NCBI GenBank assembly: GCA_010909165.1
Contig: VJWM01000108.1
Location: 62,001 to 126,000 of the forward strand
DNA from: Anthoceros angustus
Taxonomy: Eukaryota > Plantae > Anthocerotophyta
DNA length: 64,000 nt
Reading direction: 5' to 3'
The position numbers were made by a program, and so were the translations under genes. Of the stretch, positions 1-64,000 are shown one piece after another. Below the pieces are notes generated by a model. It had not been told where the DNA came from and searched no databases. It worked only from the letters and a program-made list of their open reading frames with translations. Position 1 is the stretch's first letter. Each line of letters opens with the position of its first letter.

Positions 1-429
1 TATACAGTTAGCCCTCCTTAATTGGAAAACCTATAGATGAGATCCCTCCCTTCGGATCTCGCTCCCCTTGAAAGTATGGAGGGATAAAAGGAAAAATTCC
101 CTAAATGACAAATTGAACATACTAGGTTCAGACATTCAAAGTAATTGTACCTTCTTAATTGGGATTTCTCATTTTTATTTTAAAATTTCTAAAATACAAA
201 ATCCTTATTGATGTCATAGCACATCCAAATAGGTTCATAATGGCTGGAGGTTCAATAGATTTCTAAGTGCAGTTGAAGACTCCTAAGCATAGCTTTTTCC
301 TTTATGATAGACCAGTAAAGATTTTTTTTTATGCCGCTTAGAAGGAGTGTTGGCTCTTAAGCAGTTAGGTAGAAAAATAGTAAGGAACGTGGAGACTTTA
401 TGTAAGGAAAAGAGGTGGGAAATCCCATC

Positions 430-770
430 TACCCTGAGACGAAGGGGACAACCCTCAGGAGGGCACTAGGCCAAGAGAGACTAGCCCCATGATCGTCCAT
501 CTTGAAACTACCTATTGCTCGAATGTCATGGTTCGGGTCTACTCTGCCGGTCAAGCGATCTTGCATCTCCACAGGCTTGTTGCCGTCACCTCGTTGGCCA
601 ATGCCCTGCGGGGCCGTCGACATCCATTGCAAGAAAGCCTTGAACAAGAAAGGAGAGACCAACCCCATTCTTCGGACTCTGGTATTCCTTGGCACAAGCC
701 TTGATGAACTTGGAGAAATCCTTGCCCATGGCCCGTGAGCCTCGATGGCAAGGATGAGCAGCGTGGCCAC
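430..770 (-). mobile_element. 5'-truncated 3' end of a CRE-like (restriction-like endonuclease) non-LTR retrotransposon
   Basis: Frameshifted minus-strand peptide MGKDFSKFIKACA...FLQWMSTA/RALANEV matches the other copies (27800, 45300, 53800, 54250). It is followed by the shared 3'UTR motif GGTTGTCCCC...TAGATGGG. Confidence 0.6.
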
Positions 771-950
771 CCTGAAAAGTAATAGGTACTAGTGAGTTGG
801 TTTTAGTGAAACCCATTGATTGAAATCTAAATTTTTCTATCTTTTAGATTTTTAGATTTTATTATTTATTTTAAATTGGAAAAATGCAATTGGGATACCT
901 CAGGCCTCTAAAGTCGGCTTCCATATGGAGGCGACTGAGGTCTGTCTCTA

Positions 951-978
951 ATTGGGACTACATGCATGTAGTCCCAAT
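951..978. repeat. 28-bp perfect palindrome ATTGGGACTACATG|CATGTAGTCCCAAT
   Basis: Read directly: the left 14 nt are the exact reverse complement of the right 14 nt. Confidence 0.9.
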
Positions 979-1799
979 GAGGGAGGGCTGAGTAGCGACA
1001 AAGCGTCAGTGGCAACTAGCTCATAAGCGTCATCCCTTCGACATTTGGGGCCGCTCTCCGCTAACCGAACCCGGTCGGCACAATTCCCAAGGAACGAGAT
1101 CACCAAGGCAAGATGTGGAACTATTTGTGCCGACTCATTAGCATACACAGATCCCGTGTCATTATGGTATGGGGTCTAGTCCGAAGGGAATGACCTTTCC
1201 GTTCGCTTGCGATTTCCTACTCAGATCACCTAACTTACCCTTCTTCTCTGCATCGGCAACCTTCCTGATCACATGCTAAGAACCTGATTCCCATCTCTCT
1301 TACGGGCTCTCACTGGGAGGAACCCGCGTAGGATCGGGGTTCCACCTCCAGGCTCTGGTCCATTCCACAACAGAGGTGCGTACCTACTCTCTATATCCTC
1401 GGTAGCGTGTTACTCATCAGCAGCGTCCGCGCACCTTACTTTATGTCTCACCGTTACATTACCGTACAGGCACAGTACAGCCAAAGTTTAAGCACTCGTT
1501 CTCATCCCAGTGTCCTCTCTCACCCGTGGCTCCCTCGCCGCTCTACTCTTGTCGACCTCGTCCGCACCCTGAGATGCCTGGTTGGAGTTGCGTGTTCCGG
1601 TGGGTGGGTTGACACCTCACGCGTCATGCGACCGCTGACCAGTCGGTCCTACACGCCTCCCGTGCCTTGGTCTTCGCTCCCGCCTCAGCCACTTGGGGTC
1701 CACACGGAAGAGCGGGTCTCGACTTCTCCACACCTAACACAAGAAAGCCAAAGATAGGGGTTTGTCTCAACCCCATTTTGGCCCCAACCATCCGTAAAT

Positions 1800-3250
1800 G
1801 CACATGTCTCATTTCACTGCTTGATTTGCGAACCCACCATGCATCCGAGCCCAAAAGAAGACCTATGTGCCCACCGTCCGCACAAATGCGGACACACCTT
1901 TGTACCAAGTGGATGATCGCACTTATGCTCCAAAGAGTCGGAGTGCACCGAACGTCGCGACTTATACTCCAAAGAGGTGCAATACACCGGGTTTGGAGAG
2001 GGGCGTCAATACTTGTGTAGGCAAGCACTGCCTGCTTGTGCACACTTGCCACCGCACCAACACTCACATCAATTCTCTTTTCAAACCCCGTGATCAGCAA
2101 TCCTGACGGCATATACTGCTCGACCGGCCCCTCCGTCGGAGATAAGCCGCACTTAGATCTCAGCATTAGGCTCCGCTAGAATTGGACAAGGTAAAGGATG
2201 GTGAGGCCTCCTCAACCGTTTGATCAAACTCTTCGTAGCTTACATTTCTTCTTGTCAAGTCCGCCGCTTTCAACCTTAATCTATCCATGGTGGCACATGG
2301 AGCAAGTCGATCTTAAATTCAAAATCTCCGCGAAGCTTGGCCATAGTTCGCTCTCGAACACCTAGCCGCACATGTAGGGGCGCCAAGGTATAGATGTGTC
2401 CTTCGAGCCTCACAAATACTCACCATTTGGTCAAAACCCCACTGCCATCACCTCTTCTTCAGATCACTGCTCACTAGGCTCAGATGCTCTCTTATACTTG
2501 TGTTCGATCGCATCCGCTTTCATTACTCAAGGAAAATCATCTATTCTATTTATTTTCTTGCTTCGCAAAACATTGTGAAACATTATCGTCTTCAAAAGGT
2601 TGGCCATTAGAAACCACCATCATACATGTCGAATTTTGGAAAATGTAGCTCATCTAGAAACCAAGGCCTATGCATCTATACGCATCAAACTCGAATGAGC
2701 GGACATTTGACCAATCAAAGAGATCCAAATTGCAAGTCATCGAGGGCACATAGAGTAAGGCCAAAAGGTTTTACATGTTGTATACAAAGCTTAATGTGGA
2801 ATATAACATCAACCAACAAATGATTTTCAAAATAATATTCATGACTTTACGCCTAGATACCGGATGATTTACAAATTTTCAAACCACTAAAATCAACACT
2901 CCATCCTGGTATTGATCCGCCTCTAGGTTGCTTAATAGTCCAAAAACAAGCAAACTATCCTAGTACTAATCCGACCCAAGAGTGCTAATCGAGTTCTCAA
3001 AGCACCAAAAGCAATCACACCCCATCCGGCCGATCTGGCGCGACTTTGACATCGGCCACAGACAATCCTGTACGAGGGGTCGTCTCAAGGGAATGATTGG
3101 TTCCAGTTTTGCACGTCGTGATCCGATTCCCGCCTGCTGCTTGGGGCGGTTCTATCAGATCTCAACACGATCGTTTCCGCCCCCCCTAATTACTCTTAAG
3201 CGTGCACCGAACAGGCCCGGCGTGGCCAAACATTTAAGGACTTGGAAGTT
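1800..3250 (-). mobile_element. Degenerate Ty3/gypsy pol remnant (RT-RNase H-integrase start)
   Basis: Frameshifted minus-strand pieces: EEEVMAVGF..TKW.EYL.GSK (RNase H EKELLAIVFAL.KWRHYL type, ~2400-2460), GDFEFKIDLLHVP (~2290-2330), and VQRCVRIC (integrase Zn CxxC, ~1880-1910). Confidence 0.5.
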
Positions 3251-3299
3251 TAAGCGTCCTCATCTAGCCAAAGCGTTGGACTTACGCGTTTCAGCGCTC

Positions 3300-5560
3300 A
3301 GTTTCCTTTGATCACCGATCCCTATGTCTTCTCTAGTCCCCTCCTACCACGCTCCCTCGCACATTACCGGTTGGAAATCGTGGGTTTGCGTGGCGGACCT
3401 CGCCGCTTCAACCAGGGCCTCTCGTCCGGCTCTGACACCTTCCTCGGAGTTCGTGGTCTCACGCTCCGGTCGTCTCAAGCGTCATTTGTCTGGAAGAGCA
3501 AGGGTCCCGGGGTCGTCTCGCCTCCGCCACACCACCACACGTTAGGGTGGCCACAGGACCTAGATCGTCTCTCGGAGTTGTCTTGCACCTTTGTTGACTG
3601 GGACTGCCAGCAAAGGCAACACAAGGGTCTCCAAAGAGAATGTGTATCAACCCCAAAGAAAGATGCTTTACTAGAGGGCTTATGCTCTCTTATACTACGC
3701 CCGAGCGTCTTTATTACTCCTAATGAAAGTGATGTCAGCTCAATGTGCCACTAACCCCCAACCCACTATTTCCCTAGCTTATCTCCGCCTACTTCTGCTG
3801 GTGGGGTGCCTGTGATTTCGCCACAGCGTGCGGCCCAATCGGCTTGCACGGCTGCATCAATCCGGATGATCCACGATCGGGCCCTCCCTTCACGAGACTC
3901 ATCCTGAGCTCGGCGGCGGCCTTGACGACGCAGTGACCACCAAGTCCTCCTCTTCACCTCCTCTTAACTCACCGGTGGTCCCCTGTGATGGGTCCACAGC
4001 TGCACTGCTGGTGGTGAGGGTGATCCACACTCACCCTTCCCTCTCTGCGCGGTTGGGGGTCCGCTCCTCCGGTCCGGACTTCCGGTCCTCGACTGTGGGA
4101 CTTGGTCGGTCTCGACTCGGTTCGGACTTCAGTCGGTCTCGACTCGAGTCCGGACTTGAGGTCCGTCTCACGAGGGGCATCCTTTTCGGGGTCTCGGGGT
4201 CCGGGTTCACCTCCTTCCTCCTTCCCCTGGCTCTCTTCCCTTGGCACGCCCGGAGACCCCCTCTCCTTCCTCCCGGGGCGTCGTAGCGGACTTACCTCAT
4301 GCCGAGTGGTGTCCATCGCCTCCTTCTCGCCTGCTCTCCTCCTCATTGTTGCTCGTCCCACGAGCAGTTCCTGTGGCCACGCTTATCCCCTGTGGCTTGC
4401 TCTCTTTCCTCTCTGCAGGCGGAGGAACACCGAAGAAGTGTCACAGGTGGTCCACCTCATGAGCATGTTCAATGAGCGATGATCTTCGCCACCGCCTCAC
4501 CGTCACATCCAGGTAGTCGACATGACCACCCATTTGAGAATTGCGTCCCTCGGCCTCAGGCGCCGCGCTTCCACCCTCCTTTCACCTTGAGGGGTTCCGG
4601 CACCACCCCCCAATTTCCTCCACCGGGTGGTAAACCGCCGCGGACCTCCACGGTCCACCTCCTTGGGTCCTCCCTCGACTTTTGGGCGGAATTTTGTTGG
4701 CCACCGCTTCTTGAACATCCCGCGACCCTGTACCGTGACGTCATCAAACGTCCAAACCGCACAGAAGATGTCCAAGTGCCAATCACCGCAACTCTTGGCC
4801 TCCAACCAAGGCCAAGTCCGGGTGGCGCAGATGTTCCTCTCCACCGGATGCGGGGTTCCCGGACCTCGCCGCCTTCTTGGGCCCCATAATTGCGCGCCTC
4901 GGAAATTCCTTTGTGGCTTGATGACCGACAACTCTCTCATACGCATCTCCGGGCTTCGCGAAGAGGGTCGCGTGAATTGCGCTTGGCGCGGAAGAGATAA
5001 GCGCCGAGGCGGGGTGCTGGCGCAGTGGCAAAACCGAGAAGTCGGTCGAGAGAGCCTTCTCTCGGCCGGAACGCTCGGGAGTTGGGAAGGCGGAGGCGTC
5101 CTTTCCTACCAGCGCTGAGTCACGCATTGCTTACTCTAGCTTTACAGCTGGCTGCATACTTTAGCCTTACTGCGCATGTGGGTGTGGTTATTTCTTGCCA
5201 TAACGGCCATTGGCAACCCTACGGTCCCTGTCCGGCATGCATGCTGTCCCCTCTCAAGACTGCCCACGTGGCACCCGTGCAAACACGCTCCGTTCCAAAG
5301 TTGCCTTTCCCGGCGTACTTATCGCGACTTACTCCAGAGTGTAGTCCTCACCTTGGCCTACTGGGTGTATCCGTAGTCCCCGTGCCGCCCGGAAGTGCGG
5401 TTGGAGTCACTGCCTATTCCGAGTGCGGTCCGAGTCCTCGCCTAGGCGCTCGGTCGTTCATCCCTTTCTTACCCGTCCCGGTCTTATTTCCCCTTTCTCG
5501 CCTTATTTCCCACTCCACACTAATAAAAAAACAAAAAACTAGCTCATTACCTTCCTAAGG
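3300..5560 (-). mobile_element. Retroelement-derived internal region with a degenerate accessory ORF; family member related to 18330-19450
   Basis: 3530-3670 aligns by eye with 18525-18670, and 3930-3950 with 18905-18925. It has a GC-rich, broken minus-strand ORF (4503-4946). Confidence 0.45.
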
Positions 5561-5727
5561 GGGAGAGCCTACGGTCCACACTATCTCTGAGGCAACCATG
5601 AGCGGCGCAACAGAAGGCGACGTGGCATCCCTCGAGGGCATGGTTCAGGCGGTCAGGGGTAGTCCACGGGAGGAGAGGGTAAGCACCTCATCTGCAGCAG
5701 GAGGCCATATTATGTTGCGGCACATGG

Positions 5728-6300
5728 ATGAGGAATCTTATGTTCTGGTCTCTATGTGGAATGAGCAGCGTGCTTAACCTTACTGTCCATGTGCATGTGG
5801 GAATAGGAGGGACTAGGGCTTACCTTCTGCAAGTGAGGACTCGAAGCGGATGGTCCTTCCACTGTGCCCGGGTATGGGGGTTGATTCCCTGTTATACGGA
5901 GGCAGTCTTGAAGGAGCTTACGGAGGAGGAAGCCCGAGCGTGGGTGGAAGAAGAGCCAGTAATGATCTTCAGCAATAGGCAGCAAGCAAGGGTGGATGGA
6001 GCTCATGAGCAGGACACACCCCAGATTAGGTGCGAGGAGTCGACCAGCAGTGGAAGCGAGGTAGAGGTTCTATGGGAGGATTTGTCAGACCAGCGAGGAG
6101 GAAGGAGGGCCCATGGAGTCAGCGGAGGACAAGGGCGGTGACCGTCAGGAGGCGGAGATAACGTAGGCAGGGAGTAGTGGCATCCTAGGAATAGCGTTTT
6201 GGATGGGATTAGGTAGGATGCCATCTCAGACCTAAGGCCGCCCAAAAGTATAGGGGCGCCTCTTCGCGTTCCGCCGCTTTTAGGACCTGGAAAGTCTGGT
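5728..6300 (+). repeat. Dispersed repeat (retroelement LTR/UTR-like), with an inverted relative at ~36430-36780
   Basis: Shared translated motifs: EEEARAWVEE / EAEARAWREE and GSEVEVLWEDLSDQR / SESEVEVLGENRSDQR. Confidence 0.5.
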
Positions 6301-6730
6301 GGGCTATGATGCCCCCCAGCCATTGTATAAAGGGGCTTGGTTGTGCCCCTCACATCAGATAAGTCATGGTTGAGATCCCCATGCTGCCTGTGGCTGGTTG
6401 GAGACATCCGATCGACGGAGGTGGTGTGCACGAGACGCTCCTAGGGGTGGTCGAGGCTTGCTCCAACCCGGTGGGGTGGGGTGGAGGGGGTGTGTGTGAT
6501 AGGCGCTCCTCGGCAACAGGAGGAGGAGATCGAGGATTGGCGCGGGGGCGGTCTGGAGCTTGCTGCCTTTCTTTGGCCGAGAATTCTTCTTTCCCTTACC
6601 CTTTTTCTTGTTGGTTGTGTTCCGAAATTAAGAGACTGTGTGTGTGTGTGGGTAGAAGCCTACGAGGTGAATCGAGAGAGAGAAAGAAGATTGGGTGAAG
6701 AAGTGACCGAACACTGTACGCGATGCGAGG

Positions 6731-7178
6731 TGTGAGACCGTAAAGAGGAGTTAAGAAGGAGAACTAATTGGGGAACTAACAGTGGAGATTTTTTGTGGAT
6801 TGAAGAGAATCTAAACCGGTGCTGTCGGTGGAAGTGTGCACAAGAGAAAACAGCGTGAACAGTGTGTGTGTGTAAAAGCGGTTGAGAGGGAGCTGTGGAA
6901 CTCTGGTCCCTAGGAATCGGTGTGTGCGTGAAGTGTAGAGTGCAAAATAAAGTCGGATCCGTGCGCAGTGATAGCCATCCGTGGCAGGGATCCACGGCGC
7001 CGCGCGCCAGAAACAAGTTGCTAGGGTTTGGTGTGGCGTAACTTTCGCTGATGGCCAGCCGGGCGCGCACAATCTCGTGTCGTTGTAGTAAGGGGTCCGC
7101 TCCCAAGAGAATGACAGGCTCCGTTTTGCCGTGTTTCACCTCGTTTCTCACCTCACTTTAGTAGATTCGGTCTCAACA
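6731..7178. mobile_element. LTR-like unit, ~448 bp, copy 1
   Basis: Begins TGTGAGACCG and ends CGGTCTCAACA (TG...CA ends with a ~10-bp terminal inverted repeat). Repeated at 8505-8898. No TSD found. Confidence 0.55.
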
Positions 7179-7810
7179 CACACATTCATCGTTTTAGGCT
7201 GACTACACTCAGCGTTCACCGAGCAGCCCGGTGGCCAAAGTTTAAGAGACCCGTTCAAGCTCCGCGTCGTTCAAGTTGCTCCTTCACTCTAAGCAGGATA
7301 ATATTTGAAGCGGCTGAATATACAAACCCGCTTCCATAAAGGACAGTTTTCAAAACACCGGTGGGCACCAAATTCCACATAGAGTTGTTTTATGTTTTTG
7401 AGTGATGGTTCATGATATCCCTATCCTAAGGCAGGTACGTATTCCACCGATAATGCTTCTTAGGTATGGTAATGCATCGGCATGCCGCGCCTGCACCCAT
7501 TTCCATCGGAGCGTATCATTGGGTAGTGATTGATTGAAAAAGGTTTGATGCAAACAACTGTTATGTATGTAGAAAGGCATGCGTCGCTCAGAACTTCCTT
7601 CACTCTAAGGAAACACAAAACCTATCACAAATACCCTAGCTCAGCTCAGAGAAGAGTCTCTCGTGTGGCAGCGACGATATGCTATCCATCACCAATTCAA
7701 TGCTTTTGAGGCAGTGCTGGGTCTTGGTTGTCGTTCTCCATCATGGCATTTTCGGCATCCAAAGGATCAATAGGATTGCTTCGGTGTTGTAGTCCTGGAT
7801 GCCACAGCAC

Positions 7811-8413
7811 TCAAAGTTCTCTTCCATCATCCAAGATTTCCCCGTTTTCTCCTTCATCTGCTGAACCCCAAAGGTACAACTGCGCTTGGGAGACACCCTT
7901 CTGGACAAGCTCAATTCCTTTGCCCAAAATTGGGCTGGTCCTCGTCGATGTGGCTCGTGATTCAACTCCTCCTCGGCCCCGGAGTACTTCATATCCATGA
8001 ATCCGTTGTGGGATGAATTCCGCGCAACGCTTGTCCAAATCCACTGCAATGCAATTTCGACCACAAAGCAATGCTGCCAGTGTCGTCGTTCCGCTCCCTG
8101 CACACGCATCTACAATCCAGTCCCCCTCTTTCGAGAAGTTTTTGATCAGCTTGAGCATCAACCCCAGTGGCCTCTGATACGCACACACAACTAGCTTGTC
8201 CAATGACATATATAGCAGCTTCTTCACGACAGTATTGTGCCCAATGACTGCACGACCATTGTTGAAAGAGCCATGGACGTTGTTAGGCAACATTGAAACC
8301 CTGCTTAATTTGCTGGTAGTGGTAACACCCCAGCCCACCGTGATGTACTCCACAGTATCATATCCACCCTGATCATTATGCATATTGGTTTTGTCCCACA
8401 CAAAGGAGACCAT
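7811..8413 (-). CDS. C-terminal half of a beta-class amino-DNA methyltransferase (N6A/N4C type), open 200-codon frame in duplicate copy 1
   Basis: FVWDK...E-Y-I; YQRPLGLMLKLIKNFSKEGDWIVDACAGSGTTTLAALLCGRNCIAVDLD. This matches the canonical xQKP..L...LI...S.EGD.VLDPFxGSGTT..AA....R..IG.E of beta-class MTases (SAM-binding motifs X-I-II). Confidence 0.85.
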   Translation of the reverse strand: MVSFVWDKTNMHNDQGGYDTVEYITVGWGVTTTSKLSRVSMLPNNVHGSFNNGRAVIGHNTVVKKLLYMSLDKLVVCAYQRPLGLMLKLIKNFSKEGDWIVDACAGSGTTTLAALLCGRNCIAVDLDKRCAEFIPQRIHGYEVLRGRGGVESRATSTRTSPILGKGIELVQKGVSQAQLYLWGSADEGENGEILDDGREL

Positions 8414-8504
8414 TCCTCCACCAATGCACCATTGCTGGCATTGCCTCCCTTACAATATGCGACTCTTCCACACCATGCATAACTATCATTCCGATTTCTT
8501 AGCT

Positions 8505-8898
8505 TGTAGGAGCCGTAGAGGAGTTAAGAAGGAGAACTAATTGGGGAACTAACGGTGGAGATTTTTTGTGGATTGAAGAGAATCTAAACGGTCTTTGTCG
8601 GTGGAAGTGTGCACAAAGCGTGAGCAGTGTGTGTGTAAGCGGTTGAGGGGCTGAACTCTGGTCCCTAGGAATCGGTGTGTGTGAAGTGCAAAATAAAGTC
8701 GGATCCGTCGTGATGATAGCCATCCGTGGCGAGGATCCTGGCGCGCCGAAACAAGTTGCTAGGGTTTGGTGTGGTAACTTTTTGATGGCCAGTACGCGCA
8801 CAATCTCGTGTCGTTGTAGTAAGGGTCCGCTCCCAAGAGAATGACAGTCCGTTTGCCGTGTTTCGTTCTCACCTCACTTTAGTAATTCGGTCTCAACA
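8505..8898. mobile_element. LTR-like unit, copy 2 (indel-rich)
   Basis: Colinear with 6731-7178 and ends CGGTCTCAACA, with many 1-3 bp deletions. Confidence 0.55.
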
Positions 8899-9429
8899 CA
8901 CATTCATCGTTTTAGGCTGACTACCACATAGCGTTCACCGAGCAGGCGTGGGTGAAGCGTTTAAGGACCCGTTAGCGTCCGCGTCGTTTCATACTCTTCA
9001 CTCTAAGCAGGATAATATTTGAAGCGGCTGAATATACAAACCGCTTCCATGACGTGACCGTTTCAAAACACCGGTGGGCACCAAATTCCACATAGAGTTG
9101 TTTTATGTTTTGAGTGATGGTTCATGATATCCCTATCCTAAAGGCGGTCGTATTCCAAATAATGCTTCTTAGGTATGGTGCGAATGCATCGGCATCGCGC
9201 CTTGCGCCATTTCCATCGGAGCGTCGTCATTCGCAATGATTGATTGAAAAAGGTTTGATGCAAACAACTAGTTATGTAGTGAAAAAGGCATGCGGCGTCT
9301 CAGAAACTTCCTTCACTCTAAGGAAACACAAAACCTATCACAAATACCCTAGCTCCGAGCTCTTCATGACAGTTTGAGTCTGGTGAGCAGACGGATGCTA
9401 TCCATCACCAATTCAATAGAGGCAGGCGT

Positions 9430-12400
9430 GCTGGGGTCTTGAAGTTGTCGTTCTCCATCATGGCATTTCGGCATCCAAAGGATCAATAGGATTGCTTTCG
9501 GTGTTGTAGTCTGGATGCCTGCGCACTCAAAGTTCTCTGTCCATCATCAAAGATTTCCCCGTTTTCTCCTTCATTACATTGAACCCCAAAGGTACAACTG
9601 CGCTTGGAGACACCCTTCTCGGACAAGCTCAATTCCTTTGCCCAAAATTGGGCTGGTCCTCGTCGATGTGGCTCGTGATTCAACTCCTCCTCGGCGTGGA
9701 ATTTATCCATGAATCCGTTGTGGGATGAATTCAGCAGCGCTTGTCCAAATCCGCAATGCAATTTCGCAATGACCACGCAAACGCGCCCGCATCCGTAGCA
9801 TCGCATCTCGGTAATGCCCGAGCACTAGCTTGTCCAATGACATATATAGCGCTTCTTCCACGGCGATGTGCCCAATATTTGCGACCATTGTTGAAAGAGC
9901 CATGGGCGTTGTTAGGCAACATTGAAACCACTGCTTAATTTCTTTGGTGGTAACCCCCATTACGTGATGTACTCCACGATTATCATATCCACCACGATCA
10001 TTATGCATATTGGTTTTGTCCCACACAAAGGAGACCATTCCTCCACCAATGCACCTTGCTGTGCATTGCCTCCCTTACAATATCGACTCTTCCACCATGC
10101 ATAACTATCATTCGATTTCTTGCTTGTCATATCATGGAAAGAGTGAAACAACATGTAATTTGTGTCGATCCATCTTCACATCATGCTTTCCTTTGTGGAA
10201 TCCTCTTGGCACATCCATAACCAGCAATGTATACTTCCTCTTCCTTAGAAATCCTCGCATCCAACACATCTCTTGCAACCACTTGGTATTTAACAATAAA
10301 ACTCGTTGTACGGTAAATGCTGTAGGCCTTCCTCCATGTCCATGTCGGAGGCCTCTGTTCGTTCTCCGGACCTTTCCATGTGTGCACTTCAAGTATGAAA
10401 GCACGGAAGTCTTGGCGTTCTTGGATCTTCTACATCTTTCACTTGCTACACACAGCCTGAGTTAGGTGGTTAGTGCACAACAAGCTTGAAAAGATCGCGG
10501 GCGGCATGCGGCGCCCTCCCTACTTCCTTATAAAGCCTCAATTCCAACATGAGGAATGGGAGGCGGCATCTCGCCCTCCCTACTTCACCGTAATAAAGAG
10601 ATATACCTTCCCATCGAGCTGTTTGAAACCTTGCAATGACATCGTCCGAAGAGTGCATAGGGTATTCCTGCACCATGTCGAAAGAGTCGCATCCTAAATG
10701 CTTTGCCATAGCCACTTGTATGACATGAAGTTTCTTCCAGAGTGAGCTCCTTGACATACCATTGAGGTCAAGCAATCAAAACCTTTTCCGTCTGCTTGAT
10801 GAGCATTTTTGTCGGTCTACTGGTGGAATTCCTTGAAGCCATGGTTTCCCTGCATCTCTTCGGCTTCAACGCTTCTTCACCTCCTCTCTCAACTTTGCGT
10901 TTGCCCTCTTCTTCTGGTGCTGCAACATGTTTGGCTTGTTAAGCTCCATCGCCTCCCACTTTGAAAGATATATTGTCATTTCTCCAAACCTTTCCCTCCG
11001 GTTTCGCAATGCATAGGATATGTGTCCTGTTGTCCACTTTGTTACGCTTATCTTCATCTTCCGGCCTTCGTCATCCTCGATCGCCCTAACACCTTCTTCA
11101 TTCCTCATCACTCCGTCACGCTTTGCTATCTGCGGTTCATCTCGAGGTATATCGACACCTTTCGATAAAGTTCATCTTCTTCCTTTTGTCGACATTGTGT
11201 TGTGGTGGGTTGCCAATACGCATCTCTTGAAGAGTAAGCCCACGATAAACATGAGCCTCCATCCATTGGAACCTTGCTTTCCACGGAAATGTCACCAAGT
11301 TGCTTCATAGCGGCGTATGTGTGATTGCCTCCGGCCTCCCATAATATATTTTTTGCCACGAACTTACGTCCAATCAAGTTTTTCGATATCCTGCGATCGG
11401 ATGGGTCAATCATACATAGTAGTGGCGAACACCTTCTTCAATCCGACCTTCGAGATGACTCGAGCTAAATAGTTGTCCATGCCTCATCTACTTGCGAATC
11501 GAGCATGGAGTGAGGAGCGAAGCTCAAATTCTCCAGCTTCACAAGATCTCGAGCACTACCTTCTTAGCCGGCGATTCCGGACTTTTTGCAAGTAATCCTC
11601 GTCCATCATTGAGGCCTCGGTCTTTCTCCATCAGTTAACACATGCAATGTTGGAATATCACGCTCGAAGCCACAGCAGCGTCGACTTTTCCCGCTTGAAC
11701 CCTCGGTGTCCATGCTTTGAGATCTATTTCCACCCCAGCCGAGGGTTATACTCGTTCGCTTACTCTTCAACCACGATGCCACTTTGTCACGAAGAATGCG
11801 GAGTGCCTTCACGGGCGCGGCGTCCCTCCTCATCGACTGCGCGCACCTTCCGGGCGCGGCATCACCCCTCCTCATCGACTGCACCTTCACGGGCGGCGGC
11901 ATGCGGCCTCCCACCACATGTGCACCTTCACGGGCGCATGCAGCGTCTTCTCGGGGTGCCTTCACGGGCGGCATGCACCCCGTCTTCATCGATCGGTGCA
12001 CCTTCACGGGCGCGGCATGCGCCTCCTCATCACCTTGGGACCTTCACGGGCGCGGCATGCGCGCCTCCTCATCAACAGTCTCGGCCCGGTGCCGCCGTCG
12101 GACGGTGGGCGCGGCATGCGGCGCCCAATCGCAGCACCATCACGGGCCGGCATCGCCACCATCTGCACTCATCTGCTGCGAATATTGTCCGTCCCAGTCT
12201 TCTCTTTTCTTGGGATGGAGGCTTGGGGTTCAGGCTCATGTCAAATCTCTGGCGGGAATGGGGACTCGCCCATGGTGCTTTCAGTCGGCGTCCTTGGGAA
12301 TGCTCTGGAGGGCCTGCATCCGCCCTTCTCCTGCACTTTGCTCGTAACATATAGCATGGCACGAATACTTTCCCTCTCCTCCTCGCCCTTCTCGCGGTCC

Positions 12401-12535
12401 TCCTCCTCTTGGATGCCTCCACATCGTGGCCAGGATTTCGAGGATAGGCCCATCCTCCTCATCGGAAGGACCGAACTCCACCTCGTCATCCTCAAAATCC
12501 AAAGCAAAGTGGAAGTCACGTGTTCTCCATGACAT
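9430..12535 (-). pseudogene. ParB-like domain + beta-class DNA amino-methyltransferase gene (frameshifted in this assembly)
   Basis: Order from N to C terminus on the - strand: acidic N-terminus DFEDDEVEFGPSDEED (~12470-12520); ~40-nt coding repeats; ParB-like WEAGGNHTYAAMKQL (~11300-11345); YQVVARDVLD..RKYTLLVMDVPRG in the motif IV position (10201-10215); IVMHGVEE..FVWDK; degraded copy of the SAM-binding motifs (~9730-9860). Confidence 0.7.
11806..12075. repeat. Seven ~40-bp tandem repeats (core CCTTCACGGGCGCGGCATGC), probably a coding peptide repeat in the ParB-MTase N-terminus
   Basis: CCTTC starts at 11806, 11846, 11884, 11925, 11959, 12001 and 12041. The minus strand reads PVKVQSMRRGDAAP-like units. 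Confidence 0.85.
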
Positions 12536-12933
12536 TTCCCCGGTGACTCACAATTGAGTTCGTGATGGCTTCACACAAACATCAGAAAGATTTTAATGAG
12601 CAAACAAACATCCACGATATTAGAATGTAGCTCACATACGAACGCATAAACATTCGCAACCACATGAAAATGTATCCTTACATTACATCCCAAAGCCTCC
12701 GGAAAGTATAAGGCAGTTGTTTTGGCTCACACTTCTTTACATGCAAGCATGCTAGTTTCAACACAAAACAGTGTAATCATCTCTAATGATGCCTCAAATT
12801 CATACTGGCCGTGATGTGCAAAGAAGTCGGACTTGAGGATCTCCTGCATCCATAGTTGCCCACAAAACCCAACTGCTCTTTGGTTTGCGAGCGCCGTTAT
12901 ACCCAAAATCCGAGCTTGACATAGGAGTCCACA

Positions 12934-13573
12934 CTACATTGTCTTCATCCGGCTCTTGATTTGTGTCAAAATCCAATCTTGCTCGAGCACACCTGTGTTT
13001 GTGTGCCTCCCTGCTCTCGACATCGTGTAGGGGGATGGGTTTGGAGTCTGGAACTCACAGGCGTCTTTGGATATACCCTTCTCCACACGCCCGCCCGTTG
13101 CTTTGGTTGTGCTTGCCTTTGCTGCCCGACACGCCTTTGTTCCTCCTCTCCCGCTCCCCAACAAGATGCTCCTCCGGTGCAATGATTGGCTTCCACAGGC
13201 CGGCACCAATCTTGGATCTTCTGACAACCATCATCCTTTCTTTCCTTTCTTACGCCTTGGGCTTCTCGATGGGCACCATGTGGCGGTCCAATGTCCGAGT
13301 CCTTTTTGCTTCCGCTCGCCATGTCCTGCGCCCAACAACCATCATCAAATCCGGAACGAGGACCAAATCCACTTTGGGAAGAAAATACACCTCTCCGTCG
13401 ATGACACGTCCAGAAAACGTTGGGGAGCTTGCGGCGATGGCGTCCTCGCGAGAATTCGATCGCCGCCGTTGTGCCTCAAACACCAAATGTTCCGCAGCGG
13501 ACAGCCTCCGTTCGCCGTTGTCTGCCGGTGCGTATTCACATAACTCGGGCTTGGGCGGGAGGGCGGCTCTCAT
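12934..13573 (-). pseudogene. Third, frameshifted ORF of unknown function inside the transposon
   Basis: Overlapping minus-strand ORFs 13250-13573, 12966-13322 and 12934-13227 look like one broken frame. No family recognised. Confidence 0.3.
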
Positions 13574-13959
13574 TAAACCCTAATTGGGGCGCACCTTAAG
13601 AAACCCGCGTTCATCACGCAGTCACCCTAATGATCCGGTAGTTTTTGAATAAATGAAGCGGTCTCGTACCATGCGGCATTGCTTTTTGCCGTCATTGGTT
13701 ACAGCAAACACATTGGGGCGTAAGCGTATCGTAGGATTCTCAAAATCACTCATTTCCTATTTTAACGACCTTGAGCTCTTTTGATGGCGGGGATGAAACA
13801 AGAGCCGAAGCTCGGTGGAGTCTGTGGAGGCGATTGGGCCGGCGACCTTCCGAGCTACAACATCGCAACCATCTTTGCAGGCCACGCACTCAAGAGGCGG
13901 TAGGTAATGCTTTTTGTTGTTGCTTGGTGAGCATTTATCGCCTAGCTTGCGTTCAATTG

Positions 13960-16900
13960 GCATTCAAAATGAACATGTTGAGTCTGGAGATGAAGTGCGG
14001 GAAGGAGATGATGCTTAGAGTTCATGAGTGCTTGATTCCACTTTTCGAAGAGAGGCTAGCAGTGGCACCACGGAATGGGCGGCTGTTCATCTTCCTTCCA
14101 TGACCCGAGTAGGGATTCACATTCATTGTTGTGACATCTGTGAGAAGGTCTCTGCTAATTTGTTGGTCAATGTTATGTCATGTGTTCCGATCTGTAATGC
14201 TATGTTGTGCTTGGTGCAAGTCCAGGGTGGCGAAGGACTCACGAGCATTCCCGTATGCCCTGTACCCCAACTTCAAGGAACTTGAACATGTACCATGCAA
14301 AAAGTCACAGTGCGAGGAGGATCGCCGTGGCAGACAAGAAGGAGAGATCGCGCGGGATTGTTCAACCGTGTGGCGGTGGACATGGGGAGCTCCCAATGGA
14401 GAGGATGATGTATTTGAGACACCTCCACGAATTACGAGGAGTGGGTGGCAATGCCATCACATACCATCCCAAGCCTATTTGCGAGACATTACAACCTAGC
14501 GTGATGCGGGTTTTGTGTTGAGCGGGGCGGCGTTTCGCTTAAGAAGAGCGAGGAGATCTGCGGGGAAGATTTCGCAAACCTTGTTGCAACAAACTATGCA
14601 TCCCCAAGTTTCTGAAGAAGCTTTCCAAACAGCAGTGAGTTCTTGAGGATGGGGGCCGGGAGCAGAGACCTTCTGCATCTCTTGCGTCCTAATTTCCGAG
14701 GCCAAAACAAGAGACAAGGTTTATACTCACCTCATGGGGAGTTCCAATGCAATCTTTGTTTAAAGGCCTTGAATATCTATGCATAGGATCGGCAAGGTAC
14801 GAGGAGTTGAAGCATAGGGTCCTTGTAGATGCACCTTGGGATGCGAACAAGGCTAGCCCTCGTGTGCAATCCTCCCATGCTTTGGGTGCAATTGCTGGAT
14901 GGACTCCACTTTCCTCCACTTAGCGGAGCGGTTGCGAATGTGGAGGTAACCTACCGACACTTTCACGACTCGAGTTGTGGACCAGTACAAGATTGGAATG
15001 GAGCGAAGGACTACGGTTTGTTTCATGCATACTTCTTGCGGTTGTGGGCTCGAATTTCAAGCGTGTTAAGATACCAAAGTCCAACAGTTCTCAACTTGTT
15101 ATTATGCGCTGTGAGGTTGAAGTGCAACATACGGCACCGATGTCGGAAGTGACCAAGGTAGGCCCCTCCTCCGGTAATTGGTTTTCTCGAGTTGTTGACA
15201 ATGAGTGCGGAAAAGATGGAGTTTGTGGGATGGACTGCATGGCGCAATGGCGGCGAGATCGCGGAGATGGTCTGTGCCGGATGGCACAGCAACATGACCG
15301 TGATGCTCCTCGCATGGCTTGGGCATGCTGCAGGTGCTCCATGCTTCAAGGCGCGCGTGCGAGCATGCGGCGCCCATCGCCCTCGGGCGATATGGCGTCA
15401 TGCGGCGCCCGCCGTCATCGCATGCGCCATGCCGGCGCCATCGCCATCTTCGAGGCATAGAGGCGGCATGAGGCGCTAACTCGGCATGCTTGCGTGGGCG
15501 CGGCATGCCCATGCAGGCTGCCACAAGCAAGGCGATGGCATGCCTCGCGCATGCTCACATTCTTAGCCGGGCTCTAAAGTAAGGCGGAGGGTCATCATGC
15601 CCCACAATGTCTGTATGGTAGCGCCGGCATCTGCGCCCGTCTGTGAAGAGGGGCATGGGCGCGGCATGCGTCGCCCCATCTTGAAGCATCATATGCGGAC
15701 GCCCAGCGTATCTGATTCTCGTCACCCGGCACATTCGGTATCTCCCATGTGGAATGGTGCCAGCGGTGGAAAAGCAAGCCGCATAAGTGCGGCATGCTAC
15801 GCATGAACGCGGCCGCCGCCCATGTTTAGTATATATCTGGCGTTCGATCTCTATTCAATGTCATTTACAGTTTGGATTTTGCAGATTGGCATGATATAAC
15901 ATTCGATTGGTCCAATCATCGATAGCTTCTTTTGGTATATTTCATGGTTGGCCATATCTCACCGTATTGTTGATGCGAGCTTGTACCAAGAGGCGAACAA
16001 GCATCGTGTATCGATTGATGGAGGAAAGGAAGAAGTTGACCAAGCATCGCTCAAAATCTTACAAGGAGCCTCATAAATATATGTTGTTATCAATCGGTAT
16101 GGACCAAGAAAACTTCACTCCCACATATTTTGAGGTGGCCCAAGGACTTGAAGAGGAGAGTCGAATCACGGTACATGTGGTGGGCTGCATGATACATAAC
16201 TACACATTCAAAGCGGGCCTATGCATTATGCAAATTTAGCAAATGATGCAAACGACAATAACCATTATCCAGATGTTATACATACCTATACTTCCCAAGG
16301 TGTTATATCTAGTTGGACAACACATGTAGGGAGAACAAGAACCAGCTTTTATTTGCGTATTTGAACATGCTTGTGGAACTCGGGACGTTTGAGAAAGTGA
16401 AGGTTGGTTTCCTTCTTGTCGGGCATACACGACCGTAGATCAAATGTTCTCTTGTTTCTCCAAGCATTTAAAGCATAAAGAGGCGGTCCTTACCTACCAA
16501 GAAATTTTGAGGGAGTCATTCACGCCAAATCCGAGGTAATTGTGTTGAGAGGTTGCCGACTTAGGTCATTCGTGTGGCCTATAGGAGCGAGGATTGACGC
16601 GGAAATACACAGTGCGGAAGTTGAACAACCTATCATTTCAACACAGTTCAAAATCACGGAAGAAAGAAGTCGGCGGAAAATAGTCATTGAAGTAAGCGAT
16701 TACTCTACCTCCATTGTGGGAATCAAGATGGGCTGGAGTTTTGTCTCATGTTCGACGTCATCGGCCCGACTCCTTGGCACTCGGGCAAAAGACAAAAGGG
16801 AAGTGAGGCGGTCTTACCGCGTGAAGGCGTGGATCACTTGAAGAAAGGATTGATAAAGCTACCAACTTATTTGACTCTGCGGAGGAAGAATGGTGGGATT

Positions 16901-17148
16901 TGGAATGATCAAGTTGAAATATTGTACATTGGACTTGTCTGCATAACCCAGAGATGGTACGACGAGGCGTGAGCACACGTTCCTCCAATGCGAATCTGGA
17001 TGAAGCGGATTGGATGAGGCTTTGTTGCGAAATACCACAAAGGGCCATGTACAGGGGCCTATCAAAGTATCGAATGCCGGAGGAGGAAATGGAGAGGATG
17101 AATGGCAATATCACGGAGATAGAAAGGAATGTTCATTGTGGCGTGTGA
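13960..17148 (+). pseudogene. Frameshifted DDE transposase, Sola-like by motif
   Basis: YFLRLWA.NFKRVKIPKSN.FS.C (15030-15110); ERKKLTKHRSKSYKEPHKYMLLSI-GMDQ (16096-16107); VHVVGCMIH; LDNTCRENKNQLLFAYLNMLVELGTFEKVKVGFLLVGHT(H)..DQMFS (16313-16455). A GC-rich block at ~15230-15830 interrupts it. Confidence 0.75.
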
Positions 17149-18329
17149 AGACACATAACAGCGTTACGGGTAGCGAAGGTTCTTAATGTCCATCTCGCAC
17201 CCAGAACCCTATATACTTGTGCCTTTGGTGTGAGCGGACCACCGATGCTTACGAGGGCAAATATGTTGGGAGTATTCTTGAGGAGTGGAATGAAGAGCCA
17301 CTGCGAAAAGCGAGGAAAGAGCAAAGACCTCCAAACATCCAAAAATGTTTGTCAGAAAACCGTTATAGTATACTATGGTTTTAAACTAACTTCCGAAACA
17401 CATGCACGGATAAAAAGCTATAAAGGCGAGTGCTCTCCGAATGCACCTCCAATGCACTTCCAATGAGGCGATGGAAGTGACAATGATGGTAATAGCGTCA
17501 TTGAAGGAGGGTGAGGTCTCGATTCGAGGGAGAGTAATGTCATTAGTTTTGGATTTGGGAATAAGTGTGGAACAACTCCGCACCTAGTTTCATGATAACA
17601 TGACTGGATTATAGTTTCATGATAACATGCGCGACAATATATTACTTTCGCTTGAAATCTTTTGTTAAGACAAGCGTGTGACATCATGCGGCATTGAGTT
17701 CCTTCCAAACCTAGCCTGGACATACTTAGTCGGACGGTACCATCCGGCATGTATGGTTGCCTTTCACTAGTGAAAACCCCTTCGTATATAGCGCATTTAG
17801 GCGTTGGTGAGCATTATTTGCCATTGTTTCACAATCCACCAGTGCATGTAATCATGATCCACTTATGGTATCAATGTTGATGTACATGATCCAACTCCAC
17901 TGGTAGGCATTAGGTTGGGCGGTGGCGGCATGCGGCGCCACCCTCTAACAGCGTTCAGCGTTACAACATTATTTCAAAGACCAAGGCGGATGGCACTCCT
18001 TAGTTCGAGAATATGATTTCAAACACGGTCATCGCTCTTGTTTCACAATGATTGGAATGAATGGCACGGAAAATCACGGAGGCAAGTATTTTGCACCCAT
18101 AAGGATGGGGAGCCCACGGTATTATTCCTCGTAAGTCGCATCTTTGCAACCACCGTTCTACTAGTGTGCGGTGGAAAGGAAGATGCCATGACTATGAGTT
18201 AAACCCGTTTTCAATGCAATTTGGCAATTACATCCCAAAAGGGTATTCACAACCATCAAAACACCCTTCGGTTTAAATACCCTCGGAGCGCTTGGTGTAT
18301 ATTCGACGCTTCAAATATTATGCCTTTTT

Positions 18330-21300
18330 CTAGTCCGTTCCTCTCACCACTCACACTACCCTCGCCGTCCTTGGAGGAAATCGCGGTGGCTGCCAGTCGG
18401 TCCTCCTCCGCTCTGCGGGCCTGTCGTCCCGCCCTCCGGAGTTCCTCCGGCTCACAGCGTTCGGTCAGGTCCAACGTGGGGCGGCTGCTGATGATGCAAG
18501 GGTCCCCGGGCGCTATTCCTGCACACCACAACACGTTAGGGTCCGTCACCAAGACCTTGATCGGTCTCTCCGGTCTTGTCGGCCTGCTTTCGATGACTAA
18601 GGACTCGCGTTGAGAGCACCAAGGGGCTGCAGAAGACCGGCATCAACACCAAGAAAAGATGATTTACCGGGCTGACCTCTTATACTCGCGAAGGTCGGCG
18701 TCTTTATTACCTCTATTACGGTGAGGGCCATTCGGTCTTCATCGGCCTATTATTCTCCCTATTCCTCATATCTCCGCCGTCGGTGGTGGGATAGATTGAT
18801 CTTGGCACGGCTGGCCGAGCCGTATTTTGCAGGCGCAGTGGATGATCGCGGTAGACCCCTTCCTCTTCGGGGTGCAGCCATTGCGCTACGTGGCGACAAC
18901 AGCGATCACCACTAAGTCCTCCTCCCCTCGGGCTCTCTTATCTCTGGCGGGCCCTGCGCCCAGGGCCCTCAAGGCCAGATCTGGGGCTGGTGATTGGTGG
19001 CTCTCCCCCACTCCACAGTGGACCTCGGGACCCAGTCTCGACTCGAGTCTGGACCTCTAGGTCCGTCTTCCCTCGGGGTCAGGTCCCACATGTGTCCTTC
19101 TTTTGGGTTCGGGACCTCGGGGTCCGGACCTCTGAGGTCCGGTCTTGGACCCAACCCTTCCCACAGGTCGGACCTCGGGGTCCGGTCTCAGAGTCTGGAT
19201 CTCTAAGTCCACACACTTGAGGTCGGACTTGAGGCCGACCTTTCAGAGTTCGGACAAAGTCCGGACCCAGCTCTGGTTACTCCTCACGGGCGATCACAGG
19301 CTCATCCAGCCCTCCCTTGGTTCCCGAGTGCCAGTTGCGCCTTTCACGGCCTCCCGGTCCTCCTCCCTTCCTTGAGTCCGGGGTGCAGTGCTTACCTCGA
19401 TATAGTGACCCTTCCTCCGACTCCTCCGCCTCTCCCACCTGGCTAACTCTTGCCGTCATCAAGCAGCGCTCCTAGGGTCCCGTGGCTGCTTGTTGTCCCA
19501 GATCCTTCCTCCCTCGCTCCTCCTTGAGCCCTTGGAGTCCGCCCTCTGCCTGGGGTGGCGCGGGACCTCAGAGCCTTGAGGAAACTCTGCGTGGTAGTAG
19601 GCAAAAGATGAATCGACTTGTTGAATCGCCTCCTCCACATGAGCCGGAGCACCGGTACTCCCTCCTCCGGAGGTGCTCGGTGGGCATGTTGTCAAGCCTC
19701 TTGGCCCGTCTCCGTGGCCAAGCTTGCCATGGCAGGCGGACTCCCTTGATGCCGTCAGGCGGCCTCCGTCACCTCTGCGGCCTTGGCTGCTTTTCGGCCT
19801 CCTCCTCCGTCGTCGTTCCGGCTCTGCCGGTTTGCGGGCCATGGTGAGCTCCCCTCTGCTTCTTTATGGACGGCGGCTGCTTCTCCTCCAGTGCTTTCTT
19901 CCCTCCGTTTATCCTTTCCGGTCACCACTTCCTTCTCCGGGCGGGCGGTATCCCGTCGACTCACGGCTTCCTCCACCTCTGCTGCGGCTCGCGGCGTCGA
20001 ACTCCTTGCCGTCGCTATTCTCCTCCGTCTTCAAGCGGGCCCAGGCGCTCTATCTCACTCGAAGTCTTGGATTCTCTGGGTGAGAACCCCTAACTTTCCG
20101 TCGTCTTGGAGTTGCGGCTCAAAGTATCCTTCTTCCTCCGGCTCACCGCCGCCTTCTACCTCCTGTTTGCACCACAGGGTCCCCTATCTCCCGAGTCTTG
20201 ACCTCCAGCGCCTCCTCACGGCTCGGCCTGCTTGCTCAGCTCTTTCGGCCTTGAGGTTGGCAGCTACCCGGCCGTCTCCTCCACGGTTCGATCACGTCGA
20301 GATAGTGATCGACTGCGGCTTCCGCTTCCGCCGCCTTCACACGAGCCTCGTGAGCTTGCTAGTCGATCGGGCCGCCTCGGCCGGTCGCGAGCCTTCTCCG
20401 CTCTCGGCCTCCTCTCCTGCGCTCCTCTCAGCTGCGAGGTCTTGGCCGTGCTTGGGCCTCCTGCGCATGCCTCGGTGCTCACCCGGTGAAGAAACTTGTC
20501 GATCTTCTTGCCGTCCGGACCTCACGCTCCGCCTCGGCTTCCTTCCTCGATCGGCGGCTTCCGCTTCTCCTGCGCCTCTGGGCCGCCACACAGCCTTGAG
20601 CACCATCCTCGTGGCCTCCACCTCCTTGGGTCTTCTCCGTCCATGAGACCCCAGACATACCGTCCATAATGATGGCAGGCTCCCGCCGTGTCTCTTCCGG
20701 CCCGGCTGAGGAGATGCGGGAAGTCCGTTGTGGGCGGGCATCTCGTCCGTCAGGACCTCCATACCCTTGATCCGGGCGAGTCGGGGCAGGCTCTCGGACC
20801 TAATCGGGACCCTTAGGTCCTGGTCAGTCGAGCCTCACCTTCTTGGCCCTCTTGGCCCAATTCCTTCGCCTCTTTCTCCACAGGGGCTCGGAGGGTGAGG
20901 GGTTCGGGAGGCGGCCCTCTTGCCTCTCCCGGTCGGAGGCAGGACCCGGCTCGGGTGGGGCTGCTGCGATGGCCTCCCGCTCCTTGGGCGGCGTCCCTTT
21001 CCGCCCTTCTCACTGCCTCCTCAGCCTCCTTGCCACTCCGTTGGCGAGGCAAAACCTGGCGCCGTCCGGTGCTGCGTTGGCCGGGTGGCAAATCTTCCGC
21101 CTCTTGGTCCCCGGCAAGTCCGTCGGGGCTCGGTGCCGTCGTGGTGGCGGTAGTCTGTCATGGAGCCGCCGACTCATACAGGGCCTCCTCCTGCTGCGTC
21201 TTGCTCCGGTGGGGGCACCAAGAGAAGGAAGCGGGGATATCTTCCCACGCTTCCCTAGGTGGTGGTCGTTCAGAGCGTATGGAGTCAGGAATCCTCGATC

Positions 21301-22250
21301 GTCTCCTCCGGACCCGTTTGGTCTTAGGGGTCGGGCCTCCTCCTCAGCGCCTTTGCGCTCACTTCGGTAGGGGCCGGCCCTTCCGGGCGCCGCTCTTCTT
21401 CCCCTCCTTGAGGAGGTTGTAGTGTCCCCACACATGGATCGAATGTAGGTATAGTCACGATGGAGGTGGCTTCTCCTTTCGACATGAGCCTCTGGCGAGC
21501 AGGCGAAGATGATCCTCCCGGTCGGCCCTCTTGCCCATTGCGGCGCGGGCAGGAACCAATAAATTGTCACCAAGGTGATCTACCTTGGTGGCGAGTTCAG
21601 TGGACAATGATCACGGCCCTTGCTCTCACCCTCTGTCCAACAAATCGACATCGACCCGTTGGTTGTTATTTGCGCTTGACATTCGCCTTTCCTCTATCTT
21701 TCCTCTTGCCTTGAGGGGCTCGGGACTCATGATTTCTTCTGGGCGGTTGTGGCGCCCTCCCGGGATATCAAGGTCCACCTCCTGGGATCCTCAGGAGGTT
21801 CTTGGATCGGACCCTTGTTGGCCTTGCTAATTCCATCCTAACAAGTGCGATCTTGTCAAGCGTCCACACCTCCTAAAGGCGTCGGTGCCATTTCTCCACC
21901 GGGTCCTCTTGCCTCACCAACGAGGGGTTGAAGTCGGGATATCTCTTGGTGACAATGTTAGCTCCACGAGAACTGCTCCCACACCTCGATAACGGCCTTC
22001 TTGGTCCCATTAGATCTAATGACTTGTAGGCCAACAACAAAAGTAATTCTTTCTTCAACTAAAATCATAAGCAACAAACGTGGTGTCATATTGGGCGAAG
22101 TTTCTTCTCATAGTATGAAATTGAGAATATGCTTCAGGTCTTCTTTGCTTGGTCACAGACTCCATCTCCCTTACCACCCATCACTTAGCCACATGACGAT
22201 GGATTTCCGACCGGCCTCTGAGCACCACGTTAGTTGTCCTAGGGGTGAAT
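18330..22250 (-). mobile_element. Ty3/gypsy-derived segment: integrase C-terminus/chromodomain-like remnant plus GC-rich accessory ORF region
   Basis: Minus-strand KDLKHILNF (resembles LP..KIHNVFHVS, ~22120-22150) and YKSLDLMG...KRYPDF (chromodomain-like, 21873-22058). There are charged, coiled-coil-like broken ORFs at 19450-21570, and homology to 3530-3950. Confidence 0.45.
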
Positions 22251-22589
22251 GAAAGAATCTCTAATTTAAGATATATTTTTGGGCTATAATTAAATATCTG
22301 AAATGAATTGGTTGTAAGAGGTTGTAACCACTCCAACCAAACATGTAGATTCAGTTCTCATAAGGGGGTATGCTAACCAGGGCAGTGGTCAGGAAGCCCT
22401 GGATAATTACTATTTGCTTGAATTAATAATTTTTTTAGTTTTGAATCCCGATCAGATGCTACATAAAGCACAGACGCATGGTAACATCACATCTCTTGCT
22501 AATGTAGATTCATTGCATTTTTAGAACGGTAGGAAAATGTTAGTCCTCACTAAAATGGGCGACCATGTAGAGAGACTCCCAGAGGATGT

Positions 22590-22850
22590 AGAAGAAAGTC
22601 CTCAAAGGGGCCTTTAGAAGAAAGTCCTCATAGGACACCCTTAGAGAAACTCCTCAGAGGTGCCCTTTAGAAGAAAGTCCTCGAGAGGATGCCTTTAGAA
22701 GAGAATTCCTGGGAGGCCTTTAGAAGAGAAAGTCCTTGGGGCGCCCTTTAGAAGAAAGTCCTCCAGAGGGCCCACTTTAGAAGAAAGTCTCGGAGAGGAG
22801 GCGCCCTTTAGAAAACACCTAAGAGGAGGAGACCTTTTCATGTGCAAAGT
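22590..22850 (+). repeat. ~27-bp tandem repeat (GAAGAAAGTCCTCAGAGGGGCCCTTTA), about 9 copies
   Basis: Read directly. In frame with the ATG at 22556 it gives MGDHVERLPEDVEESPQRGPLEESPHR before frameshifts. Confidence 0.85.
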
Positions 22851-24956
22851 GGAAGCAACCATGTGAGAAACTCCTAAGAGGACACTCTTGATGTGGGTTG
22901 AGGTCGATGCCATGGTGAAGCAGCATCATGTACCTTCTCCATTAGAAAGCAACAGTACCTTGGTCTTGCAATCGGTTGTCGATGGCGGGAAGCCAACTCA
23001 TCTTTTTGTACAAGACCATGAGACTAGAGGTTTTGGAAGGTTTTGGAGATTTTGGTAGGGGCCATTCACGGTTTAGGGTTTGCTAGGATCTTGTACACCT
23101 TGCATTAGATTAAGCTTATGAATAGCTTGAAATGCTCAAAGCGTCTGACTTCATTATTTGACAACTTGGAACTTGGCCGCCGCGATAACTATACCGCCGT
23201 GGGACAATTGTCATGGCTCGGATTGATTACATAAGATAAATCTCATAATGTAGGAAAGATGGTAGCCGTATAATGAGTAGGTAGAACAACATGAGGTAAG
23301 AAAAGCACACAATGATGCTAAAGAAGTGCTTTAAGCTTAGCATAGGGGCTAGCATAGGAGAATGTGCCCTGCTACCTTTAGATTTGAAGATGAAGATTGA
23401 AACCTAGGCTCGGAGCAAAATGCCTCTTGGCACTATGAAAGTGGCACCTTAGGAATTGTGCACTCGAGCTATAAGAGTGAAACCAAAGTGAAATGAGAAC
23501 AAGACCCGTACAGGACCATGGCTATGAATACACAAGTCTTGGTACATTTGTGGTGGCTTTGTCATGGTTGTTTTTACATATTAATATCGCTGTCCTTTGT
23601 GACCTTGTTGTGTGATGTCCTATAGTGACATACGAACCGCAGATCATTGTATATGTGTGTCGCCATCTTGATTGTCCATTCCGTGCGACCACCCCTGGCC
23701 CCTGTCATACATAGTGAAGCCTGGTGGGGTCACTCCATCTTCTCACTCAACCTTGCTAGGACATAGGATATCTCAGTCTAGAGTTGTGAGATAAGGAGTA
23801 CCTTGTGACTGCTATATGTTTTTCTGTTCCTTGTCACAAAACAAAGGACTTAAGAGATTTTTCATAATTCCCATTGAGAGGTTTTGAATGATTCCCGTGC
23901 AAGATACTAACCTGTCTATGCATTGTCGAGCCATATAAGAAATTACGTTTATTTATTTAGCAAACCCTATTTTATATTACTATTTTATATTTGACACGTT
24001 TGATTAAGTTACCATTTAGGTGAGTGAGAAGGCGGATGAGGAGGCGGCGGTGAGGAGGGGCGGCGGTGAGAAGCGGCGGTGAGTATGAAGGCGGGCGGTG
24101 CAGGTGCAGGTATGGAGTGCGGGCAGCGGGCGGGAAGGCGGTGAGCAGTGCAGATGCGGGTATGGAGTGGCTGGGCCAGGAAGCAGGCCGAGCGGCAGGC
24201 GGTGGTGCAGGTGGGTGATGCGATGCAGGCGCGGGAGCAGGAAGCTGGCGGGAGGCAGGAAGCGGCCTTGTAGTGGCCAGAGCCAGCAGCGTCTTGGCCT
24301 TGGCCTTGAGCCTTGGGCGGGGCGTGGCGGCATGGCGGGGCGAAGCGGCGCGGGCGCGGGCAGGCGATGGCCGGCGGCGGCGTAGCCGCTTTGACAGCCT
24401 TGGCCGGCAGGCTTGAGCCGAGCGGGGCCGGGCAAGCCTTGAGGCCGGGCGGCCGAGGGGAAAGTGCAGGCGCGGGCGGCAGGCGGCTGTGAGGCGGGCA
24501 GGCCTGGCGGGCGGGCGCGAGGCGAGGCAGTGCAGGAGGCAAGCGGGCGGGGCGAAGCCTTGAGGCCAGGCGGTGCGTGGGGCGGCGGTGCGGGAAGCGA
24601 GCAGTGCGGGGCCGAGGCCAGGCTGGCAGTGTGCTGAGTAGCATAGGAGTGGGCAGCATATGCGGGGCAGGCCGAGGCAGGCTGGCGTGGTGTGAGGCGA
24701 GGCGGTGTGTCGAGGAGTAGTGCAATGGGCGCCGTGCAGTGCAGGCGAGAAGTGCGATGCAGGCGGTGCGGTCTGTCTCTGTGAGGCGGGTAATGCAGCC
24801 TTGATTGCGGTGTCTGTGGCGTGTGTAGTGCAGAGGGGAGTGCGGGCAAAGCTGGCATAAAGTGGCGAGGCGGGAAGACTCCGAGGCGAGTCCAGTGAGG
24901 CCGAGGCTGTCAAGGGCAAGGCGGTAACCTGCTGAGTAGGTGTCTGAGGAGGTAGG

Positions 24957-27900
24957 ATGGGCAAGTTGGCCGGTCAGGCGGGAGGCAGTGAGGCCGGTTG
25001 CTACTTGACTCCAGGCGGGCAGGCCGTGGGGGCTGTGACAGGAGGTGCACTCTTGCTAGTGTGCAGCGGAGTTGCGGCCGGTCAGTGTGTGTTCTTGATG
25101 GTGGTGGGAATTTATTTTTCGATTTTATTCGGTTCCTTTTCGGTGGTGGTGGATTTCCTACCCCGACTTTTGGTTGCAGTTGCGGTCTCAGGCGCTAGTT
25201 TGGTGGAGTCGGCGGTGGTTACGTGGGTTGCGGTCCCTCTGGCGAGCTCTTTGGCGGCCTTTTGGGGTTCGCCATGGACTCACACTCACGTATGTCCGGT
25301 AAAATGAGGTCGTTTGTCCCGGTCCCGGTACCTCCTCGGCCTGTTGCCCTCCGGCGTTTGCGGGTTCTTTTAGTACCCTTCCCAATGGGGTGGTCTACAC
25401 CTCACATGGCCAGTAAGGACACTCAGTGTCTTGTCATGCTCAACTCTGCGGTGTCGAGGGTGAAAACCCACATTGGGCACATGCATAAAGATTTCGACCG
25501 GACTACTTGGGCTGCCCAAGTGCAACCTCCTCCGGTTCCACGGTCACGCTCGGCGTCGATGTCCATCGTGGGGTGCCTCTCTCTTCACAGGAATGGTTGC
25601 GGGGTCGGTGGATCACATACTTGGGATGTTTGAAACCCGCTTTCCATGCCGCGCATCTTCATGAGCTTCCCGCCACCTTCATGATGATGCGTTTGGCGTT
25701 AGTCTTCCCTTGGATCGCCTTGCGCTCGATCCAGGCGAGTTAGCTTGGTGCCTTCTCTCTTCTCCCGGTGGTGCCTTGTTCTAGGGGTGGGGCTTGGGCA
25801 TCGGGAAGTTGCTAGCCGTCTTGGCTTTGAGGTATTTGGGCATCCCTCGAGGAGGCTTTGCGTCTTTGCCAAGGCTCGGGCGGAATCCTGCCAGTTGGAG
25901 CAGGTCGGGTAATGCAACACAACTGCGTCGTTGCAAGGCTTGGCGCGGCGGTGGTATGCTTTCATGCCGGGCTCTTGACCCCTCCCCAGCCCGCTTGAGA
26001 GACCATTGTTGCCCTCGTGCCTCCATCCGGCTCCCAAGGATGCCATCCCGGACATGTCGACTACGTCCGGAGGATCCCTTCTCTGGATCGGGCGGCTTTT
26101 GCTCTGGCACTCTCTGACCCACGTCTTTCATCTGCGGGTTGTCGGGAATGGTGTTTGAACACCTCGGGGACCTTTTCTCCCCAGATCCATCTAGTGCTTC
26201 CAGGCTCTCTGGCGGCTGCTGGTGGCTCGGGGTGGGGCTATGACCTCAACCCCCTTCAGTTTGGCATTTACCCACTCAATTTGTGATTGCAGCAGTGCTT
26301 GGAGTGAAGGCATGCCTTGATACCCACCGGTGGGTGGTCTTCTGAGTTGATGTCGAGCGCCTTCAATACCATTTCTAGGGCGTCATCTTGAGGAGCTTAG
26401 GGATCTTTGGCGTCTGGAGCCTTATACCTTTTGTCCGGTGCTTCTCGGAGGTCCTCCAACCTCTACTACACAAGCGTCTCTTGAGTTCTTGTCTGTCTTG
26501 GAATCGGCCACAGTGTACGAGCAGGCGACCCCCAGGCGGTGCTCTCTTCGCCATTGCTCACTATAGGGCCCTATCTAGGGCCGCCTTCTCAGCCAGTTGT
26601 GTCTTCCCTTGTTGTGGCGACTCTCACATCCTCGGGCACAGGGACAAAGTTAAGGAGGCCTTTGAGCTCTTCTCTCATGAGCTTTCTTTGGTGGGGCTTG
26701 AAGGTCAAAAGGTCCAAGTGCCTGGTCTCGTCGGATTCTACCTACTTTGCGGTTTCCAGGGGGATTGCTCGGCTTTGGGCTGCAGTTCTAGGGGTCCCCG
26801 GTTCCCACGACTTCAGGGAGCTTCTGGACGGGCTCTCGCGACCTCTCCATGTCGAGGACCTCCCTTTGGAGGATGCACAGGTGGCCTTTGGAATTCTTTC
26901 CTCTGTTTTGCTAGGCGCACAGGTTACCTCATCCGTCTGTTGCCTCATCCCGACACTTTTGTCCATTGCGGTTTGATAGGAAGATTATGGATACTCTCGG
27001 GGACATCCACAGGCTCGGGGCTTTTGAGTGCCCTATGGGCGTCGGCCAGCAAGCGTCCCTACTTTGGAGCCGCAGTGCTCTCTGTTGGAGGTCTCTTCCC
27101 GGCGGCTTTCACAGGCGGTTGGGCCCTCTACTGCTTGGCTTCTCGGTTCATCCTCCATGGCGGGCCCTTTACGGAGGATCTCGTGTCAGTGTGGAGGAGG
27201 AACCTTCTCTCTCAAAGCGTCCTTGAGGCAAGCTAGGGACATGTTATCGGTGGATGCTCGGAAGGACTTCCCTCCTTTCTCGACATTTATTCTTGATGGT
27301 TTCGAGGGGTTGCATCTCTGCGAGCTCGGCGGGCTTTCGATCCTCGGGGACCCCTCCATCCCAGGTCCACAAGGCGCGGCTCGCTCTTGTTACAGGAAGG
27401 CGCGGTGCTTGGCTGTGGCCGCCCATGCAGGGGTTTCACATCGCACCAACCACCTTCACTCTGCGATGCGATTCCGTCTTGCTGCTCCGGCTGTGGCTTC
27501 GCTCCTTGCAGTGCGGCTCGCCCTCGATGATTACAGGGTACACCTTGCTCGTTGTCCCCACAGTCGCCGCATTGCCACTCACGGCGCCATCCGCGATGTC
27601 GCCATCGCTCGCGGCAACTACATGGCATGGAGGCGGATGTATACTCTCCGTCTGGTCGTTCAATCGGGGTGACCATCGTCGACTCCGTGGTTCATCCTAC
27701 GAGACACCATCTCGCGCGAGGTTGAGGCTGCTGCGGGCGGCTCTCAAGGTCGCAAATATGGCGGGATGCAAGCGGGCCACCTCTATTCCACCAAAGCGTG
27801 TGGGGCAATGGGGACTTTGACAAATTTGTCAAGTCACATGCTTACCATGCGTAGAACGGTCGGGGGCTCCCTCTCGTACTTCAGGCATACTTCCGACAGC

Positions 27901-28137
27901 GGGTTTCAATTGCCCTTCAGCGCTCTCAGCGATCCTCCACAAGGCGGCGGTGGTGGCGCATCTTCCTCTACCTCCGTGGTTTGCGGGCCGTTTATTCTTC
28001 ACGCATATGACATTGTGGGTGCGATGGGTGACTTTAGGTAGGGAGCTCAGTTGCTCCTCTTCACCTCGACCCCTTGGTCCCCTTTGGTTGTCCCCTCCTA
28101 GATGGGCTTTTCCCATCGTTTTTTCACCTCAATAAAA
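24957..28137 (+). mobile_element. Near full-length, degenerate CRE-like non-LTR retrotransposon (RT + CCHC knuckle + restriction-like endonuclease)
   Basis: TR-QGDP-GGALFAIAHYRAL (26515-26580); DSHILG..EAFELFSHELSLVGL (RT); HKARLALVTGRRGAWL; CGSPLDDYRVHLARCPH..IATHGAIRDV (CCHC); endonuclease-type C-terminus; 3'UTR with AATAAAA at ~28131. Confidence 0.8.
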
Positions 28138-28442
28138 TCTTCTTATTTTTAGGTTATCCATGGATCGGGTTGATATATATATATATGTAGGTTGTTACCC
28201 ATGGGTCGGGCTACCAAAGACAGGAAAGAACAATCTAGGAGGGTCGAAGACAGTACCTACTACCTACATACATATGTATGTAACTCCGTAGAAAGATTCA
28301 TAATGAGTAAACCCGCTCGGCAGGCTGGGAGAGGCGCGAACGACAGACGGAACGTCTGCTTTTAGGGCTGCGGGAAGTTGAGCCTACTTAGAACAAAACA
28401 GCCACGAGCATCGATCAAGCAGCGGAGAGGAGCAAGAGCAAG

Positions 28443-29267
28443 ATGATGCGGCCGGGAGATTGGAACTGTCCCTCCTGTCAGCACCTCAACTTCAGCCGGC
28501 GCGACAGCTGCCAGCGCTGCTCGGATGCAAGGCCGGGAGGAGGCGATGGAGGCGCTCCTCGCCGCGGTGGTGGCTCCGCTTCTTATGGCTTCGCTTCCAG
28601 CTACAATGAGGCCGGCAAGTCAGGCGGCGGCGGCGGCTCCAGAGGGGGCTTCTCCGACGGGGCTTTGAGGCCCGGGGACTGGTACTGCTCTGCATCTGCC
28701 TGCGGTGCTCACAACTTTGCCAGCCGCAGCAGCTGCTACAAGTGCGGTGAGTTCAAGGACGAAGGCGCTGGCGGTGCAGCGGGTCTGTCTCCCGTTTCTT
28801 CTGGAGGTCGTGGCCCTCGGGGGAGCTTCGGGTTCGGCGCGGCGGGACCTCGGCAAGGCTGGAAGTCTGGTGACTGGATTTGTGGCAGGTGTGGCTTGTT
28901 TTTTGTGCGTCGTCGCAATGTGCCTTGCTGTGAGTGCGTTTTCTTCTACAAGGGAGGGAGAGCCTATTTGATCTGTTGGAGTACCAGATCGGGACGTCTT
29001 ATGCCTGAGCTTCATGGCTGTTAGTGTTGTAGGGGCTGCTGGGAAGGTGTGAGGTGTGGCTAATGTGTGTGGTAGCAGATCGGGATGCACGGAGCACAAT
29101 TTTGCCAGCCGGATGGAGTGCTATCGCTGCAACGCGCCTCGCCAACCTGGTAAGCGGTTGGCGTGTTCTTCGTTGTATCTGCCGCTGATCACGTGTTTGA
29201 AACATATCCCAAGCTTATTTCTCTTGTGTGATGGTGTGTAACAGATTACGAAGTGGCTGCGATGTGA
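28443..29267 (+). CDS. Protein with three RanBP2-type zinc fingers; exons 28443-28888, 29079-29149, 29245-29267
   Basis: RPGDWNCPSCQHLNFSRRDSCQRC; RPGDWYCSASACGAHNFASRSSCYKC; KSGDWICG|RSGCTEHNFASRMECYRCN. GT-AG introns keep the frame and there is a TGA at 29265-29267. Confidence 0.92.
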
Positions 29268-31235
29268 GTCTAATTCTTCTGCAGCATGCATGGACTGGAG
29301 TGAGCGATCCCTCGCGTGGGGTGGAACTTTCGTGACAGGCAGAGTGAGAAGTTAGATAGATTGTTTTACGGGAGTTCGTCTAGTGGCGAGTATAAAGTTC
29401 TAGCAATTTTGCGGTTTGGGTGTTATCTGTTTACTGGGGGACTGTTTGATAAAGCTCCATCAGGAGTTCAGGCTTGAACGCAGAACGTTGAGATTTCCAT
29501 CGAAGTGGAACAATTTTGTCTTTTTTCAACTGGTCTTCATGCACCGGCTTTGAGGTCCTGAGGAGATGAGCGAATGCGTTGGCTCTTTTTCTCTCGTGAC
29601 GGATGGGAACCTGGATCAGGGCTTGCCTCCCAGGTGCCGATTCTTCGACTTGGAGATATTCATAGATTGTCGTTCTGGTTGTTTCGCATTGGGAAACGTG
29701 TTTGAATAGGCAGCCCGGTGACTGACCACGCTGGCATTCACCGGACATAGACTCTACGCCGTGTCCATTTGATCTGCGGGCTGATGATCCTAGTCGTTAG
29801 GGCAAGAGATGTTGATAGAATGTCATGTCTGACGTGGACAAAATCGTAAAAAACATGTACACAAGTACTCGCTTCCTTTATCTCGGAGGGCGCAATAAAC
29901 TATACGCAGATAAAGGCTGTTACCTTGTCTTTTCTCTGAACGGGTCATCTACATGGTAGACCTTGATTTACAGATTCTTATACCATACGATGTCCCTCGT
30001 CAAGGGGATCCTCCCGCCCTCCTTCCCTCCTTTCCCTCAATAGCAATTATATCCTATTACCCATAGCATCTGATTTAGAATTATATAATTTATTAAATAA
30101 TTTTAATTAAAATATTATAAAAAAGGCAGTTATTATTCTAGTTCCCACTCTAGAAATCTCGTTTCACATTCCAGTTAAAATATACAAGCAGATAGGTATG
30201 TAACCAAAAACAAATATCAAAAAACTTTCCTCAATCAAAAACAAATATTTGAAAAATTTGGTCAATCAAAAACAAATATTTAAAAATTTTCCTTTCAATA
30301 TTCAAAATGGTTGGTAGTTTTGAAATGTGTAATTGTGGGGCTATTCCTATGGCATACCAAAGAGGACAGAAGGGACGGACATTTTTTGTCTTCTGCAAAA
30401 CTTTTGGTGTCCGGTTTGGTAACGTAGAAATGGGGTAGCCAAAGGGGGACGCCACCGCCAGTCACGGAGAAAGCGAAGGAACTTTAGGGTTTTTCCCGCA
30501 CTCACTCTGTTTTTCTCCTGCGAAATTTTTTCCTTCACACCAGATTCCGATTTAAGTGCGATGCGTGGGCAAAACAAGCCCACCTGCCCGTTTTAGGGTT
30601 CATATCCTAAAGGCTGGGCGAGGTTTAGAAGGCGGCGAGGCAGGCGGCGGGGCGCTGATGACTCACGAGGCGGTGCAGGCGGCCGGCGGCGGCGAGGCAG
30701 GGGCAGGCGGGAGGGCGGGTCAGGCAAAACACGGCGGGCGGTGCATGGCGGCGGCGAGCGGCGGCGGTGCTGCGGTGGCGGGCAGGCGGCCGGCGGCGGC
30801 GCCTTGATTTGGTCAGTGCGGCGCGCGGTGGCGGGCAGGCGAGCCCAACCACGCCATGGGCGTGGCGAGCGGCGGCGGCGGCGGCAGTAACGCCGTGGCG
30901 GGTTTGCGTGGACGCGGGCGGGGCGGTGGGGCTGCGATCGGGGCAAAACACGGCGGGGGGCTGCGGTCGCGAGATGGGCGGGGCGAGGCAGGCGGCGGGG
31001 CGAGGGCGGAGGCGGGCGGGCGGGCAAGCGTCTGAGCAATGGGAGGCGGGCGGCGGCAGGCGGCGGCAGGCGGGAGGGCGGGCGGGGCGGTGAAGGAAGG
31101 AGGCGGGCGGGCGGGCGGTGAAGGAAGGAGGCGGGCGGAGGAAGGCGGTCTGTGGCGGCGGCGCGGGCAAGCGTCTGAGCAATGGGAGGCGGTGCATGGC
31201 GGGCGGCGGCAGGCGGCGAGGAGAGAGCACCCGCA

Positions 31236-31970
31236 GTGTCAGTCCTCCCATCCACCAAGCACCAACCCCGTCCCATTTTCTTGTGCCATGGTGATGTCGA
31301 ATTGTTTGATGCTCGTTTTTCTTGCAAATGGTGATACAAGATGGGCTGCTGGTGCCTGCGGTATTATTCTGAGGCATCTTGCGGTTGTGGGCGGGATGGC
31401 AACAGGCCCACCCTCTCCTCCTCACATGCATGACCCGCGGCTGCGCACTTTTATGCAGGCGGCGATGGAGGAGGGTTCCACGGTCTCCTCGAGCTCACCC
31501 GATCCTAATATGTGGAGTGAGTTGTTTCTGGGTTTTATGACCCTAAAGCCAATGCATCCTTTGTCCCTCACGAGGGCTTGATCTTGTTGTTGCGACATCG
31601 CGAGGAGGCACCCCATGTCAGTCCTCCATCACAAGCACCAACCTAACCTCGTCCCATTTTCTTGTGCCATGGTGATGTCGAATTGTTTGATGCTCGTTTT
31701 TCTTGCAAATACGGAGATGGGCTGCTGGTGCTGCGGTATTATTGCGAGGCATCTTGCGGTTGTGGGCGGGATGGCAAGCAAGCCCACCCTCTCCTCCTCA
31801 CATGCCATGACCCAGCTGCATTGCTTGCAGGCGATGGAGGAGGGTTCCACGGTCTCCTCCGAGCTCACCCGATCCTAATATGTGGAGTGAGTTGTTTCTG
31901 GGTTTTATGACCCTAAAGCCAATGCATCCTTTGTCCTACGAGGAGCTTGATCTTGTTGTTGCGACATCGG
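31236..31970. repeat. Tandem duplication of ~370 bp (31236-31600 / 31616-31970)
   Basis: Colinear copies with scattered small indels. Confidence 0.9.
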
Positions 31971-33045
31971 ACCTACGACCTCATACGCCACATAAAGAAC
32001 TACCTTGGACTTTGAAGTTCTTTTAGGTGAGGAGCGATGATCGCGGTATTTGGTGGACACGGACTTCATCTGCGAGAGTGCCTTCCGAGCTGAAGCCCAC
32101 TGTTCATGCATTCTCATTTTGATGGATGGCCATTGGGTCCTAACGATCACTGCGAGGCCTCATGGTCAAGCACCAAAGTCCTTGGAGGACTTCAAAATTT
32201 GTGGATGGCCAAGTTTCACTCAACTTGACTTGACTCCACGAGGCTGCAGCCGGCCTTGGCCTTCTCCCCCGATCACGGATTTCATCTCAGCGTCTTTTCT
32301 GAATTAGACGCCAACCATGTCTTATGGGAGGAGATGAACGACCTCTACATCATCGAGGACAGTGATCATGGGGGTTAGGACTTGTGGTCATGTGCTTGAG
32401 GCACCGTGGAGGAGGGGTTTTGTTAGGACTTGCTTTAGGAGGCCTTCACGGTTTAGGTTTGAAGGTTTCATCGGATCACTTCCAGTTTGACTTGTCAATA
32501 TTTGATGCTTCCCTTCGTGGTGGCTTCCCACCCTTCGGCCAGGTAACTGTGCCCACATTTTTGAACTTCGCCCTCTGTTCATGCTTCCCGCTTGCTGCCG
32601 CGCATCGTGTTCCCCCGTGCATGAATTTTGGACCACTTTTCCACTCTCCCTTGGCCTTGTCAGCCCCTAACAGGCTGCCTTCTTTCAATGTCTTTTGGCA
32701 TCGCGGAACTCGCTCTTCAAAGGTTTGTCGATGAGGCTGCTGCCACCACTTCAAGGGGAATGCGGTTCTACATGAAGGTGCTTCGACCAGCGTCTCACAA
32801 TTTCCCTCAACATTCACGTCGGTCGGGAGGACAGAACTTGAGCAATACGTGCCCATGCCTTTGGTGGCAGCGAGGCGGGTGCACCATGAAGGGCGCTATC
32901 CTTGGGCCACAGCCGTTGGGCTACGCGGTGGCCTCAAGCCCCATGGGTGCGTCGAGCATTCGCGGCTCATTGCTCTCGTCGGTGGCGGCGTCCCGCCTCC
33001 GGCGGGCGCGTCGGGCATTGGGCGTGGGAGGCACCCGCCTTGGCA

Positions 33046-35790
33046 TGGCGCTTCCCTTGGGACCGTGTCCAGGCTCCTCGTAGTCGCTTCCTCCCCCTTG
33101 TGCTCGCCCTCCCGCGGGTGGGGTCGGGCTGCACTCCGCTCTCCTTCTTCTTGAGCATGGCCTCCGCTCCCCCAGCTGTTGCCGTTGCTCCCCACCCCCT
33201 CCTCCTCCTCCCATGGTGTGCCTTGAATCTAGCCTCCACCGTCGTGAGCTCGGCGGCGCCTCCGCTCCTCCCTCCCGGCCACGCCTCCCGAGCCTCCGCC
33301 TTGCTCTGCACTTCAGCTCGGCGTCGAGATGCCGCCACCGTGGGCCCGGGTTATTCCTCCCCGTCGTTTGCCTTCTTCAAGTGGTGGCGCTCGGTCACTC
33401 CCTACCCGATCGCCGCCATTGACACCGGCGCTCCGTCCCCCAACACTCCGTCACCCCTTCCCGGCTTAGCTCGCGCCCTCGTTACGCCGCCGCCACACCT
33501 CGTCGGCCTCGGGCTCGGCGGTAGCGATCATCGCCACGCCACCATACCCCCACCTCCGTCTCGGGCATGGCGTGGCGGTGTCTCTGCCACCACCGCCATG
33601 CATGAGCCTCCGGCTCGGGCGCGGCGTGGTGCGGCCCGCCATCCCCTCCTCCCCTCGGCCTCGGCGGCGGCGGCCTCGCCCCTCGCCAGCCGTCCACTAT
33701 CTTGCCGCCGTCCCCAAAGCGGGTTCCTTCCTCCTCGGCGGCAACCCTCCCCTCTCCCTCTCCCGGCTGGCGGTGGCGGCCCGCCACCGCCATCGCCGTG
33801 GGGGCGCCAACCTGCCCTCCCCCCCGTATCCTCAAGCGGAGGTGCCTCCGCTCGAGGCCACCGCCACCTCCATCGCCATGGGGAGGCGGTGCCCTCCCAC
33901 TGCGCCCATTGCACAGGGCCCCAGCTGCCCTGCCGCCTCCATCGCGGTGGCCACAGCCCCTTTCCTTGGAGGCGGGCGCCCACCTCACCGCCCCGCCTCC
34001 ATCCCCATGGGGGGGGCAAAGTGCCCTCAGCGCTGCGCCACATGGAATGGGTTTTGCATCAGAAGGCGCAAAGAGGCCACATTTACCCTCTATGTCGTTA
34101 TAGTCCTAGGATTCGATCCCAAGGGAATGGTTTTGTGTCAAGATGTTCTAAAACTATGGACTCTAGTCCTACCACAATCAATCACTACCGCCCCCCTCCC
34201 CGTAACGACTACCATGCCCAAACCCACCACCGTGGAAGACTCGTACCGTGGAGGTCCAACCACCATAGTGGTGATTCAACCAACATGGGCCCCACCCACG
34301 CGCCTTGTCGCGGAGACTATTGCCACCAGCTTCTGGCAGTCCTTGGGGTTATGGTCATCCACACACCATGTACTCTTACTTCTCTCCGGGAATACCCAAT
34401 CGGATCTTCTCCGGGGTTATACCACGACCTCGAGCATGGCGCTTCCCTTGGGACCGTGTCCAGGCTCCTCGTAGTCGCTTCCTCCCCCTTGTGCTCGCCC
34501 TCCCGCGGGTGGGGTCGGGCTGCACTCCGCTCTCCTTCTTCTTGAGCATGGCCTCCGCTCCCCCAGCTGTTGCCGTTGCTCCCCACCCCCTCCTCCTCCT
34601 CCCATGGTGTGCCTTGAATCTAGCCTCCACCGTCGTGAGCTCGGCGGCGCCTCCGCTCCTCCCTCCCGGCCACGCCTCCCGAGCCTCCGCCTTGCTCTGC
34701 ACTTCAGCTCGGCGTCGAGATGCCGCCACCGTGGGCCCGGGTTATTCCTCCCCGTCGTTTGCCTTCTTCAAGTGGTGGCGCTCGGTCACTCCCTACCCGA
34801 TCGCCGCCATTGACACCGGCGCTCCGTCCCCCAACACTCCGTCACCCCTTCCCGGCTTAGCTCGCGCCCTCGTTACGCCGCCGCCACACCTCGTCGGCCT
34901 CGGGCTCGGCGGTAGCGATCATCGCCACGCCACCATACCCCCACCTCCGTCTCGGGCATGGCGGGCGGTGTCTCTGCCACCACCGCCATGCATGGCTCTC
35001 GGCCTCCGGCTCGGGCGCGGCGTGGTGCGGCCCGCCATCCCCTCCTCCCCTCGGCCTCGGCGGCGGCCTCGCCCCTCGCCAGCCGTCCACTATCTTGCCG
35101 CCGTCCCCAAAGCGGGTTCCTTCCCTCGGCGGCAACTGCGCTCCCTCTCCCTCTCCCGGCTGGCGGTGGCGGCCTCTGCCCCGCCATCGCCGTGGGGGCG
35201 TAACTGCCTCCCCGTATCCTCAGCGAGGTGCCTCCGCTCGAGCCACGCCACCTCCATCGCCATGGGGAGGCGGGCTGCCTCCCACTGCGCCCATTGCACA
35301 GGGCCCCCTTTGCCGCCTCCATCGCAGAGGTGGCCAGCCCCTTTCCTTGGAGGCGGGCGCCCTCACCCGCCTCCATCCCCATGGAGGGCAAAGTGCCCTC
35401 AGCGCTGCGCCACATGGAATGGGTTTTGCATCAGAAGGCAAGAGGCCACATTTACCCTCTATGTCGTTATAGTCCTAGGATTCGATCCCAAGGGAATGGT
35501 TTTGTGTCAAGATGTTCTAAAACTATGGACTCTAGTCCTACCACAATCAATCACTACCGCCCCTCCACTACCAGACCCAAACCCACCAGTGGAAGACTCG
35601 GCCACCAGTGGAGGTCCAACCACCATAGTGGTGATTCAACCAACATGGGCCCCACCCACGTCGCACTGTGTCGCGGAGACTATTGCCACCGGCTTCTCTT
35701 GGTCGAGTTATGGTCATCCACACACCATGTACTCTTACTTCTCTCCGGGAATACATAATCGGATCTTCTCGAGGTTATCGACCTCGAGCA
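33046..35790. repeat. Tandem duplication of a ~1.39 kb GC-rich unit (33046-34433 / 34434-35790)
   Basis: 34434-34960 appears identical to 33046-33570. The rest of copy 2 is indel-rich. Confidence 0.9.
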
Positions 35791-36299
35791 GCCGCGCCCT
35801 CACTCTGCTGGTTCCCCATGATCTCGCCATTCACTTCCACCCTTTCTAATCATTCCACGTTTTCCCCAAGCACTCGCAATCCCCTACGCACTCACCCGCC
35901 CCTCAGGACCTCCCACCCACAAATAAATCCTCTCTCTCACAGGCCACAGACCTCACCTCACCCAGGACCCCACCTCATGGAATAAAACACGTTCCATGGG
36001 AGGCGGTTTGGAAAGGAGACGGGAGAAAACCTTTGAGTCGATGGGGCGATTCGCCTTGCAGCGATCTCACCCCACCTTCCGCTAATTCCTACCTCCCGGC
36101 ATCGCGGGCGTCCTTCCGTTCGCCCTGGGCGTGGAGCTTGGCCACTCCGCTCTCGACCATCCGAGGATCTTCCGGTCTTCTTGTGTGAAAGGCAGTGCGA
36201 GCGATTCGATCTTGATCGGACGTCTCTAATCAACCTCGCCATGGTCCGACACACCAAGTTCACACGAACTTGCATTAAGAGACACACAAAGGGTCTCTT

Positions 36300-38985
36300 A
36301 TACATCTAGCTGCGGTTCAGCACAGCTCGCTTCTCTCCAGTGTCTAAAAATTGTAGCCCTCTACCACGAGCGCTCCTACCAATCCAGGCAACTACAGCTC
36401 CACAGGCTCTCGAAACATCCTATCCCCTAACCCGAAAAGGAAACCCCGGACCTATGATGTCGCGCTCCCCTAAAATCATGTGCCGCCTCATGATTCTTTG
36501 CCCTACCTACCCATAGGGGTCCCCTCTCGACCACGCCTTTGATCCGAGCGATTCTCTCCCAAAACCTCCACTTCGCTCTCGCTGCCTGCGGTTTCCTCGC
36601 GCCTTCCCGTGGACGTCGCGCGCCTATTGTCTCTATGCACGTATCGCTCCTCCTCATTTGGGCAGCCACCATGTGCTCCTCCCTCCATGCTCTAGCCTCC
36701 GCCTCGCTCATCTCCTCCGGCACCACTTGCGGAGGTGGCGCCCAGCTCCTATTCGAAGGAACCATAGTAGCGCATGTGATCAAGATGTCTGACGTAGTTT
36801 ACGCCCCTCATCCCAACAACCACATACATATTTAGAGTGAGCACCGCTCACCATGCGGCGAAGCAGGGACATGAGCATCCTCATCAGGCCGCTGTCGCCT
36901 TCTTATCAGAGGTCCTTACCCTCTCCTCCCGTGGACAATCACAGGCGGCTGCCTCACAGTTCGAGGGTTCGACTCCCCATCTGCGGCGCTCACAGTGGCT
37001 TCCCCACCTCGGTTCCTCCTTCCGCGACGGTGGCCGGTTTAGCCACCGTGGTGGTAGCTTCCCCCACAGTGGTTGCTTCGGCTCCTGCAGTGGCTGTTGC
37101 TCGGCCCTTCTTCGGTTTGGCCGCCTCTCTCTTGACTCTGGCCCTAGCTTCGTCTCTCTCCCGCTTGTATCTCTCCGCCAGCTTCTTGAATTTCTCCAGG
37201 GGCGCCATTGTCTCCACCTGCTCTTGGACTCGTGAGACCTCATTCTGGAGCTCCTCAATCGTAGCGTGCGCCTCTTTGACTTGATTCACTAAGGCCTCCT
37301 TTGGGTGGACATGGCCCTCAGCTGTTCCTGCGCCTTGCCGAGGGCCGCTTCGCACTTCCGTCTGCAGTCCTCTGCCACCTTGTTCTCGCCCTCCAGTCCC
37401 TCCAACTTTTCCTGGAGCAACTTCTCCTGTTGCCCATGCACACTCGAGTGAGAGCCATGGGTGCACAGTCGAGAAGGTCACTTTGAGTCAGCCATGGCGG
37501 TCGGGGCACTGCAAATTCAGATTGGGCTGTTCTGTGCCCATCCCCTCACAACAATTCCACTTGGTGTCTATCTCCATTTCAATTTGGAGTCAATGAGATG
37601 TCGTCAAAAATGTCCTTGAGCTCCGTGGTGCATTAGCCTTCCTCTCCTAGGGGTTGGTCTACAACTACCCCTTTATCGCAACCTCCCTAGTGACTCATCC
37701 TGCACACACGGAGGACAACTGCCGTTCCTTTTTGTCTTCCTCCTTCACCAGCGTCCCTGCTGGATTTCGACTGGTGACCCTAGGTGTAGCTGAGTTCCTC
37801 CTCATTGCATTGTCTTCCTTTAGCCGACCCCGTTCGATCGTCGCCCTCCGCTTCTTGCCCTTGAAACCTTCCCACCTTCAAGATCTTCTAGAGGCGCATT
37901 CCCAAGCTGGAATCCTTCTGAATCCTCCTTACCTCCTCCTCCTCTACCTTGGGTTCTCGACGGTTTCCGGCTATGAAGAGGCGGAACCTGACTTCCAACT
38001 CTGTTAGGCACGGAATGCGAATACATGAATCAAAAGGTGAAATCAAGGAGGGCCGAGGGAAGGGAAACAAGTCGCCTCTTCACAGGCTCTTTCAAAAATC
38101 ATCCTCCCCCAATCGATTTGTGTGCCCTTAACCACTTCATGAAGAAAGACCGGAAGTGATCCGCCATATGGTCCAACTTCGGTTGCGAAACACAAAATCC
38201 ACTTGGCCAACAGTACCGAGACACGAGTTGGCGAGTCACCCATCCATTATTCACCCTCACTTCCCAGGCTTCATAGTGCAGCTCTAAAGTCTTCTTCCTC
38301 AGGGGTCAATCACCGAGCTCCCATCCTCCGATTCTTCTCGCCCATATGCTGCTCAAAAGGCCCCAAATCCCAATTTTGCGGCCTCTTCCTCGTCGCCTCT
38401 TGCGACTGGTTCTCAGTGCAGGCGCACTCACCAATCTTTGGTCGTAGCACCATTTCTTTTCCATGAATTCCAGGCCCAGTTCCTGCACAAGGCCGCCAGC
38501 TCTAACCTTCCAGTGGTCCATGTTGGGCCACTGCATGGTGGGAATTTCGGCCGCGGCTCGAGGCGCCATCTCCCTTCCTCCTTCGTCTTCAAAAAACTCG
38601 GCTCTCCTGCAGACGATGGTCAGAGAGGAAAAGCACCACCCTCGCGCGCTCCTTCCGCTCCTCCTCGCGCTGGTCCTCCTGCCTCAGCGCCTCTTTCCCC
38701 CAGCGGGATTCGCGCGTGGTTTCCCTCCTCGGCCCGCCGCCCGGCTTCTGACGATCGACCGCCTGCTCACCGTCGGCCAAAGCGGTGGATTGGCCCGGTA
38801 GCGATTGCATCGTCGCCCGGCTGCTCGCTCTCGATGCTCTCCCACAAATTCGCGACCTCGCGATGTCGGTGTGTTCTTCTTCGATTGCGCTCCGGTGGCG
38901 CAACACCTCCGCCACTAGGGTTGTAAACTCCCCACAGTCTGTCGTCCGTTTTGACCCTTTGTGGTGGAGCTAGCCACCTCCCCAC
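36300..38985 (-). mobile_element. Retroelement-derived insert with a broken accessory ORF (coiled coil + IDWGRMIFE segment)
   Basis: Coiled-coil peptide EALVNQVKEAHATIEELQNEVSRVQEQVE (36990-37481); EVVKGTQIDWGRMIFE (38043-38243); relative of 5728-6300. Confidence 0.4.
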
Positions 38986-39399
38986 TTGTTGTCAAGCGTG
39001 GCATGTGGGCATCCCTAGCATATATAGACACCTCTTATTCCAAAAAATCACCAAAACCCAAGGACTCTATTTCTGACCTACCTATCCAGGGTCAAAACTA
39101 AAGGACCCAAAAAAAATTATTATTATCACTATGGGCCAAGGACCATTTCTGTATAAAGGGCCTTACCCGGACAATTCCCAAAGCACTTCACCACACTAAC
39201 ACACCAAAAACAAAAAAAAAATCGTTCATCCCGACACTTCGGAGGAGGGTTAGTGTACATGTGATCTTCCACACGCTCGCTGCCTGGGGCCCCCTCGCTG
39301 CCCCTGCCGCCTCCATCGCCAGGGGGGAGGCCACAGCCCCTTTCCTTGTAGGGCGGAGGCGCCTATGCCCTCCTCGCCCCGTCGAAGCCATTGAGGGCA

Positions 39400-40400
39400 C
39401 AATTAAGGTTCTCCGGCAGATGATCAAGCGCATGGACGACGAGGAGAAGTAGGCGGCGTCGTCATCCCTTGTGCTGAGAGATGCATCAGCAGCGCTTTTG
39501 GTTTTTTGCATAGGGGGCCGAAGCATGCGCCGTAGGAAGGCCACAGTAGGAGATAGGGTTTGATGCCAGCTGTGCAATTTTGCGATGTGTGCAGTGGACA
39601 TCCTTTTTTTATCAATGGAATGGCACCCCTTCGCTATGAATTTTGGCTCTTTGCACGCAGCGTAAACATTCTTGGCGAGGTTGTTGGGTAGACGGCGGTG
39701 GTGGTGGTGGTCTGCCTAATTGCTGCAGTTGCTCGAAGGTTGCCAGGTTGCCATGCACGATGGCTCTTGATCTTTTAATATGTGGTCTTTATGGTTTAGC
39801 CTTCATAGTGCAGACGGTGAGGAGTTGGTTTTCTGTATGACCCGGTGACATGCAGTGTGTGCAAGGTAATAGGTCAATTTGTGTTTGGAGCACTGTAATC
39901 TGTGAGCTAACAGCCCTGGATGTCCGTCGGTTGTGAGGCATGTATTCATTGGGTGTCGGCATGTTTCTGTGAGCTATCATTTCAGTATGCTAAGGTTGCT
40001 CCTAAACCACTCGCCGAGCCTTTCTCATGCATGGGATTGGCGTGATCCTTTGACATACCATTTCTGGCCCTTCTTCTCTTGATCACAGCATTCACGACGT
40101 CGTCATTGGTGGAGATGGTGGAAGCCCAAGTCGGGCTTTGCCAAAGGATGCAGCTTGGGATCGACTGATGGCCAGGTGCAGTAAATTGAAAGGTCTGTAT
40201 GTATAGCGGACTTGGTAGTATGGAAGGGCTGCAATCATGTTTTTGTTGAAGGTCTTGGGCATGATGTGGGGATTTTCGTTCTATGCACGATGTTTAGTGC
40301 ACCCATCTGTAATGAGAGGTTTGCCGCCTCCTCTGAAGGCCCTGCCTGTGAAGGTTGAAGGCGGCTTTCATGTTACTGTTGGCCATCCCCTCTTCCTATT
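39400..40400 (-). pseudogene. Degenerate Harbinger-type DDE transposase
   Basis: Minus-strand pieces ITDGCT (DGTH-like), FHT..AIHTDLSIYCTWPSVD..ILWQSP (GWPGSxHD-like) and IKPYLLL.PSY (YLLxDxxY-like). Confidence 0.5.
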
Positions 40401-41399
40401 TCGAGCCGGATCGTGCTTCTTCTTGTTTGAAAGAGGATCGTGGTTCTCATTGTTTCCAGCATCGCGGGTTCCTTAAGGAATACACGGTCGCAAAGTCCAT
40501 AGTTACGAAGACGGGGACACGGCCGTGGGCCTGTGCATGGTTCGCAAACCATGGCCGTGCCCGCGGCCGCGGCCGTCATTGCATGCGAAACCCATGCCAG
40601 CGGCTGAGTAGGGTTTGTCAAGCAGATGGAGCGGCCGGCGCAGCGGCCAGGTTAGGGTTTGGCGGCCATTGGATGCTATGGAAGAAAACTTAATGGCACA
40701 AGGTAGTGCGGAAACATTCGAAAACATAGTGTCCCGTCTCTTTGTTTTCAAACGTGAAAGCACTGAAAATTTTTCAAGGACACCCGTTTCGAGGGACATT
40801 GTGTGTGTCCCGTTTGGTGCTTGGCCACTCTTGGTTAGGGCGCCAAAGCGGCCATCTGACCATGTGCTGTGAAAAAAGAAACCGTACTGGAATGTAGGGT
40901 ATATTCCTCAAGATCCCTACGCCTTGCATGGGTTTCGCAAAAAAAAAATTGTCCCATCCCCTCTGTCCCCTTTGGTATTCCATAAGTAGGACCTAGTAAC
41001 GGATTTGGTATTTTGTAATGTGAATGATGTGGGGCATCTGTAAGCATAAAGCCTTTCGTGAATGAGATGTTTTGGTGAAGATAAAGTGAGGAGACAGAGG
41101 AGGCGACATTTGTCCGGCAGGCCCGGTCGGCCCGGGCCAATCTGGTTGCTTGCGTGCCAGACAGCTAACCAGGCTTCCCTTGCCTGCGCTGGTGGGGTGT
41201 GGGGATGGACCTGGAATCCGCACGCATGGCAGCATCATTCCTTGGCCTCTTCCCTTCTCCTTCTCCTTCTCCCTCTCCCTGCTCCTCTACCGCTGCAGGA
41301 CCCTCACAGCACAGCCTCGAGGATCCATGGACTGTGATGGAATCGGGCGGAGCTCACGACGAGGAGTAGGCGAGCAGGGCGAGGCAGTGCTGGAGCGGC

Positions 41400-43808
41400 A
41401 TGGCAGTGTCACTGCTGTCAGCTCTCATGCCCTGTGTCTCCGCTGTGTCTGATCGCAGCACCAGCAGCAGCAGCTCGAGCGTGATGGCATGCCGGGAGGG
41501 AGTCCTGGCATTCCCTCCTCCTCACCTGGTGCTCTTCTTCTCCGGCCCTGCGGTTGCCGGATGCCTCTGCCGCGCCCGCCCTGCCCCTGCAGCCGTTGCT
41601 CAGCGAGACTGCCTTTCTCACCTTGTGCAGATTGCGGCCTGCGGAAGTGGAGCCGGAGCCGGTGCCGGGGCTGCTGCCCTGTCCTCGGCTGTGTCGGTGT
41701 ATCCTCTGCCTGGAACGGCTCGGCCGCGGAGGCGGGCCGGGGTTTCTTGGGAGCAGGTGGAGTGGTGCTCGGTGAGGAATGGGAGCGCGGTGGCCAGGGA
41801 AGCGGAGGTGGTGCCTGCGGAGTTCGAGGGAGAGGAGGATGTGGCGCGGGAGACCAAGTTCCGGCTGCAGAGGCTGGAGGTGCTGGTGCTGCTCAGGAGA
41901 CTGTACAGGGATGTGATCAATTCCGAGAGGGTTCTGAGCAGCCCGATTCCTAGGGTTATCTCGCCGCAGGATTCGGTGGACAAGGATGTGGTGAAGAACA
42001 AGGGGAGGCGTCGAGGGGACTGGGTGCGGTGGGGATGGAGTAGGAAGCGGGCGGGGGAGGATGTAGAGCAGCTGTTTGTGGACAGCGGGGTGGAGGTGCT
42101 GGATTATGTAGAGGACATCAGGGATCTCGGGGTGGCGCTGCAGAGGGATCTGCGGAGCGTGGACGGGCTGCTGGATATGGTGTTCGAGGATGACGCTGCC
42201 GCGGAGGCGGTTGTTGTGGATACGGTGATGAAGATTAGGGAAAGTTTGGATGCGCTGGCGGACAGGGTGGAGGATTCCTTGTCGGAGGAGGACCGGGAGA
42301 TGGCTCTGCAGAAGATAGCTGAGGAGCAGGAGAGGGAGCGGGAGGAGAATGCGAACGTACAGGCCAAGGTGCTGCGGCGGCTGGAGAATCTTCCGGACAC
42401 CAGTGCTGTGGTGGATCGCTTGATTAAGCGCATTGCGAACGTTGCCTTTAACAAACGCGAGGGTGAGACTCCCGGTGTGGACTTGCTTTCCATTCAGAAA
42501 TCAGGTCAGCAGCTGTATCAGTCTTTAGGGGAGACGTGGAGCCGGTTGAATGGACGTCCCAGCCCGACTTCCACTGAGCCTATAACTGCTAAGTTGCCCA
42601 GGCCTCCTCCTTTGAGGCCGCAGCTGGAGGAGAAGAAGCTGGGGCTCATCTTGCAGGTGGAGGCTCTGGATAAGAAGCTTGGAGATGCCAGCAGGGGCAG
42701 GGAGTCTAGGTTGAGGCAGAAGAATGTGCTGCAGCGCACTCGGGTTGCTGTGGAGATTCGGGGCTTGGATGACGAGGTGAATGAGCTGAGGAAGATACTG
42801 GCTGTCAGGACTCTGCAACTGGAGATGCTGCTTATATACATGTATCTTGAGGAAGACGTCATGCAGATTTCGGATGATGTGAGGACTGATGAGGAGGAGA
42901 GCCTGCTGGTGGCAGAGTTTGGTCTCCTGGATGCGGATCTGTCCAAGCTTCGGCTTGCTGTCGACAGCAGCCAGGCAGGCGTGATTCAGGATGAAGAGCT
43001 GGAGGATCTGGTGGCTGACATACTGGACCTTAAGAATAGGCTGGGCATCGTGGAGGAACCCTCCATACCCTTCGCGCAACGTATGCAGCTCTCCATAGCG
43101 GAGGCTCGTTTGAAGTTTAGCGAAGGGGCAACCTTCTACTGGCGAGGACTGCGGCTTCTTGGTGGAGACCTGTCGTATGCTGGCCGCCTCTTCTGGGCAG
43201 CTGTGACAGGAACTACTCTGAAGCCAAGAGAAGTGCAAACTGTTCGACGCACAGCAAGAGATGTTCTCACCATGGTTCCTTTCACTATCATCCTCATTGC
43301 CCCACTCACGCCAGTGGGCCATGTTCTGGTTTTCTCCTTCATCCAGCGCTACTTCCCTGGATTTTTTCCAAGCTCCTTCTCCACGAAACGGCAGGAGGTG
43401 ATGAAGCGGTACGAGCTGATTCGGGAGCAGATGCAGCTTGCTGCCACTGAGCGGGAAAAGGAGGTGGCAGCTGCCATGGCAGCTGTGGCTGCAGCCGAGA
43501 CCTTCGAGGCTTCGGACGATGAGATGGGTGGATTCTTCGGCTCCGGAGGCAGCCGAACGCCTCCTGCATCACGTTTGAGGCGACGACCTAGACCAGGTCA
43601 GTTGTTGATCTTGCAAGACCGGCTTCCAGAGATCTCTAGACGGCTTGCAGGGGCGAAAGAGGAAGAGCTTTTGGCTGGTGGTGTCCGTAGAGCCAAGGGG
43701 CTGGCCGAGAGAGCGGAGGCTGCTGTAAGTAGTAGCACTTCCTTCGGTTCCACAGGCCAGGGCTCAGTGGTGACATTGGGTACTGAGGCCGACGCAGATT
43801 CCCAGTGA
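41400..43808 (+). CDS. Intronless 802-aa LETM1-like protein with a probable plastid transit peptide
   Basis: Ser/Ala-rich N-terminus and long coiled coil. C-terminal [82 protein letters not shown] is typical of plant LETM1-like proteins. Confidence 0.82.
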
Positions 43809-45049
43809 CTGTGGGCTTCTGCTTTGGAGCCCCCTGTATATTGACAGCTGGTACGTTTATCAGAAACTCTATTCTACCTTAGGAACAATTCATCACCCAA
43901 TATAAGCAGGGAAGCGAGTAAGCTTTCCTGTTCCAACTGATTCGTGTCTCGGATCATGTCTCAGACGAGCCCTGGCCTGCATATCCTCCCATCGGTGACA
44001 TACCTATGGACGCTTAACACTATGCAGGCTTCATGTCGTGTACCGCATCCACGGAAACGATGTGGAGTGGATCGAGCACATACCAGTACGGATTCTGCTG
44101 ACACCAGCCAGCGATACCATGCCATGTTGTACATTGTGACAGGATGAGTTCTGTGTGCATGCAACTTCCTTTGCTTTCCACGCCGTTGTGGTGGTACGAT
44201 TGGAGTGTTTACACCTGCCAGATGTGTACCCGAGAATTAATCATAGCATCTTTTGCAGAAGTCTATCGCACTTGCTGGGGCTGAGAAGGGGACGTACGCT
44301 TTCCAGTTGCCGACTTACCGTTCCTCTGATGCTCGGGCACTCCCAGCATGCTCTTCAGCAGGATCCCTTCGTCTGCAGAATGTGCGATTTCTCATCTGAA
44401 TGTGAGACTGAAAGTTGTTACATACATCCTGAGGTTAGAATTCACCTGTCGCAGATCATCAAACCTCTCGCCTCTGTTCCTTGGGTAACTACAAGGCTGG
44501 GCGTGTTTGCCTTCCTGCTGAGTCCGACCGGCATCTCCTCATCTCCCCCCCCTTGCTTTCCGCTCACATTTGCCTTTGAGCATCCATTCTTCGAATATCC
44601 GACTGTACAGCTAAGGAGATGCCAGAACACGCATGTACCACATGATAGCAGTGGTACAGGACGCGACATGTGCTTCTCTAACCTCATTCCCAGTCCTGAG
44701 CAGTAGGTATCCAAGAACACCAGAAAAATTGCACCAGTTCACGTGACTCTCGACTGACTCGCCTCTGACTGTCACCGCTCATCAGAAGCCAGGACTGCCC
44801 GTCTCACTTGGCCCGCTCGCTTCCCTAGTAGGTGAGTCTCCCCCGTCGATGTGGGCAGGTGCAGAGTGCAGACCTTCCGTACGGCTTTAAAATGTTGATG
44901 CTCAGCCGGTGTTTTTGACCGTCCATACCCGTATATATGTACAACCACCACGTAGTGTTCCAAATATCTGGGTTAATAATAGTATAGGCCAGATTATAAA
45001 AAGAGCTTACAACAAGAGCTTCAATTATCACAATAAGAGCTCAGAACAT

Positions 45050-45365
45050 GAGCTTTGTAACACAAGAAGGAGAAAGAAGAATAATAGAGACTTTATTAAA
45101 AAGATGAGAAAACCCATCTACCCCGAACAAAGGGGGGACAACCCATTGAAGGGCCAAGAGCCAAAAGAATGCCAACCCCGAAGCTACCTACTGCCCGATT
45201 ATATCGTGGTCCGAGATGAGGAAAGCCCTACCTACAACTGGTGCCAATGATGCCACGTCTCCTGCGCTCGTTGCCATCCTGTAAATAGCATTGGCCAGTG
45301 CCCTCCGCAGGGCGATGGATACGCTTTGTCAAAAGAAAGCCACCACCGAGGAAAGAGGGAGACCC
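45050..45365 (-). mobile_element. CRE-like retrotransposon 3' fragment
   Basis: Minus-strand FF.QSVSIALRRALANAIYRMA, followed by GGTTGTCCCC...TAGATGGG and AATAAA. Confidence 0.65.
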
Positions 45366-45688
45366 ACCCCGTTCCGACCCAACACAAGTAGTAACAACAT
45401 TTAAGACATATTAAACCTGAATATTTTAATAATAAATTTAAATTTTAAGTAGTTCACCTACAAAAACTACCTAGTCCATGAACAGCTATAATATTTTCTC
45501 TAAGGAATAACACACCGACACTAGAAAAGGAACTATTTATACTCAGAAAGTAATTCCTACATGCGATGACTATTTCATGCAAATCCAATAGTTGCGAAAA
45601 TTGCAATACTACAAAAGAAACCAGTTGTACTCGTATTGTAATCTTTTATGCTATGACTCTCATGGATTTGGCATCACATCGCATGGCT

Positions 45689-46243
45689 TTAATGAATTTC
45701 TATGCGGCGAACTGGGTGGAGGTCAATGATGTTTTGGAAATCAATTCGTTGAAATCGTTTAGACTTAGACCACCATTGGCGAATGGAATTTTTGGCATCA
45801 CATTCCATGGCTTTATCAAAGTTCGAAATGGGAAACCTAGTGGAGGTGAATAATGTTTTGAATATCAATTCGTCACCGTCGACCTCAATAGTAGTGATGG
45901 ACCACCACTGAAAATAAGCTTTTACTGAGATGCCTTGCAAGTCTTTGAGCTTTCGATACTGTAGCACTCCAGTGATGGTCTTCGCATAGGTCACAGGATA
46001 AAGTGAATCTGGAGTGGTGAAACTGCATTTACTTTGGAGGTGCAATACAAATGCACCATTGCTTTGCACAATATAGTCCTGCACTGTGAGCGGAAGAAGC
46101 CCTCGTGGAAACCCATTACGTGCCAACTCATCATGTGCTGTAGGCGCATTTGGCTCTGCACACAAGAAGCGTGTTGACAAGTTTAGCATAACAAAGCATA
46201 ATGCCACAATCGTCGTCACTCGCCAATTCCCTATCATTTTCAT
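45689..46243 (-). CDS. DUF538 family protein with a signal peptide (single exon, 184 aa from the ATG at 46243)
   Basis: Hydrophobic N-terminus, then TAHDELARNGFPRGLLPLTVQDY...GAFVLHLQSKCSF...VTYAKTITGVLQYRKLKDLQGISVKAYFQWWSITTIEVDGDELIF. Confidence 0.88.
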   Translation of the reverse strand: MKMIGNWRVTTIVALCFVMLNLSTRFLCAEPNAPTAHDELARNGFPRGLLPLTVQDYIVQSNGAFVLHLQSKCSFTTPDSLYPVTYAKTITGVLQYRKLKDLQGISVKAYFQWWSITTIEVDGDELIFKTLFTSTRFPISNFDKAMECDAKNSIRQWWSKSKRFQRIDFQNIIDLHPVRRIEIH

Positions 46244-47559
46244 GCACCCTATTGCTTTCTCCCTTGCTTGCACAATTAAATATTCCTCTGAAAAATAGAT
46301 CTTGTAATACACGTCAATTTTTGCAAAATGTGCAGCAACGTGTGAAGACTTGGTGCCTTCAAAAATGACTAATGGATCTTTATATAGAGAATGAAGTGCT
46401 CATAATTTAGATTCTACTATGATAAGAATACTACTTTTCTGAAAAAGATATTACTTTTTGTAACATGTTTTTCCATAACATAGAAATAAAATATTTTATG
46501 TATTGCTAATCAAAACATAAATTTCTTTCCTCATATCCTAGCTCGGAGTCACAGCTTAGCTTTTGGCTCAACCATGTGAACAAGGGTTTTGCATCATACC
46601 AACAACTTTCATGAGATCGATGCGAGGCCCCGAGACCTCCGCGTGCGTTGATACAGTCGAGAGGGAGCGTTGATACAATCGTGAGGGAGCGTTGATACCA
46701 TACATACATGTATACGCTTTATACCTCGATCAAGACTGTTTCGATGGCGAATGTGGTGGTTGCCAACCCTACAAGGAACTCCACCTCTCAATAGGTTATC
46801 CTCAACCATCCAGGTTGGGCAGCAACCGGGGCAGAAAAAGTACCTTGAAATCCAACCTCTACCTCAAAGATTCCAATAGATGCCTTTAACTCATGCCAGT
46901 TTATGCGCTACTACATTTAACCGAGCGCTCCCCTGCCTCACTCCAACTCGGCCATTGTAGCACCTAGTCCACGATTTTGTGTGTGTTCACATGGGTGCAT
47001 ATGTGGAATGCATTTTTCATGTAACCATGGTTGGGCCCTTGCAAGGTTCTTACCTTTGTGAAAATTCTTTGGCAATCAAACGTTACTTTTTTACTCCATT
47101 TTTTTACACAGGCATAGAGGACAGTACCAGGTGTCCATGGAAATGTGCCTCAAGGAAGCGTGGATTGTACCATCCTAGACGGTCAAAGATTCCACCCGAA
47201 AAACTAAGAAAACGAGGCTAAGGGAAGATTACATGGATTTTGGTGCAAGAATATACACACATCAAATTTGTGAATGGTGTAGATCATTTTGAAGGGAATG
47301 TCAGGTTCATAATTGAGGTGTTGGTAGAAAAATGAAAAAAAAAATAACATGCCCTCCGAAAAATATAAATAATTGAGTCAAAAAATCGCAGAAAAGCCTA
47401 CCCTTTTTTCTAGAAAAGGTAAAAAAAGGCGTCCTAACTTCAAATTGTAAGACGCGGACACAATTTAAATTTGAAATTTGAAATTCAAAACTTTAATCAT
47501 AGACAAGCCATGGCATAAACACTACTTAATGTGCATAAGTACCACTCAAGCATTCGTCA

Positions 47560-49480
47560 CAAAAAATGGTCAACCAGAGGTACGAGTACCCTAAAGGAAG
47601 CTCTGAATTACAACATTTCTTGTTTATAGAGGTCTCACTTAGGCAAGATATGCTCCTGGGAGTTGTATTTCCTTACTCATTCAATGGTTTTGTTTACATC
47701 TTCAATGAATTGATTGATGATATCCTGTTATGCGTTGAAAACCACTTTGAATGTCGTTTTAATGAAATTGTCTTGATATCTAATTTATGATGTATTTACG
47801 GGCCATCTCGTAGATCGCAATTCATCGGCAAGACAAAAGAAATCCCTCACTGTTTAACCTAAATACTCGCATGAGCCCCAAGTACGGGCCATCCTTGAAA
47901 GGGAAAGGAGGGGAAAAGACCCTTCTTTCCCCTCTCACTACCACATGCCTGCCACATACATCACTCAACCATAGACTCACGATGTGCAGAGGGTAGAGTT
48001 TCTTCATATCAAAGGATGTAGGTGTCATCCGACCTACCCTTCCTTGGCCATATCTGATGTGCCGATAAAATAACCTGTCCTTCCCTGACTGTATTTTGCA
48101 AGGCAAAGGGTGCTATTGGTAACAATGATCAAACATTCAACTTTCAATACCTCAGGCCTTCATACCTACAAAGATTGAAGAGGATCAATTGATTGTTTCT
48201 TCTTTAATACTTGATAACCGTTTGATCGATAAGGTTTCATTTACACCATGAATCATGTAGCGGAGTGTGTAGATAATAATATAGATTGCAGCCAGTTAGC
48301 CGCAGTAGTAGCCATGCCTTGCTTGCCCAACCGACAGTAGCAGTCCCTGCTTGAACAACCCACAGTAGCATCACCTGCTTGAACAACCCACAATAGCAAC
48401 ACCTGCTTGAACAACCCACAGTAGTAGCATCTGCTTGAATGAGCCAGAACACTAAGGTGCTTGAACAACCCACAGCAGCAGCACCTACTTGCATAACCTA
48501 CCTCATACGAAGGAAACCAGGGCTTTGAACAACCTTGGCGTCCTCCTCCTCCGCTGCCCTGGCCACCTCCTCACACCGCTCTATTCACCATTTCCTGCTG
48601 CTCCGCCCAGCGCCTCCCACCGCTCCAGGTCACCTCAAATCAAGCCTGATTTAGTAGCGAGGGCGTATCGGGTACAAGTTTCTTCAATGGGGCTGAAACT
48701 TAGTAGGCATATTTGATATGAGTATATGATTCTCTTCAAAAAATATCATCTTCATTGAACTCGTAGTTTATGAGATATAATAGATCTGTGCGAGATTTGC
48801 ATCGTGCATCTTATTATTTATCTTTTGATCAATCAAAGTGGCAAAAACTGACACTCTTAAGATGTTACTTGCATTGCTATTGTAAGTGGTACACCCAACC
48901 ATGCATGCACCCATCTATTCCCTTGGGAATAAAGTTGCATATATAGAAGACGGTGTGCAAGGGTGACATCATTACTTTATTGTCTTGAATGAATTGATTA
49001 GTGATCTCCCCCATTACTGATTGAAGGCTACTTTGAATGCCTTTGGCTTTCTCCTCTACAAAAATTGAGGAGGATTGCTCTTCTTGTAAAGCTTGATGTA
49101 TGTTCAATAAAAAGGGGCATGTTTGACTTACTTTGCTTCTCATGCTGCCCTTTGACTAATACTCTCTATGCTTCTCATGATGCTTCTTGACTATGTCCTT
49201 TTACTTTAGATGTGGATAGACTCTTCTAATGATGTGGTGTGCAGGCCATAAATAGATTGATAGTGAGGTGGGGCAAATGGAAGCTAGAATCCATATTGTT
49301 GTTGGAGGCTGCAAGGTACATAGTTTTAGTTTCCATGGATGTCCTTTTAGTTGGTTTAAACTGCAGGTATTGTTTACTGAACTATCTAAACTGGATTATG
49401 GATTTTCTGCTGAACATTTTGAATTGGATGAATTTTCTATTGTGAGAAAAGAGCAAGTTGGAGCTTATTGCAAGTGAGAT
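47560..49480 (-). pseudogene. Degenerate hAT-like transposase remnants
   Basis: Minus-strand SPLHTVFYICN (48877-49143) resembles the hAT PLHAAAYxLNP motif, and there are further broken pieces. The order of fragments is not fully resolved. Confidence 0.4.
48337..48490. repeat. 30-bp tandem repeat (CACAGTAGCATCACCTGCTTGAACAACC-like), about 5 copies
   Basis: Read directly. Confidence 0.85.
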
Positions 49481-50117
49481 GCATCCATTCTCATATGGCT
49501 ATATGGGATATTTGATGAATGAAGAAGAAGGCAAAATGAGCCTGTCGTGACACGAACAGGATGGAAGCATGTGACTTAGGATAATGTGATATGCATGTTA
49601 ATAGGCATAACCGTCTGGCAATCGTATGGTAGCTACATAGTACGAGTATTGTAAGGAAAGGCCCGTGTAAGCCGTATGTGTATAAACGGCGTGTGGCAAA
49701 AAGTCAACAGAGAACAAGAGCATTTAGGCGAAGACGGCACCTCAGTCACGGCGTGCATCTCCTCAGGATAGCAAAGACATTTATGGTATGGAGGCGAATG
49801 GCTCATAAAAAGGAAGGCGCAATCCGAAGGAGATGGATTGCTGATGTTTACCATAGGAAGCACAGAGAGAGGTGGATGTGCGTAGACATACAGATCCCGT
49901 AAGTAGCAGAGCCCAGTCGGTGTGTGTGTGCAAGTGAATGAAATCAAACCATGCATGAGCATATGATGCTAAGACATAGTTATTTCTGGTCAGGCATGAG
50001 TTCAGACGTTGAGAGAGTAGTGGCCAAGTGTGCCGCTTGTGATGCGGTTAAAGCAAGATTCAATAGTCAGGATGTGGTGCTGCATATCTTCAGCACAGAC
50101 CTTCAGGTACACTCGAT

Positions 50118-50519
50118 GTGAGCACAGGAAGATTGATTTTGAGAGTGGTAGCTATAGGAGAACAAGGAGTGGTTGAGCTAGAAGGACAAGATGGGCCTCG
50201 TTGCAAGGAACACATGCGTCACCTTGTACCGTTTCATTTACCCAATTTGGATACCAGAATACAGCCACAGGCTTGGAAGCCGCCGATTGATTTACCATGT
50301 GAACTTTGTGGTCATGTAACGGAGCTTGAATTGATGCTTTTGTGTGACCAATGCAACAAAGGGTATCACAGTTTTTGCCTAAGGCCACCTTTGAAAATGA
50401 TCCCAGAAGGGGACTGGTTCTGTCAAAGATGTTCGACACGAGCGACTGATCAAAAGGAAAATGAGGCACCAGGTGGAGATCATGCAGGTTCAGTGGGGTT
50501 AAACCCCAACTTACCATAA
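50118..50519 (+). CDS. Integrase C-terminal fragment fused to a PHD finger
   Basis: CELCG...MLLCDQCNKGYHSFCLRPPLKMIPEGDWFCQRC is a complete C4HC3 PHD. The integrase DDE core appears deleted. Confidence 0.8.
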   Translation: MSTGRLILRVVAIGEQGVVELEGQDGPRCKEHMRHLVPFHLPNLDTRIQPQAWKPPIDLPCELCGHVTELELMLLCDQCNKGYHSFCLRPPLKMIPEGDWFCQRCSTRATDQKENEAPGGDHAGSVGLNPNLP

Positions 50520-51413
50520 GCAAACTAATCCGAATAAAGCACGCCCGCTTGTGGTCAGTGAGTAGCAAACAGCAAGGTGCAAACGCAAACGGAGCACAAT
50601 GCTGAGCACACAAGCAGGAGATGGTGACGAGACCAGGTAGCATAGAAGTAGTGGTTTACCATGTGCTTTTAGGATCACATGTAGAAGAGCAAGCACAATG
50701 ATTCAAGAGAAATTTGGTAGCAGTGTAGATTGGGTCTCAACTGAAGCTGGAGCTGCGCGCGCGATAGGAGGGCAAGTCACGGGCGATTGCATCCTCATGA
50801 CTATGCGTCTGGTTTGGTGCTTGATGCTGAGATTTGACACATGTAGTTAGTGATTTGATTGTGAAGACACAACGACTAGTGGTTTTCGCAGTCCGCGGCC
50901 GATGGCTGCATGAGGAATGTAAGGGCGTATTCTGAGAGGTAACAGGTTCTTTTGTTCCTATGATCCGCAGCAAAGTGGACAGAGCCTAATGCAATTGCTG
51001 TGAGGTGAAGTGCACGAATTTGAGCAAATTACATAGGTTTTCACAAAGACGCGCTCAGGGAGAAGAGAAGCAAGCGGCTGGTGAAAAACCAAGGGGTAGG
51101 TAATCAAGCTTGCAAGTCACTTTACAGTTTTGAATCAATGATGAGTCTGTACAGTTCATCGCACCAATCGCCAAATCGTTAGTGATGGTTGTGTATTCCT
51201 GTGACAGCACTGTCAACAACCTCAGTTCTTCAAAGTTGATGCTAGAATTCTTCCTTGTTCACAGTAACATAACACTGTAGCTCATGTTTTGAGCACAAAT
51301 GTGGTGATACGTGTGTGTGACGATTGCGGTCTGTTTGTGAGGAGTGACAAATTGGTGACAACTTGTGTGGTGTCAACAACAACCAGCAGGACCTTGTTCG
51401 CAGGTTATTACGA

Positions 51414-52295
51414 ATGATGGGGTCCAGGTACCGTTCTCATAGGCTTCGCAAAGAGGAGGAAGAGGTTGAAATTTTGGAACACAGCATTGGCAACCGGAGG
51501 AAGTGTCATCATTGTGGGAACTTCACCCGAGCTCCTCGCTGTCCGCAATTTGAAGACAACGAACTTGCTGAAAAGTGGACTCAGCAGTTCTCGCATAAAT
51601 ATTTGCCTGAGAAGCCCATGGTGCCCTCTGGATATGAAGAACTTTCTAAATTTTTGCTGTATGTGGAATCTCACCACATGAGGTGTTCGCTAGAGTATTA
51701 TCCCACAGATCATCGGGACTTGTTTGAGCTGCAGCGAAGAGGGCACAAGAATCTTCCATGGGTATGGACATCTTACTGCGGAGGTGCATATCGCAAGATA
51801 GAAAATCATCTGTTCATGCACCAAGTATTTGATGACTATCCTATGTCAACTCTGGTGATTTGGGGGCCTGATGAGTTTCCTAAGGACATGAAGTCCCTTA
51901 GAATGTGGTTCGCCCATTTTCATGCGACCAAAGCAGGCAGATATGTGTTTGGTTGGCCTCGACATTTCTATGAGTTGCTGCAACTTCTGCGACATGGCAA
52001 TTTAGGATGGACTGATAAGACCATGCAGCACTTTGCCACGCTTCAACAAGCGAGCCATGATCATATGCATCTAACCACTTCTCAACCTATGGTGCACGTC
52101 AGCCAGGAAGTTTCAGATTCTGAAAGTGGTGATGACAACAGTGCCAGTTTTCGTTCTGCATGCTCGTTACTTGGACAGATCAAAGAGGAACCACACTCTG
52201 AAGATAAGGAAAGTGACGCGTATCAAAATCGGATCAACATGGATTGCAGATCCGTGTTGGGAATCTTTTATCGTCGTTGGATGGGCAATTGGTGA
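51414..52295 (+). CDS. Intact 293-aa orphan ORF inside the PHD element
   Basis: Uninterrupted frame (ORF track 51363-52295, first ATG at 51414) with CHHCGNFTRAPRC near the N-terminus and an acidic Ser-rich tail. No family recognised. Confidence 0.55.
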   Translation: MMGSRYRSHRLRKEEEEVEILEHSIGNRRKCHHCGNFTRAPRCPQFEDNELAEKWTQQFSHKYLPEKPMVPSGYEELSKFLLYVESHHMRCSLEYYPTDHRDLFELQRRGHKNLPWVWTSYCGGAYRKIENHLFMHQVFDDYPMSTLVIWGPDEFPKDMKSLRMWFAHFHATKAGRYVFGWPRHFYELLQLLRHGNLGWTDKTMQHFATLQQASHDHMHLTTSQPMVHVSQEVSDSESGDDNSASFRSACSLLGQIKEEPHSEDKESDAYQNRINMDCRSVLGIFYRRWMGNW

Positions 52296-53099
52296 CTTGT
52301 TTTGCTAATATGCTGATAGATAGTGCCCAAAGTGGTACTTGTGATCTAGGGCCCCAACTTTGAGAAGGGGGGCCATTTGCGGCTCTTATTTTATGCCATA
52401 GAAATAGGTAAATAGAATGAAAAGCATGATAGTGCGTGGTTCATGGTAGAATTGCTTTGTTTCGTTAGAGAAGTGAATAGCTATGCGGCTATGGCGCGAC
52501 AGCTGTCGTGGCACGAACAGGATGGAAGCATGTGACTTAGGATAATGTAATGTGCATGTTGTTGGGCATAACCGTATGACAATCGTATGGTAGCTGCATA
52601 GTACGAGTATTGTAAGGAAAGGCCCGTGTAAGCCGTATGTGTATAAACGGCGTGTGACAGAAAGTCAACAGAGGACAAGAGCATTAAGGTGACTAAGACT
52701 GGCCACGCGATCTCCTCGTGGATAGCAAAGACATTTATGGTATAGAGGTGGATGGCTCATAAAAAGGAAGGCGCAATCCGAAGGAGATGGATTGCTGATG
52801 TTTACCGTAGGAAGCACCGAGAGAGGTGGATGTGCGTAGACATACAAATCCTATAAGCAACAGAGCCCAGTCAGTGTGTGTGTGCGAGTGAATGAAATCA
52901 AGATTTTTGCCATTTGGTCTCTTATTTTATGCCATAGAAATAGGTAAATGGAATGAAAAGCATGATAGTGCTTGGTTCGTGGTAGAATTGCTTTGTTTCG
53001 TTAGAGAAGTGAGCAACTATGCGGCTATGGCACGACAAGCCCATTTTAGAAAGAGCTAAGATAACACCAAGTGGAGCATCTGATATATGCTTCAACTAT

Positions 53100-53627
53100 T
53101 TGAAAATCTCTGATGTGAACGAAGGAATGGATTCCCCACATCTTCTCTTTAGGGTTATATGTTGAAGAGTTGATGCTTCACCAGACCTGAACAATGAGAT
53201 GGACCCGTACAATTGAGAAACCAGACAGTCTACAAGCAAACGCGCTCCACTGTTGTGGAAGCGAGACTATATGAAAACTTAGCGGGCTGTAGAGCTGGAG
53301 GAAAAGGGTTCATGTCAAGAAGGGTTCAAGATTGATGTATCGACTACAGATCAGTCAAATGCAGCTGCGGCTATATATCTTCTACTAGAACAAGTGGCAC
53401 TCATCACCTATGAAAAAGTCGATCTTAGTCCTCCACTTGTTACAACAAATTCTCCATAACTCCACTGAATGACCGATTGTGCCGTTTGCAAACGAGGACT
53501 CAAGATAGGCTTGGTTGTTAGTTGCGATTGGTAAACATATCTGTAATATGCAAATGTGTAGAAGCCTGGAGGCATACATTGTCAGACAAAGGATTGCTTT
53601 ATGTAGTGTTGGGCCAACGATGTACAC
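53100..53627 (-). pseudogene. Possible SF2 (RecQ-like) helicase fragment
   Basis: KIDFFIGDECHLF resembles the DExH motif II. The downstream sequence is broken by stops. Confidence 0.3.
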
Positions 53628-53649
53628 TCAAATGAACTGCAATCGCCGT

Positions 53650-54510
53650 GTGTTGTGTTCTTAGACGAGCCGACAGCCCTAGAGGTACCTCTAGAGTGTT
53701 GGCCAAGGACTTTGATAAATTTATCAAACCCTTCGCCATAGCCTATCATGTTCGCAGGCAAGGTGCGAGGCTGTCTCTTTCATGCATCACCACTTTTTTT
53801 CGGCATCGTGTGTCCATTGTCCTTCAAAGAGCACTCGCAATGACAATCTCTCGGAAGACAACAATAACAGGTTATACATCCTCCTCTACTTCAATAGTAT
53901 GCCTACAGGCCTTTCTATCTTCCTCTATATCACATTGTCAATGCAATAGGTGACTTAAGATATGGAGCTTAGTTGCTCCATCTTATTGCCATCCTTGAGA
54001 TTTTCCTATGATGTCCTCCGCTGGATGAGCTCTCCCCTGGTCCAAAAATGGGGGAGAAGTAATGATTTTTCAGTGGGAACGACTCGAATTGAGTCGTTCC
54101 GTCATGGTGGGGTTAAACATATATGCCAACCTGCTCTCTCCATGGGCAAGGACTTCTCTAGGTTCCTTAAGCCCTGTGCCGGGCGTACCACAGTCGCAAG
54201 AATGCGGTTGGCCTCCCTCTTTTTTGTATTATGGCTTTCTTCAGACAACAGATGTCTATCGCCCTGCAAAGGGCATTGGCTGACACCGTATATAGGATGA
54301 CGTCAAGTACAAGGGAGGCTGCATCTTCGACACCATTGGTAGGTAGGCCCTTTCCTATCGTTGAATATGACATTCTTGACGCGGTATGTAGTTACAAGAT
54401 CAGCGACAACCGGGGTTAGTCCCCCATGGTCAGGTGCCCTCTTAAGGGTTGTTCCTCCTTGTCACGTGGTAGATGGATTTTCCTCATCTTCTTTTTTATA
54501 ATAAAGTCTT
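53650..54510 (+). mobile_element. Two adjacent CRE-like 3' fragments (~53650-53950 and ~54060-54510)
   Basis: AKDFDKFIKPFA...FFRHRVSIVLQRALAMTI, and MGKDFSRFLKPCA...FFRQQMSIALQRALADTVYRM. 3'UTR GGTTGTTCC...TAGATGG...AATAAA. Confidence 0.65.
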
Positions 54511-54559
54511 CATCCCATCACTCTCTCCATGTACCTCCCAAGGAGTATGACATAAGGGG

Positions 54560-55003
54560 CAGGGTGTCATTTTGACCGAGTACTATCTCAGTCCCCGGGA
54601 CCGCCTAGCCTGGCTACGCTTGGTCTCGGACCGAGGAGGGACCGTGCTTTTTTGCGACCCTTGGTCACTAAATATAATAAATATTAAATAAATCATTTAT
54701 AAATAATAATATAAAAGACTGTAGACTGCGGAGTCCGTAGACTGCAGCCCAGCCGGCAGACTGCAGACTGCGTCCATGATAAGATGGCTCCATGTGTCCA
54801 TAATAAATATAAATCTTCGAATATAAAATTAAATAATTTACTAATTTTAAACCGGACCTTTTATGAACTCTCAGTCCCCGAGGGTAATAGGGGACCGAGG
54901 GTGGGGACCGGACTCCTGGAGAACCTCCGGTCCCATGTTTTTTTAACACATGCCGGGACCGGGACCGGGACCGAGCTTGGGACGGGGTCAAAATGACACG
55001 CGG
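54560..55003. mobile_element. hAT-type MITE, 444 bp
   Basis: Perfect 14-bp inverted repeat GTGTCATTTTGACC (54564-54577 / 54986-54999) within CAGGG.../...CGCGG ends. 8-bp flanks are ATAAGGGG / ATAAGGGC (7/8 TSD). Internal GGGACC and AGACTGC motifs recur. Confidence 0.75.
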
Positions 55004-56223
55004 ATAAGGGCCCGTTGAAGGGCAAATAAAAATCCGTTGACGAAAAGCCCCCCGAAGATAGTATTGTTGTGGTTAAGAATGTGTGTCCACATGGCTGCAT
55101 ACGGTACCCTCTTCACATATTATTTGATGCACATACCACAAACCGGTACCGGTACGGACAGAGGATATATGTGGCCTCACCCGAAGGTTTTATGTAAATG
55201 GGAAAACCGGAGATCCTGCCTCTTTTATGGTCTCTTCGTACCACCTGCGAGGCAGCATGGTGTCCATTTCACCCAGGGACATGTGAAAGCATTTTTGTGT
55301 CCATTCCATCCTTCATCACACACGCTTTATAGGTGGTGTCCCGCATTCCAACTCCGATTTCTCGCTTTCAAATCACGAGCGTAGGGAAATTGGCCACATG
55401 CGCTGGATCAGCAGCCCGATGCACAGAACGCAGCTGGAGGATGGAAGGGAGTCCTTGGGACATCCACACCCCGGATTACCCAATATTTCCTCAGCATCAT
55501 CTTTCCGTCATCTGCAAAAGCACCAAGTTGATATTCCATTTCGACCTGGACAAAATGGAATAGAAGAAGAAGTTACCAGAACTATGTCCTTCAAGGACAT
55601 CCATGCCCCAAGAGGATCTAACGACGGACGGCAGGCGGCACTTCATTGACAGCAGATAAACTATGAGAATGGCGGCTGGGAGGTGTTGAAGGAGGACCCG
55701 GGGTCCTGGCTACTGTCCAGGCTGCTGAGACGAATCCAGCAGAGATGTTTCGTGAAAGCTGGGAGGAAGCTTCCATGTGTGCACCGTGGATCGATGACAT
55801 GTCGTAGTCGAAGCGTGGGACCTGTGGGTGGCTTACCCTCATTCGCTCTTTCATATTAAAAATCTACACAGTTAGTGCGGAAAAGTGGATCAAAAGCTGG
55901 CCTGCTATTTTCAAGCGTGACACCGAAGCATCTTGTGACGACCGAGTTAGTCGAATTGAAGCTTACACATCACTATCATCATCGCGGAATATGGTTTATC
56001 CGTTTAGTTTTAAAATTATTATCATATGGCGACGAGTGACAGAATATGAATCTCAATGCTCCGCCTGAGAAAGAAGACGTGACCTTAGTGGACGTCGCGA
56101 AGCACGAAGACGACGTCGTTGTAATGAGGAGAGAAGGTCGCAGAGCATAAATCGAGGTTCCGGCTGCGAGGAGCAGGCAGAAGCGTCTGCTGAGGCCAGG
56201 AGAGGCGTCATTGCCAGGCGAAG

Positions 56224-59200
56224 ATGGCACGGCCCCTGCTGTTCGCGCTCAATGGCGAGCGAGTGGAAGTGGCTCAGCCCGATCCCTCCATGACGCTGCT
56301 CTCCTACATTCGCACGTTCACACCGTTCAAAGGCACCAAGCTGGGATGCGGGGAAGGTGTGTGCAGAGCCGAAGGGTAGACCTGTCGACTGATTCTCGTC
56401 TGTATGGATAGGAGGGCTCTGCTTCTTGATTAGCGCAAGGCCATTGCAATTGTGTTTTCAGTGTTGGGTCCAGTGGAATGTCTGTCCTGGGATGTGTTTT
56501 GTGGGCGACGGAATGTGGCTGTGGGTGATGGGATTTGTTTGTGGGTGCAGGCGGATGCGGAGCCTGCGTGGTGCTGCTGGCGCGCTACGATGCTTCCAGC
56601 AGGCGGGTGGAGGAGTCCACCATCAATTCCTGCCTGGCCCCGCTCTGTTCTCTGGACCTGTGCTCCATCACCACCACCGAAGGCCTCGGGAACTCCCGGG
56701 ACGGGCTGCACGCCATCCACCAGCGGCTGGCGGGCTTCCACGCCTCCCAGTGCGGGTTCTGCACTCCGGGGATGACCATGTCAGTGTTTGGATGCCTGCG
56801 CCAGGCCGGTCCCGAAGGGCCCGAGGTCGCCAAAGCGGAGCTGGCGGTGCAGGGGAACATCTGCAGGTGCACGGGCTACCGCCCAATTCTGGACGTTTGC
56901 AAGAGCTTTGCGAAGGACGTGGACGTGGAGGATTTGGGTGTGAACACCTTCTGCCGGCCAGGGGAGGCTCTGCGTGGTAGTGCTCTGCCGGTGTACGATG
57001 CGGGGAAGGATCCGAAGTTCCCTCGGTTTCTGGTGGAGGTGGCGCATGCGGAGAGGGAGTGGGACGGGGCTCGCTTCTTGGACTCGGGCGTGGTGGAGGT
57101 GGAGAAGGCCTGGATACGTGTGAAGGAGTTGCGGGAGCTGTTCGGCAGGTTGAAGGAGAGTGAGGGGAGTGATCGGGAGGTGAGGCTGGTGGTGGGGAAT
57201 ACCAGCCAGGGGATTTACAAGGATGCCAGGCCGCAGGTGTTCATCGACATCAGTGGTGTGCCGGAGCTGCTGACGCTGAAGGCGGGGAAGGGGGAGGTGG
57301 AGGTCGGAGCTGCCGTCTCCCTCTCCAAGTTCATCCGCTTCTTGGAGGAGAGCGCGCACTCGGAGGTCTATGCCCAGCTGGCCGTGCATTTGCACAAGCT
57401 GGCCAGCGTGCATGTACGGAACCGGGCTAGCGTGGGGGGCAATTTGATCATGGCCCAGCAGCTGGGATTCGATTCTGATCTGGCCACCATTTTGCTTGGA
57501 GCCGGTGCGAGCTTGAGGATTGCCAGCTCCGGTGGCGAGGATGTTGTGGGTGTGGAGGAATTCTTGGAGAGGGGGGCTCTGGAAAAGGGGAGCGTGTTGG
57601 TGTCCGTGCTGATCCCTTCATGGAATTTGGAGGACAGTAATGGGGTTCCCGGCCACGCGTCCAATGGGGCTGGCGATGGCGCCGCTTCCAAGGCGGAGCG
57701 GGTGGTGTTCAAGACCTACAGAGCATCGCCTCGGGCTCTGGGGAACGCTGTCTCCTATGTGAACGCGGCTTTTCTGGCTCGCATTGAGGAGCGAGAGGGG
57801 AAGCACGTGGTGCGGGATGTGCGTCTGGCGTTCGGGGCGTTCGGAAGCAAGCACGCCGTTCTTGCCCGGGAAGTGCAGGAGTTCCTTTCGGGAAAGGAAA
57901 TTTCCGCGCAGGTGCTGTTGGAGGCAATTGCGTTGCTCAAGGCTTCGGTTGTTCCCGCCAAGGGCACCCATAAGGCAGCGTATCGCGCCAGCGTTGTGGT
58001 CGGCTACTTCTTCGATTTCTTCAGGCCGTTTCTAGGGCCGGCAGAGTTGCCTGAAAGTGTGCACGAGAATGGCGGGATTTCTGATGCTAATGGGAATGAG
58101 CATGTGGCCGATGGTAATGGGCATGTGGCTGATGGTAATGGGCCTGTGGCCAATGGACATGGCCAGATTAGGAACGGGAAAGGTGCCAAATCCAAGACAC
58201 TCACTAGGGGGAAGCAGCAGCTTACAGAGTCTGACGAGTTTTTCCCAGTCGGACGTGCTGCTCCCAAGATGGTGGCAGAGTTGCAGGCATCAGGTATGGA
58301 TGGGGGATGGTGTTCTCTGACAATGGATCGTTTGGGCTTTTTGATCAGTGCAGGTGTTCCGTGTGAATCGTAGTTGATTTGGCTTTGGTACTTGGGAATT
58401 TTGCAGGAGAAGCTGTGTATGTTGATGACATACCCTCTCCGGAGGGTTGCCTTTATGCTGCCTTTGTCGTCAGTGAGCATGCACTGGCTGAGGTGAAGGG
58501 CATCGATGCTTCTCAGGCACTGGCCTCCCCTGGGGCCGTGGCACTGGTGACTGCTGATGACATTCCGGAAGGTGGGGTGAATAGGGGGGTGAGCGTTTTG
58601 GGAATGACAGAAGTTCTTTTTGCAGCGGACAAAGTGGAATTCCATGGTCAGCCTGTGGCACTACTGGTGGGTGTCGTGGTTTGAGCTCCTCATGAACTTG
58701 CATTTTCCTGGCATGACTCTCAGTCTGATCTTGTTTGTCTATGGCAGGTGGCTGATAGCTACCGGCATGCAAGTGACGCGGCTGGGAAGGTTAAAGTGGT
58801 GTATGACACTGAGAAACTTGGACCCCCGATTTTGACAGCCGAGGATGCGGTTGCGAAGAGTTCTTTCCTTCCGATTCCTCCTTTTTTGGCTCATGGCACC
58901 GCTCCTGTTGGGAACTCGCAACAGGCGCTGGCTGAGGCCGAGCTGAAGATTGAGAATGGAGAGGTTGCTGCTCGTGCAGTTTCTTTGCAGAGTTCTCTAG
59001 CCTTATTCTCCTGTCTGAGCTTGATTTACCCGGATGAGTGGAACTGCAGGTCTCTTGTGGTTCCCAGTACCATTTCTACATGGAGACAAACACAGCACTT
59101 GCGGTTCCTGATGAGGATGGGCAGATTGTGGTGTACAGTGCGTGCCAAGGTACTGAATTTGTGCAGCAAGTTGTCGCGGAGTGTTTGGGAATCCCGATGC

Positions 59201-61352
59201 ACAATGTTCGCGCAATCACTCGACGTATTGGTGGTGGATTCGGAGGGAAGTTAACCAAGGCTTGCATAGTAAGATTCTTCCCAGGGGAAGCTTCTTTGTT
59301 GACATGAGATGGCATGAATTCGTTGCTTTGCTGACGAGATAGATATGGTTTTGGAGCTGATTGTCATGCATGTGGTGGACAGGTTGCAACGGCTTGTGCA
59401 GTTGCTGCCTGGAAGCTGAAACGACCCGTCCGGATGTTTTTGGACCGGAAGACAGACATGCTCCTTGTTGGAGGCCGGCACCCTATGAAGGCTACCTATT
59501 CCGTAGGATTTACAAAAGAAGGGAAGGTTACGGCTCTTCAAGCAAAAGTGCTTATGGACGGCGGCTGGTCTCCAGATATTAGCATGTTTATACCCACGGG
59601 AGTACATTCATCGCTTAAAAAGTACAACTGGGGAGCGTTTTCTGCTGACTACCAGCTTGTCAGGACTAATCATTCCAGTAAAACCACTGTAAGGAGTCCA
59701 GGCGAGGTACAAGGGGCCTTCATCGGAGAAGTTATCATAGAACATGTTGCAGCGTTTCTAGGACTGAGTGCCCAGGAAGTCAGGGACAAAAATTCGCACA
59801 CGCTGGATTCTGCTTCTGCATTTTGGGGTGCTGACACCGCTGGGGGTTCTGAAGGGTTCACTTTGCCTGAAATGTGGGAGCGACTCAAGACAAAATCTGA
59901 CCTACATGAGCGACAGAAGGAGATCCAGAGCTTCAATAGTCGTAGCAGGTGGTTAAAACGGGGGTTGGCAATGGTGCCAACGACCTATGTTGTCCATGTC
60001 CTTTCAAAGACTGGTCGGGTGACACTATTTTCTGATGGTTCTGTGGTAGTTGAAGCTGGGGGCATCGAAATGGGACAGGGCCTGTACACCAAGGTGAGGC
60101 AGGCAGCCGCGTTCGGACTTGGCCAGTTATGGGACAAGCCGGGTGGAGTGGATATCTCCAAAATTCGCGTAGTTCAATCTGATTCCATCAGCTTTGGTAA
60201 CGGAGGATTCTCAGGAGGAAGCACGACGTCAGAGAGCAACTGTGCAGGAGTCCTTGCAGCATGCAAAATACTTGTGGAGAGGCTGAAGCCCATCAAGCAG
60301 AAAGCAGAAGAAGGGAATCCCGATGGAGTCTCCTGGGAGGCGGTGGTTGGCACCGTAAGTATTTTATCGTCATGATTCTGTTCGTCTCTGTCTTGGATAT
60401 TGTTCTCAGCATGCTGTTCAGTCCTGCATGAAGAGTGGGATCTTGTTCTCATCGTGATGCTTGGTCCTCCATGAAGGGTGTCTAATCGTAGTTGTGTAAC
60501 TGAATGTGGATCTTGCAGGCTAAAATGTTAGGAGTTGATCTTTGTGCACAAACAATTTCATCTGTTGGGCCGGGAGAGTCAGATTACCTTACTGTTGGTG
60601 CTGCTGTCAGCGAGGTGAGCTTTTCTGTTGGCGAGAACATAGTTGATTTTCAGGTCTAAAGTTGCTGACACTTCTTGCAGGTGGAGGTGAATGTGTTAAC
60701 TGGAGAAACTGCCATCCTACGAACAGACCTCATCTATGACGCTGGGAAGAGTTTGAATCCTGCGGTTGACTTAGGACAGGTCAGTTTGTATTCACATTTT
60801 GTTCATCTTCGTTCAGGGCAAGGCCTTGGATATGTCAAGACGTTTGACACACGAAATACGCAGGTTGAAGGTGCATTTGTTCAAGGAGTTGGGTTCTTTT
60901 TGACGGAGGAGATCTTGGTCAATGCCGAAGGTCGTCAACTCAGCGAGGGAACGTGGCTGTACAAGCCGCCAACGATTGACAACATTCCTCGTATTTTCAA
61001 TGTTGAGCTGCTGAATAGTCCTGCTCACAAGTCTAGAATTCTGTCAGGCAAAGGTAAGGTGGTGCTGCCTCTTTTCGCCTTTCTCTTATCAATCGATCTG
61101 TTTGGTGGAAATTGATGAAAAACCTTTTTATGTGAAGCTTCCGGGGAGCCACCATTGCTCTTGGCCGCGTCGGTGCACAGTGCAATCAGGGAAGCTATTG
61201 GTGCCGCGAGAAAGGACTTGAAAGGAGAGAAGGGGTTCTTCAGGCTGGATAGCCCTGCTACTCTGGACAGAGTAAAGATGCAATGTGGATTAGACAACGT
61301 GGAGCAATACTTGGCCTCTCGGGCCAGTCAGGAGAAGATTGTGGTGCATTAG
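56224..61352 (+). CDS. AAO: Plant aldehyde oxidase (molybdo-flavoenzyme); exons 56224-56356, 56551-58293, 58407-58666, 58748-58963, 59050-59268, 59383-60354, 60519-60614, 60681-60779, 60864-61053, 61138-61352
   Basis: [2Fe-2S] motifs GTKLGCGEGGCGAC, QCGFCTPG and GNICRCTGYRPI; FAD domain VRNRASVGGN; LQASGEAVYVDDIP; RRIGGGFGGK; RSPGEVQG rather than the XDH FRGFG; EMGQGLYTKV; ASGEPPLLLA. All nine introns are GT-AG and in frame. Confidence 0.95.
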
Positions 61353-62214
61353 CACAAAGCAGGAGAAGCAGCACTTAAGTATGGTTCCTGGACAGTTGAT
61401 GTCCTGACCGGCATCTGGCCAGGCAGGTCTGGTGAATTAGCACACAGCAGGAAACGCAAGAATTCCGAATAATTCCAGGATAGTACTGTTGTCCCTACTC
61501 CCAGAGGTCTCTTCCATCTGGAGCAAGATCCTCTGAATGGCGTAGCCTGTCTTGTATGTACATGTAGTATAACAGTTTGCAAGTAACTTGCTTGGGAGAT
61601 CCGGAGCACGGGCAAGCTTAGATATTTCAAGCATCGGCCCATCGGGAGGTGTTGCTTGCCCAGCATGGAAACATTGATTGTAAGCTGGGAGATACTTCAC
61701 ATACTATTGAGTGTTATGAGGCGTGACGGCGATGTGTTCGCGGGCGTGCTTGCACGCTTTCGCACAGTTAATTATATGAGATTATCCTCATTTCAGTCCG
61801 GTGATTTTGAGACTTAAAAAAGAGAAAACTTCTATTGAAATTCTCTACAAAGAGGTATAATAATTTAGTATTTATAATATTGATTTATTTTAGATTTAAA
61901 ATATATATTATGTATCACTAAGAATATTATTTATTATGTAAAGATTTTAAATATAATATTTTATATAAAATATATTCATTAATTTTTATATCAAGATATT
62001 ATTTAAATATTATTCATTTTATAATTGATTTATATCATAAAACATGAGGTAGTTAGTTAGCTGATTGGTAACGTAATCAATTAATTAGTTAACACATATG
62101 TAATCAACCTTCATACTTGCTCACTCTAAAAGAGGCTAAGCAACTTATGTACAAGCATAAAAACAATTGCTTTGAGAAATTTAGGAGATTAACCGGCAAT
62201 AAGAACCCAGTGCT

Positions 62215-62292
62215 TGGAAATTCGGGTGCTCATTGGAAGTTCAAGTGCTCTTTGGAAATTCGGGTGCTCATTGGAAGTTCAAGTGCTCTTTG
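62215..62292. repeat. Two tandem copies of a 38-bp unit TTGGAAATTCGGGTGCTCATTGGAAGTTCAAGTGCTCT
   Basis: Read directly. Confidence 0.85.
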
Positions 62293-63156
62293 TTACGGGA
62301 ACCGCTGTCATAAAGAAGCTGTCCTAAATGATTAATGTTGGGACCAACCTCTATTGCAATGCTCACATAAAAATTATGAGAACGTTCATACTTGATCGTT
62401 ACGTTATAAAAAAATTAGTTATTTATAAACATACTTATCTCATTTAAACATATGTATAAAAAGATGCAACTTAAACTAAACGAAACGACATGCCTATTCA
62501 ACTTAAGACATGACCCTAGACCAAGGGGTACACTTATTAACTAGGTAACTGTTGGTATCATTGCATATTGAATGGCTTAAACCCCAAACCCTAATATGAT
62601 TGACACAAACATCTATCTACTTCTTCACATCTTTCCCTGCTCCCCCGATCCTTACAGTTTTTTTTTCTCCTTTGATTCTACATGAATGGCACAAACCCAA
62701 GACGTAGCTTGGGTCTTGAGGGGCTTGACCCTAGTAGTGTGAACAGAGCTAACCCAGAAATTGAGAGGCTTGTTTCTGGTAGTGTACAATATGTGGAAAG
62801 CTTGAGAAGAACTTCTTGCAATTTTGTTTATCAGGATGAATACTAAGTGTTATTTGGAGCAGAGTGTAACGAATGAGATGTAGGAGAAGGAACCGTGGAA
62901 TCTCTAGTGGAGACTAATTCCGGGAAAAGAAGGAAGTCCGCTTTCAATTTCGTCCGTGGATTGGTGCCAATATTGAAGTCTTATCAAAACAGGTACATGA
63001 AGATATTGGAAGACGGAAAGGAGGCAAAGGACAAGAGACACAAAAAAATTTTGCCCCTTGAGAACAAAAAGCTTTATGCTAATATTGACGTAGGCCTTGG
63101 ATACATAGTGCCTTGAAAGGCATTCGAGACAAACATCAAACTCTTAAGATGTGTAG

Positions 63157-63255
63157 TTTTTTATTGAGGTGAAAAAACGATGAGAAGAGCCCATCCAGGA
63201 GGGAACAACCAAAGGGGACCCGGGGGTCGAGGTGGAGAGGAGCAACTGAGCTCCC
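63157..63255 (-). mobile_element. ~100-bp extremely 5'-truncated copy of the CRE-like 3'UTR
   Basis: The reverse complement is near-identical to 28041-28137 (GGGAGCTCAGTTGCTCCTCT..CACCTCAATAAAA). Confidence 0.8.
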
Positions 63256-63493
63256 TTAAGTAGATCCATTTTAGAAGCTACTAAGAAACAATTTAGTGCA
63301 AAACTATAATGCAAAAAAATAAGCTGCCAAGAAATAAACAGAGTGCTAGAAGTTCTTGCCTTAGGAGCTGCTAAAAGGGCAAAGTGACAAAGTTCTTTAG
63401 CTTCAGCTCTCATCAAAGCTTGATGGTTTCTCGCAGCCCGTGTGATTGAGAAGCATTGTCTTCAAGCAACGTGCTTACTCCTTGTCCCCTTCT

Positions 63494-63623
63494 TTACTTG
63501 GCTTACTTTCTCGAGGGGTAATCTCGCACCGAAGAGCCTTCGTTTAGGTGTATAGCTCTTTACTTTACTTACTTTCTCGGGGGGTAATCTCACACTGAAG
63601 AGCCTTCATTTAGGTGCATAGCC
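63494..63623. repeat. Two tandem ~65-bp copies
   Basis: TTACTTTCTCG.GGGGTAATCTC.CAC.GAAGAGCCTTC.TTTAGGTG occurs twice. Confidence 0.8.
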
Positions 63624-64000
63624 TTTATAAAGTCTTCAATCCATGAGTTCAGCGTTATTAAGCTTGATATTGTGAAGAATGCACCATGCATATGAGGTTT
63701 GCATAAGGTACTTTGGCTTTGCCTTCCATGGCTTTCTTTCTATAATTCCCTGGACACATTTCAGCTACCTAAAGGCTGCTTCGATCACTATACGCGTGGA
63801 CGATTGCTTGAAGTTGTACAAACCTCCCTTTGCACTCAACCTCCAACTAGGCAATGCGGTTAACAACTAAGGCATGTATATATCAGGGTACCCTGCGAAC
63901 AAGGTCTCATGTGGCTTAATGTCAAGATCCTCTTTCCATAGACGAGCTCGAGATGCAAGATTTTTTTCACTTTTTAAAACGACAAAGGCTTGTTTTAAGG

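Follow-up and report, generated by a model that had tools for sequence, protein, structure and literature searches.

A probable old, inactivated transposon pairing a DUF7869 transposase with a ParB-like/methyltransferase gene in Anthoceros angustus

Introduction

Does the genome of Anthoceros angustus harbor a DNA transposon that carries a prokaryote-type DNA methyltransferase, and could such an element modify its own DNA? The question arises from a stretch of 64,000 nucleotides (assembly GCA_010909165.1, contig VJWM01000108.1, positions 62,001 to 126,000; hereafter the window), in which a transposase gene and a divergent methyltransferase gene had been predicted between short inverted repeats. 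Our analysis makes it very probable that 9009-18325 is an old, inactivated, multi-copy transposon with terminal inverted repeats (TIRs), in which a DUF7869 transposase, most likely Sola1, is paired head-to-head with a ParB-like/methyltransferase gene ultimately of phage origin, and that its left junction was duplicated before the genes decayed.

Results

The predicted imperfect TIRs of ~30 bp are confirmed by exact matches: the sequence at 9009-9038 and the reverse complement of 18296-18325 have in common the 15-mer ATAATATTTGAAGCG and the adjoining 9-mer GAATATACA, the two blocks being one indel apart in offset. The 15-nt core has three exact occurrences in the 64-kb window (plus strand, 7298 and 9012; minus strand, 18307), against 0.04 expected. 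The left TIR (9009-9038, plus strand) and the right TIR (18296-18325, minus strand) delimit an element of about 9.3 kb, which in having terminal inverted repeats agrees with Sola1 elements. Sola1 DNA transposons, the subject of work by Bao et al. in 2009, reportedly carry a 4-bp target-site duplication (TSD). At 9009/18325 no matching 4-bp flanks were found at any plausible end position of this old copy, the exact end of which can be fixed only to within 1-3 nt. The genome contains multiple copies of the family, as many diverged ones are present in an independent, low-coverage DNA run of the organism: 123 short contigs map to the element with 88-99% identity and are deepest on the transposase core, while their coverage is patchy and falls to zero over 13000-14770 and 15170-15950.

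The third match to the TIR core belongs to a second copy of the left end (7295-7324, plus strand; exact 15-mer at 7298-7312), and one genomic copy, represented by a short contig, stops matching exactly at 7294/7295, which sets the element edge at 7295. The duplication of this end had been noticed in the original prediction and proves to be part of a larger tandem duplication, seen as a blastn self-match and aligned with MAFFT, of 6744-8507 (unit A, spanning 1.77 kb) and 8517-10127 (unit B). In each unit, ~550 bp of outside flank are followed by a TIR and by the 3'-terminal part of the methyltransferase gene, and unit B runs on into the rest of the element. The outside-flank part of unit A is a high-copy repeat, as judged from its high contig depth. 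The units are about 87% identical and differ by ~40 indels; assembly noise was considered as the source of these differences and rejected, since exons of host genes in the same window remain intact over as many as 802 codons. The 1.77-kb segment across the left junction (6744-8507) would have been duplicated in tandem after insertion of the element, and both genes would have decayed after that.

On the plus strand, the predicted transposase is borne out in kind by a Pfam match to DUF7869 (PF25273) at 16313-16429 (E=5.5e-15). According to tblastn, at least 30 DUF7869 proteins align to 15961-16533, where the catalytic core extends over three reading-frame segments that contain the GMDQ segment (16090-16116), LDNTCRENKN (16313-16342), LLVGHT (16412-16429) and VDQMFSCF (16435-16458). 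The core is interrupted by a stop codon (16237-16239) and by a 4-nt loss (16430-16434), where other copies in the genome continue as GHTHDQVDQMF. Across the DUF7869 family, acidic residues are conserved in GMDQ, LDN and HTH[E/D]xxDQ, and an AlphaFold model (pLDDT 84) resembles retroviral integrase cores, IstA and Mos1 over 130-160 residues, with VIA Z-scores of 8.0-8.7. We therefore predict from the model an RNase H-like integrase/transposase fold, so that DUF7869 can be understood concretely as the part of a cut-and-paste transposase that forms its RNase H-like core. When 38 ORF pieces were scanned against Pfam, only PF01555 and, once the correct 39-codon piece was picked, DUF7869 were recovered, and no other known transposase family. 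Multiple copies of the DUF7869 transposase family are present in Chara, oysters, corals and sea cucumbers. By analogy with the identical layout of the published element Sola1-1_Ec32, the transposase most likely belongs to the Sola1 group. The upstream exon (385 aa) of the transposase of L003, a related element described below, and a 243-aa ORF of L003 have no match in the window.

The predicted amino-DNA-methyltransferase gene on the minus strand is likewise real. An open 212-codon piece of its 3' part in unit A (7814-8449) matches PF01555 with 45.8 bits (E=9e-12), the gathering cut-off being 26.7, and it has 1540 homologues at E<1e-3. This piece holds FVWDK (8390-8404) and, as the only unit to do so, YQRP (8168-8179) and the SAM-binding motif I DACAGSGTT (8084-8110), followed by RNCIAVDLD (8033-8059). 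The stretch from YQRP to RNCIAVDLD, which had been placed inside the element, thus stands at 8033-8179 in unit A and so beyond the TIR pair of 9009-18325. According to the alignment of the units, the in-element counterpart of the same exon (9706-10074, minus strand) retains FVWDK (10015-10029) and has lost the stretch from YQRP to motif I through ~88 nt of deletions and scrambling, so that no intact FxGxG-type motif I exists inside the element. Motif IV, LLVMDVPRGF (10198-10227, minus strand), was located by tblastn and tblastx to the relatives P0006 and L002. It lies upstream of motif I (8084-8110) on the minus strand, the order also found within P0006, P0016 and P0011, and this order and the PF01555 match both place the gene among the beta-class N6_N4 amino-DNA-methyltransferases. 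The accessory gene may begin with an ATG at 12535 and an acidic N-terminal stretch (12284-12535, minus strand), a reading taken from the ORF list without homology support.

In a PDB profile search the methyltransferase matched DpnA (1e-13), CcrM (1e-11), MboIIA and RsrI, and also the rotifer N4CMT structure 8s9m (4e-9). The motif IV of the family follows the pattern D-x-P-[Y/R/H]-G, and an S-type motif IV was found in none of the full-length-aligning relatives. In active family members, adenine N6 would be a more likely methylation target than cytosine N4. The nearest full-length relatives are eukaryotic, and the same family includes hypothetical proteins annotated in Chara and Ginkgo. With either half of P0016 as query, word-indexed searches of protein sequences yielded no more than 2-4 close relatives, and a tblastx match between the element and the Chara locus L001 was confined to the methyltransferase.

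A methyltransferase domain of prokaryotic or phage type could point to bacterial or phage contamination or to an assembly chimera, which the original prediction had named among the findings that would overturn it. We regard this explanation as scarcely credible. The nearest full-length relatives of the protein come from Ginkgo and Chara, the transposase family is eukaryotic, the GC content of the region is unremarkable, and the diverged copies were recovered from an independent DNA run. Moreover, the window contains intact exons of XDH/aldehyde-oxidase and LETM1 (300-800 codons), from which we conclude that the eukaryotic context is genuine and the assembly sound. An Rfam search of the window gave no match.

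The segment originally read as ParB-like lies at 11221-11332 on the minus strand. It comprises GGNHTYAAMKQL (11297-11332) with GGNHT (11318-11332), an extra base at 11296 that causes a frameshift, and VTFPWKARFQWMEAHVYRGLTLQEM (11221-11295), and it aligns with the conserved GGGHSREARERL...VYAGLT..E of P0016, P0011 and P0022. Its strand-GGxH-helix motif resembles the DGxHR box, and in language-model features the window piece and P0016 adjoin ParB_N/DUF6551 clusters at 0.92-0.94. Profile methods gave no significant match: ParB_N was not matched in Pfam, a PDB profile search gave noise only, and hhalign found no match to two phage ParB_N domains. An AlphaFold model from a six-sequence alignment was poor (pLDDT 52). 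A conserved linker between the ParB-like and methyltransferase parts (10668-10736, minus strand) is 57% identical over 23 aa to L002 613-681 in tblastx, collinear with the other matches.

Beside the accessory gene, TRF detected an array in which a 40-bp unit is repeated 6.8 times (11806-12073, plus strand). The unit contains the motif GCGGCATGCGGCGCC, which is found 10 times within the element, compared with an expectation of 0.17 for the window; a second cluster of the motif is located upstream of the transposase core (15359-15680, plus strand). The array is a candidate for protein-binding sites or for a low-complexity coding repeat. It was not seen in the contigs of other copies in the low-coverage DNA run.

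The copy in the window is a fossil, and both of its genes are dead. The transposase core contains a stop codon and frameshifts, the ParB-like region a 1-nt frameshift, and the methyltransferase within the TIRs lacks motif I; the two genes are equally decayed, and no RNA support for the element was seen in one very small RNA run. A functional gene in this copy finds no support, the peptide quoted for it being a composite of the two duplicate units.

Discussion

How do the two genes come to lie in one element? In the window the accessory gene belongs to the element, runs divergently from the transposase and comprises both domains, and in L003, an 8.85-kb element on a metagenome contig from JGI that encodes proteins with 54-65% identity to those of Chara braunii, both domains reside in a single 789-aa protein (P0016). 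As in the window, the DUF7869 transposase and the ParB-like-methyltransferase of L003 are arranged head-to-head between TIRs (28 bp), and internal repeat arrays adjoin the accessory gene. L003 differs in its intact ORFs, its motif IV (DFPYG), its unrelated termini, which start with AAC, and the sequence of its internal repeats. In the brown alga Ectocarpus, Sola1-1_Ec32 combines a transposase with a single gene on the opposite strand that encodes a ParB-like domain and a DNA methyltransferase predicted to produce 4mC or 6mA (Genome Biol 2025, PMC12477816). This published layout is like that of the window, but the element is 21.5 kb long with an intact 1104-aa accessory protein, compared to the broken copy of about 9.3 kb in a plant-like genome.

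Two unrelated nested elements, or a host methyltransferase gene adjoining a transposon, would agree with the gaps in other-copy coverage and with the lack of a TSD. We consider this highly improbable, since L003 and the Ectocarpus element each hold the head-to-head pair within one TIR pair, and in the window both genes lie between the TIRs and are equally decayed. The shared layout shows that co-occurrence of the genes is a family trait. A TIR-bounded, cut-and-paste element with a captured prokaryote-type methyltransferase therefore stands as a description of the family, but not as a claim of a working gene in this copy. Because the pairing is already present in a Chara-like alga and in Ectocarpus, the capture is old and not a land-plant event, contrary to the proposal that such elements may have brought these enzymes into early land plants.

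In active members, homology and fold suggest that the transposase would cut and paste the element at its TIRs, while the accessory protein may bind the internal repeats through its ParB-like part and then methylate DNA. The authors of the Ectocarpus study likewise propose that the accessory protein binds and modifies the element's own DNA (PMC12477816). Catalysis is uncertain, because the aromatic residue of motif IV is an arginine in the window subfamily. This residue positions the flipped base, and its replacement in D-[LV]-P-R-G departs from the canonical tetrapeptide (D/N/S)-P-P-(Y/F/W), the window having D-V-P-R. The substitution is conserved and non-random, as the window has DVPRGF and L002, L004, L005, P0002 and P0010, which are five independent relatives, have DLPRGL. 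The subfamily protein could accordingly be a pseudo-enzyme or a DNA-binding regulator that may only bind DNA or SAM. On balance we think this unlikely, given that motif I, YQ[KR]P and the remaining fold are conserved and sister clades retain D-x-P-Y-G. We also regard it as improbable that intact genomic members encode a working enzyme with the unusual D-x-P-R-G loop that loads on GCGGCATGC-type arrays within the element and deposits 6mA (or 4mC) on the element's own DNA. If true, a streptophyte or land-plant genome would harbor an epigenetic system by which a transposon marks itself. Intact copies, if they exist, would offer a natural test of whether a transposon in a plant can write 6mA or 4mC onto its own sequence. 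The window copy, with both genes dead, can throw no light on this.

Among known systems, the Plavaka accessory genes PAG2/PAG3 of Bostrychia moritziana, which encode methylase+SET and ParB+2OG oxygenase proteins (bioRxiv 10.1101/2025.02.11.637652), also combine a transposon-borne PF01555 methylase with a ParB-like protein and have repeat arrays beside the ParB gene. In contrast to the window, their domains are split over two proteins, and their carriers are Plavaka DDE transposons rather than DUF7869/Sola-like elements. Phage ParB_N and N6_N4_Mtase fusions, such as those of Streptococcus phage Javan93 and Gardnerella phage vB_Gva_AB1, have the same domain order and a detectably homologous methyltransferase, and a phage ParB-methyltransferase is the probable ultimate source of the accessory gene. 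However, their methyltransferase domains are only 24-29% identical to the family, the ParB parts cannot be aligned by hhalign, and these proteins of about 410 aa are not transposon genes. MpDN4MT1 of Marchantia, reported to carry TSPPY, and rotifer N4CMT resemble the window gene as beta-class PF01555 enzymes of bacterial origin in eukaryotes. They are, however, N4-cytosine methyltransferases, and the suggested tie to these 4mC enzymes finds no support: the window family has a D-type motif IV, and solved N6A enzymes score best (DpnA 1e-13 vs. 4e-9 for 8s9m). Related accessory genes have been published from green and red algae, and the architecture of a transposase with ParB/methyltransferase was already described in papers from 2011-2025. 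With Anthoceros angustus, a new host is thus recorded for a kind of element that was known before.

Element ends and left junction

The element is bounded by terminal inverted repeats (TIRs), as had been claimed: the ends at 9009-9038 and, in reverse complement, 18296-18325 have in common an exact 15-mer, ATAATATTTGAAGCG, and next to it, at an offset of one indel, an exact 9-mer, GAATATACA. Across the 64 kb of the window, the 15-mer is matched exactly three times, at 7298 and 9012 on the plus strand and at 18307 on the minus strand, versus 0.04 expected from shuffles; the pair was overlooked by an ungapped repeat finder because of the indels. The second left end at 7295, likewise predicted, belongs to a larger tandem duplication of two abutting units, A (6744-8507) and B (8517-10127), which share 87% identity and differ by about 40 indels. 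Both contain about 550 bp beyond the TIR, the TIR itself and the 3' end of the minus-strand gene. In the simplest history, the element would have inserted first, a 1.77-kb segment across its left junction would then have been duplicated in tandem, and long decay would have followed. The left flank (6744-7294 and 8517-9008) is a high-copy repeat, with contig depth up to ~245 near 8822, so that the insertion site was apparently inside another repeat.

Other copies were surveyed in contigs from a low-coverage DNA run of the same organism. The element is multi-copy: 49 contigs fall on 7200-13100 and 74 on 13000-18900, with 88-99% identity and the greatest depth at the transposase core. One contig matches the window from 7295 inward and is unrelated beyond, which supports this position as the outer edge of the TIR. 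A very small RNA run gave nothing on the element and is uninformative.

Transposase core

Pfam scans of the start-to-stop ORFs of the window returned no transposase family. The lead came from L003, an 8.9-kb Chara-like metagenome contig that encodes P0016, a relative of the accessory protein, and, on the opposite strand, a DUF7869 protein. The latter aligns with window positions 16024-16521 in three frame segments, and a 39-codon piece (16313-16429) by itself matches PF25273 with E=5.5e-15, confirming the plus-strand transposase of the original prediction. At least 30 family members map onto 15961-16533. The family has many copies in Chara braunii and occurs also in oysters, corals and sea cucumbers, as expected for a eukaryotic transposase.

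Near-invariant residues of DUF7869 lie in IDGMDQ, L-x-x-DN-x-x-x-NKN and VGHTHEDIDQ. The AlphaFold model (pLDDT 84, pTM 0.83) has the order beta-beta-beta-alpha-beta-alpha-beta-alpha of RNase H-like nucleases, and comparison with retroviral integrase cores, IstA and Mos1 gave Z scores of 8.0-8.7 over 130-160 residues. The Foldseek result is weak alone, with top matches mostly to RNase H-like proteins. On this predicted fold, we read DUF7869 as the likely catalytic core of a DDE/DDD-type transposase; intact members would move by cut-and-paste, and the label Sola1 would fit by analogy with a report from Ectocarpus.

Decay of the window copy

The transposase core carries a stop at 16237-16239 (plus strand), frame shifts on both sides of 16313-16429, and a loss of 4 nt at 16430-16434 within the HTH[E/D]xxDQ motif, where other copies in the DNA-run contigs read GHTHDQVDQMF. 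In the accessory gene, extra changes of frame lie in the interval from motif IV to FVWDK and are common to units A and B. The predicted SAM-binding peptide is present in unit A, but this unit lies outside the 9009-18325 TIR pair, and the stretch from YQRP to motif I is gone from unit B; the peptide as quoted therefore came from unit A, and a composite of two duplicates had been read. Could these lesions be assembly noise? Intact long host exons in the same window rule this out: xanthine-dehydrogenase/aldehyde-oxidase exons of 612 and 313 codons and a LETM1-like exon of 802 codons. The former lie at 56535-60375 on the plus strand (Fer2_2, FAD_binding_5, CO_deh_flav_C, MoCoBD_1/2); the latter, with a LETM1-like ribosome-binding domain, is open at 41400-43808.

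Methyltransferase domain

The minus-strand methyltransferase was recovered as claimed, since in unit A the ORF at 7814-8449(-) has a match to the Pfam family N6_N4_Mtase (PF01555) with E=9e-12. Searching 1.84 billion representatives exhaustively with HMMER yielded 1540 matches with E<1e-3, of which the best reaches only 41% identity; among the named matches are Ginkgo biloba Gb_37443 (P0011; 670 aa) and the Chara braunii protein GBG86584.1 (P0022; 1825 aa). Two window segments (24186-24551 and 30682-31056) gave weak tblastn matches (~30% identity) to residues 619-736 of P0022, away from its methyltransferase domain, probably through low-complexity similarity. The gene model for the 1825-aa protein covers 29.5 kb of the Chara locus BFEA01000570.1 and has one methyltransferase-like segment near 11930-12156 and a separate one near 37840-38031; repeated copies of the element may thus have been fused or wrongly merged in the annotation.

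In an alignment of methyltransferase relatives (A1), those covering the whole piece have W-x-K-x-N, Y-Q-K-P and a motif I G-S-G in common, with motif IV, D-[ILVF]-P-[YRH]-G, upstream of all three. Comparison with the relatives places motif IV of the minus-strand gene, LLVMDVPRGF, at 10198-10227. Because DLPRGL is also found in five relatives (L002, L004, L005, P0002 and P0010), the arginine is no private mutation of the window. The replacement of the aromatic residue by arginine (D-[LV]-P-R-G), kept in at least six independent sequences, characterizes a subfamily; judged from sequence, it could mean that the function has shifted or that the protein is a pseudo-enzyme, and the conserved arginine leaves room for a non-catalytic role of the accessory protein.

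Among the ten relatives aligning from the piece start with a recognisable motif IV, nine have D-x-P-[Y/R/H], one has DPP-aromatic and none has the S-type. A family profile run against PDB sequences placed N6-adenine enzymes on top (DpnA/M1.HpyAVI, 1e-13; CcrM, 1e-11; then MboIIA and RsrI), versus 4e-9 for the rotifer cytosine-N4 enzyme 8s9m. A link to the 4mC enzymes of Marchantia and rotifers is hence unsupported, and the methylation target would more likely be adenine than cytosine.

ParB-like region and internal repeats

Upstream in the minus-strand gene, segments GGNHTYAAMKQL (11297-11332) and VTFPWKARFQWMEAHVYRGLTLQEM (11221-11295), between which a single additional base (11296) shifts the frame, align with P0016, P0011 and P0022, whose N-terminal counterpart is a conserved GGGHSREARERL...VYAGLT..E block. 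The assignment of this region to ParB, part of the original prediction, did not reach statistical significance. Pfam and a PDB profile search gave no ParB/Srx match, hhalign against two phage ParB_N domains was negative and the AlphaFold model is poor. A ParB/Srx domain is favoured by language-model features of the window piece and P0016, whose neighbours are ParB_N and DUF6551 clusters, and by a strand-GGxH-helix pattern like the DGxHR box. Moreover, the phage proteins matching the methyltransferase domain are ParB_N+N6_N4 fusions, and the algal homologues were termed ParB-like by their own authors (PMC12477816).

Inside the element, the GC-rich motif GCGGCATGCGGCGCC (<=2 mismatches) has 10 copies, nearly all in the same orientation, where 0.17 would be expected in the entire window. 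A tandem array (40 bp x 6.8; 11806-12073), between the putative start of the accessory gene and the ParB-like region, holds seven or eight copies, and a second cluster (15359-15680) holds five. The repeat arrays of L003 and Bostrychia suggest, by analogy, that the ParB-like domain may bind these repeats. Contigs from other copies do not show the array, which might just as well be coding sequence of low complexity. The accessory protein would bind the element's DNA and methylate it, and might have a role in silencing.

Comparison with known elements

The same layout is found in another lineage. L003:20-8871 is a complete 8.85-kb element whose 28-bp TIRs (20-47 and 8844-8871; 96% complementary, starting AAC) flank a head-to-head pair, the DUF7869 gene and the gene of the 789-aa ParB-like-methyltransferase, both as intact ORFs with 54-65% identity to Chara braunii proteins. 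Repeats of a ~34-nt unit, two direct and two inverted, lie just upstream of the accessory ORF (5661-5941). 'GATAT' occurs in both flanks, the left one offset by 2 nt.

Elements of this kind are already known from algae, and the proposed role as a vehicle by which such enzymes entered land plants is accordingly unsupported. What is new is the presence in the Anthoceros angustus genome and, more widely, the streptophyte lineage, together with the reading of DUF7869 as the transposase core and the D-x-P-R-G methyltransferase subfamily. In Bostrychia, Plavaka elements encode two proteins, PF01555+SET and ParB+2OG-oxygenase, and repeat arrays adjoin the ParB gene (bioRxiv 10.1101/2025.02.11.637652). 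Fusions of ParB-CTPase folds with N6_N4 methyltransferases are enriched in prophages. The 21.5-kb Sola1-1_Ec32 of the Ectocarpus survey encodes, on the opposite strand, a 1104-aa protein with ParB-like and N4C/N6A methyltransferase domains (PMC12477816); like it and L003, the window element combines a transposase with an opposite-strand ParB-like-methyltransferase gene.
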